Shown: positions 1 through 64,000, counted from the first letter of the stretch. The stretch is DNA of 64,000 nt from Phascolarctobacterium succinatutens CAG:287 (GCF_000434895.1 NZ_FR892810.1:1144-65143); one strand, 5' to 3'. Translations and numbers: made by a program. The notes: a model not told the origin generated them from the letters alone.

Positions 1-211
1 CCTTGGCACGTCCCTTAACGCCATTGATTGCCAGGCCGGTTTCCGGCTGCAGGCCCAGGTCACGCATAAATTCTGCAACCTTGGCAGCGGTTTTGACTTC
101 CTTGAAGCCTAATTCCGGTTCATCGTTGATGCTGGCACAAATAGCCTTTATCTTATCTGCATATGCGTCAATTGCAGCACACGCTTTTTCTTTTAAAATT
201 TCTTTTGTCAT
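1..211 (-). CDS. M20-family amidohydrolase/peptidase, N-terminal fragment (C-terminus outside window)
   Basis: Reverse-strand translation from ATG at 211 gives MTKEILKEKACAAIDAYADKIKAICASINDEPELGFKEVKTAAKVAEFMRDLGLQPETGLAINGVKGRAK, the typical N-terminus of M20D amidohydrolases. The overlapping plus ORF 3..269 is low-complexity and probably spurious. Confidence 0.45.
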   Translation of the reverse strand, partial: MTKEILKEKACAAIDAYADKIKAICASINDEPELGFKEVKTAAKVAEFMRDLGLQPETGLAINGVKGRAK

Positions 212-581
212 TTTAGTGCGCCTCCAGCGTACCTGTCTTTTCAACAAGTACATAAATAAAAATTTTTAAGTATTTACCTAAATTATAGCATAATTATAGG
301 TAAAGTCAAATCAGGACACTTACAAAAGAAATCATTACCTCATAGTGTGTAATTTGATGCATTATTAGCCGTTTTTCAGAATTTTGTCCACTTTATAAGT
401 GCAGAAAAATGTTCACTAGTCATATTTTCGTTAAGTTTTACAGTTTTTCTGTTTACTATTCACTAATTTCTGTGCTAAAATATAAAAATGGTATTTGTCG
501 GCAGAAAGAGCTTGTCTTAGCGCAGCTAAATGCTGACAACTACAGCACATATTGATATAATATAAAGAAAGGAGTCTTGAC

Positions 582-1274
582 ATGTTTGCTCAGATGAAAA
601 AAGATATTGATGCCATTATGCTGCGCGACCCGGCCGCAAAAACAAGACTGGAGGCCGCAATGTGTTATCCCGGGCTACATGCCATCTGGCTCCATCGTAT
701 AGCGCATCACTTTTATCTGAAGGGCTGGGTAGTATTCCCACGCCTGCTTAATACATTTTCCCGCTTTCTTACCGGTATTGACATCCATCCCGGTGCTAAA
801 CTGGGCCCTGGTCTTTTCATTGACCACGGTATGGGACTTGTTATCGGTGAAACCGCCGAGCTTGGCAGCAATGTCACGCTCTATCAAGGCGTTACCCTTG
901 GCGGTACTGGCAAGGAAAAGGGTAAGCGCCATCCCACCATCGGCAATAATGTTGTTGTTTCCAGCGGTGCGAAGGTGCTCGGTTCCTTCAAGGTAGGCGA
1001 CAATTCCAAAATTGGCAGCGGCAGCGTAGTTCTTAAAGAGGTTCCGCCCAATTCCGTCGTTGTTGGTGTACCCGGACGTGTTGTAACACGTAACGGTGTA
1101 CGTATTGCCTCCAACAATGATGCTGAAAGCATGATTGACCTGAATCATGATAAGCTGCCCGATCCGGTAGCAGATTATGAAGAGCTGCTCGCCAAGCATA
1201 TGGAAGAAATCAACGACCGCCTCAAGGAGTTGGAAAATCTTATTTATGATACTCAAAGTAAGCATTATGACTAA
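582..1274 (+). CDS. cysE: serine O-acetyltransferase
   Basis: Left-handed beta-helix hexapeptide repeats (GIDIHPGAKLGPGLFIDHGMGLVIGETAELGSNVTLYQGVTLGG) and a CysE-type N-terminal helical domain. RBS AAGGAG upstream. Confidence 0.9.
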   Translation: MFAQMKKDIDAIMLRDPAAKTRLEAAMCYPGLHAIWLHRIAHHFYLKGWVVFPRLLNTFSRFLTGIDIHPGAKLGPGLFIDHGMGLVIGETAELGSNVTLYQGVTLGGTGKEKGKRHPTIGNNVVVSSGAKVLGSFKVGDNSKIGSGSVVLKEVPPNSVVVGVPGRVVTRNGVRIASNNDAESMIDLNHDKLPDPVADYEELLAKHMEEINDRLKELENLIYDTQSKHYD

Positions 1275-1288
1275 AAAGAGGTAGAAAA

Positions 1289-2677
1289 ATGAGCAGAACA
1301 ATGACCACAGCAGAAGCCATTCAGGAAGCACGCCGCTGCCTGAACTGTGCGCGCCCTACATGCCGCACCGGCTGTCCGATTGAAAACAATATTCCCGGCT
1401 TTATCCGTGCCTTAAGCGAGGGTAATATCGGCATGGCCTACGAAATCATTTCCGAACGCAGTAACCTGCCCGCTATCTGCGGACGTGTCTGCCCGCATGA
1501 GCGGCAGTGTGAAGCACATTGCGTGTTGACCAAAAAGAAATGCGGTATTGAAATCGGCAGCCTGGAAATGTTCGTTGCTGATTTTGCCCATAACAATGAT
1601 TTAAAGCCTACACAGCCATCAAGCAAGCTGCGCGGTAAGGTTGCCGTAATCGGCTCCGGTCCGGCAGGTCTTACTGTAGCAGGCGATTTGGCCAAGATGG
1701 ATTTTGACGTTACTATTTTTGAAGCTCAAAGCGAACCGGGCGGCGTATTGCTCTTCGGCATTCCGGAATTCCGTCTGCAAAAGGATGTTGTCCGCCGTGA
1801 AATCAGCGAGCTGCAGCACATCGGTGTAGAAATACGCACCAAGCAGCTTGCCGGTGTAGATTTTACCGTTGATGACCTTTTTGCCCAAGGCTACGATGCA
1901 ATTTTCATGGGCACAGGTACCTCCCTGCCGCGCACGCTGGATATCCCCGGCAAGGAGCTGTCCGGTATTTTGACAGCCACCTACTTCCTGCGTATGGTTG
2001 TATTGGCTGACGGAGGCAAGCTGGATGCCAGCGAAACACTGCTGCACACCGGTGACAACGTTATCGTTGTCGGCGCAGGCAACGTTGCTATGGACGCAGC
2101 CCGCACCTCTATCCGCCGCGGTGCCAAAAACGTCACCATCGTCTACCACAAAACGGAAGCTGAAATTTCTGCTTTTCCATCTGAATATGAAGCCGCTGTT
2201 GCCGAAGGTGTACAGTTCCGCTTCCTGAAACAGCCTATCGCCTACTTCAACAAAAAGCAGATGCGCGCCTTAAAGAACATCCGCCGTCAAGCTACGGCAG
2301 CGGACGAAACCGAATTGGCCGGTTTATTGCTGCAAAACATCACCAAAACCGAAAACGGTGAGTTTATTGCAGAAGGCGGTCAGGAGCTTATCCCCTGCGA
2401 CTGCGTTATCCTCGCAGTAGGCCAGAAACCCGCAGCACGTATTGTTTCCAGTACCAAAGGTATTCAGATTGATAAGCAGGGCTTTGTTATTACCCGTGAC
2501 CGTCCCTACGGCATGACCACCCGCGCCGGCGTTTTCAGCAGCGGCGATGTAGTACACGGTCCTGCTACCGTCGTATTGGCGATGAAGGAATCGAAGAAGG
2601 TAGCTGCAGGCATTGCGCAATATGTTGATGCCAAAAAGCTGCTGGAAGACTGCACTATGGATTCCACAACACTGTAA
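1289..2677 (+). CDS. glutamate synthase small-subunit-like NADPH oxidoreductase (GltD/SudA family; 4Fe-4S + FAD/NAD binding)
   Basis: N-terminal Cys cluster (CLNCARPTCRTGCP ... CGRVCPHERQCEAHC) followed by two Rossmann GxGxxG motifs (VAVIGSGPAG, VIVVGAGNVAMD), typical of the GltD/dihydropyrimidine dehydrogenase PreT/sulfide dehydrogenase family. Confidence 0.8.
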   Translation: MSRTMTTAEAIQEARRCLNCARPTCRTGCPIENNIPGFIRALSEGNIGMAYEIISERSNLPAICGRVCPHERQCEAHCVLTKKKCGIEIGSLEMFVADFAHNNDLKPTQPSSKLRGKVAVIGSGPAGLTVAGDLAKMDFDVTIFEAQSEPGGVLLFGIPEFRLQKDVVRREISELQHIGVEIRTKQLAGVDFTVDDLFAQGYDAIFMGTGTSLPRTLDIPGKELSGILTATYFLRMVVLADGGKLDASETLLHTGDNVIVVGAGNVAMDAARTSIRRGAKNVTIVYHKTEAEISAFPSEYEAAVAEGVQFRFLKQPIAYFNKKQMRALKNIRRQATAADETELAGLLLQNITKTENGEFIAEGGQELIPCDCVILAVGQKPAARIVSSTKGIQIDKQGFVITRDRPYGMTTRAGVFSSGDVVHGPATVVLAMKESKKVAAGIAQYVDAKKLLEDCTMDSTTL

Positions 2678-2694
2678 TACTTATTTTTGCATAC

Positions 2695-2737
2695 AAAAAC
2701 CGTCATTTCCCCAACAAGCTGAGGAAATGACGGTTTT
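2695..2737. terminator. bidirectional Rho-independent terminator between convergent genes
   Basis: Perfect inverted repeat aaaaccgtcatttcc...ggaaatgacggtttt flanked by T/A runs, lying between the stop of the plus gene (2677) and the stop of the minus gene (2745). Confidence 0.6.
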
Positions 2738-2744
2738 CTTTACT

Positions 2745-3557
2745 TTATTCGCTGTATTTTCTATATGCGGTGTGGTTGGTGCAGCCGACAATGTTATTGA
2801 TAGCAAAGCCATGCTTGAGCGCAGCAGTGACAAATTTCTTTGCCTGCAGCACAGCTTCCTTCATGCTCAGGCCGTCTGCCAAACCTGCAGTGATTGCTGC
2901 CGAGAAGGTGCAGCCTGCGCCATGGTTGTAGGAAGGATAAATCTTCGGCACAGCCATTTCTGTGAATTCCTTGCCATCGTAGAAAATATCAATAGCGGAA
3001 TTATCGCTCAGACGCTCGCCGCCCTTGATAACAACGCTCTTCGCACCGGCAGCAACAATTTTCACTGCTGCTTCCTTAATCTGCTCTACGGTAGTAACCT
3101 CCGGCATATCCGCAAGATAAGCAGCCTCCACGGTATTCGGGGTAATAACATCGCAGCGCGGCATCAGCAGCTTTTTGATAGCTTCTGCCGCATCCGGCAC
3201 CAAAATCAAATCGCAGCCCTTGCAGACCATAACCGGGTCAATAACCACGTTCTGCAAAGCGTACTTATCAATCGTCGCCGCAACCAGCTCTACCAGCCCA
3301 GCACTGCCCAGCATACCGGTCTTCATCGCATTGATGCCAACACCTTCAATCGCTGTCACCAGCTGCTTTTCCACCAAATCCAAAGGCAGAGGGAATACGC
3401 TGTGTTCCCAGGTAGTCGGGTGCATTGTTACAATGCAGGTCAAAGCAGGCATACCAAAAACGCCCAGCTCCTCCATAGTTTTAATATCTGCTTCCATACC
3501 GGCACCGCCGCTTGTATCGCTGCCGGCAATAGTCAATGCTTTATTCATCAAGGTCAT
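2745..3557 (-). CDS. hydroxymethylpyrimidine/phosphomethylpyrimidine kinase or pyridoxal kinase (ThiD/PdxK ribokinase-fold family)
   Basis: ALTIAGSDTSGGAGMEADIKT ... GAGCTFSAAITAGLADGL motifs of the ThiD/PdxK family. Start moved to the ATG at 3557, which has an AAGGAG RBS; the ORF-track start at 3626 lacks one. Confidence 0.85.
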   Translation of the reverse strand: MTLMNKALTIAGSDTSGGAGMEADIKTMEELGVFGMPALTCIVTMHPTTWEHSVFPLPLDLVEKQLVTAIEGVGINAMKTGMLGSAGLVELVAATIDKYALQNVVIDPVMVCKGCDLILVPDAAEAIKKLLMPRCDVITPNTVEAAYLADMPEVTTVEQIKEAAVKIVAAGAKSVVIKGGERLSDNSAIDIFYDGKEFTEMAVPKIYPSYNHGAGCTFSAAITAGLADGLSMKEAVLQAKKFVTAALKHGFAINNIVGCTNHTAYRKYSE

Positions 3558-3693
3558 AAAGACACACTCCTTCACTTTAATAATGTAATCATTATAACCT
3601 ATCGACTGGCATCTGAATAAGCTCAATTTATGGATATTTAATATGGTCAGTTCAGACTATCGTTTATAAAAGAGCAAAACTGGCGCAAACCTT

Positions 3694-5556
3694 TTAGAAG
3701 GTATAAGTGTAGGTCACATGCACCATGCGCGGCAGGCAGTAATACTTGGTAGTAGCGCCAGGATTGCTTACGATATCATCTCGGTCGAAAATATTCTCCA
3801 CGCCAAGCTCTACGCTACTGCTCTTGTCGAGCTTATAGCCGGCAATAAAGTTTACCGGCAGCAAATCGCCCCAACCGCTGGCTCTATCCGTAGTAAACAT
3901 GCCTGTCAGCGCAGCATTGAACTTAGCATCATGGTATTTAATACTTGCATTGTATTGCTCGCGTGCAAATTTACGCTCCCATACGCCTTTTTTATTTTTG
4001 CCCATAGGATTGCAGAAATTAGCGCCCAGAGAATAGCTGTATTTGCTACCGAAATCCTTCTCATAGGTCATTTCCAGACCTTTATTTTTAAAGGACATAT
4101 TACGTGTCACAGACGGATTGGAGCTGGTTCCCCTGCCTTCGTACTCAATAGTATCCAAATCCATATAATACAAAGCAGCTTTGAACATGCTTGTATTAGA
4201 TGCCTTTTTGTAACCGAACTCATAGGTCCAACCTTCTTCAGGCTCCAGAAATGGATTAGCCGCAACGTTGGTACCGCCGCCGCCGTAAATTTGGGTAAAT
4301 GTAGGCATCTTAAAAGATTTTGCCGCATTTGCATATAAGCTGCTGTTATTATCCAGCTTCTTCAGCAAAGCAAACTGCGGTGTAAAGGCATCATAACGCT
4401 TATTGGCCTCTACAACAGTTTCACGGGCACCTACGGTAGCAGTATAGCCTGCGCCAAGATCCTTAGAAAGCTGTGCAAACACAGCATAATTTGTTCTGAA
4501 TTCATTAATCTTCGTACCGGGTTTAATGTTTTTTGCTACGGTAATATCATTTTTATAGGAATCACGGGAAACCGTCGTACCAACAATAACATCACCGAAT
4601 TTACCGGTAATCTGCTTTTGCAAATCAAGGCCTATGGTATCAAAGCGTAAATGATCGGACTTGGTCCATTTAGAGCCGGTAACATTGTAGGTCTGATTTC
4701 TGCGATTGCTGCGGTTATAAAACAAATTGGCACTCACGCTGTCATCCTTATATTGCAAGCGTGAAAAATCATCAATGTAGTGGTAATTCGCATCCTCGGT
4801 AAGCTTGCTCCAGGTTTTTTCAAACTGATCATAGGAATACTTGCTGTCGTTATGCTGGTGCGAGAAGCTCCAGTTATCATCAAACTTATAGCTGGCGGTA
4901 AAGGACTTTTTGTTTAAATCGTTAATCTGCTTATAGTTACTGCTATAACCCTTCATCGGGTCGCTCTGCTCCAGCGCCACTGCCAAATTCAGCTTATCGG
5001 CATTCAATGTCAGCGCTGCCTTTTCCCTGCCGTATTCGCCCTTAGTCAGTGACAAAGTGTTAGGCATCTTCTTTTTCGTGATGATATTGATAACACCGGT
5101 AGAAGCCTCGGAACCGTAAAGAGTAGAAGCAGCGCCCTTAACTATTTCTACGCGTGCAATAGATTCCACAGGAATAGAGTCCAGATAATAGCTTTCATTG
5201 ATGTTGGCAGGCATGCCGTCAATCATCACCACGGTACCCTTGTTAGCACCACGCATCAGGATTTTGGCATTCATACCGCCAAGGGACTGGCTGCCGCCAT
5301 AGGAGTAGGTAGTTACGCCGCTTTGCAGACGCAAAGCATCAAAAAGATTAGCAGCGCCTGTTTCAACAAGCTGCTTTTGGGAAACGGTAGTAACGGAAGC
5401 AGGCGTATCTACATCACGCTTGCTTTCGCGCTGCGCGGTAACAACCATGGTGTCAAGATTGTATGTCTGCAGGCTGTCGGCAAAAGCCGGAGCCGCAAGA
5501 GATATATTAGCAGCCAGCATTGTGGCTGCCAGTAAAAACTGGGTATTTTTTCTCAT
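3694..5556 (-). CDS. TonB-dependent outer-membrane receptor
   Basis: Signal peptide; TonB box/plug region (DTMVVTAQRESKRDVDTPASVTTVS ... ILMRGANKGTVVMIDGMP ... VEIVKGAASTLYGSEASTGVINIITKK); long beta-barrel ending in aromatic ...YTYTF. Confidence 0.85.
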   Translation of the reverse strand: MRKNTQFLLAATMLAANISLAAPAFADSLQTYNLDTMVVTAQRESKRDVDTPASVTTVSQKQLVETGAANLFDALRLQSGVTTYSYGGSQSLGGMNAKILMRGANKGTVVMIDGMPANINESYYLDSIPVESIARVEIVKGAASTLYGSEASTGVINIITKKKMPNTLSLTKGEYGREKAALTLNADKLNLAVALEQSDPMKGYSSNYKQINDLNKKSFTASYKFDDNWSFSHQHNDSKYSYDQFEKTWSKLTEDANYHYIDDFSRLQYKDDSVSANLFYNRSNRRNQTYNVTGSKWTKSDHLRFDTIGLDLQKQITGKFGDVIVGTTVSRDSYKNDITVAKNIKPGTKINEFRTNYAVFAQLSKDLGAGYTATVGARETVVEANKRYDAFTPQFALLKKLDNNSSLYANAAKSFKMPTFTQIYGGGGTNVAANPFLEPEEGWTYEFGYKKASNTSMFKAALYYMDLDTIEYEGRGTSSNPSVTRNMSFKNKGLEMTYEKDFGSKYSYSLGANFCNPMGKNKKGVWERKFAREQYNASIKYHDAKFNAALTGMFTTDRASGWGDLLPVNFIAGYKLDKSSSVELGVENIFDRDDIVSNPGATTKYYCLPRMVHVTYTYTF

Positions 5557-5740
5557 ATATATTCATCCTCTCATGTGCATAAAACATCTGCCAAATATAG
5601 ATTTATAGCACTTTTAAGGATGGTTGTCAATAGGGTTTTAATATGAGAAGTGCCGCAGAAATAATAAAAACATATCTATTAATGCTTTTATTATAAAAAG
5701 CATTAACGATTCGTTCTTTTGTGCTTAATATATTTCAATG

Positions 5741-6694
5741 CTACACTATATCTCTAAAATATTGGATTGTTTTTTCCAATCCTACTTCCAAATCAACTTT
5801 TGGTTTCCATTTTAAAACATTCATAGCTAAAGAAATATCTGGACAACGTCTTTTAGGATCATCTTTTGGCAAAGCCTTATAAGAAAAATCAGAACTATTT
5901 TCACAATACAATCTGATTAAACTAGCAACATCAAAAATTGTTCTTTCATCAGGATTCCCTAAATTAACAGGTCCTTGAAATGAATCTTCCGTTGACATCA
6001 TTTTTAATAAACCATCCACCAAGTCATCAATATAGCAAAAACTTCTAGTTTGTTCTCCTCTTCCATATATAGTTAAGTTCTCTCCCCTTAACGCCTGAAC
6101 TATAAAATTAGAAATAACTCTACCATCATCAGCAGACATAAATGGGCCATACGTATTAAATATTCTTACAACCTTTACCAAAGAACCATATTTCCTCGCA
6201 TAATCAAAAATCAAGGACTCAGCACATCTTTTCCCTTCATCGTAACATGATCTGATACCTGTACAATTAACGTTTCCCAAGTAATTCTCTTTTTGTGGAA
6301 AAATTAACGGATCTCCGTAAACTTCGCTTGTACTAGCCTGTAAAAACTTTGCATGATTTTTTCGTGCCAAATTCAATAAATTCAATACACATATCGTGTT
6401 TACTTTAGTAGTATATATTGGATCTTCTTGATATTTCAATGGAGCTGCTGGACACGCAAGGTTATAAATCTCATCGATTTTATATGAAGAATCCAAAACA
6501 TCTAATATATCCAATATATCTCCATTTACTATATTAAATCTCTCAGTTTCTAACAATACTCTTACATTATTTATATTTCCAGTCGTAAGATTATCAAAAC
6601 ATATTACGTGGTTCTGTAAATTATCTAGCAGTCGACGGCATAAATTGGAACCAATAAATCCAGCTCCTCCCGTAACCAAAATAGTACTCATCAT
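5741..6694 (-). CDS. NAD-dependent epimerase/dehydratase, UDP-glucuronate decarboxylase (UXS)-like
   Basis: N-terminal GGAGFIGSNL Rossmann motif, catalytic YxxxK-like region (YDEGKR), and UXS-like blocks RIFNTYGP and LTIYGRGEQTRSFCYIDDLV. AT-rich gene. Confidence 0.8.
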   Translation of the reverse strand: MMSTILVTGGAGFIGSNLCRRLLDNLQNHVICFDNLTTGNINNVRVLLETERFNIVNGDILDILDVLDSSYKIDEIYNLACPAAPLKYQEDPIYTTKVNTICVLNLLNLARKNHAKFLQASTSEVYGDPLIFPQKENYLGNVNCTGIRSCYDEGKRCAESLIFDYARKYGSLVKVVRIFNTYGPFMSADDGRVISNFIVQALRGENLTIYGRGEQTRSFCYIDDLVDGLLKMMSTEDSFQGPVNLGNPDERTIFDVASLIRLYCENSSDFSYKALPKDDPKRRCPDISLAMNVLKWKPKVDLEVGLEKTIQYFRDIV

Positions 6695-6746
6695 TTCCTC
6701 CTAAAAACCAAACGCAGCAAATCGTCGTTGATAGTAATCATAAAAA

Positions 6747-7946
6747 TCAAAGCACTATACGATTAAAACGAGCTTCATTCGAAAGGCTAGTACGTAAAGC
6801 TTTACTACAATAAAACGGATCCAGGTTATATTCTTTCAAAATTTTATCTAATGAATAAAAATAATTAATAACAGTTTCAAATGACGGGACATCACAATCC
6901 AAACGATTTCCTTTATCAAGGTGTAACACATTTGCACTAGAAACAATACCTTGAGAAGCAAGGTATTGATTAAATTTAAGCAAATTTCCAATAGGTTCTA
7001 AACCTAAAACAAAATTAGTCCAAGAATTACCATAGCCAAATACATCAACACCTTTTTTTAAAGCATCTAAGATATGATTAAATCCGATGTTCTTTTTTCC
7101 TGGACAATATTTTGCAAAATCATCTTCATTCCCAAGCTCAAAATTAAATACTATTTTTTCAATTCCGGCTTCCTTAAAGTCTTCTAGTATGTCTAAATCA
7201 TTGGGCGGCATACAAACTGCTATAATACCTTCAGTAGACTTTTTCTCTACTAATGGCTTTATTGCCCTAACAATATCACAATAAATGTGAGCTTGCATAT
7301 CTAACACTTGATCAGATAAGTCTCCAGAAATCAGAATCACATGCATATGTTCATCATAACATTTTGACTTAATAGCCGCTTTGACTGATTTCGTGAGATA
7401 ATTTAGATATGTATCCTTATTTTCATTCCAAAAATCGGGAGAAGAAACCTGATATGCCGTAAAAATACTTGCTTTGTTTTCACCAGCAACAGTGTTTGCA
7501 CCACAGAAAAGACAACCTGCAGAAATATTGCATCCTTTCCAAGGAATTATGTTCAATTCATCCAAACCACAAGCAGATACAAAATCCTTTGCAACTAAAT
7601 CTTCTTCTAATTTATAAGAATAGTAGTCAGGTTCTTCAATAAAAGAGATTGAAATATCTTCAACTTTTCTATTATCAACAGTCGCAAATAATTCCCCATT
7701 TTTGCAATCAACCACTACTGGTTTTAACTTTCCAGGAGCCACACAAGAAGATACTGTTTCAAATCCATCCGAATGACGTATCAATAATTCTTGAGGACGG
7801 AAGTTATCTGCTCCTACCGGAGCATTGTATACCAAATTCTGAATCTTGGCATTTGTCTTACGTGCATATAAAAGAGCTTCATCAGTAAATTGTACCCCAT
7901 GCGTTAATATCATAGCTTTTAAAAAAGTTTCAGGCATTATCATCAT
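6747..7946 (-). CDS. hypothetical protein, possible radical-SAM-like enzyme with noncanonical CX5CX2C motif
   Basis: The only Cys triad is CNISAGCLFCGAN. Downstream segments (HVILISGD, NFVLGLEP) sit where the GGE-like and GxIxGxxE-like radical SAM TIM-barrel motifs would be. No canonical CX3CX2C. Confidence 0.35.
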   Translation of the reverse strand: MMIMPETFLKAMILTHGVQFTDEALLYARKTNAKIQNLVYNAPVGADNFRPQELLIRHSDGFETVSSCVAPGKLKPVVVDCKNGELFATVDNRKVEDISISFIEEPDYYSYKLEEDLVAKDFVSACGLDELNIIPWKGCNISAGCLFCGANTVAGENKASIFTAYQVSSPDFWNENKDTYLNYLTKSVKAAIKSKCYDEHMHVILISGDLSDQVLDMQAHIYCDIVRAIKPLVEKKSTEGIIAVCMPPNDLDILEDFKEAGIEKIVFNFELGNEDDFAKYCPGKKNIGFNHILDALKKGVDVFGYGNSWTNFVLGLEPIGNLLKFNQYLASQGIVSSANVLHLDKGNRLDCDVPSFETVINYFYSLDKILKEYNLDPFYCSKALRTSLSNEARFNRIVL

Positions 7947-8874
7947 TCTTATCTCCTCTTAGTATATTAAAAATCCAAACGATATGAAATATTGGAAAAA
8001 ACAACTGATAAATTACACCATAAAATAGTAGTTTATAATCTTTTCTAGTCATAAGTAAAGCGATTGCTAAAATATAAATCATTCCAGCGTACAAATTACA
8101 ATAACTAATGTATCCAATCATAAGCCAATTGACTATCCAACTAAAATGGTAAAATGCTGCATGCAATAATAATTTGCTTTGATATTCTTTTCGTTTCGGA
8201 TATGAGAATATTTGATAGAAACCTTTCGCCCAACGCTTACGTTGTCTACATAATCCCCCAAAATTTGTATTAGGTTTTTCGTAACCAAGAAGAAAAGACG
8301 ATCGTAATATACTATAGTCTTTCCTATTATTACTTATATAAGCGCCAATAGCAAGATCATCTAAAAAAGTATCAATTTGATATAATTTATCTTGAAAAGC
8401 TTTTGGTCTAATAAAAAAGCATTGTCCTGGTATACTAATTCCCATATTTAATTTCCACGATAAAGGTCTTATCAAATCATGAGATAAGTGTTTATCCGTC
8501 GCCACTAGATTTGATATAAAGCCAGACTGTGATTGGGCATAAATTCGTCCCCATCCAATATCATATTTCCCTGATAATCCTTTTTCTAAAAACTTGAGTA
8601 TTGTCTCGTCATTTACATTTATATCGTTATCAATACTCAAATATAAACAATCCTCTTGTTCTCTTTCAAATAAATACAGTAGCCTAATATACTTTGTTCC
8701 CGGAAAATTTATACTATCGATTTTTATGCCATCAAATTCAAATTTTCTATCATTATCAGTAAATATGATACAAGAGATTTTTGTATTAAGCTTTAACGAA
8801 AGCGTAAGTATCTTTTTTATATTATCATTAAAAGCCTCATTGCTTCGCATATATGTTATAATTTTCAAGTTCAT
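7930..8874 (-). CDS. membrane glycosyltransferase family 2
   Basis: DXD-like motifs (SIDNDINVND), Q-R-K-R-W motif (CRQRKRWAKG) typical of processive/inverting GT2 enzymes, and C-terminal transmembrane helices. 4-nt-scale overlaps with both neighbours. Confidence 0.7.
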   Translation of the reverse strand: MNLKIITYMRSNEAFNDNIKKILTLSLKLNTKISCIIFTDNDRKFEFDGIKIDSINFPGTKYIRLLYLFEREQEDCLYLSIDNDINVNDETILKFLEKGLSGKYDIGWGRIYAQSQSGFISNLVATDKHLSHDLIRPLSWKLNMGISIPGQCFFIRPKAFQDKLYQIDTFLDDLAIGAYISNNRKDYSILRSSFLLGYEKPNTNFGGLCRQRKRWAKGFYQIFSYPKRKEYQSKLLLHAAFYHFSWIVNWLMIGYISYCNLYAGMIYILAIALLMTRKDYKLLFYGVIYQLFFPIFHIVWIFNILRGDKNDDNA

Positions 8875-10484
8875 ATTATATCTACCTTTTCTCCATTCAT
8901 ATAAACATATTCAAGCTTCATTCTTTTGGCAGAAAGCAAAGCGTCTGATTGACTTTCTACAATAGGTTCTCCTTTGCCATTAAAAGAAGTGTTAATCAAT
9001 ACTAATTCCCCATATTTTTTCTCAAGATAATCTAAAATTTTCCAAATCAGCTTTTTATTTTGATTCTCGTATATAACTTGAATTCTAACAGTATTATCTT
9101 TATGAACCAAAGCTGGCATATAATCTATCATTTCAGGTTTAATATTTATTGCCGATAGCATAAGCGGACTAGCTATTCTATCATCAGTAATCTTTTTCAG
9201 ATTACGCTCTAATATTACACCTCCAAAAGGTCTAAAGTTTTCCCGATGCTTTATCTGTAAATTGAGCCGATCCTTCATGTTCTTACTTTTTGCAGAAGCA
9301 ATAATGCTTCGATTGCAAAGAGCTCGCGGACCATATTCCGAGCCACCTTCAAATAGTCCTATAATCTTATCATCATGTATATCTTTTATTACCTGAAATA
9401 ATACAGATTCATCATAACATATTTCACCATAACTTTTTCCTAATGCATAGTCCCACTCAATTTTACTCTTATCTTTAAATATTTTTCTAATTGCCCAAAG
9501 TCCTGCTCCTATAGAAATTCCGTCATCTCCACTTGCTGGAAAAAGACCCAATGAATTAATCAATCCACTATTTATTAATTTTCCATTGTTAAGGCAATTT
9601 AATGCAACCCCACCAGAAAAACAAAAATCTAGGACATTATATTTTTCAGAAAAATATTTAATACGGGTTTGAATGTAGCTTTCTAATTCGAATTGAAGAG
9701 CACATGCAATATTTTTTGCTGTTTGCAACTCATATGATAGTGGATAATCTTGTGAATTTAAATAATCTAACCATTCTTTACGAACATGTAATTTTTTATC
9801 AAAATACAGACATTCTGGTACATCAGCATTCCCCACACCATATGCTGCCAATGCCATAACTTTGCCAGCTGCATTATAATCCTTAAAAATCAGTCGGCTA
9901 ACATCGGCATAGGCATATCCTATGGAGTCCATATGTGATCCCCATTTGTATTTATGCTTAGATGCACTTTCATGAACAGCATATTTCTTTTCAGCTTGTA
10001 ATTCAGTTATTTCGCCATTATCCAGTAGATATAGAGATTCTGCTTCAAATAAATCTTCTTCTGATAAGCTCGAACATCCATTATCAACTGGTCTGCACCC
10101 ACGCCCATCCATTATATAAATTAATGTCTTGTCAAATTTAGCTGCTAAAGATGCTGCATATGCATGAAATAAATGATGCTCATATCTCACAATTACTTTT
10201 GAAAACTTCTTATAATAATCATCATTAATTTCAGTTGAATCATACCAATTTACACGAACAACTAACGAAATTTGATTATACGTAATACCAGCAGCTTTAA
10301 GTAAATATTCTATGCATTCAATAGGTTCTCCAGAATCATGTTTTTTTCTAGTTAATCGCTCTCTGGCAATTGCATAGAGTAATTGATTATTTTTATATAA
10401 ACATGCTGAAGAATCATGTCCACTATGAACGCCAAGTATATAACGATCCACTTGATTCCCCCCTTTACAAACGTGCTTTTTCAA
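8871..10484 (-). CDS. carbamoyltransferase (NodU/CmcH/TobZ family)
   Basis: N-terminal ASKHA/Kae1-like block ILGVHSGHDSSACLYKNNQLLYAIARERLTRKKHD and C-terminal YrdC-like carbamoyltransferase region. About 537 aa, the typical length. Confidence 0.8.
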   Translation of the reverse strand: MKKHVCKGGNQVDRYILGVHSGHDSSACLYKNNQLLYAIARERLTRKKHDSGEPIECIEYLLKAAGITYNQISLVVRVNWYDSTEINDDYYKKFSKVIVRYEHHLFHAYAASLAAKFDKTLIYIMDGRGCRPVDNGCSSLSEEDLFEAESLYLLDNGEITELQAEKKYAVHESASKHKYKWGSHMDSIGYAYADVSRLIFKDYNAAGKVMALAAYGVGNADVPECLYFDKKLHVRKEWLDYLNSQDYPLSYELQTAKNIACALQFELESYIQTRIKYFSEKYNVLDFCFSGGVALNCLNNGKLINSGLINSLGLFPASGDDGISIGAGLWAIRKIFKDKSKIEWDYALGKSYGEICYDESVLFQVIKDIHDDKIIGLFEGGSEYGPRALCNRSIIASAKSKNMKDRLNLQIKHRENFRPFGGVILERNLKKITDDRIASPLMLSAINIKPEMIDYMPALVHKDNTVRIQVIYENQNKKLIWKILDYLEKKYGELVLINTSFNGKGEPIVESQSDALLSAKRMKLEYVYMNGEKVDII

Positions 10485-11127
10485 TTGCCATACTATGTCT
10501 ACGTTTTTCTATGCAATTCGGACAATGGAAAGAATGAATTATCCCATTATACCCACAGCCTTTTTCTTCGCTAAGATTTATTTCTTTAGTTTTTTCCGGA
10601 TGCTTATCTCTGTATCTATTTTTTATTTCAACACTACATTTTATACAAGGAACATCATTTTTTTCTTTTACATATACTGCAATTCCTGTTTTATCCCATA
10701 TATTGAGTTCATCACAAGTACTACAATACGCTAAAAACCAAGGAAATCCCCCATATAAATGTGATATTAATTTTTTTGAAAAAACATACTGAAATTCTTG
10801 TATTTCAAAATCACCTTTTTCTTGAAGAGCTTCATATACCTCATTATCAAATGATTCGCCTGGCCGAAATAAAAGATAGGTATCAGATTCATCGATGTTC
10901 AAATCGCAGCTTTTATATTCATTATACCCCAAAATATCATATACTAATGCCGGAACCCATGGATATAAAATATGAGTATTATCTCTATCAATTGCTTTTA
11001 GGTCCTCATAAGTTTTAATCTTTGAAGTACACTTAATCAATTCATCTTTATCAATTTCTATTCCCTGCATTTTCATAGCTAATTTAAATGATTTTATGCA
11101 AACACTATCCATCTCAAACCTCATCAT
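10465..11127 (-). CDS. hypothetical protein with C-terminal zinc-ribbon-like Cys pairs
   Basis: CxxC...CxxC...HCPNC arrangement in the last 70 residues. No recognisable catalytic motif. Translationally coupled to neighbours by overlaps. Confidence 0.5.
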   Translation of the reverse strand: MMRFEMDSVCIKSFKLAMKMQGIEIDKDELIKCTSKIKTYEDLKAIDRDNTHILYPWVPALVYDILGYNEYKSCDLNIDESDTYLLFRPGESFDNEVYEALQEKGDFEIQEFQYVFSKKLISHLYGGFPWFLAYCSTCDELNIWDKTGIAVYVKEKNDVPCIKCSVEIKNRYRDKHPEKTKEINLSEEKGCGYNGIIHSFHCPNCIEKRRHSMAIEKARL

Positions 11128-12283
11128 GCTTAATATATTGGCTACCGATTAGTAGTCTATCTTTTATTTTCTTATAATACGCTTCTGAGAAATTATCTCC
11201 TAAACATATAGCTAATCGATTATTGGCACTAGGATCTAATCTATCAATTCTATCTCCTAATTTTTTTAATTTTATAGCCTGTAAATCGTTAATAAGAAAA
11301 TTATCATTTATTAGCGTTCCCATAGTATTAGGGATAAAATTCAACTGAAAAACATTTTGGAAATTTCCTTTATTAGCTATGCATTTTTCTCCAAACAACA
11401 CTTCTAAGGAATCCCTATATAAATTACCACCATGGTATCTCAGTAATTCTGAAATTCCTCCACCCACTCGGCATGAGAAATCAATCGGAACTAGCACATT
11501 GCTGACACTAGTAGGTGAAATAAAATCGAATTGTCCGAATGAAATATTATCATAATCAAACAACGCATTGCACCATAATTCTAAATATCTTCTTATAAGC
11601 TCTGTTGGTTCTTCTAATACATATGCTAATACACACGGAGCATTATCAATAATTGTTCTGTATTTTTTGCATACCCTAACAACAGAAATTTTACCCTGAA
11701 AGAAAAAAACATCCGCACTATATTCTACGCCATCAATAAATTCAAAACATATTGATGGTGAAGCTGTAATATCTAATACTTTTTTTACCTTTTCGTCGAC
11801 AATAGACGCATCAATTAAATACTTATCTATATTGTGATAATTTAACGCAGAAATAATTTTGACGCCGTGTCCTGAATATTGATTATCTGGTTTTATAATA
11901 TATACTTTTTGTTTATCTGACACTATTTTTTTTACATTGCTCGTTATTTCATATCTATTCGATGGCAATCCGTGTTGCATCATGCAATCCGCTAAATATT
12001 TTTTAGACCGACTAGCCTTAAATGCTTTAGTAGAAATTCTACACCTTTTTACATTCTTTTTACACCATGTTACCCAATATTCATTTAATGGCACTACTAT
12101 TGAATCTTCATCTTTAATATCATTTTTAACACTTACTTCTTTCAAATCATCTGAACTAATATATTTTGCCATTTCAGGTGTTTCAACAAATTGCAATGCG
12201 AAATCCGAATTTTTAGAAGCAGCTTTTATATCTGCCAATCCATATATGCTTGCAGCACCTGCAAATATTATTATTGTTTTCAT
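11114..12283 (-). CDS. ATP-grasp domain protein (putative ligase)
   Basis: Central block KQKVYIIKPDNQYSGHGVKII typical of the ATP-grasp fold (D-Ala-D-Ala ligase/RimK/graspetide-ligase families), about 390 aa. First gene after a 540-bp gap containing a terminator. Confidence 0.55.
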   Translation of the reverse strand: MKTIIIFAGAASIYGLADIKAASKNSDFALQFVETPEMAKYISSDDLKEVSVKNDIKDEDSIVVPLNEYWVTWCKKNVKRCRISTKAFKASRSKKYLADCMMQHGLPSNRYEITSNVKKIVSDKQKVYIIKPDNQYSGHGVKIISALNYHNIDKYLIDASIVDEKVKKVLDITASPSICFEFIDGVEYSADVFFFQGKISVVRVCKKYRTIIDNAPCVLAYVLEEPTELIRRYLELWCNALFDYDNISFGQFDFISPTSVSNVLVPIDFSCRVGGGISELLRYHGGNLYRDSLEVLFGEKCIANKGNFQNVFQLNFIPNTMGTLINDNFLINDLQAIKLKKLGDRIDRLDPSANNRLAICLGDNFSEAYYKKIKDRLLIGSQYIKHDEV

Positions 12284-12611
12284 CTCAATTTCTCCTAGAT
12301 TAACTCTAAACCCAATTATATGAAAGCTTGTGCCGTTAACAAAAAGAATATCAATAGTGATTTTTGCGTCAAACCTATTGTTCCGAAAAGTAGCGGGTAC
12401 TACATATCAATCTTATTTTAGCGCAATCGAAGCTATTAGTAAATCCTGCTACAAATTTTTTAAAGACATGATATACTTCGCGCATTCTTAAAGTTCTTAC
12501 GAATAAATATAATAAAAACGAGAAATGCCACAAAAATTACATAAGCGTCTAATAAAGTCTCCACTTACAAAGCATACAAATTAATATTACATATCTAAGC
12601 AAAAAACAAAA

Positions 12612-12662
12612 CCTCCTATTCCAGAATGTTAATATACCGAAATATACATTCTAAAAAGGAGG
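12612..12662 (-). terminator. Rho-independent terminator/attenuator downstream of small peptide gene 1
   Basis: Inverted repeat cctcctattccagaatgt...acattctaaaaaggagg, which on the minus strand is followed by a T-run (ttttgtttttt). Lies between the peptide gene and the ATP-grasp gene. Confidence 0.45.
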
Positions 12663-12821
12663 CTGAGACAGTATATCTTCCGAAAATTATATCACTAAAT
12701 TACTCAACATTAAACCATCTGAGGTGTTATCTTTAACTGGAAGCTCAAAAAAAGGTACTATTATTCTTAAGATTCACCTGAAAGTTAACGATTAGATCCA
12801 CTCAATTCCAATAACAATAAA

Positions 12822-13019
12822 TTATTGATTGAATCTTATTGAATTATTGTTTACAGACAGTAAAGCTTTACTGTGAATATCTCTAAGCATTAAACCAGAA
12901 GCAGTGCCCACAGAAAATGCTGATGCTGCACTAAGTCCGGCAACAGCGCCTACGACAGCGGGAATAGCACCCTCACTAGGATATAAATTATTAATTAATG
13001 GTTTACTATATTTTTTCAT
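12822..13019 (-). CDS. small Gly/Ala-rich peptide (candidate RiPP/bacteriocin precursor 1)
   Basis: 65 aa: MKKYSKPLINNLYPSEGAIPAVVGAVAGLSAASAFSVGTASGLMLRDIHSKALLSVNNNSIRFNQ. Its ATG overlaps the PqqD-like stop (ATGA). Paralogous to the peptide at 13310..13474, with a shared MKK[YS][SY]xKP N-terminus and an A[IF]P..VGAxxAG core. Confidence 0.5.
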   Translation of the reverse strand: MKKYSKPLINNLYPSEGAIPAVVGAVAGLSAASAFSVGTASGLMLRDIHSKALLSVNNNSIRFNQ

Positions 13020-13306
13020 TTTTTATCCTCCAATCTGATAATATTTTTCCATTGTAAATCCCTAATCAGATTTACTATGTCTTGTTCTAAACTATTTTCG
13101 TCAATTACGTAATCCTTAAGAAACATTTCTTTTATTTCTTCGATTTTTCTTTTTCCATCGCATAATTCCAGAAAATTTTTAGCCGTTTCATTTAAATAAA
13201 AAATATCTAAACCGTCTGATTCTGCTATTAAAAAATCTTCATTTTCCCTAGTCTTTAAGGCTATAACTCTAGGAATCTTATCTTTAAAAAAATCGTACAC
13301 CACCAC
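13016..13306 (-). CDS. PqqD-family protein (RiPP recognition element, peptide chaperone)
   Basis: LNETAKNFLELCDGKRKIEEIKEMFLKDY matches the PqqD/RRE signature (LNxTaxxIWeLcDGkrTveEI). About 95 aa. Probable GTG start, 3 nt after the peptide-2 stop. Confidence 0.7.
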   Translation of the reverse strand: MVVYDFFKDKIPRVIALKTRENEDFLIAESDGLDIFYLNETAKNFLELCDGKRKIEEIKEMFLKDYVIDENSLEQDIVNLIRDLQWKNIIRLEDKK

Positions 13307-13309
13307 AAT

Positions 13310-13474
13310 TCACCTACCTAAATTTTTCAGTTTTATTACAGGGCTCGCTTTCATAGCATGAGCTACTGCTCTTCCAATTACGTAACCACCAGCTAAAGCT
13401 GCACCTACCATCGGAAACGCACTTTTCCCCATATCAAAGCACATAGCCACTGGTTTTATATAACTTTTCTTCAT
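13310..13474 (-). CDS. small Gly/Ala-rich peptide (candidate precursor 2), absent from the ORF track
   Basis: Manual translation from the ATG at 13474 (RBS TAAGGAG 6 nt upstream) gives 54 aa: MKKSYIKPVAMCFDMGKSAFPMVGAALAGGYVIGRAVAHAMKASPVIKLKNLGR, stop at 13310-13312. Paralogous to peptide 1. Confidence 0.5.
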   Translation of the reverse strand: MKKSYIKPVAMCFDMGKSAFPMVGAALAGGYVIGRAVAHAMKASPVIKLKNLGR

Positions 13475-13560
13475 AGCAAACAACTCCTTATAATATCTTT
13501 TATTTTTACCGATTTTCTCGGTCTTTTGTAGTTTTTTATATTTTAAGTCAGCTTTTTGTT

Positions 13561-14601
13561 TTAGACTAAAATATCTTTATCAACATGATTTTGAATATTG
13601 CCCTTTTGAGTCTCCTCGTTTATTGAGGCAATAAATTTTTGAACTCTTTCACTCTTCCATGCATTAATTCCGTGCTTCATCCATAACTCTTTTAGTGAAG
13701 TATTTAACACATTGCCAATAATGAACGGAGCCATGCAATCTAATCGGAATTCCCCATTAGGTCTAATGATACCGCCAGCATTATTCTCTAAGCTATACCT
13801 TTTCATTTGATGCCCCAAATCAGCACTTCTTCTAATTTCTATTTTCTCGTTATACTTATTTTGAAGCTTACTAATAACTTCATACAAGCAATTTTTTTGT
13901 TCTTTCGTTAAAATAATATCTTCATTAGTAATAGCTCTTCCACTAGGCAAAACCTCACCTAAAATAATTCTGCTTGCCCCCATGCTATAAGCTAAATCTA
14001 CCATATCCTCAACTTTTCCTAGATTTTTAGGAGTTACCGTATGAGCAATTACAAGAGGTATACCAGCTTGAGAAATTTCCAAAGCACCATTTACCGCTCG
14101 TTCAAAGCTGCCTCTCACCCCCCTGAACTCGTCATGAATTTCTGCTGTTGAACCGTCAATAGATACTTGAAACCAATAATATCTATACTTACTAAAGCGT
14201 TTTACTTTTTCTTTAGTCAGCAGGTAACCGTTTGTAATAACTACAAAAGAAGTCCCATCATCATGCAAAATATCCATTATGTCAAATAGGCGATCACCTA
14301 ATAATAATGGCTCTCCGCCAGAAAGAATACATTGAAAAATACCGCCATCTTTAACTATCTCTTTAGCCAAACTGCACCATTTATCTGGTGTCATTAACGT
14401 CTCCCTATCAGCATCACCAGATCTATTATAACAATGCTTGCACGCAAGATTGCATCGTCCTGTTAATTCAAATTGTAACGTAATCGGATATGTAAATTTT
14501 TCAGGATATAAGCCTTGTTTTCTTAAATTAGTAATATTTTCTTCAATAGCCTTTAGATATTGATTATCTAACGCTCTGTTTATTTTTATATAATCTTTCA
14601 T
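13561..14601 (-). CDS. radical SAM enzyme (peptide-maturase-like, PqqE/anSME-type N-terminal domain; incomplete SPASM cysteine set)
   Basis: Canonical CNLACKHCY (CX3CX2C) at residues about 50-58, SAM-binding ILSGGEPLL, and the glycine-rich barrel motifs. The C-terminal region has only two Cys (RLDCMAPF), so no full SPASM. Start overlaps the upstream gene (ATGA). Confidence 0.85.
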   Translation of the reverse strand: MKDYIKINRALDNQYLKAIEENITNLRKQGLYPEKFTYPITLQFELTGRCNLACKHCYNRSGDADRETLMTPDKWCSLAKEIVKDGGIFQCILSGGEPLLLGDRLFDIMDILHDDGTSFVVITNGYLLTKEKVKRFSKYRYYWFQVSIDGSTAEIHDEFRGVRGSFERAVNGALEISQAGIPLVIAHTVTPKNLGKVEDMVDLAYSMGASRIILGEVLPSGRAITNEDIILTKEQKNCLYEVISKLQNKYNEKIEIRRSADLGHQMKRYSLENNAGGIIRPNGEFRLDCMAPFIIGNVLNTSLKELWMKHGINAWKSERVQKFIASINEETQKGNIQNHVDKDILV

Positions 14602-14870
14602 TCTTTTTCTCCTTTTATTATTTTACAAAAAAAGTAAATAATACGATGAAATTCACGAACACTCATATACGGAAAATACTTTTCGTAAACATACTTACCA
14701 TTGCAAGCATTCGGCCGGATAGAATAAATTGAACATCTGTTATCCACATTCAAGAATTTGCAAATACCATCGCCTCTATCAAATCCTAATAATTGCAGTA
14801 TTCTATTCACATGTTTACAACATTCCCCACAGCAATCGCATGGAAACGGATAATACTTTTGCACAATCAT
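14598..14870 (-). CDS. YkgJ-family cysteine-cluster protein (putative Zn/Fe-chelating domain, PF03692-like)
   Basis: FPCDCCGECC = CxCCxxCC motif, plus further Cys (C..C, CNGK), characteristic of the YkgJ / flagellin N-methylase-like cysteine cluster. 90 aa. Confidence 0.55.
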   Translation of the reverse strand: MIVQKYYPFPCDCCGECCKHVNRILQLLGFDRGDGICKFLNVDNRCSIYSIRPNACNGKYVYEKYFPYMSVREFHRIIYFFCKIIKGEKE

Positions 14871-14954
14871 TTCCCCTTAATAACATTGACATAAATTTGA
14901 CCTTTTTGTTTTAAGAACGTTTTATATTTAGTTTATTAATGAGAGTTTTTGATT

Positions 14955-15185
14955 TTATCCATTCTCCACCCCATCCATCAGCTCGCTCATCGTAATACCT
15001 AGTTTCTCGGCAATCTTCATTAAGGTTGAAAGTGATACGCTTTTTGTATAACCGCCATTTTCAATACGCGATAAATATTGCGGCGTAATGCCAACTTCTT
15101 CTGCAAGCTTCTCTTGTGTCATGCTCTTCAATTTTCTATAAAAAACTATCTTGGCACCTATTTTCTTATATCGCGACGCAAACAT
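14955..15185 (-). CDS. XRE-family helix-turn-helix transcriptional regulator (type a)
   Basis: LKSMTQEKLAEEVGITPQYLSRIENGGYTKSVSLSTLMKIAEKLGITMSEL is a classic Cro/C1-type HTH. Sits immediately upstream of, and co-directional with, the YkgJ/rSAM/peptide operon. Confidence 0.8.
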   Translation of the reverse strand: MFASRYKKIGAKIVFYRKLKSMTQEKLAEEVGITPQYLSRIENGGYTKSVSLSTLMKIAEKLGITMSELMDGVENG

Positions 15186-15342
15186 TTAGCTCTCACTCCT
15201 CTTACCACTATATTATCGCACATTCTCAATTTCTTATCTTTGCACAATTGTTTCATAACTTTACATATAGTTTAATTTTTTTTGCGCCTTGCTTTTTGGA
15301 GCTCGCCAATGTACTTACATCATTATTTATTTCTGCTGCTTC

Positions 15343-15585
15343 TTACTTTCTCTCCTGCATAAGCCGCACCGGGTCAACCCCCAAAGCCTGCGCCAGCAAA
15401 AATATAGACTCCATATTAAAGGGTCCCTTGCCGCATTCGATGTCTGAAACGCGCGCTCTTGACATTTTGGCCTTCTCCGCCAGCTCGCTCTGCGTCAGGC
15501 TCAATGCCCTACGATAATACATTATATTCAAGCCAATAGTTTTATATTTTTCTTCAAACAAAAAGTACCACTCCTTATCTCTCAC
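15343..15585 (-). CDS. XRE-family helix-turn-helix transcriptional regulator (type b, copy 1)
   Basis: LSLTQSELAEKAKMSRARVSDIECGKGPFNMESIFLLAQALGVDP. About 96% identical to the protein at 21719..21937. Confidence 0.8.
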   Translation of the reverse strand: MRDKEWYFLFEEKYKTIGLNIMYYRRALSLTQSELAEKAKMSRARVSDIECGKGPFNMESIFLLAQALGVDPVRLMQERK

Positions 15586-15758
15586 CTTATATTATGCACT
15601 AAAAAGGTAGCTCGTGCGGTGCTTTAAATTTTATATATGTGGAATATATTTGACATGAATGCTGTAAACTTCCTTACTTACCGCCTGCTTTTAGTATAAA
15701 TTGAAATGAGAAACAATAATACCACTATAAAATTTCTTCTTTGTGATATTTGAATAAG

Positions 15759-15811
15759 AAAAAAGCTCCCGGATTTCTCCGAGAGCCGATTGCCATAGTT
15801 GGCGGAGTGGG
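15759..15811. repeat. direct repeat: copy of the tRNA-Ser(GCU) 3' end plus terminator hairpin (att-like, distal copy)
   Basis: aaaaaagctcccggatttctccgagagccgattgccatagttggcggagtggg matches 26704..26756 at 49 of 53 positions. All four mismatches fall in the hairpin arms as two compensatory pairs, preserving the stem. Confidence 0.7.
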
Positions 15812-15864
15812 TTAAGGTCTTCTAACCCAACAACAAAGTAATGCTTACTTAATCCTATCAATTT

Positions 15865-16926
15865 TTATTTCAGCAGTGCTACTTTGGAATCTCCAACGCC
15901 GCTATTCAGCTGTGCTGTTTTTGAATTTGCAACGGCCTTACTCAGCAGGGCAACCTTTTTATCTATTTCCTTTTGGACACGCTCTTTGTAATCCTTTAAG
16001 GCCGCATCAATGGTATCGATAACCTGGGAATCGTAATCCACATAATTAATGGCGTCCTTCAAATCTCCTATATATTCTTCGCAAGCCTTATTTACATCTT
16101 TATAGCAATATTTCTCTTCATATTTATCATTACCGAAGAAGCTAGTGCCTGCATATACTTCTGTATCATCTGTATCCATATAATCCCTATAATCACTACG
16201 GGAAGTATAATTGCAGCCATTAAACTCTCTCATTACATCACTGCAGCCGCGCTCTTCAAACTCTTTAAGCCTTACATTGAGCATATACACAAGCACAGAA
16301 TCCTTCTCATTAGCACTGCCGCCCGGGAAAACCGCAAATTCTTTAAAGTCTGCCGGCAGCTTAATTCCGCCTGCAGCTGCCGCTCCGGCAAATTCCTGCA
16401 GCACATCTGCATACTGCTTGTTAATCTGCCCCCAGAAGCCGCTTTCATCAAAAGTATAAAATCTTCTCAGCTTGTCTTCCTTATATTGCACAAAAACCTC
16501 AAGAATGAATTTCTTATACTGCGAATAGCAGATACGATCAAATTCACTTTCCGCAGCACTCATAGCTCTGCTTTCGCTGGAATAATCATAACGATATTCT
16601 CCCTGCGGATAGGAGCAGGTCATACGGTAATCCTGTGCGTGCATCTCAACATCTTTTCGGGTAACATTCGGAACGGTAATCTTTGCTAAAGCGTTTTGCA
16701 GTTTTTCCGGCAGCTTGCTTAAGTCTGCGCCTTCGCCTTCCGCTATGCTTAAAGCTTGTACAGGGCAACCGGCAACAATTTCTTCAGCCTTGGCTAAAAA
16801 ATCATCACTAAAATAGCCACCATTTACAGGAACAGCCTTGCCTTCAGCATCTTCCTGCAAAAGTTTTGTTTCTAATAAGCAGTTGCCACAAGCAATGCAT
16901 TTTTCACTAACTACAAATTTTTTCAT
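15865..16926 (-). CDS. hypothetical protein with N-terminal single-cluster 4Fe-4S ferredoxin-like domain
   Basis: N-terminus CIACGNCLLET...AGCPVQAL resembles single [4Fe-4S] ferredoxin domains. The remaining roughly 290 aa have no recognisable motif. First gene downstream in a three-gene operon. Confidence 0.5.
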   Translation of the reverse strand: MKKFVVSEKCIACGNCLLETKLLQEDAEGKAVPVNGGYFSDDFLAKAEEIVAGCPVQALSIAEGEGADLSKLPEKLQNALAKITVPNVTRKDVEMHAQDYRMTCSYPQGEYRYDYSSESRAMSAAESEFDRICYSQYKKFILEVFVQYKEDKLRRFYTFDESGFWGQINKQYADVLQEFAGAAAAGGIKLPADFKEFAVFPGGSANEKDSVLVYMLNVRLKEFEERGCSDVMREFNGCNYTSRSDYRDYMDTDDTEVYAGTSFFGNDKYEEKYCYKDVNKACEEYIGDLKDAINYVDYDSQVIDTIDAALKDYKERVQKEIDKKVALLSKAVANSKTAQLNSGVGDSKVALLK

Positions 16927-16942
16927 CTTGATTCCTCCAAAT

Positions 16943-17770
16943 CTACAAATTTTTTATATCCTGCATACACTGACTGCCAATTGCCAACGCTTCCGTTGTT
17001 TCTTGCGTAACCTTTCCTTCGTCCGTAAGTACAGGAGCATCAATTATTTTTTTCAGTGTAACCGCCAGATTTATGCAGCTGCAAAAGGCCTTGCGATCGT
17101 TTTCTGTATAAGCAGCTTTGTCCCTGCCCTTAGCAGCAATCAGTTCATCTGAATAGCTGATAGCTTGCATAAACAGCCTGTTTAACCTTGGCAGTAAATC
17201 AGACACCTTATTGCAGGAAGCTATCACGCCGTCTAAAACAGCAGCTAAATTTTCAGCCTGGCTGTAGACAACACGTGAACTGCGCAGCTGCGCGCCAGCC
17301 ATTTGCAGTTCCCTTTCAGAATCATTGATAAACGCATTGCCTAAGCCAAATACGCCGAAGCCCTTTAAGATGCTGACAGCAATTTCTTTATCAGTCATTG
17401 GTCTTACAGCTGTCTGTGCCACTGCATTGATAATCTGTATCTCTTTAGGGCTAAAGCTTTGCTGGTTTAAAACTGCCAGCATCTTGTCATCACGAAAGTC
17501 AATTTTCATGAGCTTGCCATACACAGTAACAAAATTCTGCATTGAAGTAATCAATATCGAACGCTTACGGTTGGAAAGCTTCTTCATAGCATTATCTGCT
17601 GCCTGCTTCTTTACTTCCACCAGCCTGTGAGCTTCTTGCTCCATCGCAAAAGCTTTAGCATAACGCTTTCTCGTCCTGCTATCTATCTGCATTGATTTTT
17701 CTGCGCCATAAAGGCCGCTGCCCAAAACTGCCCCAAGTACCAGTCCGATCATATCATCTGCCCCCTTCAT
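16943..17770 (-). CDS. hypothetical protein (N-terminal glycine-zipper hydrophobic segment)
   Basis: MIGLVLGAVLGSGLYGAE hydrophobic GxxxG segment followed by a predicted helical region. Start overlaps the upstream gene's stop (17767/17770). Confidence 0.5.
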   Translation of the reverse strand: MKGADDMIGLVLGAVLGSGLYGAEKSMQIDSRTRKRYAKAFAMEQEAHRLVEVKKQAADNAMKKLSNRKRSILITSMQNFVTVYGKLMKIDFRDDKMLAVLNQQSFSPKEIQIINAVAQTAVRPMTDKEIAVSILKGFGVFGLGNAFINDSERELQMAGAQLRSSRVVYSQAENLAAVLDGVIASCNKVSDLLPRLNRLFMQAISYSDELIAAKGRDKAAYTENDRKAFCSCINLAVTLKKIIDAPVLTDEGKVTQETTEALAIGSQCMQDIKNL

Positions 17771-19122
17771 AATGTCAGCACCGCATCTTTATCGTCAAAA
17801 AAACTGTTAAACTCCTCCAGTGACTGAAAAGCACATTTTTGGTTAAACACCGCCAAAATATCATTCAGGCCCTGGGTGATTGCTTTATCATCTACTGCGT
17901 AAACTCCCTGCATAACAAGCTCAAAGCCACCTTCAAAGGCCGCTGTCATATATGCATCTTTTGCTTTATTGTATTCATCAATCCGCTGCTTTTGCTGCGC
18001 CAGACTTTGCAGTGCAGTATTAATAATATGCTTAAATTCCGCCTGACGTTTTTTATCCAGCCTGCGTTCCATCTGATATTTAGTGACCGCCCTGGTTATT
18101 TCCCCCACAACCAGGGAAGTAACCACTGCCGCCACCGGTCCGCCCAAGGCAAACGCCATGTTTGCTGCCAATACACCGGCAGTGCCGCAAACAATTTGCG
18201 CAGAGCATTCTTCGCCGCTGATATTGCCATCTAAATAGTTCGCCACAATGCCACCTATTTCTACAGCCATCGTCAGCTGCATAATCGGCAAATTTTTTCC
18301 TGCTAGCTTGGCGAAATCCTTCGCCCCAGCCTTTTTCGCTACTGCGACAACACCATCCTGTACTACCGAAATACCGGCAGCACTGCCAAAGCTCCTTACA
18401 GTATCCTTGCCGACATTTTTTACAGCCTGCTTAATGTCCTGTTCACCTTTCACCAAGCCCACAAGATTGGTCAAGCCGGAAACAGTTGCAGTTACAAAGG
18501 CTGCTTCCCTGCCGGCAGCAGTTGCCTTCTTGACCGATGGCGCAACTGCACCCAGCTTAGAACTGATAACTTTGCTGTTTTTTATTTCATTAACCGTATT
18601 TTCTATTTTATACTTAGTCGCCTGTGTCCGTATATGAGCCTCTGCCTTCACTTCTTCTTTCAGCATATTAACGCTCGTCACAGCATCCGGGCAGTCAACA
18701 GCTTTTTTATTTGTCTTGAAGATTTTCTTGCCAAATAAAGTCTCTGATACATCATTAATCTGCGCAGCGCCTGCTTCAGTATATTTTTTTGCTATATACT
18801 CGTGGTTATTCAGCGCACCCTTGGACTTGTTCAGCGAGGCATTGGTATTAGCAAGGTTTGCATCAGCATTAGCCATTGTTCTTATCTGCTCCGGCGTCAA
18901 ATCAGAACCATAACGCCTGATTTGCTCATCTAACGGAACAATGTGGTCAACGTTTGATTGCTTTTCATTAATATGCTTATTAGCATTATAAAAAATTCTC
19001 TTACCCGTATATTCGTCAGTTATACTTTTTTTATTGCCAAAGGATCTGTTTTTATAGCTGTCAGCCGCATTATTGCGTCTGTTAATATCATCTACCTGAC
19101 TACGCTTTATCTTATCACTCAT
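17767..19122 (-). CDS. HNH (beta-beta-alpha-Me) nuclease-motif protein with Gly/Ala-rich hydrophobic central region
   Basis: N-terminal SNVDHIVPLDEQIRRYGSDL...NASLNKSKGALNNHEY resembles the Cys-free HNH motif (compare Cas9 HNH DVDHIVPQS...DNKVLTRSDKNRGKSD). Central region GIVANYLDG...GTAGVLAANMAFALGGPVAAVVTSLVVG is glycine-zipper-like. Confidence 0.5.
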   Translation of the reverse strand: MSDKIKRSQVDDINRRNNAADSYKNRSFGNKKSITDEYTGKRIFYNANKHINEKQSNVDHIVPLDEQIRRYGSDLTPEQIRTMANADANLANTNASLNKSKGALNNHEYIAKKYTEAGAAQINDVSETLFGKKIFKTNKKAVDCPDAVTSVNMLKEEVKAEAHIRTQATKYKIENTVNEIKNSKVISSKLGAVAPSVKKATAAGREAAFVTATVSGLTNLVGLVKGEQDIKQAVKNVGKDTVRSFGSAAGISVVQDGVVAVAKKAGAKDFAKLAGKNLPIMQLTMAVEIGGIVANYLDGNISGEECSAQIVCGTAGVLAANMAFALGGPVAAVVTSLVVGEITRAVTKYQMERRLDKKRQAEFKHIINTALQSLAQQKQRIDEYNKAKDAYMTAAFEGGFELVMQGVYAVDDKAITQGLNDILAVFNQKCAFQSLEEFNSFFDDKDAVLTL

Positions 19123-19159
19123 ACGCCGCCTCCAAAATTTATTGAGAAGTATCTTCTAC

Positions 19160-19390
19160 TCCTTCCATTAGCTCACTCATCGTAATCCCTAGCTTCCTGG
19201 CAACCTATTCCTGTATCAAACTCTTCAATTGCCTGCAAGTAAGGCATCTTAGTGCCTATTTTCTTATATCTCTGTGCAAATAATTAGCATTAGCTCCCTT
19301 TCCCACTATATTATCGCACATTATCAATTTCATATCTTTGCACAATTTTTCACAATTTTACATATAGTTTAATTTCTTGCGCTTTACCTA
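19160..19390 (-). pseudogene. remnant of type-a XRE regulator gene plus its conserved downstream noncoding segment
   Basis: 19160-19270 aligns to the 5' and 3' parts of the 14955..15185 gene with about 80 nt missing internally. 19290-19390 (ctatattatcgcacattatcaatttcatatctttgcacaatttttcacaattttacatatagtttaattt) matches 15205-15290. Confidence 0.5.
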
Positions 19391-19573
19391 TTAAGCTTTG
19401 CAAGGTGCTTACGTAATTTATATTTCCGCCATGATTTTGATAATAAGTTATGGTGCATTTTTTTCAAACTCACGTCAAATCACCCATTTGCCATATGAGC
19501 ATGAATATATTTAAAGTTCAACATATTAAATAAATTTTTAGCAGGACTGCAAAACGCAGCCCTGCCTGTTACC

Positions 19574-20992
19574 TTATAGCTGTAAATAATCAATCAATAC
19601 CAAACCGGCGTTATACCCGGCCAGCGAAGCAGTTGTCCTATCCATAGGATGCCACGAACCATCATCAGCCTGATATTGAACAAGATATCCTTTACCAGTA
19701 AGCAGACCTACAATACATTGCTGTCGACTTTGCTGCCCAGTGCTACCTATTACAATCATGTCATATTGCACAATTGTTTGACCATTATTGCGCGACAAAA
19801 TTTTTGCACTGCGACAATCAACATAACGATGTGCTCCTTGTCGTTGGAATACTTCCGGTATATATTTATCGCCATTCAAAAACGCTTGCGGATGAAATAA
19901 ATTATACTTCGGTCCACTGCTATTCACATTACTATTCACATTGCTATTTGCATTGCTATTGCTGTATGTAGTTGCTTTACTATTGTTCTCTTCCTGCTGC
20001 ATGTTTAAAATGCCTTCCACATTATATTTATAGGCACCTGTATTGATGAGCAGCTTGCCTTTACCATTATCTAATTCCAACTGAGTCCAGTGTAAATTAA
20101 AGTCCTTGTATTTACTTTCTAAGAAATATTGGCACTCTACTGTCAAAACTTGCTTAGAATTCAATTTGAAGCCTTTTAAATCATTACGATCGCCAAAAGT
20201 AATAACATTAAATTTTTTAGGCGTTAGCAAGTCATTGCCAATTCTCAGGTTAACAGAAAGCTTATCAAGGTCTATTGTTTCATTTTTGCTCATATTAGTA
20301 AAAGCTATCGTTACACTATAAACCCAATCATCAATCTTGCGTCGTTCAAGCACGGCAAAGCCTAGCTTGGTATCGCCAATTTCTTGAACTCGATACGAAG
20401 CGCCACTGCAATCTAAATAAGCGGCTCCCTTATGAAATTCGCCATCATTAGCCATGCCATACCAGTTTAAATCGTGCTGCAAAACAGCATTTTGGAATTC
20501 TACCTTTTCAAAGGCTTCCATTTCCATTGGTCCATTATTGCCAGAATATTGTTCCATATTAGAGCAGACTCTTTTAAGATAAACATTATAAGCCTGCAGA
20601 TAATCCTTCACGCTTTTAGCGTAATTAGCTATTTGGTAGCGTTTGATGGCTTTCTCCCCATCCTTTTTAGAAGGACCATTATCCTTGCTGTCCATCATTT
20701 TCTTGCTGAAATCCATAAAGCTCTCATTGGCCTTCGCTTCATCATATTTTTCATCACTCAGCTTGGCGATATTCTTGTCATTTTCTTCAATTAAATTCTT
20801 AATCTGCTTGAGCATTTTCTGCTTATCAATATTGCGATTTTCCAGCATGGCCTGAGCCTGCTCTGTTTCCATCTCAGCAACCTTCGTACTGTTGTTAAGA
20901 TACATGGAATGTATTTTTTGCTCTTCTGACTTACCACAACCGGTAAGCACCACTGTTAAGATAAGCATTGCATAAAAAAACAGCTTTTTCAC
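19574..20992 (-). CDS. hypothetical lipoprotein with N-terminal coiled-coil region and N/S-rich repeat
   Basis: Signal peptide with lipobox (VLTGCGK). KATTYSNSNANSNVNSNVNSSGPKY is encoded by a 12-nt tandem repeat at about 19916-19965. Confidence 0.6.
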   Translation of the reverse strand: MKKLFFYAMLILTVVLTGCGKSEEQKIHSMYLNNSTKVAEMETEQAQAMLENRNIDKQKMLKQIKNLIEENDKNIAKLSDEKYDEAKANESFMDFSKKMMDSKDNGPSKKDGEKAIKRYQIANYAKSVKDYLQAYNVYLKRVCSNMEQYSGNNGPMEMEAFEKVEFQNAVLQHDLNWYGMANDGEFHKGAAYLDCSGASYRVQEIGDTKLGFAVLERRKIDDWVYSVTIAFTNMSKNETIDLDKLSVNLRIGNDLLTPKKFNVITFGDRNDLKGFKLNSKQVLTVECQYFLESKYKDFNLHWTQLELDNGKGKLLINTGAYKYNVEGILNMQQEENNSKATTYSNSNANSNVNSNVNSSGPKYNLFHPQAFLNGDKYIPEVFQRQGAHRYVDCRSAKILSRNNGQTIVQYDMIVIGSTGQQSRQQCIVGLLTGKGYLVQYQADDGSWHPMDRTTASLAGYNAGLVLIDYLQL

Positions 20993-21044
20993 ACTATGAC
21001 CTCCCTATATAACTTTTCCAGTTAAATGTTTTATAAAAAAAGTA

Positions 21045-21677
21045 CTATTGCAAAGGATCTGCTCCGTAGCGATTATCACCTACCGTACCAGGCGCAAACA
21101 GTAAATACAACTCAAAAAAGCCATTGAGAAGTGGCACAAAGGTTAATAATACTAATAAGCCATCTTTATCCAAATCGTGCAAGCGACGAACCGATATAGC
21201 ACTATTTATCCAAACCAATAGAGTAAAAGCTATTAAGCCAATGAAGCAAGCCAGATAATCAATTGCTTCCATATAGTAATCATCTACAAACTCGTCGATG
21301 ATGCAGGCGATAATAAAAAACACCAAACAACTACTCATGCTCTTGAGGAAATAATCCAATCTATTGATGCGTCCCTCAAAGCTCAAAAACTGCTCTTTAA
21401 AAATCTCTTTATTCAAAGCAGGTTTACGTTCGGGATTATTGCCAAAAAGTCTGCTAAAGATTTCTTTAAAATCCTTGGGATTATCATTGCTATGAGCTTT
21501 TCCCAACTGAAAACCACATTTTGTGCAAAATTTGACACCAATAGGATAAGTTGTACCGCACTTAGGGCAAATTACATTTGTCGGCTCAATCTTTGGTAAC
21601 TGATCTGTCCCGCATACCGGACAAAACCTTCCCTGGTCGTCAATTTCGGCTCCACACTTAATACAATACTTTGACAT
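21045..21677 (-). CDS. DUF805-family inner-membrane protein with N-terminal zinc-ribbon repeats
   Basis: Three CxxC...CxxC zinc-ribbon units (CIKCGAE..CPVCG; CPKCGT..CTKCG) followed by the DUF805 signature (GRINRLDYF ... RRLHDLDKDG ... GDNRYGADP). Confidence 0.7.
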   Translation of the reverse strand: MSKYCIKCGAEIDDQGRFCPVCGTDQLPKIEPTNVICPKCGTTYPIGVKFCTKCGFQLGKAHSNDNPKDFKEIFSRLFGNNPERKPALNKEIFKEQFLSFEGRINRLDYFLKSMSSCLVFFIIACIIDEFVDDYYMEAIDYLACFIGLIAFTLLVWINSAISVRRLHDLDKDGLLVLLTFVPLLNGFFELYLLFAPGTVGDNRYGADPLQ

Positions 21678-21718
21678 AATATCTGCCTCCCTCTAATATT
21701 TTTTATTGCCGCTGCTTC

Positions 21719-21937
21719 TTACTTTCTCTCCTGCAGAAGCCGCACCGGGTCAACCCCCAGGGCCTGCGCCAGCAAAAATATAGACTCCATATTAAACGGT
21801 CCCTTACCGCATTCTATATCCGAGACGCGCGCCCTTGACATTTGGGCTTTCTCCGCCAGCTCGCTCTGCGTCAGACTCAATGACCTGCGATAATACATAA
21901 TATTTAAGCCAATAGTTTTATATTTTTCTTCAAACAA
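21719..21937 (-). CDS. XRE-family helix-turn-helix transcriptional regulator (type b, copy 2)
   Basis: 72 aa, about 96% identical to 15343..15585. The roughly 190 bp on its high-coordinate side are also conserved with 15586-15758. Confidence 0.8.
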   Translation of the reverse strand: MFEEKYKTIGLNIMYYRRSLSLTQSELAEKAQMSRARVSDIECGKGPFNMESIFLLAQALGVDPVRLLQERK

Positions 21938-22208
21938 AAAGCATCACTTCTTATCTCTTCCCTTCTATTATGCACTAAAAAGATGGCTCTTGCGGTGCTT
22001 TAGATTTTATATATATGGAATATATTTGACATAAAATCCGCAAGCTTACTTGACCACCGCCTGCTTTTAGTATAAGATGAAGTCAGAAACAATAACACCA
22101 TGATAAAATTTCTTTTTTGTGATATTATAATGACGAAAAAGCAGATGCCGACAAAACATCAGCATCTGCTAGCAACATAAGATTTTAGATTTTTGCGAGG
22201 TTATACCT

Positions 22209-23375
22209 ATGACGACAATGCAACGCGCCTTTCCGGCGCCAGTGATTCCCAAATTCTTCACCAATAATATCTGCGGCAATTATCAAATTCGCCGCTTTTT
22301 TAACGGTCAGGACGACTTTATCTGCGCCCAAGGCCCCTTTCATACGCAAACTATCGCTTCACAAAGTGAGGAAGGTGCGGCAGCTTCTTCCCTGGCTATA
22401 GCCTTCGCCAATATTGACGAAAACGATAAAAAGCAGGTGCTTGCCTTCTGCAATGCCTACGGCCTGCCCTATTCTTCGCAGCGCTGCCTTGAGAAACGTG
22501 CACATCTTGATGACGAAAATCATTCTGTAATCATCAACGATTTCAGTTTTATCGACACTACCCTTTTTATGGGAGATATCCTTGCAGAAAAAGACTATGC
22601 TGCCAATGATGCCGAGGTTACCTTGAATTACACCCTGTTCGAAGTAGACGAAATGGACATTATGAGCCTGCGCCTTTTTGCCCGCTGCGTCAAAATCGTC
22701 CGCAGCCTGCTTATTGTCCAAAGCTATCTCTTCCGACACGAAGGGACACAGGCAGGCGTTATCTATGCACTTGCCTACCTGCTGCATTACAGCGCACGTT
22801 GCATTCACTACCTGCTGCCGCACATCAAAACACCTACGCTCAAGGCAGCAGAATACTTTGCTACGCACAAGCGTATTTCGCACACGCAGCTGCTCAAAAA
22901 TATCCGCAAAACAGATGCAGACTACGCCTGCCAGCTGCAAGACTTTCTCGCAGTCGTAGACAAGCATATGCTGCACACACTTGCTGATTATGACAAGGAC
23001 CTGCTGACGAAGAAACAGCTTACTGCCATGATTCTCGCTGAAGATATTCCAAGCATAAGCCTTGACAACGCTTTTGCCAGACGCATCCTGCTCGATATCA
23101 TCAACGATAATATCTATACCGCCAGACCGCAAATGGACCTGGCGCAAGAAAAATTTACCAGCCTTTGGCAATGCAGTTATCTTATGCAGGCAGTTTATCT
23201 TGATTTGTATCAGCTGCTGCTCAATCCGGGCGAATACCACCGCTGCGCCAATCCTGAATGCAGCAATTATTTTCTCATCAGCGGACGCCGTGCAGACAAA
23301 CGCTACTGCTGCAATCGCTGTGCTTCCAAAATGGGTAAGCAAGGCAAAACATATAGACCGCATAAGGAAAAATGA
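22209..23375 (+). CDS. CGNR zinc-finger domain protein
   Basis: C-terminal CANPECSNYFLISGRRADKRYCCNRCASKM matches the zf-CGNR motif. Higher GC than the surrounding genes. A palindrome and T-run terminator follow at 23457-23505. Confidence 0.65.
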   Translation: MTTMQRAFPAPVIPKFFTNNICGNYQIRRFFNGQDDFICAQGPFHTQTIASQSEEGAAASSLAIAFANIDENDKKQVLAFCNAYGLPYSSQRCLEKRAHLDDENHSVIINDFSFIDTTLFMGDILAEKDYAANDAEVTLNYTLFEVDEMDIMSLRLFARCVKIVRSLLIVQSYLFRHEGTQAGVIYALAYLLHYSARCIHYLLPHIKTPTLKAAEYFATHKRISHTQLLKNIRKTDADYACQLQDFLAVVDKHMLHTLADYDKDLLTKKQLTAMILAEDIPSISLDNAFARRILLDIINDNIYTARPQMDLAQEKFTSLWQCSYLMQAVYLDLYQLLLNPGEYHRCANPECSNYFLISGRRADKRYCCNRCASKMGKQGKTYRPHKEK

Positions 23376-23620
23376 GAAACAAATTTAAGCAACAAAAAAA
23401 TATCCGCAACTGTGCGGAGGAAATCGTCTTGATTGGACTTGTATATACTTAATCAAATGCCCGTTATCTGCTATGTTGGCTGATAACAGGCATTAGCTTT
23501 TTGATTGAGCGAACAGTCACCTAGGTGCGCCTAATAATGTATGCCCAATAGTCGCTTCTCTTCTGTCTGCCCTAAATTATCTTAGTCACTAATAGGAAGT
23601 TCTGTTTTACAGTGTCACGC

Positions 23621-25117
23621 TTACTTCTTTTGTTCTGTAAACTTATACTTGCCTTTACCTTGCCCGATGACCGCTTCAATCACTCCTGCTTCTTTTAGTT
23701 TATTTATGAGATTACCGGCAGCAGTAATAGAGATGTTTACAATGCCTATTATATCATTACGTCCAAATACACCATCGAAGCTCATGTAGGCAAACAGTTT
23801 TTTTGCGTTTTCCTTAGTATTCTTGTTTGCGTTCAAACTGTCAATCGCAGCTTCAATTAAAAGGTTTTCAGAAGCAATTAACACCTTTTCTCCGTCAACT
23901 GCAACTTTTTTCGGGTCAATTAACACCTTTTCAATTGGAACTTTGTAATTCAGATTGTAGAGCGTAGCAAAAAATGATTTGGGTGTCGATCTGAAAATTG
24001 GCTCGACTTCGGGACGATAATTAACCGCATGACGATAATCTGCCTTGATCTTCTTGAAACCGCTGCCACGACGATCCATAAAGTGCATACGGCTGAAAAT
24101 ATCAGCAATCACTGGATTACGGCGTTTGGATGCTACATTGTCCATATCAAGCTCTTGTACGATAGAGCCATCAAACATACCGCCTGGGGAATATACTTCC
24201 ATGCGGTTATCGAAAATATCAATGTGTACCTCGCTGCCGATCTCCATATAGTCACGATGAATCAGCGCATTGACAATTACCTCATGTACTGCCTGTTCGG
24301 GGTATTCGGGCATCTCCACTCGTCCATTGCCAACCTTTTTCCACCTTTTCTTGGTATTGTTCTTAACGAACTCGGTGCCGTTCTGCAACAAAGATACCAA
24401 TGAACCGCTGTATTCCTTATCGTCAAGTGCTTCAATAATACCTGAGGCTTTGTTCAAGCCATACCAACGGGTACAGAACAGGCGAGAGTGCCGCATCGGA
24501 GATTCATCCGCCAACAACATGCCTGCGTTGGTTAGCATATTGTTTTCGTCAACAAGCTCAAAGGAAATAAAATCGGAATCCGTTAACTCTGTACCTGTTC
24601 TCATACGATAAACAGAGCGCAGCTTTGTAAAGGCAAGCGATTCAAATGAATAACGCGTAGAAAGACTGTCAAAAGACGTATTGCTTCCACGCAAAACAAG
24701 CCGCTTCAAATCTACAGCACTTGCAGGGACACTCTCATTGCCGATGCGAACATAAGCTATCCTGTTACCATCGCCTGTATAGTAATAAGGAGTTTCCTGC
24801 CCTGACGGAACTCGCAATAAAACGAACTCTTTGCCGTCCTCTGCGTGGATGTTCAAAATCACTTGTGGGGCAGGATCCATTTTAGTTTTGATAGCTTCGC
24901 TAATCTTTTCAGATACGCCCTTTGCATCATCTAACCCGACAAGAACTTCATCGTTGGACACACCGAAAAACAATGCTCCACCAATCCCATTGGCAAATGC
25001 GCTTACGCTTTTTAACCAACTTTTAGGCTTGCGTTCTTCAAGCATTTCTTTCTTATCATATTCCGTAGCTTCACCTATGAAATCAGATAATTTCATATTG
25101 TTAATACCTCGTTTCAT
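23621..25117 (-). CDS. Schlafen/AlbA_2-domain plus HATPase-like plus HTH putative transcriptional regulator (so-called RecG-like DNA-binding protein)
   Basis: N-terminal AlbA_2-like region (ESWLKSVSAFANGIGGALFFGV) and a central ATPase-like region (VHEVIVNALIHRDY, an HATPase_c_4-like Bergerat motif) with C-terminal HTH. This architecture is often annotated as an ATP-dependent DNA helicase RecG-related regulator on mobile elements. Confidence 0.65.
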   Translation of the reverse strand: MKRGINNMKLSDFIGEATEYDKKEMLEERKPKSWLKSVSAFANGIGGALFFGVSNDEVLVGLDDAKGVSEKISEAIKTKMDPAPQVILNIHAEDGKEFVLLRVPSGQETPYYYTGDGNRIAYVRIGNESVPASAVDLKRLVLRGSNTSFDSLSTRYSFESLAFTKLRSVYRMRTGTELTDSDFISFELVDENNMLTNAGMLLADESPMRHSRLFCTRWYGLNKASGIIEALDDKEYSGSLVSLLQNGTEFVKNNTKKRWKKVGNGRVEMPEYPEQAVHEVIVNALIHRDYMEIGSEVHIDIFDNRMEVYSPGGMFDGSIVQELDMDNVASKRRNPVIADIFSRMHFMDRRGSGFKKIKADYRHAVNYRPEVEPIFRSTPKSFFATLYNLNYKVPIEKVLIDPKKVAVDGEKVLIASENLLIEAAIDSLNANKNTKENAKKLFAYMSFDGVFGRNDIIGIVNISITAAGNLINKLKEAGVIEAVIGQGKGKYKFTEQKK

Positions 25118-25203
25118 TTCCTATCGTTTCAGAGAGTGCGCCCGAAGCACACGCTATCGGTTTTACATTTCTGCGTTTAGCTTCTCTTTTCTCAATCTTA
25201 CCC

Positions 25204-26361
25204 TTAGCCATTTAGCAATTCTCCATGAATAAACGGTATTGCGCCATAGCGGCCTAAAAGATAACCTTTTTCAACCTTAGCATCTTTGCGTATTGAAAAA
25301 TCATAAAGAGAAAATAAATCCGTAGCTGCTGTCAAATTATCTTTTTCTGTAAACCATATCTGATCTCTACGAAGAATATCTAAATCAAGCAGATTAGTAT
25401 TATGAGAAGTAAAAATAAGCTGTGCGCCATTAGGATTAGTATCGCTATTATTGAACAGCATTACGAGATGTTTGGTTAGCAGCGGATGCAGATGAGCATC
25501 TATTTCATCAGCCACTAGCAATGTCCCCTGCTCCAAAGCTTTCTTAATAACCCCTATAAGCTTAAAATAGCTGTTTGTCCCATCAGACTCCTCAGCCATA
25601 TTAAGCACATACGTATTCGTTTCGCCAACATCATCTTGAACTGTATGCACCGTTTCTACATTAAGATAACTTATTGCTCCTTTAGACAGTTTCAACAACG
25701 GATCTATATCTCTAACCTGTAATGATTGAATACCAAAATCAGCTACCTTCAGCATAGAAGCTATCGCACTGCGATAATCACTATCCTTGAGCTGCTCTGC
25801 ATTAACACCATACGCATCTGCTACTGAATTTTTAGTAATAATCTGGCACGAAGCAAACCACTCCAAAACAGGTATTACTTTGCTATAGCTCCAATTTGAA
25901 GCAACAGAAAGATATAACTTATTAGCTGATGTACGCTCTTTAAGCACCGTCTGCTCCTCTATATCGCTCGTAAAACGATACTCAGAGCAGTTGTTCCGCT
26001 CAAATATAAGTGCTTGCCTGCCGTTAGGATAATAATATAAGTATTCTTCTACTACTTCCTTATCCGTAACAGCAAAACCATAGGTATATCTTATACCTTG
26101 AGTAATAAAGACAACCTCAAATCTAGTAGGCTGGCTTGGGGTGAGCTTGTCAAATTTAAAAGGAACACGCTCAATGCTCTTATGTAGCTGTTTTTCATGC
26201 GAAGTCAGAACGTAATTAACCATAAACCAAAATGCATTAAGGACACTTGACTTGCCAGACGCATTAGCTCCATAAATAACAGAGGATTTTAGATACCGTT
26301 TGCCTCTATCCTCAATCAAAGCTTCTTCATGCTCATTATCCTTGCTTGCCAGCATAGACAA
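25204..26361 (-). CDS. AAA_21/ABC-type ATPase (defense-island-type ATP-binding protein)
   Basis: Walker A (GANASGKSSVLNAF) near the N-terminus and Walker B / D-loop (LLVADEIDAHLHP) about 290 aa later. This split ABC-ATPase layout is typical of the AAA_21/AAA_15 proteins found in abortive-infection and OLD-like systems. Confidence 0.7.
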   Translation of the reverse strand: MSMLASKDNEHEEALIEDRGKRYLKSSVIYGANASGKSSVLNAFWFMVNYVLTSHEKQLHKSIERVPFKFDKLTPSQPTRFEVVFITQGIRYTYGFAVTDKEVVEEYLYYYPNGRQALIFERNNCSEYRFTSDIEEQTVLKERTSANKLYLSVASNWSYSKVIPVLEWFASCQIITKNSVADAYGVNAEQLKDSDYRSAIASMLKVADFGIQSLQVRDIDPLLKLSKGAISYLNVETVHTVQDDVGETNTYVLNMAEESDGTNSYFKLIGVIKKALEQGTLLVADEIDAHLHPLLTKHLVMLFNNSDTNPNGAQLIFTSHNTNLLDLDILRRDQIWFTEKDNLTAATDLFSLYDFSIRKDAKVEKGYLLGRYGAIPFIHGELLNG

Positions 26362-26703
26362 GACAATTTCTTTTTTATGGACAGATAATTCTCCACGCTA
26401 AACTGAATAAGCACAATTCTCACCTTCAAAACACTTTATACTATAATTATAGAGCTATTTTTGTGAGATTTCAACGAAAACAGTATATAAATCTAAAGTT
26501 TTTCCTTTATTGTCCTGATTAATACATCACTTATTTATTAATCAAACTATTTACAGTGATCAGTAGTATATATATGATTACCTCTCAGACTAAAAACAGT
26601 ATTTCCGTTTTTATTTTCTACTCACTTCGATTAGATACTATATTCGGGAAATTATCAACGGATTTTTCGTTTTTATTTTCTACTATCTCTTATTCTGGCA
26701 AAC

Positions 26704-26756
26704 AAAAAAGCTCTCAGATTTCTCTGAGAGCCGATTGCCATAGTTGGCGGAGTGGG
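26704..26756. repeat. direct repeat (proximal copy): terminator hairpin plus last 12 nt of tRNA-Ser(GCU)
   Basis: aaaaaagctctcagatttctctgagagccgattgccatagttggcggagtggg. The hairpin gctctcaga/tctgagagc plus A-run forms a terminator for the minus-strand tRNA. Pairs with 15759..15811. Confidence 0.7.
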
Positions 26757-26836
26757 TGGGATTCGAACCCACGCACGGGGTAAACCGTCTAACGATTTAG
26801 CAAACCGTCCTCTTCAGCCAGCTTGAGTACCACTCC
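26745..26836 (-). tRNA. tRNA-Ser (anticodon GCU)
   Basis: Minus-strand sequence GGAGTGGTACTCAAGCTGGCTGAAGAGGACGGTTTGCTAAATCGTTAGACGGTTTACCCCGTGCGTGGGTTCGAATCCCACCCACTCCGCCA. 7-bp acceptor stem, anticodon loop TTGCTAA, long variable arm, GGTTCGAATCC T-loop, encoded CCA. Confidence 0.85.
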
Positions 26837-26883
26837 ATTAGACTACTTGTTTATTATAACAGATTCTTATCTAAATTGCAAGA

Positions 26884-26973
26884 CCCTATTATAATTTTTT
26901 AATGGCGGAAAGGGTGGGATTCGAACCCACGGAAGGCTTGCACCTTCGCTAGTTTTCAAGACTAGAGCCTTCA
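26884..26973 (-). tRNA. tRNA-Ser (anticodon UGA)
   Basis: Minus-strand GGAAAGGTGGCCGAGTGGTTGAAGGCTCTAGTCTTGAAAACTAGCGAAGGTGCAAGCCTTCCGTGGGTTCGAATCCCACCCTTTCCGCCA. Anticodon loop CTTGAAA (TGA), long variable arm, encoded CCA. Confidence 0.85.
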
Positions 26974-27061
26974 ACCACTCGGCCACCTTTCCATCAGAAT
27001 TTTATTATACTTTAAAAACACGCTTACGTCAAGTACTTCTACCGCACCGAGCAATAAAGCC

Positions 27062-27694
27062 TTATTGCAACGCTTTATCCGTTACTGCAAGCAAACGGTT
27101 TTCCAAAGTCTCTGCCTCTGCCAAAAGCTGCTTCAGCTCTGCTGCAGCCTGCGCATTCCACGCTTCATCCTTGGTCAGTCCCAGGTTAATGCGCACATTG
27201 TACTCCGCACAGCGCAGCGCCGCACGCGCCAACAAACCGCTGCAAGCACCGTCAGTAATCACGCCGGGGTTTCCTGCCACTACCAGCCTGTCTGCCAGCT
27301 TCAGGACAGCAAAGGAGCTGCGGGCAATGTTCAGCGGTACGGTTGCCGCCTGCTTTGCTGCAGTGCGGATTGCCGCTGTACGTGCTGCCTTTTCTTCGTC
27401 GGTAGTCTTGGGCAGCTTATAACAGCTCATAAAGCTGTTGAAAACAGCGGCATCATCGTCTGCCAGCTGCAAAAGACGTACACGCTCTGCTTCCGCCTGC
27501 TTCAGCAGCTCTTTGACCTCCGGCTCGTGGTCGGCGAACTTTTCCTTGCCAATTGTCAGATTAGCAACCATGGAAGCAAGTGCTGCCGCCAAAGCGCCGG
27601 CCATAGCAGCGCCGCCGCCACCGCCAGGGGCGGGCGCGGCGCTTGCAAGCTCAGTTAAAAATTCCTTACAGCTTAAATCGCCAAGCTTATTCAT
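27062..27694 (-). CDS. cyclodeaminase/cyclohydrolase family protein (formiminotransferase-cyclodeaminase C-terminal-like)
   Basis: PAPGGGGGAAMAGALAAALASMVANLTIGKEKF is the hallmark motif of the FTCD_C / methenyl-THF cyclohydrolase family. All-helical, about 210 aa. Confidence 0.7.
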   Translation of the reverse strand: MNKLGDLSCKEFLTELASAAPAPGGGGGAAMAGALAAALASMVANLTIGKEKFADHEPEVKELLKQAEAERVRLLQLADDDAAVFNSFMSCYKLPKTTDEEKAARTAAIRTAAKQAATVPLNIARSSFAVLKLADRLVVAGNPGVITDGACSGLLARAALRCAEYNVRINLGLTKDEAWNAQAAAELKQLLAEAETLENRLLAVTDKALQ

Positions 27695-28104
27695 TAATTT
27701 ACTTCCTCATTTTTCTTCAGCCATCTGCGTACCTGCACAACAGCAGCATATGCATCAAGCGGCTCCGGCGGCACCAAAAGACCTAACGGCACCAGCCTGC
27801 GCCAACCCTTCGGAGGGTTCTCCTGCCAATACAGGCTACGGGCCTCTTCCGTACTGTATGCTTCACCGACAAGCTCCGGTACCAAATCCGGATAAAGCTC
27901 ACGCAAAACTGCGCCTATAGCCTTATTATTGGTACCGTTGCCCATAATAATTCCCTGCAGCTTAGCTGAACCGACAAACTGTCGCAGCTCTGCAGCAAGA
28001 TTATCCGTCATAGCGATATGCAGGCTCAAGATTTTGCCATCAGCGGCAACTAATGCCAATCCTGTTTTGCTGCGCCCCGGATCTACGCCAAGATAACTAC
28101 TCAT
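27694..28104 (-). CDS. RNase H-fold resolvase-like protein (RuvC/YqgF-like)
   Basis: N-terminus YLGVDPGRSKTGLALV resembles the RuvC/YqgF LGIDPGxxxxGxAV motif. Short (136 aa). Overlaps neighbours at both ends. Function uncertain. Confidence 0.4.
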   Translation of the reverse strand: MSSYLGVDPGRSKTGLALVAADGKILSLHIAMTDNLAAELRQFVGSAKLQGIIMGNGTNNKAIGAVLRELYPDLVPELVGEAYSTEEARSLYWQENPPKGWRRLVPLGLLVPPEPLDAYAAVVQVRRWLKKNEEVN

Positions 28105-29275
28105 TGACCGGAACCACCTCCAGCCTTACCCTTACAGGTCCGGCTGTCGTAATATCGCCTTTAGCATAAGCACGCAGAATAAAGCTGCCTCTGGTACGAC
28201 GCATCGAATTTGCTGCTTCAATCATCGTAGCTGCATCCATACTGCCAACCTTACCCGTCATCGGATCCGGCAGCACACCGGCCTTTACTGCATTATGGTT
28301 AATCTGTGTCAGGAATTCCATAAGCACGCTTTCATAGCTCGAGCCGTTATTACCAAGATTATACTGCTCACTGAAAATCAAGGTTCCGTCAGGATAAACG
28401 AGCTGATTATCTACCATTTCAATATCGCATACTGCCAGCTCGCCAACTATGATATTAGCAACAGCACGGATACGGAAAAGCATATTACCCTTGCTTTTAT
28501 CCAATCTTGCTACAGCATTATCGACAACGTTTTTACCAATCCAGATAGCCTGCAGAGGCTTTTGTTCATCGTGGATAACACCCAAGCGCTGCAATGCTGC
28601 TTCATTTGCATTTTGCAACAGCCAGTTCATCTGAATCATGTTTTCCTCATGCTTCAGACCACCGCGCATAATACCGGCAAAGACAACCTCACCGGCGCGG
28701 TAATATACCTGGCCTTCACGCATATTGATGATACCCTTACGCAAAGCCTCGGTGGTTTTTTCCAGCTCGTCAATTTCATTCGTCAGCTGCAGCTTGGAAT
28801 GTGTAAGCGAATTTACCTCATTCTGTGCCTGGCTGTACATGTCATTAACCTGGGCCAGCTTGATTTCCATCGCATCATTTTCGGCAACTGCTTCTTTGAT
28901 TTTAGCATCAAGCTCACTGATTTTTTTATTCTGCTCATCAACCTTGCCTTTGGCCTGCTCAAGTGCAGCATTCGTATCTGCCTTTTCTTTGTTTAAAAGC
29001 AGCAGCTCCTGCTGAATTTTTTCCATGCCAAACAAGGCTGTACGCGCACTCTGTGATGCTATTGCCATAACACTGATAGTCAGAACAGCAATAATGGTAC
29101 CGCCGAGTACTGTAAGTAATATTGACGTATGCTTTGGACGCAGGCCAAATACCGACATTCTCTTCTTGCCTATTTTACTGCCCATTTTATCGGCAAGATA
29201 GGCAATCAGGCCACCTACAACGGCCATAATGATAATTAATCTTATACCTACCAAGTACTCACCTCCATGACTCAC
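28097..29275 (-). CDS. DUF3084-like membrane-anchored coiled-coil protein
   Basis: N-terminal TM helix, long coiled-coil (EQAKGKVDEQNKKISELDAKIKEA...), conserved C-terminal globular part. Architecture matches DUF3084 proteins of Negativicutes and cyanobacteria. Call made from architecture only. Confidence 0.45.
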   Translation of the reverse strand: MSHGGEYLVGIRLIIIMAVVGGLIAYLADKMGSKIGKKRMSVFGLRPKHTSILLTVLGGTIIAVLTISVMAIASQSARTALFGMEKIQQELLLLNKEKADTNAALEQAKGKVDEQNKKISELDAKIKEAVAENDAMEIKLAQVNDMYSQAQNEVNSLTHSKLQLTNEIDELEKTTEALRKGIINMREGQVYYRAGEVVFAGIMRGGLKHEENMIQMNWLLQNANEAALQRLGVIHDEQKPLQAIWIGKNVVDNAVARLDKSKGNMLFRIRAVANIIVGELAVCDIEMVDNQLVYPDGTLIFSEQYNLGNNGSSYESVLMEFLTQINHNAVKAGVLPDPMTGKVGSMDAATMIEAANSMRRTRGSFILRAYAKGDITTAGPVRVRLEVVPVNE

Positions 29276-29288
29276 TCATCTAAATTAT

Positions 29289-30380
29289 TTAGGCATTTTT
29301 CTTTTTCATCAGATAAAGACCTGCGCCTAAGCAAAGAATATTAGGCAGCATGCAGGCCAGCAGCGGCGGCATTGCACCACCCTTGCCCAATCCGGTAGTA
29401 AAGGTCATTACCGCGTAATAGATAAATATTACGATAATACTGATGCCAAGGCCAATAGAAGAGCTGGTACGCTGCTTTTGAGTACCCAGGCAGGCACCAA
29501 TCATAGCAAAGAAGAAGCTTGCCAGCGGAATATTGATTCTCATAAAGATTTCGCACCATTGACGTGCTGCCGAGGAATGCTGGGATTCCAGCATACTGAT
29601 ATATTCGCGTAATTCGCGGATAGTCATTTCCTCAGGCTCCTTTTGCTCCCAGGAAATCTGCTTAGGCGAGAAGTTCAAAGGAATAATCTGTTCCTTGAAT
29701 TTGGCACTGCTTTGTACGCCATCCTTGTCATCCAACGCAAAAACGTTGCCATCTACAATACGCCAGCTGCCGTTTTCCCAGTAGCCTTCCTTAGCAGTCT
29801 GAATGCGGGAAATCTTGCCCTTATTGAACTCTTCAATAGTGATATCGGTCATCTTGCCAAGCTTTTCATCAAATCTGTTAGCATATGTTACACGCTGGGT
29901 ATCACCGCTGATAGTTTTGATAATAATATGGTCCTGCGTTGTCGGACGCGTATTGTGGCGTATTTCCTCGTTAAGGATCCGTGACGCCGTCGCCTTCGAC
30001 GTAGGCACTACCTTTTCTGCCCAAATTACAGAGAACATGCTGACAAAGAAGCCAACTACCAACACCGGTGCAACAATACGGTAGTAGCTGATACCACCGG
30101 CCTTCATTGCCGTAATCTCACTGGAACCGGAAAGCTTGCCAAAGGCCATCAGCGCCGCCAACAGCATAGACATCGGGAAGGTGTAGTTGATGATCTCCGG
30201 CAGATTATACATAAATAAACGTGCTACAGTCTCCAGCGGAGCACCGTATTTAGTCATGTATTGCGTAATTTTAAACAGCATCGTGCTGGCAATAAAAATA
30301 CTGGAGAAAGCAGCGATGCCGAAAACGAAGGGGTATAAAAGCTCCTTCAGTACATAACGGTCTAATAATCGTAAGCGCAC
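29289..30380 (-). CDS. LPS export ABC transporter permease (LptF/LptG, YjgP/YjgQ family)
   Basis: N-terminus MRLRLLDRYVLKELLYPFVFGIAAFSSIF is typical of LptF/G. Six TM helices with a large periplasmic beta-jellyroll insert. Adjacent to lptB. Confidence 0.8.
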   Translation of the reverse strand: MRLRLLDRYVLKELLYPFVFGIAAFSSIFIASTMLFKITQYMTKYGAPLETVARLFMYNLPEIINYTFPMSMLLAALMAFGKLSGSSEITAMKAGGISYYRIVAPVLVVGFFVSMFSVIWAEKVVPTSKATASRILNEEIRHNTRPTTQDHIIIKTISGDTQRVTYANRFDEKLGKMTDITIEEFNKGKISRIQTAKEGYWENGSWRIVDGNVFALDDKDGVQSSAKFKEQIIPLNFSPKQISWEQKEPEEMTIRELREYISMLESQHSSAARQWCEIFMRINIPLASFFFAMIGACLGTQKQRTSSSIGLGISIIVIFIYYAVMTFTTGLGKGGAMPPLLACMLPNILCLGAGLYLMKKKNA

Positions 30381-30394
30381 TTTTCTTCCTCCTG

Positions 30395-31114
30395 TTACAT
30401 GCTAAAGTTATCGCCAAGATAATATTTACGCGCAACGGGATCATTAGCGATTGTTTCGCTGTCACCATGCAGCAAAATATGACCTTCAGCCAAAATATAG
30501 GCCTTATCAACGATGCTCAATGTTTCACGAACGTTATGGTCCGTAATCAGCACGCCGATGCCACGCTGTGCCAGATGTGCAATCATGCCCTGGATATCCG
30601 CTACGGCGATAGGATCGATGCCGGCAAACGGTTCGTCCAGCAGAATGAAGGCCGGGTCGGTAGCCAGCGCACGAGCAATCTCTACGCGGCGACGTTCACC
30701 GCCGGAAAGCGCCTTGCCTTCACTCTTGCGTACATGATTCAGACGGAACTCATCCAGCAGAGCGTTCATCTTCGCTTCTCGCTCGGATGCATTCAAATCA
30801 GTTGTTTCCAGAATCGCCATGATGTTATCTTCTACCGTCATTTTGCTGAAAATAGAAGCCTCCTGCGGCAGATAGCCGATACCTGCACGCGCTCTTTGAT
30901 ACATGGGCATTGCGGAAATATCCTTGCCGTCAAGCATCACGGTACCTGCATCAGGCTTTTCAATACCGACAATCATATAGAAGGTTGTCGTCTTGCCGGC
31001 ACCGTTAGGACCGAGAAGTCCTACTACGCTGCCCTGCTCTACGCTGATGCTTACTCCGTCAACAACGTGACGGGTATTATAAATTTTTACCAGATTATCT
31101 GTTGTTATAACCAA
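30395..31114 (-). CDS. lptB: LPS export ABC transporter ATP-binding protein
   Basis: Walker [10 protein letters not shown], signature [15 protein letters not shown], Walker B ILLDEP, H-loop. About 240 aa. Follows lptA/lptC as in canonical lptCAB. Confidence 0.9.
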
Positions 31115-31132
31115 AACTTTGCCCTCCGCTTC

Positions 31133-31903
31133 TTAGGCTAAAGCTTTATCATCTGCGCTCTGCTTTTCTTTACCGGGCAGCGCAGGCTGCTTTTCAGGAA
31201 TATAGATAATATCTACATTACCGTCGGCAATAGCCACGTTGGTATTGGTCAGGCGCAGCTTGTCGCCGGCAACGCTGTTGCCATTCTGGGTTGCTTTGGC
31301 ATTGCCGATAAGCTCTACGTAACCGCTGTTATCAGTTTTGTAGACAGCGCTGTCAGCAGAAGCTGTCAGGCTACGCGCATCGCTACGGATATCAACACCG
31401 CCATAAGCATTGGCAACACCCTGTGCCATATTGTAATCAATTCTTGCCGCATTCAACACACTGCCGTCGCTGTCGGTAAGACGCGCCCAGCCGCCGATTG
31501 TTTCGGCAAATTCGCGCGCCTTGTAGTAATCAACTCTGTCAGAGCTCAGGCTTTTGCCTGCTTTGGTAATCATAGCGCCGCCTACGGCAGACAGGTCATT
31601 TTCATTGTGCACGATAAACTCATTGCACACAATATGTGCGTCATCGCGGTCAGCAATAACATTGCCGGTTAAAACACCGCTCTTGCTTTTGCTGTTGAAT
31701 TTGGCGTAGTCGGCAGTAGCTCTGCCGCCATCCTGCATCAATACAACATTTCCTTTTGCCACAGCTTCACCGCTGCCCAGATCGTATTCCAGCTCATCAG
31801 CCTTAACGCTGAAATTGCCCGGAGCCGCAAAAGCAGTTGCTGTTATGCCTGCTGCCAGCATAGCTGCCGCCAGTGTCAGCAGTAATCTATTTTTGTAAGC
31901 CAT
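31133..31903 (-). CDS. lptA: LptA/OstA-family periplasmic LPS transport protein
   Basis: Signal peptide then OstA-like beta-jellyroll repeats (GNVVLMQDGGRATADYAKFNSKS, GNVIADRDDAHI). Start set at ATG 31903 (RBS GGAGAAAGG), 1 nt after the lptC stop. Confidence 0.7.
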   Translation of the reverse strand: MAYKNRLLLTLAAAMLAAGITATAFAAPGNFSVKADELEYDLGSGEAVAKGNVVLMQDGGRATADYAKFNSKSKSGVLTGNVIADRDDAHIVCNEFIVHNENDLSAVGGAMITKAGKSLSSDRVDYYKAREFAETIGGWARLTDSDGSVLNAARIDYNMAQGVANAYGGVDIRSDARSLTASADSAVYKTDNSGYVELIGNAKATQNGNSVAGDKLRLTNTNVAIADGNVDIIYIPEKQPALPGKEKQSADDKALA

Positions 31904-31904
31904 C

Positions 31905-32459
31905 TTATTCGCCGCCTTTCTCCACTTTAGCATTACCCTTAAGCTTAATATGCTTAAAAGCACTGGTAGTTACAGCACTATCCGCAGTTGCGGTATAGGC
32001 ATCCTTATGCATTTTAAAATGTCCTGTTGCCGTAATAAGCTCTTTTTCTTGATTCCAGCTTATTTTATCGGCATAAAGCTCGCCGCCGGTATTCAGTACA
32101 GCCTTAATATTACCCTCCAGGAAAAAGTCATTGCTCTTCATGCCGGCACTGCCTTTATCGGCAGAAATATCGATAAAGCTGCCGTCCGCACGATAAACTT
32201 TGCCTTTGATGCCCTTCAGATAGGCTGTGTTTTTAGCCTTATCGTTAACGACCTCTTCTACTGTAAACTCCCACAGCTTTTTGCCATCCTTTTCCCTTTT
32301 AACCATACTGTTTTTTAAGGAAGCATTAATCTGCGCTGTAACACCATCACCCGGTTTTACAGTTATAGGTTTATCGCCGCTCAGCATCAGCCAGGCAATA
32401 ATTGCACCGGCAATTACAATGCCTGCCAATACTGACAGAATTACTTTCTTATTTTTCAT
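31905..32459 (-). CDS. lptC: LptC-like LPS export protein
   Basis: N-terminal TM anchor (ILSVLAGIVIAGAIIAWLM) plus a beta-jellyroll of about 150 aa. Positioned immediately upstream of lptA/lptB. Confidence 0.65.
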   Translation of the reverse strand: MKNKKVILSVLAGIVIAGAIIAWLMLSGDKPITVKPGDGVTAQINASLKNSMVKREKDGKKLWEFTVEEVVNDKAKNTAYLKGIKGKVYRADGSFIDISADKGSAGMKSNDFFLEGNIKAVLNTGGELYADKISWNQEKELITATGHFKMHKDAYTATADSAVTTSAFKHIKLKGNAKVEKGGE

Positions 32460-33351
32460 CTGGCTGCTTTTCCTCCTCCGGTGGGGTGTATGGTGTATTC
32501 CAGCGATGCTGGAACCACAACCAGTTATCAGGATATTCCTTGATTATTTTTTCAACTTCCTGAGTCATTTTCAGGGTAACATTATAATCATCCAGCTTTT
32601 GGTCGCCGGTGAATTCATAATGGATAGGGTCGCGTACAATCGCTTTATGGCCATAGCCGTCAGGCTTACGTACTATAAAAATCGGCACAATAGGTGCTTT
32701 GAATTTACGGGAAAAATATGCCGGACCGTTAGGTGTAGATGCCATCTTACCCAGGAAGGGAACGAAAATGCCATCATAACCGCCATCCTGGTCAGCTATC
32801 AGTCCCAGCATACGGCCCTTCTTCATAGCTCGCGCACAGCCAAGGATTTCACTTGTACCGCGTGAAAAGATTTCCTGGCCAACGCCCTTGCGCAGCTCAT
32901 TCATAAAATCACTATACACACGATTGGGCTGCGGTTTTTCTACTGCACTCAGCGGAAAACCGTTCAGCGCCAGTGCAGCGCCCAGCCATTCCCAGTTATC
33001 CATATGGCAGGCCAGCATAACAACGCCATGCTTCTCCTTAAGCGCATCCCACAGGACCTCCGGACGGTCAAAGGTTACCAGACCGCGGATATTGTCCTTG
33101 TTCAGTGCCGGCATGTACATGATTTCCATAAAGGTTATGCCAAGCTTCACAAACAGCGATTTGATTGTAGCCTCAGCCTGCTCCTGACTATAGCCTAAAC
33201 GCTCGCGGATAGTTTCCTCAGCACGCACACGCTGCTTCTTGGCAATTTTATGATAGAGGTGGCCCATAACCTTACCAATAACCACAACTGCCTTATAGGG
33301 CAGCCAGGAAATTACGGTACTCATAGTTTTTAATAAATAATAAAGCCACAT
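32449..33351 (-). CDS. lipid A biosynthesis (Kdo-dependent) acyltransferase, LpxL/HtrB family
   Basis: LPLAT/LpxL family blocks (VVMLACHMDNWEWLG ... GLIADQDGG ... PNGPAYFSRKFKAPIVP). About 300 aa. Within the kds/lpt cluster. Confidence 0.75.
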   Translation of the reverse strand: MWLYYLLKTMSTVISWLPYKAVVVIGKVMGHLYHKIAKKQRVRAEETIRERLGYSQEQAEATIKSLFVKLGITFMEIMYMPALNKDNIRGLVTFDRPEVLWDALKEKHGVVMLACHMDNWEWLGAALALNGFPLSAVEKPQPNRVYSDFMNELRKGVGQEIFSRGTSEILGCARAMKKGRMLGLIADQDGGYDGIFVPFLGKMASTPNGPAYFSRKFKAPIVPIFIVRKPDGYGHKAIVRDPIHYEFTGDQKLDDYNVTLKMTQEVEKIIKEYPDNWLWFQHRWNTPYTPPEEEKQPDEK

Positions 33352-34031
33352 TATTGTCTATCTCCTTGTCCGGAATTAATGTAGGAATCAATAACAGACT
33401 CCAACTTTCCCTGTGCATCTAACAGCAGATCAACAGCCTCTCTTACAGCACCTTTACCGCCATCATTAATCAATACAAAGTCACACATATCAATTACTGC
33501 ATCAGCAGCATCGGCCGGAGCAAAGGACAGTCCGCAAATATTCATAGGTGCAAGGTCATTGAGGTCATCGCCTACATAAGCAATTTCCTCTAAATCAAGT
33601 CTGTAGGAATCAGCTATTTTTTCTAACGCCGCTGCCTTATCACGCACACCCTCCAGTACGCAGGTAATGCCTAATTCCGCAGCCCTTCTGCGTACAATCT
33701 CGCTTTTACGCCCGGTAATTATGCAAACATCAATGCCGTTGCGCATAGCATAGCTTATGCCCATGCCATCCTTAGCATTAAAGCCCTTGAACAGCTCACC
33801 GTCATTGCCCATGTAAATTGTGCCATCAGTCAGCACGCCATCTACATCAAGAGCCAGCATACGAATCCCTTGTGCTGCATCAGCAAACTCTTCCATGAAC
33901 TCATCGAATTCACAGAAATCATCATCCTCGTCATCTTCATCAAATATAGATTCTATCTCATCATCAAAAGACAACATTTCTTCATGTTTGTTTTGCTTAT
34001 TGCCAAAGGGAAATTCTAAGATTTTTTTCAT
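33351..34031 (-). CDS. kdsC: 3-deoxy-D-manno-octulosonate 8-phosphate phosphatase (HAD family) with acidic N-terminal extension
   Basis: HAD motif I LALDVDGVLTD, plus ITGRKS and YVGDDLNDL motifs of KdsC. Preceded by an unusual D/E-rich extension of about 50 aa (FDDEIESIFDEDDEDDDFCEFDEFMEEF). Confidence 0.8.
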   Translation of the reverse strand: MKKILEFPFGNKQNKHEEMLSFDDEIESIFDEDDEDDDFCEFDEFMEEFADAAQGIRMLALDVDGVLTDGTIYMGNDGELFKGFNAKDGMGISYAMRNGIDVCIITGRKSEIVRRRAAELGITCVLEGVRDKAAALEKIADSYRLDLEEIAYVGDDLNDLAPMNICGLSFAPADAADAVIDMCDFVLINDGGKGAVREAVDLLLDAQGKLESVIDSYINSGQGDRQ

Positions 34032-35005
34032 TACACCACTCCCTGTCTTACCAGGTCGGTCATATGCAGCAGGCCTATAACCTTATTGTCTTTGTCAATA
34101 ACAGGCAACACGGTAATCGGTTTCGGTTTGTTGCTTTCCATAAGATGCAGAGCCTGCGCTGCCAGCTTGTCTTCGGTAATTGTTTTCGGAGATTTCGTCA
34201 TCAGCTCGCAAACAGGACGCTGCAGGAAATCAACACCCTTGCTCAGACCGCGGCGGATATCACCATCAGTCAGCACACCCTGCATAACGCCGTCTGCATC
34301 CACAACGGATACAGCACCGAGGCCTTTATCGGTAATAACAAACAATGCATCCTGTACCTTGGTATCTGCCAATACAGTCGGATTATCCTCGCCCTTATGC
34401 ATAATGCTGCCTACAGTCAAAAGCAGCTTGCGTCCCAGGCTGCCGCCCGGATGGAAGATAGCAAACTGGCTTGCGGTAAAGTTATGCTTTTTAAGCAGCG
34501 CCAAGGCCAGCGCATCGCCGTAGGCCAGCGCTGCAGTCGTGCTGCTCGTCGGAGCAAGACCAAGCGGACAAGCCTCCTTGCTGACACCAACATCAAGTAC
34601 CACGTCAGCATTTTTGCCTAAGGTAGAATCAGGCTTGCCGACCATAGCGATAATCTTGGCACCAATGCGGCGCAAAGACGGCAGGATATTCAAAACCTCA
34701 CCGGTTTCACCGCTGTTGGAAAGCGCAATAACAACATCGCTTTCGGTAACCATGCCCAGGTCACCGTGAATGCCCTCTGCAGGATGCAGATAAAAGGACG
34801 GTGTACCTGTGCTGGCTAAGGTTGCTGCCATTTTGCGGCCAATCAGACCGGATTTGCCCATACCGGTAATAACAGTACGGCCCTGGCAATCTAAAATCAG
34901 TTTTACTGCCGCAGCGAAATTTTCATCTACACGCGGCACCAGCTCTAAAACTGCTTCTGCCTCCATGCGCAAAACATCCTGTGCATGCTTTAGCATTGCT
35001 TCCAT
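34031..35005 (-). CDS. kdsD: arabinose-5-phosphate isomerase (SIS + tandem CBS domains)
   Basis: SIS-domain motifs (GRTVITGMGKSGLIGRKMAATLASTGTPSFYLHPAEGIHGDLGM) and C-terminal CBS pair. KpsF/GutQ family. Adjacent to kdsA/kdsC. Confidence 0.9.
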   Translation of the reverse strand: MEAMLKHAQDVLRMEAEAVLELVPRVDENFAAAVKLILDCQGRTVITGMGKSGLIGRKMAATLASTGTPSFYLHPAEGIHGDLGMVTESDVVIALSNSGETGEVLNILPSLRRIGAKIIAMVGKPDSTLGKNADVVLDVGVSKEACPLGLAPTSSTTAALAYGDALALALLKKHNFTASQFAIFHPGGSLGRKLLLTVGSIMHKGEDNPTVLADTKVQDALFVITDKGLGAVSVVDADGVMQGVLTDGDIRRGLSKGVDFLQRPVCELMTKSPKTITEDKLAAQALHLMESNKPKPITVLPVIDKDNKVIGLLHMTDLVRQGVV

Positions 35006-35020
35006 GTTCTCACCCTACCT

Positions 35021-35839
35021 TTAGCCACGTACAATCTTGTCAATGGCAAGTACGTCGGTCAATAATTTTTCCAGATTATCCAGCTTAACCATGTTTGGAC
35101 CATCGCTCAATGCTTCTGCCGGATTATCATGCACCTCTAAGAAAAGAGCATCGATGCCAACAGCAGCAGCAGCACGTGCCATATGCGGAACATATTGGCT
35201 CTGACCACCGCTGGAGGTACCCTGACCGCCAGGAATCTGTACGCTGTGAGTAGCATCCATAACTACGGGATAACCAAGCTCACGCATAATGGCCAGACCA
35301 CGCATATCGGTTACCAATGTGTTGTAGCCGAAGCTTGCACCGCGCTCGGTCAGCATAATGTTATGATTGCCTGCTTCCTCAACCTTTTTGATAACATTCT
35401 TCATGTCCCAAGGTGCGAGGAACTGGCCTTTTTTTACATTAACAGTCTTGCCGGTTTTGGCAGCTGCATAAACCAAATCAGTCTGACGGCACAGGAAAGC
35501 CGGGATTTGCAGAATATCTACAACCTCGGCAGCCTTATCAGCCTGCCAGGGCTCGTGGATATCGGTTACTACAGGAACGCCCAGATCCTTTTTAATCTGT
35601 GCCAGAAGCTTTAAGCCCTCTTCAATGCCGGGTCCGCGGAAAGAAGCATAAGAGGAACGGTTAGCCTTATCAAAGGAAGCCTTAAATACATAGGGAATGC
35701 CCAGCTTGTCGCAGATTGCTTTTGTACGCTGACCAATCATCAGGCTGCGCTCATAGCCTTCGAGCACGCAGGGACCTGCCATCAGCATCAGGGGATGGCC
35801 CTGACCTACTTCATAATTACCAACTTTAACGATTTGCAT
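35021..35839 (-). CDS. kdsA: 2-dehydro-3-deoxyphosphooctonate aldolase (Kdo-8-phosphate synthase)
   Basis: DAHP/KDO8P synthase TIM-barrel motifs ([32 protein letters not shown]). About 270 aa. Confidence 0.9.
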
Positions 35840-35853
35840 AAGTATCCTCCAGC

Positions 35854-36588
35854 TTATTTATTCATTTTAGCAAACAGCTCATTGACTGCTGCCAAATCCT
35901 CGGGGGTATCAACACCGATGCCCTGGAAATCGCTTTCCAGAACTTTAATCTTATAACCATTTTCCAGCGCACGCAGCTGCTCCAGGCTTTCCGCTCTTTC
36001 CAGCGGTGTCGGCTGCAGTGCTGCATATTTCAGCAGGAAGCTGCGGCGGTAAGCATAAATGCCTACATGCTTGTAAACCTTGTAGCCTTCAGGCTTATTG
36101 CGCGGATACGGCATCAGGCTGCGGGAGAAATACAGTGCATAGCCGTTAAGGTCGGTTACAACCTTTACGGCAGCAGGATTGTTGTAATCCTCCTCGTCCA
36201 TAGCAACCTTCAATGTTGCCATCTGCAGCTCGCTGTCACCGGTAAAGCATTCAGCAAGACGGTCAATAACCTCAGCCGGAATCATCGGCTCATCACCCTG
36301 TACGTTAACAATAACATCAACATCAGGATAGTTCAGCGCTACCTCGGCCAAACGGTCAGTGCCGCTCGGATGGTCGGGAGAAGTCATCATTGCTTTGCCG
36401 CCAAAGCTGTCTACAGCCTTTTTGACAAGCTCATTATCAGTAGCTACAACTACCTCGTCCGGCAGCTTAGCCTGACAGGCACGCTCATAAACGTGCTGAA
36501 TCATCGGCTTGCCTGCAATCAGGGAAAGCGGTTTGCCCGGAAGACGGGTAGAAGCATAACGTGCGGGAATTACGCATAAAACTTTCAT
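35854..36588 (-). CDS. kdsB: 3-deoxy-manno-octulosonate cytidylyltransferase (CMP-Kdo synthetase)
   Basis: N-terminus [20 protein letters not shown] plus IVNVQGDEP motif of KdsB. About 245 aa. Confidence 0.9.
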
Positions 36589-39116
36589 TTTTTATCAAGC
36601 TCCTTTTTAATGGCATGATCAATATATTCTTTGAACTTATCCATACCCTCGGTAATACAGATATCCATGTTCAGGATATACAGAGGAATTTCGCGGGCAG
36701 AATAAATAAATTCAGTCGGAATCTTAACAGCATCCTTCGCCGTAGTAACCATCGCTACAGCCTTCAGGCTGCTGGCACGCTCGTTGATGTACTGCATTTC
36801 CAGCATACCGTAATCGTGATGGTCGGGATAGCGTACAGCCTCCATGATATTCAAACCTATACTTGACAGCGTCTGTTCAAAGGAGGACGGGTTGCCTATT
36901 GCGGAAAAGACCATAACATCCTTACCGCGCAGCTCTTCCAGATCCTTGATATTTTCGGAAATACCCTTGTACCAGTCGGCAATTTCCACAAAATTTTTCG
37001 GATGGTGAATACTTTCCACTACCGGTGCCTTGTCATTATATTTGGCAATAGTATGACGTAGCTGAATGCGGCTCAGCTTACTGCTCTGGTCGGTTTTAGT
37101 CAGCAGAAACAAATCGCCGCGACTCAGGTTTTCGAGCGGCTCACGCAGAGTACCACGCGGCAGCACACAACCGTTGCCGAACATATTCAGCGTATCTACC
37201 AGAACTACATCCAGGTCGCGTTCCAGCTGCCAGTGCTGATAGCCATCGTCCATAATGATAACCTCGGCATCCAGCTTTTCGACAGCATAGCGGCCGGTAA
37301 CAGCACGGTTTTTGCCGATGATAACAGGAATTCCCGGCAAAGTCTTGGCCATCAGGTAAGCTTCGTCACCTGCTTCATAGGCAGTCATGAAAATCTTATT
37401 GCCGTCGGAAACTACGCCCAGCTCCTTGCCCCAATGCGAACGGTAGCCGCGATTCAGGATAACAACGCGATAGCCCATAGACTTGATAATTGCCGCCATC
37501 TTCTGGGCGGTAGGAGTTTTACCGGTGCCGCCGACGGTAATATTACCGATAGAGATAACGCAGCAGTTCAGCTTTTCTCTGTGCAGCAGACCGCAATTAT
37601 ACATAGACAGCTTGCAGCAGACACCAAACTCATATAAATAAGACATGCCACGCAGAACTGCCAGCAGCAGCCAGCCGAAGAACGGAGTTTCCGGTCCATA
37701 GGCAACCTGCATAACATATTGGATAATCGCATCACCGTGACGCAGGCGTCCGCCGCCCTCATCCGTCAGGTTACGCGTATTAATCGGATAGCTTTTGTAT
37801 TCACGGGCAGGCACAGCAGTTAAATCAAGCAGCTCCTTGAGATAACGGATACTGCGCACATCTGCGCCGCGGTTCTCTTTGATAACCTGCAAGGAAGCCG
37901 CACCCATCTGCGCACGACGCTCATCATTGCCCAGAATGTCCAGCATTTCCTTCGTCAGCTCATCATTGTTGTTCACCATCTTGCAGGCCTTAACCTTGCT
38001 TAACAGTGCATAGGAATCCTTAAAGTTCTGCATGCTCGGGCCAACGAGAATCGGTTTGGCATGAGCAGCAGGCTCCAGTACGTTGTGACCGCCGGTATTG
38101 CTGAAGGAGCCGCCGACAAAAACAACATCGCCTACAGCATAAATACGTCCCAGCTCACCGATTGTATCAATAATCAGCAAAGGATATTCCTTACGCTCGC
38201 CGCTTTCCTCCAGCATTTTGGAACGGAAGCCTGTTTCATAGCCGTAATGACTTGCCAGCTTGGCAATTTCATCTGCTCTGGCAGTTTTACGCGGTGCGAT
38301 AATCAAACGCGCATGAGGATATTTTTCACGGATAGCCTTAAAGGATTCAAGCAGTACCTTTTCTTCACCCGGATGCGTAGAACCGGCAACGATAATAGGA
38401 TAATTCTCCTTCAAGCCAAGCTCAAAGCGATATTTTGCCAAATCCTCCGGCGTAACCTCGGCGTAGGTCTGGTCAAACTTGGTATTGCCGGTAACAAAGA
38501 TTTTGCTGCGGTCAGCACCAAGATGCGCAATATAGTCGGCATCAATGCTGGACTGCATGCAGAAGCGGGTTACGGTATTGAGCATATCATCCCAAATACC
38601 ATAAAGATATTTGTAGTTTTTAACGGATTTTTCGGAAATACGGCCATTTACCATCATTACGGGAATATGGCGTTCGCGGATAGCACGCAGGAAGTTAGGC
38701 CACAGCTCGGTTTCTACCGGCATGAATACACCTGGATGAATACGCTTGACCAAGGATTCTGCGACAAACGGTAAATCCAGCGGGAAGTAGATGATAGCAT
38801 CTGCTTCAGGAATAATTTGTTTAGCCATGTTATAGCCGCCTACGGTAAAAGCAGATACCAGCACCGGACGCTCCGGCATTTCCTTGCGGATTTGTTTAAC
38901 CAGCGGACTGGTGGCAACAATTTCACCTACGGACGCACCATGAATCCAAACACAGTCCTTGCCGATAACCTTAGCGATTTCCTTTTCATCTACACAGCCC
39001 AGACTCTGCTTAAAGCGCAAAGCGAAGCCTTTTTCTGTAAACAGGCGGTAAGTGTAATAGGGGACAATAAAAATTACCAACACTATTAAAATAAGAATAT
39101 TGTAGAGTATATACAT
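36585..39116 (-). CDS. bifunctional Kdo transferase (WaaA/KdtA) fused to tetraacyldisaccharide 4'-kinase (LpxK)
   Basis: N-terminal roughly 430 aa are a GT30 Kdo transferase (N-terminal TM helix; GASVGEIV..., HPGEE...). The C-terminal roughly 400 aa carry the LpxK P-loop SIGNITVGGTGKTP and LpxK C-terminal block (VTTAKDAVKIP). Single uninterrupted 843-aa ORF. Confidence 0.85.
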   Translation of the reverse strand: MYILYNILILIVLVIFIVPYYTYRLFTEKGFALRFKQSLGCVDEKEIAKVIGKDCVWIHGASVGEIVATSPLVKQIRKEMPERPVLVSAFTVGGYNMAKQIIPEADAIIYFPLDLPFVAESLVKRIHPGVFMPVETELWPNFLRAIRERHIPVMMVNGRISEKSVKNYKYLYGIWDDMLNTVTRFCMQSSIDADYIAHLGADRSKIFVTGNTKFDQTYAEVTPEDLAKYRFELGLKENYPIIVAGSTHPGEEKVLLESFKAIREKYPHARLIIAPRKTARADEIAKLASHYGYETGFRSKMLEESGERKEYPLLIIDTIGELGRIYAVGDVVFVGGSFSNTGGHNVLEPAAHAKPILVGPSMQNFKDSYALLSKVKACKMVNNNDELTKEMLDILGNDERRAQMGAASLQVIKENRGADVRSIRYLKELLDLTAVPAREYKSYPINTRNLTDEGGGRLRHGDAIIQYVMQVAYGPETPFFGWLLLAVLRGMSYLYEFGVCCKLSMYNCGLLHREKLNCCVISIGNITVGGTGKTPTAQKMAAIIKSMGYRVVILNRGYRSHWGKELGVVSDGNKIFMTAYEAGDEAYLMAKTLPGIPVIIGKNRAVTGRYAVEKLDAEVIIMDDGYQHWQLERDLDVVLVDTLNMFGNGCVLPRGTLREPLENLSRGDLFLLTKTDQSSKLSRIQLRHTIAKYNDKAPVVESIHHPKNFVEIADWYKGISENIKDLEELRGKDVMVFSAIGNPSSFEQTLSSIGLNIMEAVRYPDHHDYGMLEMQYINERASSLKAVAMVTTAKDAVKIPTEFIYSAREIPLYILNMDICITEGMDKFKEYIDHAIKKELDKK

Positions 39117-39135
39117 TTACTAACCTCTTTTCGCC

Positions 39136-40869
39136 TTACTTGGCTTCCTTGCTGCGATACTGAATCTTATACAGATGCGCGTACAGCCCGTCCATAGCCA
39201 TTAGCTCATCATGGTTACCTTGCTCGATAAGCTGGCCCTTTTCCAGAACCATAATCTTATCGGCATTTTTAATCGTTGAAAGACGATGCGCAATAACAAA
39301 GGATGTTCTGCCTACCATCAGGCGGTCCAGAGCCTCCTGTACCACGCGCTCGCTTTCCGTATCTAGTGCAGAGGTTGCCTCGTCGAGAATCAGAATCTGC
39401 GGGTTTTTCAATATTGCCCGGGCAATGGAAATACGCTGACGCTGGCCACCGGAAATATTCATGCCACGGTCACCCAGCATTGTTTCGTATCCATCAGGCA
39501 ATTGCATAATAAAGTCGTGGGCATTAGCAGCCTTTGCTGCTGCCTCTACCTCCTCACGAGTCGCATCAAGGCGGCCGTAAAGAATGTTATCATAAACAGA
39601 GCCGTTGAACAGCACTGTTTCCTGCGGTACGATACCAACCTGCTCACGCAGGGAATCAAGCGTAACCTTGCGGATATCCTGACCGTCAATCGTAATGCTG
39701 CCGTTAATCGCATCGTAGAACCGCGGCAACAGGCTGGCTACGGTAGATTTACCAGCACCGGAAGGACCGACAAAGGCAACCATTTCGCCTGGCTTAACCT
39801 CAAAGGAAACATGGCTCAGCACCTCTTCGTTTTCGTTGTAAGCAAAGCTTACATCATTGAAGCGTACATCACCCTTCACCTTCGGCAGAGCTTTGGCATC
39901 AGGTGCATTTTTAATATCTTCCGGTAAATCAAGTACGTCAAAAACACGCTGCGCTGCAGCCAATGCCTTCTGAATATTGCCGATAACGCGGCTCAAACGT
40001 TTAATCGGGTTAGAAATATTAACAGCATAGGTCAGGAAGGCTACCAGAGAGCCTGCGGTGATACTGCCATTGATAACGCTGTTGCCGCCGTACCAGAGAA
40101 TAATGGAAACGCCGACAGCCGCAACAAATTCAATCGTCGGAGTAAGCGTTGAGGAAAGCTGTGCATACTTCATATTAGCACGGAAGTTGTTCATATTTTC
40201 CTTGTCAAAACGGTCCACTTCATAGCCTTCACGCACAAAGGATTTGATTACGCGCGGAGAGGAAGCAACCTCCTGCAGTACAGAGGTAATATCAGCAGCA
40301 GCCTCCTGAATACGACTACCGGATTTACGGATGCGTTTGCCAAAACTGTCGATAAAGAAGAGTACCACCGGAAAGGTTGCAAAGGTTACAAGAAACAGCT
40401 TCCAGTCCAAATAAATCATCATGACAATAGAAGCTACCAAAATCACTGTTTCAGTAATCATTTCCACAACGTTGTCCACCATCGCAGATTGCAATGCACT
40501 TACGTCGTTGGTCACATAGCTCATAATCGTACCGGTTTTATGCTTGTCGTAAAAGCTCATGCTCAGGCGCTGCAGCTTTTCAAAAACGGCCTTACGGATA
40601 TCAATAATCACGCGCTGACCGACATAGTTCATCAGATAGCTCTGACCATAATAAGCAATACCACGAATAACAAATACAACAATAATGCTTAATACTATCC
40701 AATTCAGCATAGTTGTATTTTTTTCACTCAACACCTGGTCAACCATATCCTTGATAACAAACGGCAAATAAGCTGTACCACCTGCAGCAATAATAGTACA
40801 AATTCCAGCTGCCAAGCCTCGTTTCCAATATGGTTTAATATATTTCAATGCTCGAAAGTATAAATTCAT
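39136..40869 (-). CDS. msbA: lipid A export ABC transporter permease/ATPase
   Basis: Six-TM exporter domain plus NBD with Walker A GPSGAGKST, signature ISGGQRQRISIARA, Walker B ILILDEATSALD. Within the lpx cluster. Confidence 0.85.
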   Translation of the reverse strand: MNLYFRALKYIKPYWKRGLAAGICTIIAAGGTAYLPFVIKDMVDQVLSEKNTTMLNWIVLSIIVVFVIRGIAYYGQSYLMNYVGQRVIIDIRKAVFEKLQRLSMSFYDKHKTGTIMSYVTNDVSALQSAMVDNVVEMITETVILVASIVMMIYLDWKLFLVTFATFPVVLFFIDSFGKRIRKSGSRIQEAAADITSVLQEVASSPRVIKSFVREGYEVDRFDKENMNNFRANMKYAQLSSTLTPTIEFVAAVGVSIILWYGGNSVINGSITAGSLVAFLTYAVNISNPIKRLSRVIGNIQKALAAAQRVFDVLDLPEDIKNAPDAKALPKVKGDVRFNDVSFAYNENEEVLSHVSFEVKPGEMVAFVGPSGAGKSTVASLLPRFYDAINGSITIDGQDIRKVTLDSLREQVGIVPQETVLFNGSVYDNILYGRLDATREEVEAAAKAANAHDFIMQLPDGYETMLGDRGMNISGGQRQRISIARAILKNPQILILDEATSALDTESERVVQEALDRLMVGRTSFVIAHRLSTIKNADKIMVLEKGQLIEQGNHDELMAMDGLYAHLYKIQYRSKEAK

Positions 40870-42002
40870 TTTCTCTCCTCAGTCATTTTTAAGATTAATT
40901 GAGCGACACGATTTACCGCACCGGGTTCACCAAGTCTGTGCTTCATATATGACAAATCGCTTTGCATCTGTGCCTGACGCTCAGGCTGCAACAGCTCTAC
41001 TGCAGTTTTCGCTAATTTTTCCGGGGTGAAGTCCTCCTGCAGCAGCTCCGGCATAATTGTTCTGCCGGCTACGATATTAGGTAAGCCGATATTGGGAATG
41101 TTAATTACCAGACGCGCTATAAATGCATTCAGTGCCGATGTACGATAGACAATCACGCTCGGCAGTCCGCATAAAGCAGCCTCCAGCGTTACTGTGCCGC
41201 TGGTTGCCAGCGCCAGGTCCGCCACACTGAACAAATCATAGTTATGGCCTTCGGTAATTTTCACCTCAATGCCATACGCCGCAATTTTTTCCTGCAGCAT
41301 GAGCAGCGGAATAGTATTGGCACGCGGCATAACAAACTGCACATCTGGCATTTGCTTCTGTAAAAGCTTGGCGCCTGCCAGCAGCGTCGGCAGCATTTTT
41401 TCAATTTCCATCAGACGGCTGCCGGGCATCAGCAGCACCAGCTTTTTGCCGGGCTGCTTGCCGGCCCAGGCTTCAGCCTCGGCCTTTGTCATTGTAGGAT
41501 GTACAATATCCAGCAGCGGATGACCTACAAACTCTACGGGAGCACCTGCTTCCTTATACACATCGTATTCAAAAGGAAAGATGCAGGCAACCTTATCCAC
41601 TATTTTCGCAACCTTTTTGGCACGGCCCTTGTTCCAGGCCCATGCCGACGGAGCAATATATGATACAACGGGAATTCCTTTATCATGAGCCAGCTTAGCC
41701 AGCTTCATATTAAAACCGGGGTAATCGACAACCACTAGACAGTCCGGCTTGCGTTCGTCCATAATGCGCGCAAAATCACTGCGCAGGCGGAATAAATCCG
41801 GCAGCTTGCGGATAACCTCCACAAAGCCCATTACGCCATGGTCCTTAATGTCCCACAGCACCTCGCCGCCAGCCTGACGCAGAGCGTCGCCGCCCATGCC
41901 AAAGACCTCAGCCTTGCTATCAAGTTTTTTTATAGCAGCAGTCACAGCAGCTGCATGGATATCGCCAGAGGCTTCTCCGGCAGATATTAATATTTTCGCC
42001 AT
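40866..42002 (-). CDS. lpxB: lipid-A-disaccharide synthase
   Basis: GT19 N-terminus KILISAGEASGDIHAA... and a central PGSR block. Start set to the ATG at 42002, which has an AAGGAGA RBS; the first ATG (42017) lies within the RBS. Confidence 0.9.
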   Translation of the reverse strand: MAKILISAGEASGDIHAAAVTAAIKKLDSKAEVFGMGGDALRQAGGEVLWDIKDHGVMGFVEVIRKLPDLFRLRSDFARIMDERKPDCLVVVDYPGFNMKLAKLAHDKGIPVVSYIAPSAWAWNKGRAKKVAKIVDKVACIFPFEYDVYKEAGAPVEFVGHPLLDIVHPTMTKAEAEAWAGKQPGKKLVLLMPGSRLMEIEKMLPTLLAGAKLLQKQMPDVQFVMPRANTIPLLMLQEKIAAYGIEVKITEGHNYDLFSVADLALATSGTVTLEAALCGLPSVIVYRTSALNAFIARLVINIPNIGLPNIVAGRTIMPELLQEDFTPEKLAKTAVELLQPERQAQMQSDLSYMKHRLGEPGAVNRVAQLILKMTEERK

Positions 42003-42106
42003 GATGTCTCCTTGCATTTACCTATATATATTCAGTATATATTATAACACAAAAAGCGGCTGACATAAGCTATCAGCCGCTAAGAAATACGAAATTTTTA
42101 CGATAT

Positions 42107-42913
42107 TTATTTTACAAGAATGGTAATATTGTGCTCATCTGCCAGCGCAATCACCTTTTCGCGCTCCGGAATGATAGTATTACCTGCTTCAATGATAGCT
42201 CCGGTAGCACCGGCATGAATCATAGATTCAATCGTTGTCGTACCAAAACCGGGAATATCAAAGCGTTGATCCTGCTTCGGCTTGGCAGCCTTGGCTACAA
42301 TCACACCGCCCTTGCCTAAAAAACCGCCGCGCAAAATGCAGGCATCAGTGCCTTCAATTGCTTCTACTGCCATCACAGCACGATTTTTTACAACTACGGT
42401 CTGACCAATATCAAGTCCGCCGATAGCCTTCGCCATCTCAAAGCCAAATTCCATATCCGCAAGCTCTGCCTCTGTAGGCTTACGCTTTGTCAGAACGCCA
42501 GGCTGTGGCAAAAGCGGTTTGATCAGCAAGGTCTGATCCATAACCTCAATGCCTTCGTCCTCCAGCTCCTTAACAATCGCATTCATGATAGTATCATCCT
42601 TACGGTTCGGAATAGTAGCTAAAATTTTTATCGCCCGCAGATCAGGAACAATCCTGCCTGCTTTGTACAAAACTTCCTTTGTTACCTTACCGATCATGGT
42701 GACCTTGGTAACCTTATTTTTTTTCAGCGTAGAAATAATCTTGCCAATTTTGCCGATGTTGATATCGTAATAAGCATCAACACTGCCAGGCAGCTCCTCG
42801 TCAATCCCGGGAACAACACCTACAGCGACAACATGGTAACCCAGCTCCTTTGCCGAGCGTGCTACCTCTACCGGCAGATGTCCGACACCTGAAAGTACGC
42901 CCAGCACCTCCAT
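42107..42913 (-). CDS. lpxI: UDP-2,3-diacylglucosamine pyrophosphatase LpxI (DUF1009 family)
   Basis: Two-domain LpxI-like sequence (LGVLSGVGHLPVEVA ... GGLDIGQTVVVKNRAVMAVEAIEGTD ... RFDIPGFGTTT), between lpxA and lpxB as in lpxI-type clusters. Start chosen at ATG 42913 (GAGG RBS) rather than 42955. Confidence 0.7.
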   Translation of the reverse strand: MEVLGVLSGVGHLPVEVARSAKELGYHVVAVGVVPGIDEELPGSVDAYYDINIGKIGKIISTLKKNKVTKVTMIGKVTKEVLYKAGRIVPDLRAIKILATIPNRKDDTIMNAIVKELEDEGIEVMDQTLLIKPLLPQPGVLTKRKPTEAELADMEFGFEMAKAIGGLDIGQTVVVKNRAVMAVEAIEGTDACILRGGFLGKGGVIVAKAAKPKQDQRFDIPGFGTTTIESMIHAGATGAIIEAGNTIIPEREKVIALADEHNITILVK

Positions 42914-42917
42914 AGCC

Positions 42918-43724
42918 TTAGCCTCTGCGTGTACGGATAATACCGCGTTCAACATTGCGCAGGAAACGCAGCAGATGTTCCATCGGCTCGGAGCTTGTCA
43001 GCTCCTGCTCCATAGTGCTGATTGCCTCCTGCAGTGGCAGGCCGCTGCGATAAAGAATGCGGAAAGCCTTTTTCAGCTCGCTGCGCTCTTCTACCGGCAT
43101 ACCGGCACGGGAAAGACCAACGCTGTTCAGGCCGGAAACAAAGGCAGGATCACCGGCGCAGATCATGAACGGAGGAACATCCTGGGTTACACGTGCCATA
43201 CCGCCAATCATTGCGTTACGGCCAATCTTGCAGAACTGGTGTACTGCAGACAAGCCGCCGATAACGGCACGGTCCTCAACGATAACGTGGCCTGCAAGCG
43301 TAGCAACATTGGACATGATAACATTATTGCCTACAATGCAGTTATGCGCTACATGGGTATAGGCCATCATCAGGATATTGTTGCCGATACGGGTTTCGTT
43401 GCCTTCGCCGCATGCACGATGAACAGTGCAACATTCACGGAAGCTGCCGCCATCCCCGATAATGGTATAGCTTTTTTCACCTACAAATTTTAAATCCTGC
43501 GGTACTGCGCCAATAGAGCAGCCCGGGAAAAAGTGGCAATTCTTGCCGATTTTAGTATATGGATGGATAGTCACATGTGCGCCAATCACGCAGCCGTCGC
43601 CAATCTCCGTATCTTCGTCGATAACAGCATAAGGACCTACGCTAACGTCCTTGCCGATTTTAGCAGACGGATGAATGATTGCAGTTTCATGGATACCACT
43701 AGTTGGCATAATAACCGAACTCAT
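42918..43724 (-). CDS. lpxA: acyl-ACP--UDP-N-acetylglucosamine O-acyltransferase
   Basis: Hexapeptide-repeat left-handed beta-helix (IHPSAKIGKDVSVGPYAVIDEDTEIGDGCVIGAHV...) and C-terminal LpxA helical domain. Start chosen at ATG 43724 (GGGGAG RBS); the ORF-track start at 43733 is a GTG. Confidence 0.9.
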   Translation of the reverse strand: MSSVIMPTSGIHETAIIHPSAKIGKDVSVGPYAVIDEDTEIGDGCVIGAHVTIHPYTKIGKNCHFFPGCSIGAVPQDLKFVGEKSYTIIGDGGSFRECCTVHRACGEGNETRIGNNILMMAYTHVAHNCIVGNNVIMSNVATLAGHVIVEDRAVIGGLSAVHQFCKIGRNAMIGGMARVTQDVPPFMICAGDPAFVSGLNSVGLSRAGMPVEERSELKKAFRILYRSGLPLQEAISTMEQELTSSEPMEHLLRFLRNVERGIIRTRRG

Positions 43725-43900
43725 TATTTTCACTCCCCAAACAAGATGTTAATCAAGCAATTAAATATAAATATAATACTATAATCACAGGTATCCACGA
43801 TTTTTAACATTACAAAAATCACAGTTAAATGAAATTAGCATTAATTTTAGCTGTATTGCTCGCTTATTCTACCAATTACAGCTTTTTTGTATTTTGCTGA

Positions 43901-44347
43901 TTAATTTTCTTTCGGGTCCATAATAGCAAAGGTGCAATCGCATTCGCAGGCAACCTTGCCGTCAACCTTACCCTCGCAATGAATGATACCCATGCTGCCG
44001 CGCATAATTTTAGTTACCTCAGCGGTGGTTACAACCTGGTCACCGGGCACAACCTGCTTGCGGAAGCGCACATTGTCTATTTTAGCGAAAACAGCAATCT
44101 TGCCGCGGTTTTCTTCCGGATACAGCATAGCAACGCCGCCAACCTGAGCCATAGCCTCAATCAGCAGAACGCCGGGCATAATCGGTTCATTAGGGAAATG
44201 ACCTAAGAACTGCATTTCATTAGCGGTAATATTTTTAATACCTACTGCGCGCTTCATAGGCTCAACTTCCAGAATGCGGTCAACCAAAAGCATCGGATAA
44301 CGATGCGGCAGAATCTTTTTAATTTCGTTAATATCTAATACTGTCAT
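43901..44347 (-). CDS. fabZ: 3-hydroxyacyl-ACP dehydratase
   Basis: Hot-dog fold with [15 protein letters not shown] ... [22 protein letters not shown] signature. 148 aa. Classical lpxD-fabZ-lpxA linkage. Confidence 0.9.
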
Positions 44348-44350
44348 TTA

Positions 44351-45199
44351 TTACTCCCCCTTTGTTCTGTAAGCCTGTATTTGCTTAGCGATTGCGGAAT
44401 TAAAGGCATGGCCTGTTTTTACGGCAATAACATGCGCTTTAATCGGTCCCAGCAGATACAAGTCGCCGATGGCATCAAGTATCTTGTGTCTGATCAGTTC
44501 ATCGTCAAAACGCGGCACAGAAAGAATTTTTTCATCATCAAAAACAACTACATTCTCTAACGAACCGCCAAGTCCCAGTCCCATCTTACGCAGCATTTCC
44601 AGCTCGGAAGTAAAAGCCACTGTTCTGGCAGCCATAATATCCTTTTTAAAGCTCTCCTTATCGAGCAGGATATCGAAATACTGGGTTCCCAGCATCGGAT
44701 GACTGTTGATGGATGTAAAAGAAATTCTGTAGCCGTCATAAGGTAAAATAACGATATAACGGTCATTGTCATAAACGGAAAATGCTTTATCAACGGCATA
44801 TATATGACGTTCTGCCTCCTGCTGCACCGGTTCTGCTTTTTCAATCAGCTCGCAGAAAACCTTAGCACTGCCGTCGGTTACCGGCGGTTCCGGGGAAGAC
44901 ATTTCAATACGGATATTGTCAATCGCCATCATAGACAGCGCACCCATAAGATGCTCAACTGTAAAAACCTCAGCACCATTGGCACTAAGTGTTGTTGCCT
45001 TTACCGTGGAGCTTACATTCTCCGGCAAAGCTTTTATTTCCGGTCTGTCAGGTAAATCGGTACGGATGAAGATGATGCCTGTATCAGGTGCTGCAGGCTT
45101 CAGCGTCATCAGCACATCCTTGCCGGAATGCAGACCAATGCCAGAATAGGATACCTCTTTAGCAATTGTATGCTGGTATTCCTTTTTTTGTTCGGTCAT
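44351..45199 (-). CDS. lpxC: UDP-3-O-acyl-N-acetylglucosamine deacetylase
   Basis: LpxC motifs (SGIGLHSGKDV ... TVEHLMGAL ... HKILDAIGDL). About 280 aa. Confidence 0.9.
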   Translation of the reverse strand: MTEQKKEYQHTIAKEVSYSGIGLHSGKDVLMTLKPAAPDTGIIFIRTDLPDRPEIKALPENVSSTVKATTLSANGAEVFTVEHLMGALSMMAIDNIRIEMSSPEPPVTDGSAKVFCELIEKAEPVQQEAERHIYAVDKAFSVYDNDRYIVILPYDGYRISFTSINSHPMLGTQYFDILLDKESFKKDIMAARTVAFTSELEMLRKMGLGLGGSLENVVVFDDEKILSVPRFDDELIRHKILDAIGDLYLLGPIKAHVIAVKTGHAFNSAIAKQIQAYRTKGE

Positions 45200-45220
45200 T
45201 TTGCTCCTCCTTTATCAAAT

Positions 45221-46111
45221 TTATTTTTTTCTGCCAAACCGCTGGCGTCCGTCCTTCCAACGGTCATGCACCCAGAACCACATTTCCGGATGCGCAATAA
45301 TCTCATGCTCCAGAATTGTAACCAGTTCACGGGTTACTGCGTAAAAATCCTGCTCCTTGTTTTTCGTTTTCGGGGTGTACAAGGGAGGATAAATTTTAGC
45401 AGTACAGCTGCCATCTGCATTGTTGTGCAGAAAGATTGGTAAAATCGGTGAACCGTAAATACGCGAAAGCGCCGCCGGTCCCATCGGGATAACAGAATCC
45501 TTGCCGAACAGATCAATGCGCACGCCATCATCATTCGTATCCTGGTCGTAAAGAATACCCAGAAGATTTTTTTCACGCAGCATACGGCTGATTGCCAGCA
45601 AGCCATGCTCACCACGGTTATAGGTAACCTTTTGTCCTACCATCTGGCGGAATTCATTGATGAGCTTATCCATGTGACCATTATTCTGCTTACGCGTAAT
45701 GGAAAGCATAGGATAGCCATGCAGCGCTACAGTTGCGCCTAAAAGCTCCCAGTTACCGTAATGGCCGGTAGCCATAATGACGCCCTTGCCCTGTGCATAG
45801 GCAGCCTCCAGATATTCCAGGCCTTCTACCATTACTTTTTGGTCAATATTATCCTTATTCAGCAAGGGGAAGCGCATAACCTCCACGACCATGCGACCAA
45901 AGCGATGCAGGCTTTCTTCAGCGATTTGGGCCGCTCTTGCTTCATCAACCCCCAGGCATTCGCGAATGTTGGCCTCTGCCATCTGCATACGCCAGCGCGG
46001 TACAACCATTACTGCTACGCTGCCCAGAAATTTTGCCACCAGCTTGCGCAGCCACAGGGGTGAAACACACATAAATTTACTAAAAAGCTTGACTATATAA
46101 TAACCTAACAA
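45221..46111 (-). CDS. second lipid A biosynthesis acyltransferase (LpxL/LpxM family)
   Basis: Paralog of 32449..33351 (VIMATGHYGNWELLG ... GILYDQDTNDDG ... PMGPAALSRIYGSPILP). About 295 aa. Confidence 0.7.
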   Translation of the reverse strand: MLGYYIVKLFSKFMCVSPLWLRKLVAKFLGSVAVMVVPRWRMQMAEANIRECLGVDEARAAQIAEESLHRFGRMVVEVMRFPLLNKDNIDQKVMVEGLEYLEAAYAQGKGVIMATGHYGNWELLGATVALHGYPMLSITRKQNNGHMDKLINEFRQMVGQKVTYNRGEHGLLAISRMLREKNLLGILYDQDTNDDGVRIDLFGKDSVIPMGPAALSRIYGSPILPIFLHNNADGSCTAKIYPPLYTPKTKNKEQDFYAVTRELVTILEHEIIAHPEMWFWVHDRWKDGRQRFGRKK

Positions 46112-46126
46112 GCCTTCACCACCTAC

Positions 46127-47149
46127 TTATTTTTTCAGCTCTGCCAGTTCCTTTTCCAGAGCCTTAATGCGCTTGAGCATATCGCCCACCTTGCGCAAAT
46201 TTGCTTCCTGGCGCAGCCATTCCTTCATTGGCATTGCAGGGAAGCCACCCATAACAGAGTTATCAGGAACATTGTTGGTAATGCCGGTTTTGCCACCAAA
46301 TACGCAGTTGTTGCCAATGGTAATATGACCGACAGTACCAACCTGGCCAGCAAAGGTAACATTATTGCCAACAGTTACGCTGCCGGAAATACCCACATGC
46401 GCAACAACAAGACAGTTTTCACCTAAGATATCGTTGTGGCCCAGATGTACCAGATTATCAATCTTGGTGCCCTTGCCAACAATCGTGCTGTCCACGGTAG
46501 CACGGTCAATGCAGGTGTTGTTGCCAATCTCTACATCATCCTGCAGCACTACATTACCGGTTTGCAGCACCTTGCTGTGCTTGCCGTTCTGAGTAATATA
46601 GCCGAAGCCATCACCGCCGATAACAGAACCGGACTGCAGAATAACCCTGTCGCCCAGCACGCAATCCTCACGGATGGTGGTATTAGGATAAAGAGTGCAA
46701 TCCTTGCCCATTTTTACGCGTTTGCCAACATAAGCGTGTGGATAAATAACGCAGCCGTCACCAATCTCAGCATCGTCCTCTACTACCGCAAAGGGTTGGA
46801 TAGCAACATTGCTGCCGATTTTTGCTTTTTTGGATACATAAGCATAGGGACTGATAACGCGCTCTACCTTCTCCTGCGGGCGGAACAGCTCCAGCAGGGC
46901 AGCGAAAGCTGCACGCGGGTTAGCAACTCTGATAACCGGACGACCATCAAGCTCCGGATCCTCAGGGCTCAGAACCATTACACCGGCCTTGCTGAGATGA
47001 CAATGCTCTACATGAGGCGGCACAGCAAAGGAAATATCCTTCGGACCTGCCTCCACCAGTCCATTGACACCGGTAATGAGCAATTCGGGGTTATCATGCT
47101 CTACTGTACCTTTTAAAAACTCAGCTAATTCTTGTACACTCTTCTCCAT
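46127..47149 (-). CDS. lpxD: UDP-3-O-(3-hydroxyacyl)glucosamine N-acyltransferase
   Basis: N-terminal LpxD domain plus long hexapeptide-repeat beta-helix and C-terminal coiled-coil (KRIKALEKELAELKK). About 340 aa. Confidence 0.9.
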   Translation of the reverse strand: MEKSVQELAEFLKGTVEHDNPELLITGVNGLVEAGPKDISFAVPPHVEHCHLSKAGVMVLSPEDPELDGRPVIRVANPRAAFAALLELFRPQEKVERVISPYAYVSKKAKIGSNVAIQPFAVVEDDAEIGDGCVIYPHAYVGKRVKMGKDCTLYPNTTIREDCVLGDRVILQSGSVIGGDGFGYITQNGKHSKVLQTGNVVLQDDVEIGNNTCIDRATVDSTIVGKGTKIDNLVHLGHNDILGENCLVVAHVGISGSVTVGNNVTFAGQVGTVGHITIGNNCVFGGKTGITNNVPDNSVMGGFPAMPMKEWLRQEANLRKVGDMLKRIKALEKELAELKK

Positions 47150-47218
47150 TTCATACCTCCACCATAAAGCTACTTACGCAAAAAGCGGACGGACTACCCG
47201 CCCGCTTCAGGGTGCTGC

Positions 47219-47641
47219 TTATTTCATTTTTGCAATTACATCACTAGTAACATCAGTACCGCCTTGTGGAACAGCGCGCTTATCTAAAATAGCGCCCAGC
47301 TTTTTCTCATCGGAAACCTGCTTCAGTGCAGTATCCAGGCTGGCCTTCAGTTTATTTTGAGCCTCGCTTTGAATCAGCTTAGCCTTAGCACCATAATCTT
47401 CGGCAACCTTTTTGGCATCATCGCCGGTTTTGCCTGCCATATCCTTATCCATCTGGGTTTTCAGGTCAGTCATTTTTTTAGTAACATCTTCCTGAGTTGT
47501 TTTTACGATAGGAGCTTCAGCTTCAATCTTGCTCATATCAACAGTACCAAAATCAGCATTGCGTCCGCTGCAGCCAAAAGTAAACATAGATGCTGCAATC
47601 ATCAAACCAGCAATAATTTTTTTCATAATTTTTAACCTCAC
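47219..47641 (-). CDS. OmpH/Skp-family periplasmic chaperone lipoprotein (paralog 1)
   Basis: Signal peptide with lipobox (MFTFGCS) and Lys/Asp/Ala-rich helical region of about 130 aa. Lies between lpxD and bamA, like skp/hlpA. Confidence 0.65.
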   Translation of the reverse strand: MRLKIMKKIIAGLMIAASMFTFGCSGRNADFGTVDMSKIEAEAPIVKTTQEDVTKKMTDLKTQMDKDMAGKTGDDAKKVAEDYGAKAKLIQSEAQNKLKASLDTALKQVSDEKKLGAILDKRAVPQGGTDVTSDVIAKMK

Positions 47642-47680
47642 TTAATTATAGCATGAATCAGGCCCGGGCACGTGAACGTA

Positions 47681-48601
47681 TCACGTCTTTTTTAAGGCCT
47701 TGATTATGGCATCGGTAATATCCTCCGCCTTCATATTAACTCTAAACTTATTAAAAACAATAGTATAACCGCGTTCATGCGCCAGCTTCACAGCCTGACT
47801 TTCGATATCCTGATTGATTTGCTTCTTCAAGCTATCATTCTTCTCCTGCTGCTTATCAATTTCTCTGTCGATAACACTCAGCGCATTGTTTAAGGCCTTC
47901 GGTGCCGTATCAAGCATTTCCTTGTCGCGTTCCTCCGGCGATTTGAGCTGCTGCATAGCCTGAGCATGATACTTCTGTGCCATCTCACGCATCCGCTGCT
48001 CAGCCTGCTCTTTATAAGGCAGTACCTTGGCATCAACCAGGCGTCGTTTTTCCGCCTGCAGCTCACCAATCTGCACACCACGCTCCTGCTGCAAATGCTG
48101 CAGCTGCTTTTCAACCGCCTGACGTTCATCAGGCTTCATTTTTACGGTCTCCAGCAGCGCGCGTAAATTAAACAGCTTCAGCTTATAGGCTTCTTCAACC
48201 TCTGTTTTGCGTGCAGCCAGCTTGCTGTCTGCTTCTGCCTCAGCCTGTGCTACAAACTTCTGTAGCTTAGCATTTTCAATCTCCCTCTGTTCTACCATCC
48301 GGGTATTGAAATCAGCCTCCATGAAGCTTTGCTGGCTGAGCTGCCGCAGACTGCGCAGCTTATTCAAGCTGCTTAGCTGCGCCTTGGCCAACTCCTCCTG
48401 CCCCTTGCGCTTGTTCAGCAGATCCTGCAGGATTTTTTCGCCCTGCTCCAGCTTAGTATACTGAGGATGGGCGCTTACCGCCTGCTCCCAGTTGATAACA
48501 GCAATTTTTTCCTGCGGTCCCCGGACATTGGTACTGCATGCCGAAATCAGCAGAGCAGCTGCAATAATAGCACTTATTTTTACCAGCTTGTTCTTCTTCA
48601 T
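47681..48601 (-). CDS. OmpH/Skp-like coiled-coil periplasmic lipoprotein (paralog 2, long)
   Basis: Start set at ATG 48601 (GGAGG RBS), giving MKKNKLVKISAIIAAALLISACS with lipobox. Extensive coiled-coil region (QLQHLQQERGVQIGELQAEKRRL...). Confidence 0.6.
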   Translation of the reverse strand: MKKNKLVKISAIIAAALLISACSTNVRGPQEKIAVINWEQAVSAHPQYTKLEQGEKILQDLLNKRKGQEELAKAQLSSLNKLRSLRQLSQQSFMEADFNTRMVEQREIENAKLQKFVAQAEAEADSKLAARKTEVEEAYKLKLFNLRALLETVKMKPDERQAVEKQLQHLQQERGVQIGELQAEKRRLVDAKVLPYKEQAEQRMREMAQKYHAQAMQQLKSPEERDKEMLDTAPKALNNALSVIDREIDKQQEKNDSLKKQINQDIESQAVKLAHERGYTIVFNKFRVNMKAEDITDAIIKALKKT

Positions 48602-48706
48602 TCCTGCCTCCAATAACATTGCTGTACATCCGTAAATACCGCGATTAAATTGACATTGCGCAAGGCAATCTGCCAACTTCAGAGCAGCAATGCGCTGCAG
48701 AAGCTG

Positions 48707-49192
48707 TTATTTTCCTGCCTGCATAGCCTTGGCAACCTCATCGGTAATATCTACACCGCCGAAAACAACAGTGTTCTTATCTACTACAACTGCCAAACCT
48801 TTTTTGTCAGCAATCTTTTTGATGCTAGCTTCAATTTTCTTCAGTACGGGGTCCATAAGCTCTTTTTGCTTATTAGCCAGACGTTCCTGAGTCTGGGTAT
48901 AGTACTTTCTCTTTTCTGCCTCATTCATGGTTTTGCTTTTCTCATTGAAATCCTTTTGGGCAGATTCGATTTCTTTGTTCATAGCTTCGTTAACTTTGCT
49001 CAAATCCGGGCTTTGTGCTACCAGCATCTGATAGTTAACTACACCGATAGCAGATTCGCTGGAGGCTGCAAAAGCACTCTTGCCAACACCGCTCTGCGTT
49101 ACAGAAAGCGCAAAGCAGCCCAGTACAAAAATGGCTGCAATAAACAAGGAGATCAGTTTTACATTTTTAGGGTTACGCAATTTCTGCATCAT
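48707..49192 (-). CDS. OmpH/Skp-family periplasmic chaperone (paralog 3)
   Basis: Signal peptide, about 160 aa, Skp-like helical tentacle region (NEKSKTMNEAEKRKYYTQTQERLANKQKELMDPVLKKIEASIKKIADKKG) and a C-terminal LAVVVDKNTVVFGG block typical of OmpH. Confidence 0.7.
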   Translation of the reverse strand: MMQKLRNPKNVKLISLFIAAIFVLGCFALSVTQSGVGKSAFAASSESAIGVVNYQMLVAQSPDLSKVNEAMNKEIESAQKDFNEKSKTMNEAEKRKYYTQTQERLANKQKELMDPVLKKIEASIKKIADKKGLAVVVDKNTVVFGGVDITDEVAKAMQAGK

Positions 49193-49342
49193 AATCTAAA
49201 TCCCTACCTTCTTTTCCTCATACAAAAATTCAGAAGCGGCAAGAGCAGAAAACAACAGTAAGCTGCTGTCATCTGCTTCTGTCCCGTCTGTTGCAATAAT
49301 ATATCTTATTATATCAGTCTACGCTCATTCTTTCAAGAATTG

Positions 49343-50614
49343 CTACAGATTTCCTATAAGACGCAGGTAAAATTCCTGCCCGCCATAAATATATTCCGCA
49401 CTTAGGAACTCATGAATACGGTAGCGCACGCCAAATTCGTTACGGTCATCACCGGAAAAATGTTCCGCCCGCAAGCGCCATTTAGGACTCAGGCAATATT
49501 CCAGACGGTAATTGTTGTCACCCATAGGCATACGCCGTACATAGCTCCAGCTGCTCTTGCCCCAATAATGCGTATAACCGGTGCCGAAGCGCCACTGGAC
49601 ATCATCCAGGATAACCTCTGCCTCGCCAAAAATCTCGTCACGCGGCGAAATAAATTTACCAAGATGCGCCTTGCCGGAAAGGTTATCCTTATCACGGCCG
49701 ATATCACCATAGCCTTCAAACCAGATTTTGTAATCATCTGATTCAATCATAATGCTGACACCCAGATCCGCACCCGGGGTGATTTTCACCTGTGGCCGCA
49801 GCTGATAGTTTTTTACCTCCGGTTCAGTCATAAGCTTCTCTAAAAGCTGCTGCTCCAGCTCCTGTCGGTGCCGCTGCACATAAGCCACCGGCAAGCCGCG
49901 CAGCTTGTCGCACTCACCGGCATATTTGTACTTCATCTGCATCAAAAGCACATTGGGAATATCCTCACTGCGCAGCTCATAGCGAATGTCGCGCACCAAC
50001 TGCCCTACGGGATAGATAACAACCTGCACTACAGTGCGTCCGTCCTCCTGCAGCACGTCAACAGCCGGCTTAAATTCAGGCAGCTGTGCCTGCACCTCGC
50101 TGCGTACCAGCTTGCGCAGTACGCCGCCAGCCCAGTCACCTGCATCTACCGAGGCACCGCTGATGGCCTGCTCCAGCTGAGCCTGCAGCGCCGGAATACG
50201 CCGCTCAAGCAAAGCTGCTGTCTGCGGCTCTACGCCGGAAAACTGCAAATCGATAAAGGGCTTTTCGATAACCTTGTTCCAGGGACGTGCATACAAGCAC
50301 ACCTGTGTCGCTTCACCTACATCAAGCTGAACATCAGTCAGCTCGTAGCCGGTAAATACCCTGTCACCGATTTCCGTCAGCAACCTGGCATAATCCTCCC
50401 TGGCTGCAGCAATTTTCACCGCATCCTTATCAAGAAACAGCTGGTCTGCGACCACCTGCATGCTATCGCTCATCTTTTGCAGCAGCAGCTGGCTGGTGCC
50501 ACCGTTTGTATCTATAACCTGCACCTCTACTCTGTTAACCGGTGCAGAAAAAGCATGCTGCAATGGCAAGATGCTTGTCATTGCAGCACAGAACAGAATC
50601 TTATTCAGCTTCAT
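49343..50614 (-). CDS. hypothetical secreted/outer-membrane-associated protein
   Basis: Cleavable signal peptide (MKLNKILFCAAMTSILPLQHAFSA), 423 aa, and a beta-rich C-terminal half with alternating aromatic/hydrophobic residues. Between skp paralogs and bamA. No recognisable motif. Confidence 0.45.
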   Translation of the reverse strand: MKLNKILFCAAMTSILPLQHAFSAPVNRVEVQVIDTNGGTSQLLLQKMSDSMQVVADQLFLDKDAVKIAAAREDYARLLTEIGDRVFTGYELTDVQLDVGEATQVCLYARPWNKVIEKPFIDLQFSGVEPQTAALLERRIPALQAQLEQAISGASVDAGDWAGGVLRKLVRSEVQAQLPEFKPAVDVLQEDGRTVVQVVIYPVGQLVRDIRYELRSEDIPNVLLMQMKYKYAGECDKLRGLPVAYVQRHRQELEQQLLEKLMTEPEVKNYQLRPQVKITPGADLGVSIMIESDDYKIWFEGYGDIGRDKDNLSGKAHLGKFISPRDEIFGEAEVILDDVQWRFGTGYTHYWGKSSWSYVRRMPMGDNNYRLEYCLSPKWRLRAEHFSGDDRNEFGVRYRIHEFLSAEYIYGGQEFYLRLIGNL

Positions 50615-50636
50615 AGCCTAAATATTCTCCGCAAAA

Positions 50637-52526
50637 TCAGAACTGTCCACCAAAGCTGAAGTGGAATTTGCCGCCATCTTCACCATAGCCATAGTCCAGC
50701 TTAACCGGTCCCAAAGGAGAGTTGATACGCAGGCCTACGCCGTAGCTGTTCTTGAGCAGGCCCATATCAAATTCATCCTCATGACGTTTATCCCAGGCAT
50801 AACCGTTATCGGTGAAGAGCACGCCCTGTACCTTCTTGACAATCGGGAAGCGGTATTCCAAAGTAGCCTTCAGCATGCTGTTGCCGCGGAACTGGTCATC
50901 CTCGTAGCCACGCAGGGTATCGCTGCCGCCCATGGTGAAGCGTTGAGACAACGGCATATCGCCGCTGGCATAGCCTACACCCAGGTTCAGTGCCCAAACG
51001 CTTTCGCCGCCTGCACGATAGTAATAGCGCCAATCAGCGGTCCATTTGGTGAAGTCAAAGTCACCGCCCATGCCGCCGGCCCATTCTACGCTGTAGCCGA
51101 TGCGCTTACCTTCATGCGGATCATAGATGTTGTCGCGGGAATCATATACACGGCCGAAGGTAATACTGCGGGTAACACCAAAGTTTTCCTTACGGCGTTC
51201 ACGATAATCTTCAGGCATCCAGTCCTTCTCAAATTTATCACTTTTGTTAAATCCAGGTTCGTAATATTGGTTAGAATCGCCTTCGTAGCCGTCAGCTTCG
51301 CCCTTGTAGATATCATCACGGTTTTTAAGCGTAATGTAGTTACTTACGAACTCATTATGGGTTTTACGGCTGAAGGTAATTTCCTGACCGCGACGCTTTT
51401 TGTCGTAGCGGGCAATTTCGTCACCATCGATATTGTAATCGGCATATTCGTTAGTGATATCATAAAGGTTAATGGTAGCACTGGTTTCCTTGTCGTCCAG
51501 CCAGGGGCGGGTATAGCTGAAGTCATAGTTCTTGTTATCCTCACCGCCGAACTCCCAGCGTACATTAATCTTATCGCCAATACCGCGGAAGTTCTTATCA
51601 CCGATAGAAACCATACCGACAAAGCCGTCAGCATTACTGTAGCCTGCGCCAATGCCAAAGGTACCGGTGTTCATTTCTACTACCGAAATCTCCACCTCAA
51701 CGCCGTTAGGCTCACGGCCAGGGTTCAGCTTGATGTTAACGTCTTCAAAATAGCCCAGGTTATAGACACGCTGCATGCTGCGGCGTGCAGCCTTGGCATT
51801 AAAGGGTTCGCCCTTTTTCAGCTTCATTTCACGGGTAACAACATAATCCTTTGTCTTAACATTACCCTTAACCTTAAAGCCTTCTACGATGCCCTCGTTG
51901 GCAGTAACCTTCAAGGTACCGTCCGGCTCCATATGCACGTCAGTAACACGCGCCAGGATATAGCCGTTGGAACGGTATTCCTCCTCCAGCTTCTGGACGC
52001 ATTTATTGATATCCTTCAGGTTAGCAATCTTACCCTGCTCCAGGTCAAAGAAGCCTGCCACCTTCTGCTTATTCAGCACAGTGTTGCCCTCAACCTCAGT
52101 TTTCTGGTAAACGGGGTTTTCCATCACATGATAGATTACCTGTACGCCTTCCGGAACCAGCTTGAATTCCGGGCGCAGGTCATAGAACCAGCCCATGTCA
52201 TAAATAGCACTCAAATCCTCGCTCAGGCCAGCTTCAGTAAATTGCATGCCAGGCTTGGTTTTCAAAGCAGCAGCAATCTCTGCCTCAGGCACAGTCTTAT
52301 TACCGGCAATAATCTGCTTGGTAATGGTCTTTCCCAAATATGGTGCCAGGCTTGTTTCTTGCTGGCTTTCCGGTGCAGTCTGCGTTACAGAGGTACCAGC
52401 ACCTGCAGCAGGTGTCGGGATTTCTTCGGCGTAAACAGGAGCAGCCAGCAGCATTGCTGCCAGGCCTACTGTCAAAGGCCGCCATAAGTATTGTTTCTTC
52501 AATCGATATTCCTCCTCATGATTCAT
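50637..52526 (-). CDS. bamA: outer membrane protein assembly factor BamA (POTRA domains + Omp85 barrel)
   Basis: Signal peptide, POTRA repeats, 16-strand barrel region with conserved VRGY-like motif (LRGYEDDQFRGNSM) and C-terminal ...HFSFGGQF ending in Phe. Confidence 0.9.
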   Translation of the reverse strand: MNHEEEYRLKKQYLWRPLTVGLAAMLLAAPVYAEEIPTPAAGAGTSVTQTAPESQQETSLAPYLGKTITKQIIAGNKTVPEAEIAAALKTKPGMQFTEAGLSEDLSAIYDMGWFYDLRPEFKLVPEGVQVIYHVMENPVYQKTEVEGNTVLNKQKVAGFFDLEQGKIANLKDINKCVQKLEEEYRSNGYILARVTDVHMEPDGTLKVTANEGIVEGFKVKGNVKTKDYVVTREMKLKKGEPFNAKAARRSMQRVYNLGYFEDVNIKLNPGREPNGVEVEISVVEMNTGTFGIGAGYSNADGFVGMVSIGDKNFRGIGDKINVRWEFGGEDNKNYDFSYTRPWLDDKETSATINLYDITNEYADYNIDGDEIARYDKKRRGQEITFSRKTHNEFVSNYITLKNRDDIYKGEADGYEGDSNQYYEPGFNKSDKFEKDWMPEDYRERRKENFGVTRSITFGRVYDSRDNIYDPHEGKRIGYSVEWAGGMGGDFDFTKWTADWRYYYRAGGESVWALNLGVGYASGDMPLSQRFTMGGSDTLRGYEDDQFRGNSMLKATLEYRFPIVKKVQGVLFTDNGYAWDKRHEDEFDMGLLKNSYGVGLRINSPLGPVKLDYGYGEDGGKFHFSFGGQF

Positions 52527-53014
52527 TTAGAGTCACTCAACTCAACTCGCGCTGACTGCACTAATTTGTGCATATCGGCTTTAGATATAGTAACACGGTC
52601 GGAAGCGCCTTGCTTCTCCCGTACCGGTGTATCCTTAGCAGGCTGTTTCTGTATAGCTGCAGTCTTGGGCACAGAATCCTGTACCGGCATTTTCTGCTCC
52701 GGCTTAACCACGGGTGCTGCCGCAGGCGGCGGCAACACGGCCTGCGCCTTGGCACGGTAATGGTTTCTGGCAAAACACCAGCCGCCAAAACCAGCAGCTA
52801 CTAACAAAAATGCTGCACAGACTGCCAGAACCTGACGGTTCCAGCTCCAGGGGCGGTCCTTTTTCCGACGCAGGTTTTTCAGCTCGGCCTCCGCCAGCAT
52901 CAAATCAAGCTCGCCCCGTATATCCTTATTATCCATAAAGCTTTGCTCCGCCTTATCCAGACTACTTTTTATGCAGCGAATGCGATGGAACAATGTGCGG
53001 CTTGGCTGCGTCAT
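52523..53014 (-). CDS. single-pass membrane protein, possible anti-sigma factor
   Basis: Cytoplasmic N-terminal helix region, one TM segment (VLAVCAAFLLVAAGFGGWCF), Pro/Ala-rich periplasmic tail. Located directly downstream of a sigma-70-family gene; its stop overlaps the bamA start. Confidence 0.35.
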   Translation of the reverse strand: MTQPSRTLFHRIRCIKSSLDKAEQSFMDNKDIRGELDLMLAEAELKNLRRKKDRPWSWNRQVLAVCAAFLLVAAGFGGWCFARNHYRAKAQAVLPPPAAAPVVKPEQKMPVQDSVPKTAAIQKQPAKDTPVREKQGASDRVTISKADMHKLVQSARVELSDSK

Positions 53015-53171
53015 GCTTTTACCCCTTTCTGTACATAATTGTTTTTAATAACTATGTCTTATATAATCAGCTGACGTCCTGTATTTTCACAAGCCATTTA
53101 AGATGATTACAGCAGATTTAGTAAGGCTAACTGGCAATTTCGCTATTTTTCGTCATATATTGACTTATATA

Positions 53172-53807
53172 TTATTCCTTGTTAAATTCATGGATGAAGC
53201 GTGAAAGCATGCCGCGGATGCGACGAACTCCCTGCTTCTGCAGGCGGTAAACATGACCGAGGCTTACATCAATAGCGTCGGCAACTGCCTGCGCCGGCCT
53301 GTCCTCCAGATACATGCCCTGCAGCACCTGCTGCTCCTTCAGCGGCAGGCGGTCCATAGCCTGCGCCACCTTTTCGCAAAGCAGCTGCTGTTCGGCAACC
53401 TCGCTGGGCGAAGCCAGCTCCGAAGGCAACGCATCACTGAGGGTAAAACCATTGGACAATTCACTGTCCAGGTAAAGCATGCCCTTTTCTGAGCTTTTCC
53501 TCAGATAATCCACCATGCTTCCCTTAATGCGATAGGAAGCAAACAGGCTGAAGGCTACCTGCCGCTTGTAATCGTAGCTTTCTGCAGCCTCCAGCAGGCC
53601 AACCATGCCCTCCTGAATCAGCTCCATTGTCTCTGCCTCCGGCAGCCTGAAGCTGGCAGCAATTTTAAAAACTAACGGCTGATAAGCCGTCATCAGGCGT
53701 TGGTGCGCCGCTTCGTCACCGTCAGCATCACGCCGCCAAAGCTCCAGCTCTTCCTCCGGCTCCAGCAGCAAAGTCTTTCTCAGCTCTTCCAAATAGCCTT
53801 GCAGCAT
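53172..53807 (-). CDS. RNA polymerase sigma factor, sigma-70 family (regions 2 and 4)
   Basis: Region 2 (HQRLMTAYQPLVFKIAASFR ... MELIQEGMVGLLEAAESYD) and region 4 HTH (QAVADAIDVSLGHVYRLQKQGVRRIR). Start set at ATG 53807 with a GGGAGGTG RBS. Confidence 0.75.
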   Translation of the reverse strand: MLQGYLEELRKTLLLEPEEELELWRRDADGDEAAHQRLMTAYQPLVFKIAASFRLPEAETMELIQEGMVGLLEAAESYDYKRQVAFSLFASYRIKGSMVDYLRKSSEKGMLYLDSELSNGFTLSDALPSELASPSEVAEQQLLCEKVAQAMDRLPLKEQQVLQGMYLEDRPAQAVADAIDVSLGHVYRLQKQGVRRIRGMLSRFIHEFNKE

Positions 53808-53847
53808 CTGTTCACCTCCCTTCTTATCTACATTTGCACAGCAATGC

Positions 53848-56800
53848 TCAGAACGATATCTTATATTCCAGGCCATACCAATCCTTGGGATCCTTGGCCA
53901 GGTCATAGCTGCGGGAATATGTTATATTCATGTGCTTACTGATATCATACTGTCCGAAAATACTTCTGTCGACAGCATCGAAGCTTGTTGTATAACCAAT
54001 CATAAAGTTATTATTCAGATATTTGCTTACTAGAACATTATACTGGTTTTTCTCGTCTGCCGTCAACTCTTTATTACGGTCATGAACGCTTTCAAAGCCT
54101 ATGCCAGAGCGCGTTTTACCGGTATAAATGCGGAACTGATCCAAGCCCAGTGTCTGCTTGACAAACATTTCTACGTCACCGAGCACCGTCATCTGCAGGC
54201 CAACTGTCATCAGATTTGCCATATCATCACTGGTAACCTCATTGCTGCCGGCACTTTCGCGCTGCAGCGTCAGCATACGCACAATCGTATTTTGCGTCAG
54301 CGGCGGATCACTGGTAAGCTGCAGATCCATTTCGCTTACCGGCCCATTAATCTTCATAAAAATGTTATAACGGCTGAAGCGCGCCGTGCTGTCGAGGCTG
54401 ACATTCGGCAAAAAGCTTCCCGGATCAACCCATACCAGACTGGCATTATTCAGCTTAAAGTCGGTACGTAAATATTTAACAGTGCCCTTATCAGCTTTAA
54501 TCGTACCGTCAATCATTGGGAAGAGCGTGCTGCCCTTGATATCAATACCGCCCTTAAGCCAGATATCATACAGATAGCTGTTATAAAGGTGCACCTTCGG
54601 CCCCAGTATTAGCTTCATATCCAGGCCGATATTGCTGTCCCCCTCGCTCAGCTCGGGAACCGTCGGCATATTAATCAGCACGTCATCCAGACGCAGACTG
54701 CCGCTGATACGCGGGCGGAAGGCCATAGGCGGCGCAGCATTGCCCTTGCGGTTTTTCATATCGGGGTATTTTTCCGGCTGCAGAGTTACGTCACTGGTAA
54801 TCGTACCGGTGAAAATCTTGGAGGCCAGCTGCGCCTTATCTGCCTTGATATGCAGACTGTAGGCTGTATCAGCATCGGTATGCAGTGCATAGCTGCCTTC
54901 GGCACTGAGCATGCCCTTGCCTAACTTAGCAGACAGGTTCTTCAGCTGTACAGTATTACCGTTAAACAGTACGTCCAGATTGATATCATCAAAAACAGTA
55001 TTTATATATTTAACCTTAACACTGCCGCCGGCGATTTTTACCGAACCGAACAGCAGTGGCTCCTCCAGCGTGCCTGCCAAACGGATTTTGCCCTGCGTAT
55101 CGCCTACGCCCCATTCTACCATTTTGGTAAGCGCCGGCAAAATTCCCAAGCGCGCCTTATCCAGGTCCATCACAATGTTCATCTGCGCATCAGGGTTATG
55201 ACGCTGCTTTTTATCACGGAACAGATCCAGCGGAATATCACCGGAAGCACTGACGCCATAAGCATCCTTCGTCGCAATCAGCTGCTGCAGCTTAATGTTA
55301 TCATCTGCCAAAGCCAGCATCGCCGTCATATCGTCTACACTTACGCCTGCAACAGAACCGTTGGCAATTTCCAGCGAAGCAGTTCCCTTGGGATTATCAA
55401 AGCTGCCCTGCACCTGCACCAGCATATCGGTTTCGCCCTTAATTTCCGGCGGATCCTTCATAACTGCCGTAACAATCGCCGGGTTAGCCTTCACTGCTGC
55501 AACCTCGATATCCAGCATTCTTTGCTTAAGATCTACCGAACCGCCGACAGCAATAATTCCTCTATCGCTTACGCCATCCTGCTCCTGCATTTTGACGTTG
55601 TCAAAATGCAGCACGCCGCCCTTATCAATGCGTCCTTCAAAACGCATTTGCGCGTAGTTCAAATCATGGATTTTGACGTTATCAGCAGCAGCTTTAATTT
55701 TTACACCCTCGCCATGGCCTTTGTAGCTGAACAGCAGCTCTCCCTGCATCAGGCCATTGATATCGTAATCCTGGCGCGCCATGCGCAGCAGGCCACCAAT
55801 ATCGCCCCAAAGGTTTTCTACTTTGCCTTCAATAAAGTGCTGAACCAGGTTAATATTAAGATCTGCACTATACAGGCCATAGTTGATTGGATCATCACGA
55901 TAAGGCTGCTTAAAGGAAGCGTTCAGCTTATTCACATCACGACCATTGCTGGCCAGCGTACCCTTGAGCTCCGTCAACGGTTCATCGTTAATCGTTATTC
56001 TGTCACTGCTGACTTCACCATCAAAGAAGGGAGCTGTCAGTGTACCGCTCAGATGTCCCTTGGCATTAACCTTGCCGCCTAAAGCAACTGTTTCGTCACT
56101 AATTGGCAAATGCTCCAGATCTACATTTTGGGCATCCATAACAAAGTTCAGCCTACGGTCGACAGTCATCGTGCCATCCAAGGTAAGACGTCCATAGAAG
56201 GCATCTACTACAAAATCCTGCAAGCGCAGCAGGCCGTCCTCATAAGCATAATGACCGCTGATATTATTAAACAGCTGCTTAGCGGCACTGCCGTCGGACG
56301 CATGCACTTCACCATGAATATAGGGGTGACTGAGGCTGCCCTTTACCTGCATCACATTATCAAGATTACCGGTAACTATATCGGGCTTGCCCACAAGCAC
56401 CATCAGCGGCTCAATGCGCACATTCTTCGTTGTCAGCATAAGGTCCGCCACAGGCTCTGCACCCTGCAGGTTAACTGTACCGTTAAGAATATGCTGTCCC
56501 TGATCCATATGCGCGGTAAAATCCTTAAAGCCCAGGATATTATCCCTCATGCTGATAATGCCATGCGCTTCGTTAAGCTTCTGCGACATAAATTCTGCCT
56601 GCGTCAGCTGTACCATGCCGGAAAACTCTGGTGCATCCAGCGTACCGCCGACATCAAAGCCGGTAGAGCACAGACCACGTCCATCCTGACCGGCTGCTGC
56701 CAGCACAGGATCAATCGGGAAATCGGCCATACGTCCGTGAACAGCCAAAGCGCCATCCTTGGCAACACGTCCTTTGGCAGCCAAGGTACCGCCGCCGTCG

Positions 56801-58137
56801 GCAAAAAAGCTGAGGTCATCAATATTAAGGCCCTTGCTGTCATAGCTGCCATCAAAGGCTAAGCGTTTAAGCTTCAGGCTGCGCCAGCCGATATCCATTG
56901 TATCGGCAGCAGCGTGCAGCGTAAGCTTGTCCTGCACCAGCTTGGCCAGAACAGCCAGCTTACCGTTGATATGTACCTGCTCCTGCTGTTTGCCGGGCAA
57001 ATTCTGCGTAACCTGCTGCAGCTGTGCGTCTGCCGTCAGTACCTGCTCCTTAAGGTCATACGTACCGTTAGCGGTAATCGTACCGCCGCCGTATTGCGCA
57101 CTCACGTCATAGAGCTGCACAACGTCCTTAGATACATCAAACGGCACACGCAGCTTTTCCGCCTTATAGCCTTTATAGGCCAAGGCATCACTGCTCAGCA
57201 CACCAAATCCTGAAGGCGCGTCAGTATCACGCAAATCCGCTTCACCCTCCAGGTGTAGCTTCTGCCCGTCAACCACAGCGTCAATACTGCTGACGCTGAT
57301 AAGGTTTTCATCCGCGCGTACCAAGCCGTCCAGCTGCAGGCTGTGCTGCTCGCCCGCCAGGCTCAGCTTACCGCTGAGCGCTGCCAGCTTCACTTCACCG
57401 CTAAAGCGCTGCTTGCCGTTCTTATTCACATAAAGCAGAGTGAGCTTGCCTAAGCCGCCCTGCAGCTCATCAACATTACCGTATTGCTTGGCCAAAGCAG
57501 CATAGGGTGCCAATGCCAGCTTATCGCCGGTCAGCTTCATGCGGCCCTCGCCCTTAGTAGTCATCGTGCCGGCCAGCTTCAGCTTATCGGCGCCGCTTGT
57601 CACAGCCAAATCCACGGCAAAATCAGGATTGGCACCGCCGTCGATATTGCCTTCCACGCCAAACTGCCACTTGCCCTGCGGCATAGTTACCACCAGCTCG
57701 CCCTTGTCTACCGCCAGCGTACCGTAAAAAGGCGTTTCCTCAGAATCCGACGGCTTCAGCAGATTCTGCATATTCCATTTATTTTTGTCATTCATTGTGA
57801 GATATATTTTCGGGCGCATTACATCAATCCTGCTCAGCGCACGCTCAGGCTTCTGCATAGCAAGCCAGGGTCGCAGCGTAAGCACAGTACGCGGCAGCTC
57901 CGCTACCTTCTCGCCCTTGGCATCCTTTACGACAACGTCCGTCAGCTCGGCAGTAAGACCGCCTTCCCATTTCAGGCCGCCGACAGAAACACTGCCGTTG
58001 ATGTATTCCGTTGCCAGCTGCTGGAGCTGCGGTATGGCCTGCTTAATATACTTAGGCATCACCGTATGGACTAAAAAGATATAGCCTGCCGCAAGCAGAA
58101 TGATTAATGCTCCTATAAATTGCAGATATTTTTTCAT
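53848..58137 (-). CDS. tamB: translocation and assembly module protein TamB (AsmA-like, DUF490 C-terminus)
   Basis: 1429 aa; N-terminal signal anchor (ALIILLAAGYIFLV), long beta-taco repeat region, and a conserved DUF490 C-terminal domain ending ...WYGLEYKISF. Immediately upstream of the sigma/bamA genes, as in the Negativicutes OM cluster. Confidence 0.85.
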   Translation of the reverse strand: MKKYLQFIGALIILLAAGYIFLVHTVMPKYIKQAIPQLQQLATEYINGSVSVGGLKWEGGLTAELTDVVVKDAKGEKVAELPRTVLTLRPWLAMQKPERALSRIDVMRPKIYLTMNDKNKWNMQNLLKPSDSEETPFYGTLAVDKGELVVTMPQGKWQFGVEGNIDGGANPDFAVDLAVTSGADKLKLAGTMTTKGEGRMKLTGDKLALAPYAALAKQYGNVDELQGGLGKLTLLYVNKNGKQRFSGEVKLAALSGKLSLAGEQHSLQLDGLVRADENLISVSSIDAVVDGQKLHLEGEADLRDTDAPSGFGVLSSDALAYKGYKAEKLRVPFDVSKDVVQLYDVSAQYGGGTITANGTYDLKEQVLTADAQLQQVTQNLPGKQQEQVHINGKLAVLAKLVQDKLTLHAAADTMDIGWRSLKLKRLAFDGSYDSKGLNIDDLSFFADGGGTLAAKGRVAKDGALAVHGRMADFPIDPVLAAAGQDGRGLCSTGFDVGGTLDAPEFSGMVQLTQAEFMSQKLNEAHGIISMRDNILGFKDFTAHMDQGQHILNGTVNLQGAEPVADLMLTTKNVRIEPLMVLVGKPDIVTGNLDNVMQVKGSLSHPYIHGEVHASDGSAAKQLFNNISGHYAYEDGLLRLQDFVVDAFYGRLTLDGTMTVDRRLNFVMDAQNVDLEHLPISDETVALGGKVNAKGHLSGTLTAPFFDGEVSSDRITINDEPLTELKGTLASNGRDVNKLNASFKQPYRDDPINYGLYSADLNINLVQHFIEGKVENLWGDIGGLLRMARQDYDINGLMQGELLFSYKGHGEGVKIKAAADNVKIHDLNYAQMRFEGRIDKGGVLHFDNVKMQEQDGVSDRGIIAVGGSVDLKQRMLDIEVAAVKANPAIVTAVMKDPPEIKGETDMLVQVQGSFDNPKGTASLEIANGSVAGVSVDDMTAMLALADDNIKLQQLIATKDAYGVSASGDIPLDLFRDKKQRHNPDAQMNIVMDLDKARLGILPALTKMVEWGVGDTQGKIRLAGTLEEPLLFGSVKIAGGSVKVKYINTVFDDINLDVLFNGNTVQLKNLSAKLGKGMLSAEGSYALHTDADTAYSLHIKADKAQLASKIFTGTITSDVTLQPEKYPDMKNRKGNAAPPMAFRPRISGSLRLDDVLINMPTVPELSEGDSNIGLDMKLILGPKVHLYNSYLYDIWLKGGIDIKGSTLFPMIDGTIKADKGTVKYLRTDFKLNNASLVWVDPGSFLPNVSLDSTARFSRYNIFMKINGPVSEMDLQLTSDPPLTQNTIVRMLTLQRESAGSNEVTSDDMANLMTVGLQMTVLGDVEMFVKQTLGLDQFRIYTGKTRSGIGFESVHDRNKELTADEKNQYNVLVSKYLNNNFMIGYTTSFDAVDRSIFGQYDISKHMNITYSRSYDLAKDPKDWYGLEYKISF

Positions 58138-58297
58138 GACACTTCACCATTTAATAGTTTAACAAAATTCTATGACAAAAATATGACAAGACTGTTTTTT
58201 ATATACTCCGACTTCTATTTATTCGACATCAGCAGAAAACATCCTCTTATTGAGAAGAAATTTCTTTTATCCGCTGAAATCTCGGCTAAAGCCGCAT

Positions 58298-58330
58298 AAA
58301 AAAGCCGGTGAGATTTATGCCCCACCGGCC
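58298..58330 (-). terminator. Rho-independent terminator downstream of the TolC-family gene
   Basis: On the minus strand, ggccggtggggcataaatctcaccggc followed by ttttttat. Confidence 0.5.
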
Positions 58331-58365
58331 TGATTGTGTCACTGTTTATTAAATTTACGCCTTAA

Positions 58366-59778
58366 TTATTTGGCAGTCTCTTCGGTTTTTTCTTCGGTTG
58401 CTTTAACAGCTTTCGCAGTTTTGGCAGCCTGCACCTTTACAGCAGTCACAGGATTTTCCATCGGCACGCCGATAGAGGTTTCCAGTGCTGTCTTGGAGGT
58501 ATTGTAATCATACAGAGCCTGCGTATAGTTGGTCTTGGCCTGAGTCAGCGCAACCTGAGCATCTAGCACGTCAGTGTTGGTGCCAACACCGGACATATAA
58601 CGCAGCTGAGCGATACGGTAATCCTCATCAGCCTGCTCTACAGCCAGCTTAGTGGTGCTGATACGTTTTTCTGCTTCGCGCAGTCCCAGATAATTGCTGC
58701 GAACATCAAGGTTTACAGCATTCACGGTATCGCGATATGTTTCCTCAGCCTTTTTCAAATCAGCCTCGGCACCATGAATCTTGGACAGGGTTACACCGGT
58801 ATCGAAAACGTTCAGGCTGACATTTACGCCCACGCCCCATTTGCCATCTTCATCACCAGGCCAGTTGCTGTCACTCCATTGCTGGGTAGCACTAGCAGCA
58901 ACCTGCGGCATATGACCGCTGCGAGCAACCATCAAGGCGCCCTTAGCAGCGTCAACACCGTATTTAGCCTGCATCAGCTCCGGACGATGCTCGGCAGCAT
59001 AAGCCAGGCAGTCATCCATGTTTTGATCATAGGCATTATAAACCAGCAGATTGTCGAGCTTCAGAGTGGTGTCCATCGGCAGGCCGACGATTTTGTTCAT
59101 GTTTGCTTCAGCAACCTGATAGGAATTTTCAGCCTGAATCAGGGTTTGCTTAGCATTGGCCAGCTCAACCTGAGAACGCAGCACATCTACCTTGGCTACC
59201 ACGCCAACGTCATACTGTGCCTGAACATTTTTCAGATGGTCTTCCAGACGGGTAACGGATTCAGCACTAAGCTTTTGCATATTATCAGCCTGCAGCATTT
59301 TGAAATAACCGTCGGTAACGGTAGAACGCATTTCGTTATAGGTACGCTGTACGCCAACCTCATTGTATTGATAGTTAGCCTTTGCCTGTTTAATAGTACC
59401 GCTTAATTTACCGCCGGTAAAAATCGGCAGAGAAGCAGTCAGGCTGTTGGCATGATTGTTGCCGATTCCCTTGGTCCAAAGACCGGGAGCAGCTTCATGA
59501 GCATCATCATAACCGCCGCGCTGAGTAGTATGGTTGGCACTGATGCTGATACCGCGGCTCTGGCGGGCAGCGTTGTAGCTGGCACGTGCGCTGTCAAGCT
59601 CGTATTGAGCAATGCTTACGGTCGGATTGGACTGGAATGCCCGCAGCATAGCGTCGTCCAGATTTAAAGCAACAGTTTCACCTGCAAAAGCACTTTGCCC
59701 CAGTGCCATGGTCAGTGCTGCAGATAAAAGCAAGAAACGTTTGGTTAATTTATTTCTATTCATCCGAAAAACCTCCAT
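58366..59778 (-). CDS. TolC-family outer membrane efflux protein
   Basis: Signal peptide, two-repeat OEP architecture with helical-hairpin signatures (LDDAMLRAFQSNPTV ... SQVELANAKQTLIQAENSYQVA ... LDAQVALTQAKTNYTQALYDY). Confidence 0.85.
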   Translation of the reverse strand: MEVFRMNRNKLTKRFLLLSAALTMALGQSAFAGETVALNLDDAMLRAFQSNPTVSIAQYELDSARASYNAARQSRGISISANHTTQRGGYDDAHEAAPGLWTKGIGNNHANSLTASLPIFTGGKLSGTIKQAKANYQYNEVGVQRTYNEMRSTVTDGYFKMLQADNMQKLSAESVTRLEDHLKNVQAQYDVGVVAKVDVLRSQVELANAKQTLIQAENSYQVAEANMNKIVGLPMDTTLKLDNLLVYNAYDQNMDDCLAYAAEHRPELMQAKYGVDAAKGALMVARSGHMPQVAASATQQWSDSNWPGDEDGKWGVGVNVSLNVFDTGVTLSKIHGAEADLKKAEETYRDTVNAVNLDVRSNYLGLREAEKRISTTKLAVEQADEDYRIAQLRYMSGVGTNTDVLDAQVALTQAKTNYTQALYDYNTSKTALETSIGVPMENPVTAVKVQAAKTAKAVKATEEKTEETAK

Positions 59779-59847
59779 TTTCTAAAACTGACTAATCAGT
59801 CAGTAGTAAAATTATATATTTATTTAGGGCTGTTTGTCAAATATTTT

Positions 59848-61116
59848 TTAGAAATAAGTACGCACACCCATATAAGTATTAGCTTTATTACCGCGCACAT
59901 CCATGGTTTCGCCGTAAAGCGACAGGTTATCATGCAAACGGAATTCGCCGCCCAAACGCACCTTGAAATCATCAAAGTCATATAACTGAGAATACAACCT
60001 GAAGTCCCTGCCTAAATCGTAGCTGGCGCCGACCCCGAAGTCACCCTGCATCGCACCCATGCTGAAGGCTGCGTTGCCATACTGACGGCCTACAAGAAAA
60101 TCAAATTTATTGGCATTGCCGATGTCATAACCGCCCATATAAAGGAAGGTATCATCTGCCGGGTGCAGCGTTACGCCCAAGCTACCGCGCCAATCGCCGC
60201 CCTTGGCGGCAAAGCCGGCGTCAGTTGAAACCTTCGCCTCAGTAAGCGTTCCCAAAATCCTGTTGGCACGCTCACTCGTTTCCTTGACGTTAACCAGCGT
60301 TTCCTTCAGCGATTTCTGTGTTACCGGGTCCTTCGCTACCGTTTCCAGCACCTCGACGATATTTTCCATACGCTGGCTGGTGTCTGCCATATTCTGGGCA
60401 ATCGCAGCCACATTCTGGCCCGTCTTGCCGTTATTGTCCACACCGGCCATAATGCTTTCGATATGGGCCGCCGTGCCGTTCATACGATGGCTCAGCTCGT
60501 TAATCTGATGAATCATCGAAGTAATATCCTGCTGGTTAGCTACTGCCACATCAGCCATTACCTTCGTGAAGGTATTCATGTTCTCAGCGATATCATTCAT
60601 ATTCTTAAAGCCGGATTTCATGGACTGCTGGACTTCCTTATCGCCAAAAACATTTTCAAAGGCATTGGCGATATTTTCCATACGCTTCACCAAATCACCG
60701 GAGGAAGCAAAGAATTCATCAATACCACCGCCGGCAACACCATTAATCGTGCTGCCTTCGGCTACATAACCCTGTCCCTGCTTGGCAGGCGGGATAACGC
60801 TGACATATTTTTCACCCATAATACCGTCAGAAGAAATCGTAAAGGTTGCTCCCTGCGGTATTTTGATATCGTCATTAATTTCTGTGATAACCTCTACCTT
60901 ATCCGGTGCCACATTAATCTTTTTGACCGTGCCCACCTGCACGCCTGCATAGCGCACAACATGTCCTGGCATCAGGCCGCTGACCTGAGGATAGTTAATG
61001 CGCAGCTCATAGCCCTTTTTGCCAAAGCTGAAAGCACCCATAAAGGTAATAATGCCTGCCAGCACTACTGCGCCGCCTAACGCAAAGGCACCAACCTTAA
61101 CCTCACTGCTGCTCAT
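59848..61116 (-). CDS. mlaD: MlaD/MCE-domain protein with long C-terminal extension ending in a barrel-like segment
   Basis: N-terminal TM plus MCE domain (ELRINYPQVSGLMPGHVVRYAGVQVGTVKKI), a roughly 170-aa helical region, then a beta-rich C-terminus ending ...NTYMGVRTYF (terminal Phe). 422 aa, versus about 180 aa for a canonical MlaD. Confidence 0.8.
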   Translation of the reverse strand: MSSSEVKVGAFALGGAVVLAGIITFMGAFSFGKKGYELRINYPQVSGLMPGHVVRYAGVQVGTVKKINVAPDKVEVITEINDDIKIPQGATFTISSDGIMGEKYVSVIPPAKQGQGYVAEGSTINGVAGGGIDEFFASSGDLVKRMENIANAFENVFGDKEVQQSMKSGFKNMNDIAENMNTFTKVMADVAVANQQDITSMIHQINELSHRMNGTAAHIESIMAGVDNNGKTGQNVAAIAQNMADTSQRMENIVEVLETVAKDPVTQKSLKETLVNVKETSERANRILGTLTEAKVSTDAGFAAKGGDWRGSLGVTLHPADDTFLYMGGYDIGNANKFDFLVGRQYGNAAFSMGAMQGDFGVGASYDLGRDFRLYSQLYDFDDFKVRLGGEFRLHDNLSLYGETMDVRGNKANTYMGVRTYF

Positions 61117-61873
61117 TTTTCTCCTCCTCTTTCAATTCCATGCCGTTAATAAAAGCCTTCACGACTGGATTAGTACTGTTTTTTATCTCCGCCACTGTGC
61201 CCAGCTGCACAATGCGTCCATTATATAGCATAGCGATACGGTCTGCGGCATAATAGGCCGATTCCATATCGTGTGTTACCAAAACCGATGTTACTCCCAG
61301 CGTCTGCTGGGTTTTGCGTATCAGCCTGCTGATGGTCATCGTCATCACCGGGTCCAGACCGGAGGTCGGCTCATCATAAAAAACCATCTGCGGCTGCATG
61401 GCCAGCGCCCGCGCCAGGCCAACGCGCTTTTTCATACCGCCGGAAAGCTCTGCCGGCATCATCTTCTGCGTACCCGGCATGCCTACCATCTCCAGCAGCT
61501 TGCCGACGCGTTCCTGTATTTCCTCCTCCGGCAGCTTAAAATGCCGCCGCAGGCCGAAGGCTACATTCTCTCCTACGTTCAGAAAGTCGAATAAGGCGGA
61601 ATACTGGAACACTACGCCCATATGCTGGCGCAGCCCATCCCATTCATCCTCAGTGAAAGCGCTTGCGTCCTGCCCGTCGATAACAATACTGCCGGAAGTA
61701 GGTGCCAGCAGTCCTGTCAGCAACTTGATGATGGTACTCTTGCCGGTGCCTGAGGGACCGATAACTGCCAGCGTTTCCCCTTGACGTACATTCAAATCCA
61801 GATTATCAAGAATCACCTTGCTGCCAAAGGCCATTTTAAGTTGTCGGAGCTGAATCATTGCTGCATTTGACAT
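61103..61873 (-). CDS. mlaF: phospholipid ABC transporter ATP-binding protein
   Basis: Walker A GPSGTGKST, signature LSGGMKKRVGLARAL, Walker B VFYDEPTSGLD. Overlaps the mlaD start. Confidence 0.85.
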   Translation of the reverse strand: MSNAAMIQLRQLKMAFGSKVILDNLDLNVRQGETLAVIGPSGTGKSTIIKLLTGLLAPTSGSIVIDGQDASAFTEDEWDGLRQHMGVVFQYSALFDFLNVGENVAFGLRRHFKLPEEEIQERVGKLLEMVGMPGTQKMMPAELSGGMKKRVGLARALAMQPQMVFYDEPTSGLDPVMTMTISRLIRKTQQTLGVTSVLVTHDMESAYYAADRIAMLYNGRIVQLGTVAEIKNSTNPVVKAFINGMELKEEEKNEQQ

Positions 61874-61885
61874 TTTTCCGGCTCC

Positions 61886-62656
61886 TTACACATACAAAAT
61901 AATCGAAAGAAAATAGTTGGTGATAAACACCAGAATAATCGAAAGCACTACCGAGGCTGTAGTCGCCAGGCCAACGCCTTCCGCGCCATTCGGCGCGTTC
62001 AGGCCCTTATAGCAGCCTACGATAGCAATTATCGCACCAAAGACACAGCTTTTGACCATACCGCCAAACACGTCATAGAACTCCGCTAGTGTCCTGATAG
62101 AATTTTCATAAGTAAAGCTGCCGATGCCGGCGTAATAATGCGCCACCACCCAGCCGCCGATATTACCGATAAGGTTAGCAAAAAGCACCAATAAAGGCAT
62201 CATCAGCACCAGCGCAATAAAGCGCGGCACCACCAGATAGCTCACCGGATTGGCAGCCATAACACGCAGCGCGTCAATCTGCTCGGTAACCTTCATCGTG
62301 CCAAGCTCCGCTGCAATCGCCGCACCGATACGGCCGGCAACAACAACGCCTGTCAGCACCGGCACCAGCTCACGCGCCATGGCGATAGCCACAATGCCGC
62401 CTACGGTAGAGGACGCGCCCAGACGCACGAACTCCTTGGCTGTCTGTACGGAAAAAACCATACCGGTACAGAGAATCGTCATCATCACAATCGGCAGCGA
62501 ATCTGCTCCCAAAAGTGCCATCTGACGCACAACCTCCTTCGCATCAGCGTCCTTCAGACGACGCAGCGTCGCCAAAAGCAGCAGCGTCAGCCTGCCGCTG
62601 GCCGCGCAAAAGGCCAATATTCTGTTGCCCATTGCTTCACAGATAGATTTCAGCAT
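61886..62656 (-). CDS. mlaE: phospholipid ABC transporter permease
   Basis: MlaE/YrbE permease family with 5-6 TM helices (LVPVLTGVVVAGRIGAAIAAELGTMKVTEQIDAL motif). Confidence 0.85.
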   Translation of the reverse strand: MLKSICEAMGNRILAFCAASGRLTLLLLATLRRLKDADAKEVVRQMALLGADSLPIVMMTILCTGMVFSVQTAKEFVRLGASSTVGGIVAIAMARELVPVLTGVVVAGRIGAAIAAELGTMKVTEQIDALRVMAANPVSYLVVPRFIALVLMMPLLVLFANLIGNIGGWVVAHYYAGIGSFTYENSIRTLAEFYDVFGGMVKSCVFGAIIAIVGCYKGLNAPNGAEGVGLATTASVVLSIILVFITNYFLSIILYV

Positions 62657-62781
62657 TTTTATATCCTTATCTTCAGCTTTTTCTACTTAATTATTATACC
62701 GCCAAATTATGGCGAATGTATGACACAAAGAGGCCGTACTGTTACAGTAACGGGAAAATTTTTGTTAACCGCCAGACAAAA

Positions 62782-64000
62782 TTATTTGTCAACGGTGAGC
62801 ACAATCTCGCTTTCACCGTCAATAATAAAATCAAAGGGGTACTTCTGCTTGAACGGCGAGCCCTGCAGCATACCCGCAAGGCCTGCATCGTTAGCAGCAG
62901 CCTCCGGATTCGGCGGCTGCATTTGTCCCATCGCCACATCAATAATCAGCTCATTATTCTTGTCGGCCGTATTCACGCTCTTGATATAATCGCTGAGCTT
63001 GTGACGTGTTTCCTTCTTCTTGGCTGCAGGAACACCTTCAGCCTGCTGCTTGCGCAGCAATTCGATAGCCCATGCCATGCTGCTGCCACCGCGTACATTC
63101 AGCGCCAGCTTGCCGCCCGGATGATCCTTAGGCACCTTGAAATAAACCGTCTTGGTAAATTCTTCGCCACGGTAAGGCTTCATCGTAACATCAACAGCTA
63201 CCTTATCACCAGGCTTAACCCTGGCATTCTTGGCGCGCACGTTAAGAATTTCCGCAACCTGTACCGCATTGCTGACCTCAACCTCTACGTTGATGCCATA
63301 AAGCTGCACCGGCTCAAACTTATTCTGCATCAGAATCGTTACCGCCTCCGTCAGCTCTGCATCGAGGTTCTTCAGCAGCGCGTCATTGGAATAATACATA
63401 TTTTCGCGGTCAATCGACAGCATTTCCTTCTTGCTGTCCACGCCGGTGATTGTAAAATGCAGTTTGGCTGTGCCCCCGCCATTACGGTCCACAGTCTTGC
63501 TCACAGTATTGACTACTGCTGCATCGACCATCGAAGGCACCAGCTGCGGATCATCAATTAGGCGCATACGCATGCTGTTGGCCTGACCGCGGCTGCTGTC
63601 GTTAACCGTAACAAACATCGGAATAGAATCGGGCTGCTTGCCGACTACGCCGCCGATACCGCTGGCACGGTCCTGCGTAATGCTGCCGATAGCCTCACCA
63701 AGATTGCCTACCTTATAGCTGCTTTGCAGGTTAGGCACTACGCCCAGCACCCACACCTTATTCATAAAGAAGTTGCTGCTGCCGCGCTGCATAAAGGGGT
63801 GGCCGAATGCCAGAACCTTACCGCTATCATCGGTCCAGGTAACAGTACCGAGAGCACCAAGAGTCATATCACCCTGCATCAGAGCCACGCCGACACTGCT
63901 GCCCGGCTCCAGCGGCTTAGCGCTGGAAGCGCCGGCAGCACCGCTGTTGATTGCTGTAAGGCCGAAGGGCTGCAGCTTCTCCTGCAGATATTCCATGCCG
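62782..64000 (-). CDS. S55 (SpoIVB-like) serine peptidase family protein, partial (N-terminus outside window)
   Basis: GALGTVTWTDDSGKVLAFGHPF resembles the SpoIVB/S55 GxxT..D....G.GA.GH block. The ORF continues past the window end. Assignment is tentative. Confidence 0.4.
   Translation of the reverse strand, partial: GMEYLQEKLQPFGLTAINSGAAGASSAKPLEPGSSVGVALMQGDMTLGALGTVTWTDDSGKVLAFGHPFMQRGSSNFFMNKVWVLGVVPNLQSSYKVGNLGEAIGSITQDRASGIGGVVGKQPDSIPMFVTVNDSSRGQANSMRMRLIDDPQLVPSMVDAAVVNTVSKTVDRNGGGTAKLHFTITGVDSKKEMLSIDRENMYYSNDALLKNLDAELTEAVTILMQNKFEPVQLYGINVEVEVSNAVQVAEILNVRAKNARVKPGDKVAVDVTMKPYRGEEFTKTVYFKVPKDHPGGKLALNVRGGSSMAWAIELLRKQQAEGVPAAKKKETRHKLSDYIKSVNTADKNNELIIDVAMGQMQPPNPEAAANDAGLAGMLQGSPFKQKYPFDFIIDGESEIVLTVDK

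Follow-up and report, generated by a model that had tools for sequence, protein, structure and literature searches.

A three-gene cassette on the minus strand of Phascolarctobacterium succinatutens CAG:287 contig NZ_FR892810.1 appears to encode a self-contained conflict system, most likely an anti-phage or abortive-infection system, an assignment that we consider somewhat better than evenly probable. The cassette occupies positions 15865-19122 of the window, the whole stretch of 64,000 nucleotides that was analysed. Pfam, NCBIfam, PADLOC and PHROGs contain no such system, in line with the sequence-only reading of this DNA, in which the combination of domains had not been recognised. Literature searches on PDC-M40, on DUF1524 combined with ferredoxin or WYL domains, and on glycine zippers combined with nucleases did not turn up a description of it either. 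A new defence or abortive-infection cassette is plausible, with the function and mechanism that we infer below from the encoded proteins and their relatives.

Gene order and conservation of the cassette

The three open reading frames are co-directional, as had been read before, and are located at 15865-16926, 16943-17770 and 17767-19122. The operon had been thought to end with the HNH gene, but that order was read backwards: all three genes are encoded on the minus strand, and the operon therefore opens with the HNH gene. We call the genes A (19122..17767, 451 aa), B (17770..16943, 275 aa) and C (16926..15865, 353 aa). A 4-nt overlap (ATGA) joins A and B, whereas B and C, also described as overlapping, are separated by 16 nt. 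A GGAGG ribosome-binding site is present 7 nt 5′ of A, and a promoter scan placed a promoter-like site at 19333..19305 (minus strand), inside an upstream leader (19155..19400, minus strand). At the other end, an intrinsic-terminator-like hairpin with a 10-bp stem, 6 GC pairs and a T-run (15764..15787, minus strand), 78 nt past the stop codon of C, marks the predicted end of the operon. Together, the promoter-like leader, the 4-nt overlap, the 16-nt gap and the terminator show the layout of a single predicted transcription unit.

The triad was found again, in A-B-C order, in 26 divergent lineages (census of 100 loci), a recurrence beyond chance, and it was present at all 12 informative genome loci. 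The A module lies directly upstream of B in 25 of 25 lineages and C follows downstream in 18 of 21, so that the co-occurrence check proposed earlier gave a conserved triad. C is missing in L026 and in the additional A+B pairs of L018 and L019; it is therefore not essential to the core.

The nuclease head of A

Residues 1-125 of A (18748..19122, minus strand) form a head with a Cys-free DH...N...N motif, in which D59 and H60 are encoded at 18943-18948. Domains of the His-Me finger (HNH) superfamily have a beta-beta-alpha-metal fold, with an Asp-preceded catalytic His and downstream Asn or His residues in metal-binding and structural positions. The head of A has the catalytic His after Asp and the downstream Asn, and it matches GmrSD_C/DUF1524 (PF07510) in 19 of 20 homologues, with a best E-value of 9.5e-8. 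Its catalytic residues are invariant in 102 of 102 relatives, and the C-terminal domain of SspE was among its Foldseek matches. These comparisons show a predicted DUF1524-type His-Me nuclease domain whose catalytic motif is intact and strictly conserved.

The earlier description of this protein as a Cas9-like HNH protein is thus correct at the level of the superfamily, but the domain itself belongs with GmrSD_C/DUF1524. In Cas9, the HNH domain is inserted in RuvC, in a protein that has some 1,000 aa or more and is encoded beside cas genes and a CRISPR array. A is much shorter and has no match to RuvC, REC or PI domains; a repeat scan of 14800-22300 found no CRISPR repeat array, and no cas gene was recognisable among the flanking ORFs scanned or in the ORF list for 13000-22000. 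A Cas9-like identity was consequently dropped beyond the common HNH fold.

A shares the DUF1524 family, the Cys-free His-Me finger and the DH...N...N motif with GmrSD, BrxU and SspE. However, those proteins are soluble and carry, N-terminal to DUF1524, a DUF262/ParB-like NTPase or sensor domain, whereas the head of A is itself N-terminal, is fused to a hydrophobic module and comes with two partner proteins. A GmrSD-type type IV restriction enzyme was rejected because the DUF262 domain is missing, unmatched in A and in 20 homologues, and because the DUF1524-like domain is N-terminal. The PADLOC profile PDC-M40B aligned with residues 14-130 of A (E=5.9e-8), covering only the nuclease head and positions 88-220 of the profile (133 of 547).

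A conserved helical module with exchangeable heads

Downstream of the head, residues 140-451 of A (17767..18705, minus strand) form a conserved helical module of about 300 aa without Pfam family, as seen in a deep profile search and in the comparison of the head classes. Close homologues of A fall into 32 clusters, and the module family comprises about 1,157 representatives at E<=1e-3 in the deep profile search (clusters at 50% identity). The Gly/Ala-rich hydrophobic segments previously noticed behind the nuclease motif are indeed present, the strongest being residues 306-348 (43 aa; 18079..18207, minus strand; Kyte-Doolittle maximum 1.91). This segment has the appearance of a Gly-zipper helix-GGP-helix hairpin, putatively membrane-inserting, with the family consensus G-x8-G-xxx-G-xxxx-P-xxxx-G-xxx-GS. 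Hydropathy, the basis for this assignment, suggests that A and B may associate with membranes by hydrophobic hairpins. No signal peptide is present in any of the three proteins.

The top PDB match for the C-terminal region of A was residues 121-198 of 7ptx_A, a latrotoxin chain, obtained with two profiles in one register at marginal E-values (7.9e-4 and 0.033). The latrotoxin six-helix bundle spans residues 116-352 of alpha-LCT (PMC8630228). The match disappeared with a full-length profile of 133 sequences, other latrotoxin chains were in none of the three lists, and fold comparison with latrotoxin is limited by the poor AlphaFold model of this region (pLDDT below 50 for residues 176-382). Latrotoxin homology is kept as a lead only.

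The heads carried by the module vary between DUF1524, colicin-DNase/WHH and one unknown class (class 3), while the module, B and C are constant: B and C belong to the same families whichever head is present. Class-3 heads show an E...D...(Q/E)xK pattern suggestive of a PD-(D/E)xK nuclease; Pfam and PDB searches gave no support for this assignment. Exchangeable nuclease heads on a constant, putatively membrane-associated scaffold would offer a clean natural experiment on effector exchange between conflict systems.

The partner proteins B and C

B (16943..17770, minus strand) is a helical protein that opens, as had been noted from the sequence, with a GxxxG hydrophobic stretch, here GxxxGxxxG at residues 7-23; a central Gly-rich hydrophobic patch is found at residues 129-150. 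Searches of Pfam, NCBIfam, PDB and PHROG with B were all without match, and no relatives were detected outside the system. The possibility that B is a paralogue of the A module was unsupported (hhalign probability 0.2-4.7%). PDC-M09A, a 282-position profile of about the size of B, weakly matched two B homologues in their C-terminal half (2e-4 and 8.5e-3) and, again weakly, one A homologue in its C-terminal part. PADLOC models did not match the B and C proteins of the window at E<=1, and the cassette is not a member of PDC-M40. As judged from these alignments, PDC-M40 and PDC-M09 are at most distant relatives or share domains with the cassette; no published description of either was found in the literature.

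C (15865..16926, minus strand) combines a [4Fe-4S] ferredoxin domain with a helical domain. Single-cluster ferredoxins carry CxxCxxC...CP ligands in a fold of about 60 aa. The N-terminal single-cluster ferredoxin domain proposed earlier for this protein was recovered at residues 1-65 (nt 16732-16926, minus strand) by Fer4_15 of Pfam (E=1.3e-5, 26.2 bits, cutoff 22.4), which matches 12 of 12 C homologues, and by a profile search that gave PDB ferredoxins at 2e-7. The four Cys ligands (C10, C13, C16 and C54) are kept in 64 of 64 distinct homologues, as in the Fer4_15/Fer4_13 type. C thus carries a [4Fe-4S]-type cysteine set and is predicted to bind a cluster. Stand-alone carriers have about 55-80 aa, whereas in C about 280 aa are added as a further conserved domain, of which residues 66-340 form a helical domain with a beta-hairpin. 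This domain gave no family or specific fold match; a weak PADLOC match to LeoBC was too non-specific to be retained. Since neither B nor the helical domain of C has informative homologues or fold matches, the roles proposed for them below are guesses.

Genomic context and regulation

The identified hosts are all anaerobic Firmicutes (Phascolarctobacterium, Veillonella, Clostridia). In the window, the cassette sits in a strain-variable, low-GC island, as judged by GC profile and strain comparisons, with two tRNA-Ser genes (26745..26992, minus strand) at its edge, 7.6 kb from the cassette; the tRNA-linked island of the sequence-only reading is thus real. Between the tRNA genes and position 13560, cassettes have been gained and lost among strains, with strain-level decay, and truncations and insertions occur within a single species. 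Plasmid and phage collections searched by tblastn with C yielded no match, PHROGs gave no matches, and the two IMG/VR matches both correspond to the host flank beside tRNA-Ser.

The window also encodes AbiLi (5.6e-89). Across loci, a qualitative listing of neighbours shows AbiL, AbiEi/Eii, type I R-M and recombinases recurrently, and also PDC-S26, PDC-S32 and HipA; integrase, ERF and RtcB are found at L004. Several flanks consist of housekeeping genes, as expected for an inserted cassette. None of the outcomes named beforehand as counting against a toxin or defence module, namely lack of an HNH fold, lack of a conserved triad or routine housekeeping neighbours, was found.

The commonest neighbour is a WYL regulator. 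In 10 of 21 informative lineages a wHTH-WYL orthologue, immediately upstream, ends right at the start of A, a placement as in BREX, CBASS and other operons with BrxR/CapW-type regulators (PMC9122601, PMC11662680). Repressors of this WYL type sense ssDNA and regulate defence operons (PMC9122601, PMC11662680). The A-B-C genes downstream are, however, none of the systems listed for these regulators, and the lineage of the window has lost or never had the WYL gene, which is absent from the window and found at 0 of 42 informative loci of this lineage. XRE genes and a captured XRE promoter are present instead.

Two XRE-family HTH genes, at 14955-15185 and 15343-15585 (HTH_3 at 1.6e-17 and 5.6e-12, respectively; minus strand), closely follow the operon on its downstream side. 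The same HTH pair lies directly upstream of A in strains L017 and L030. The leader at 19155..19400 duplicates the promoter/operator of the XRE gene at 14955-15185 together with the 5′ part of that gene, but the coding part of the copy has been deleted or has decayed; the likeness consists of direct repeats D2, D4, D6 and D7 and of a near-identical promoter stretch in the alignment. A search of Rfam gave no credible regulatory RNA in the leader. The two XRE genes are candidate regulators in this WYL-less lineage.

Proposed mechanism and alternative explanations

In the model that we favour, A and B would assemble on the cytoplasmic face of the membrane via their hydrophobic hairpins. B and C would bind the constant module of A, not the head, and would therefore be structural or sensor partners and not head-specific immunity proteins. 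C could act as a sensor of redox state or cluster integrity, or as a regulator. Upon a trigger such as infection, DNA damage or membrane/redox disturbance, the nuclease would be released to cut DNA, the hairpins would permeabilise the membrane, or both; either outcome would halt phage replication or kill the infected cell. In the window, expression probably starts from the captured XRE-type promoter under the control of the neighbouring XRE repressors. A bolder version, which we put forward tentatively and regard as rather doubtful, would make the cassette a class of immune system that has so far gone unrecognised and is widespread among anaerobic Firmicutes, in which the A module and B are docked on the membrane, the nuclease is an interchangeable warhead and C senses infection as redox state or cluster integrity, the trigger freeing the nuclease and/or opening a hairpin pore. 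The C-terminal helical region of A could also be anciently related, as a bacterial counterpart, to the helical bundle with which spider latrotoxins form pores.

The tight coupling of the genes, their conserved order and their presence on mosaic islands resembling mobile elements, with integrases or recombinases, could also be accounted for if the cassette were a toxin-antitoxin or addiction module serving to keep the island, or a mobile element, stably in place. In that case A would be the toxin, acting as a nuclease, on membranes or in both ways, and would be restrained by B and/or C; the cassette would have no role dedicated to phage defence, in keeping with the existence of A+B pairs without C and with L021, where A alone has decayed and B and C are intact. 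We consider this unlikely: three proteins of such size, one of them an Fe-S subunit, are atypical for toxin-antitoxin pairs, and WYL genes in half of the lineages point to damage- or infection-induced expression. Toxin-antitoxin and abortive-infection functions overlap, however, and this alternative is therefore not cleanly separable from the main explanation. An accessory physiological module appears improbable. It could, for example, be a nuclease complex bound to the membrane that takes up or degrades DNA, or a redox/membrane-stress response of strict anaerobes with C as electron-transfer partner; the canonical ferredoxin domain, the exclusively anaerobic identified hosts, the TelA and XpaC-like stress genes upstream in L005/L006 and the housekeeping genes at some flanks would all agree with it. 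Yet the cassette is patchily distributed and varies between strains, with truncations and insertions inside one species, and its neighbours include WYL regulators as well as Abi or R-M genes. The exchange of heads drawn from nuclease families that are not related to each other is, moreover, typical of conflict systems and not of housekeeping enzymes.

The sequence-only reading had offered the cassette as a candidate for either toxin or defence; the defence half is supported, and the polymorphic-toxin half fits poorly. An interbacterial polymorphic toxin or bacteriocin, which we judge very improbable, would have A exported or released, its module serving for translocation or pore formation as in colicins, its nuclease killing competitors and B or C conferring self-immunity. 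Hydrophobic helical hairpins like that of A recall pore-forming colicin domains, the module had the marginal profile match to the pore-forming helical bundle of alpha-latrocrustotoxin, and, as in polymorphic toxins, interchangeable nuclease heads on a constant scaffold include colicin-DNase/WHH domains; at L022, a classical WHH toxin and its SUKH immunity partner even adjoin a WHH-headed A. In A, however, the domain order is reversed, with the nuclease N-terminal and not C-terminal, and Pfam detected no signal peptide, LXG, RHS, PT-TG or other trafficking domain. Neither B nor C co-varies with the head class, as immunity proteins should, no secretion-system genes were seen in the flanks examined, and C requires cytoplasmic Fe-S assembly. 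Membership in polymorphic toxin systems was rejected on these grounds.

An anti-phage or abortive-infection system is the explanation that we favour. Zorya, Kiwa and the 2TM/SLATT effectors have a similar logic, a membrane-embedded component being coupled to an effector that degrades nucleic acids or disrupts membranes; PADLOC detected no sequence relationship of the cassette to these systems, and none of them is known to have an Fe-S ferredoxin subunit or an A-type module. Of the four building blocks of the cassette, three are undescribed protein families: B, the module of A and the helical domain of C. Should the cassette serve in defence, the known repertoire would grow by an abundant family that is specific to the anaerobes of the gut; its A module already accounts for the large number of clusters given above. 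Immune systems that incorporate a ferredoxin-type Fe-S protein are rare, and the cassette would be one of them. It would raise a testable question: can redox state or Fe-S cluster integrity serve as an infection signal in bacteria? In Phascolarctobacterium, a genus that is common in the human gut and for which few genetic tools exist, the cassette points to an island beside tRNA-Ser that varies between strains and harbours AbiL-like genes among other conflict genes.

Operon organization and promoter

The sequence-only reading had described a set of three genes at 15865–19122. The three open reading frames are real, but all of them lie on the minus strand, and the gene of the HNH nuclease protein, taken as the last of the operon in that plus-strand listing, actually opens it (A, 19122..17767, 451 aa). 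It is followed on the same strand by genes encoding a helical protein with hydrophobic segments (B, 17770..16943, 275 aa) and a ferredoxin-domain protein (C, 16926..15865, 353 aa). The A and B reading frames share 4 nt (ATGA), and 16 nt separate B from C. Since a GGAGG ribosome-binding site is present 7 nt upstream of A and a strong terminator-like hairpin follows C (15787..15764), A-B-C forms a self-contained unit.

The 270 nt upstream of A are a copy of the promoter/operator and 5′ end of an XRE-type HTH regulator gene located at 14955–15185. Repeat search and alignment revealed an almost identical promoter stretch and a deleted or decayed coding part. This remnant (19155–19400, minus strand) keeps the promoter/operator, has lost the start codon and carries an internal deletion of about 90 nt; a leftover short ORF (MSELMEGVEDTSQ) stops about 30 nt short of the A start. 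As the XRE promoter has been copied upstream of A, the operon of the window seems, from its sequence, to be driven by a captured promoter.

A nuclease head on a constant helical module

Residues 1–125 of A (the head) correspond to a GmrSD_C/DUF1524-type nuclease of the His-Me (HNH) superfamily, in a Cys-free form. The match of the window protein to PF07510 falls just under the Pfam cutoff (E=0.002), and 19 of 20 homologues match, the best with E=9.5e-8; the AlphaFold model of the head is confident (pLDDT ~84). D59, H60, N98 and K101 are invariant in 102 family representatives sharing less than 50% mutual identity, and N85 and N89 are nearly invariant in the same set. We infer that the head is probably an active nuclease. 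Although GmrSD-type enzymes use the same DUF1524 nuclease family, A lacks DUF262, which rules out an enzyme of this type; with Cas9, nothing is common beyond the fold. Among PADLOC candidate systems, PDC-M40B matches the A head only, and PDC-M09A gives weak matches to B and to one A C-terminus; no description of PDC-M40 or PDC-M09 was found in the literature.

Residues 140–451 (the module) are helical and include a helix-GGP-helix hairpin (306–348) of strong hydrophobicity, with a Gly-zipper pattern conserved throughout the family. The module has no Pfam match, and its AlphaFold model is poor. Searched by profile against the full database, the module alone retrieved 1,157 cluster representatives at E≤1e-3, of which 718 also passed E≤1e-10; the majority are proteins of 420–520 aa that carry the module C-terminally. 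The C-terminal helices may be related to the pore-forming helical bundle of alpha-latrocrustotoxin (PMC8630228), to which they gave a marginal but repeatable profile match; two independent profiles matched in the same register (E=7.9e-4 and 0.033). The most conserved C-terminal motif of A, GF..i......n....I..GLn.IL..F (residues ~350–430, window 17830–18075), aligns to residues 127–198 of the toxin, inside this bundle.

The B and C proteins

B combines a GxxxG hydrophobic N-terminus with a central Gly-rich patch, and has no match in Pfam, NCBIfam, PDB or PHROGs. The N-terminus of C is a canonical single-cluster ferredoxin, scoring above the Fer4_15 cutoff and matching PDB ferredoxins at 2e-7; its four Cys ligands are all present in 64/64 distinct homologues. 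The conserved domain of about 280 aa that follows is modelled with pLDDT ~80 and matches only generic helical bundles.

Both proteins have enlarged relatives. A 344-aa B homologue (locus L026, 1940–2974), in which glycine-zipper sequence enlarges the central hydrophobic patch to about 90 residues, belongs to a two-gene A+B variant without C. In an 812-aa C homologue (locus L027, 3252–5690), the ferredoxin domain is present twice in tandem, and the N-terminal region contains a stretch of about 110 aa that is repeated internally three times over.

Conservation of the cassette

A-B-C occurs in the same order in 12/12 informative genome loci, from Phascolarctobacterium, Veillonella and Clostridia/Bacillota MAGs. 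We then grouped 100 fetched loci into 26 B lineages (80% identity) for an HMM census. The A module lies directly upstream of B in 25/25 informative lineages, C lies directly downstream of B in 18/21, and a wHTH-WYL regulator gene, orthologous across lineages, ends at the A start in 10/21. C varies as well: it is absent from three lineages (L026 and the extra A+B pairs of L018 and L019), and in L027 its ferredoxin domain is doubled. The window derives from human-gut Phascolarctobacterium, and the A proteins of loci L007 and L008 are ~98% identical to its own. In the lineage of the window itself (53 loci), A was found in 47/47, C in 42/44 and the WYL gene in 0/42 cases.

Some genomes harbour two copies of the system (L018, 6643–8541; L019, 6502–8313; L088, 5511–9685 and 13758–16638). 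In Veillonella, WYL-A-B-C has a further A+B pair, lacking C, just upstream of it, and one metagenome contig carries two WYL-headed systems 4 kb apart.

Exchange of nuclease heads

Head classes were counted in the 132 longer proteins among the best 150 module matches. DUF1524-like heads account for 104/132, colicin-DNase/WHH heads (Pfam E down to 2e-15) for 12/132, and a third class with an E...D...(Q/E)xK pattern and no database match for another 12/132, leaving 4/132 outside the three classes. Loci with WHH heads (L022, L028) or a class-3 head (L023) keep recognisable B (E ~1e-66 to 1e-72) and C (E ~1e-54 to 1e-78). B and C thus track the constant module and not the nuclease, which argues against their being head-specific immunity proteins. 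The pattern is compatible with a design of scaffold plus warhead, as is typical of conflict systems.

In L022, two genes (2435–3513), one for a stand-alone WHH nuclease and one for a SUKH/SMI1 immunity protein, lie just upstream of the A gene with the WHH/colicin-DNase head; the swapped head may derive from this pair, or the pair may provide cross-immunity.

Genomic setting, strain variation and decay

The cassette lies in a low-GC, strain-variable island adjoining two tRNA-Ser genes. Next to these is a gene for an AbiLi-type AAA ATPase (25204–26361, minus strand; PADLOC 5.6e-89, Pfam AAA_21), followed by one for a Schlafen AlbA_2 + HATPase_c_4 protein (23621–25117, minus strand). Only 86 nt separate the AbiLi gene from the next one, so that there is no room for an AbiLii gene in between. 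Strain L007 lacks 26700–23400, including this 3.3-kb AbiLi + AlbA_2 block, and carries 5.6 kb extra after C.

Direct repeats, each with an XRE HTH gene copy, flank the cassette at 15322–15763 and 21698–22126 (86–90% identical; ~440 bp by blastn, 300 nt with a gapless repeat finder). They bracket A-B-C, a DUF805 gene and a lipoprotein gene. In strains L017 and L030, 21697–19203 is missing and the XRE pair immediately precedes A. Because breakpoints seen in the strain comparisons fall at the direct repeats, the latter probably mediate cassette shuffling. The two bracketed genes, both missing from L017 and L030, lie on the minus strand between A and the upstream XRE gene and encode a predicted lipoprotein of 472 aa whose sequence contains an Asn/Ser-rich repeat (NSNANSNVNSNVNS; 19574–20992) and a double-zinc-ribbon + DUF805 membrane protein (21045–21677); L004 has a similar DZR-DUF805 gene in the vicinity of the system.

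Elsewhere, the neighbours listed qualitatively include type I R-M, AbiEi/Eii, PDC-S26, PDC-S32, HipA and serine recombinases, with integrase, ERF and RtcB in L004; some flanking genes are ordinary housekeeping genes. In L008 (11610 onward), B is truncated past residue ~86 and followed by three paralogous P-loop GTPase-like genes (motif identified by eye) whose products have Gly-rich C-termini. In one lineage (L005/L006, 5728–7844), TelA (toxic anion resistance) and XpaC-like/TM2 membrane-stress genes are directly upstream of the system and adjoin a 75-aa remnant of the WYL regulator HTH. Signs of decay, as expected for a costly accessory system, are a multiply frameshifted A with intact B and C (L021, 10001–11186), a 1.6-kb insertion between A and B (L061, 5661–7249) and a B split by a frameshift (L019). 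The disruptions in L021, L061 and L008 are independent of one another.

The window also contains a very low-GC (~31%) block on the minus strand (5741–14870), encoding a radical-SAM enzyme (13561–14601), an ATP-grasp-like protein (11114–12283), a carbamoyltransferase (8871–10484) and small ORFs, possibly for precursor or chaperone peptides (12822–13306, 14598–14870). The block resembles a cluster for the biosynthesis of a RiPP or a modified peptide.

Proposed function

The operon structure, the identities of the domains, the conserved catalytic residues and cluster ligands, the co-occurrence of the genes, the exchange of heads and the association with a regulator are shown by the sequences; the mechanism that follows is inferred. 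A and B may be held at the inner face of the membrane by their hydrophobic hairpins, given that signal peptides are absent and that a hairpin leaves both ends on the same side. C would dock on A and B as a sensor or regulator, and a trigger would lead to nuclease release, membrane permeabilisation, or both; the roles proposed here for B and C are guesses. We consider the odds slightly in favour of a conflict/defence cassette working roughly in this way. The same genes could also be read as a plain addiction module, as an interbacterial toxin or as a physiological module of membrane or redox function, and we give each of these readings a lower weight than the defence cassette.

The defence reading, already put forward from the sequence, survives every test run in our analysis. 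WYL repressors of the type found upstream of A lift the repression of defence operons when they sense ssDNA (PMC11662680), and they are encoded alongside many defence systems (PMC9122601). For the relatives that carry the WYL gene, this supports expression linked to damage or infection. Our literature search found no paper describing the A-B-C gene set, and the system appears to be both undescribed and abundant in gut anaerobes.
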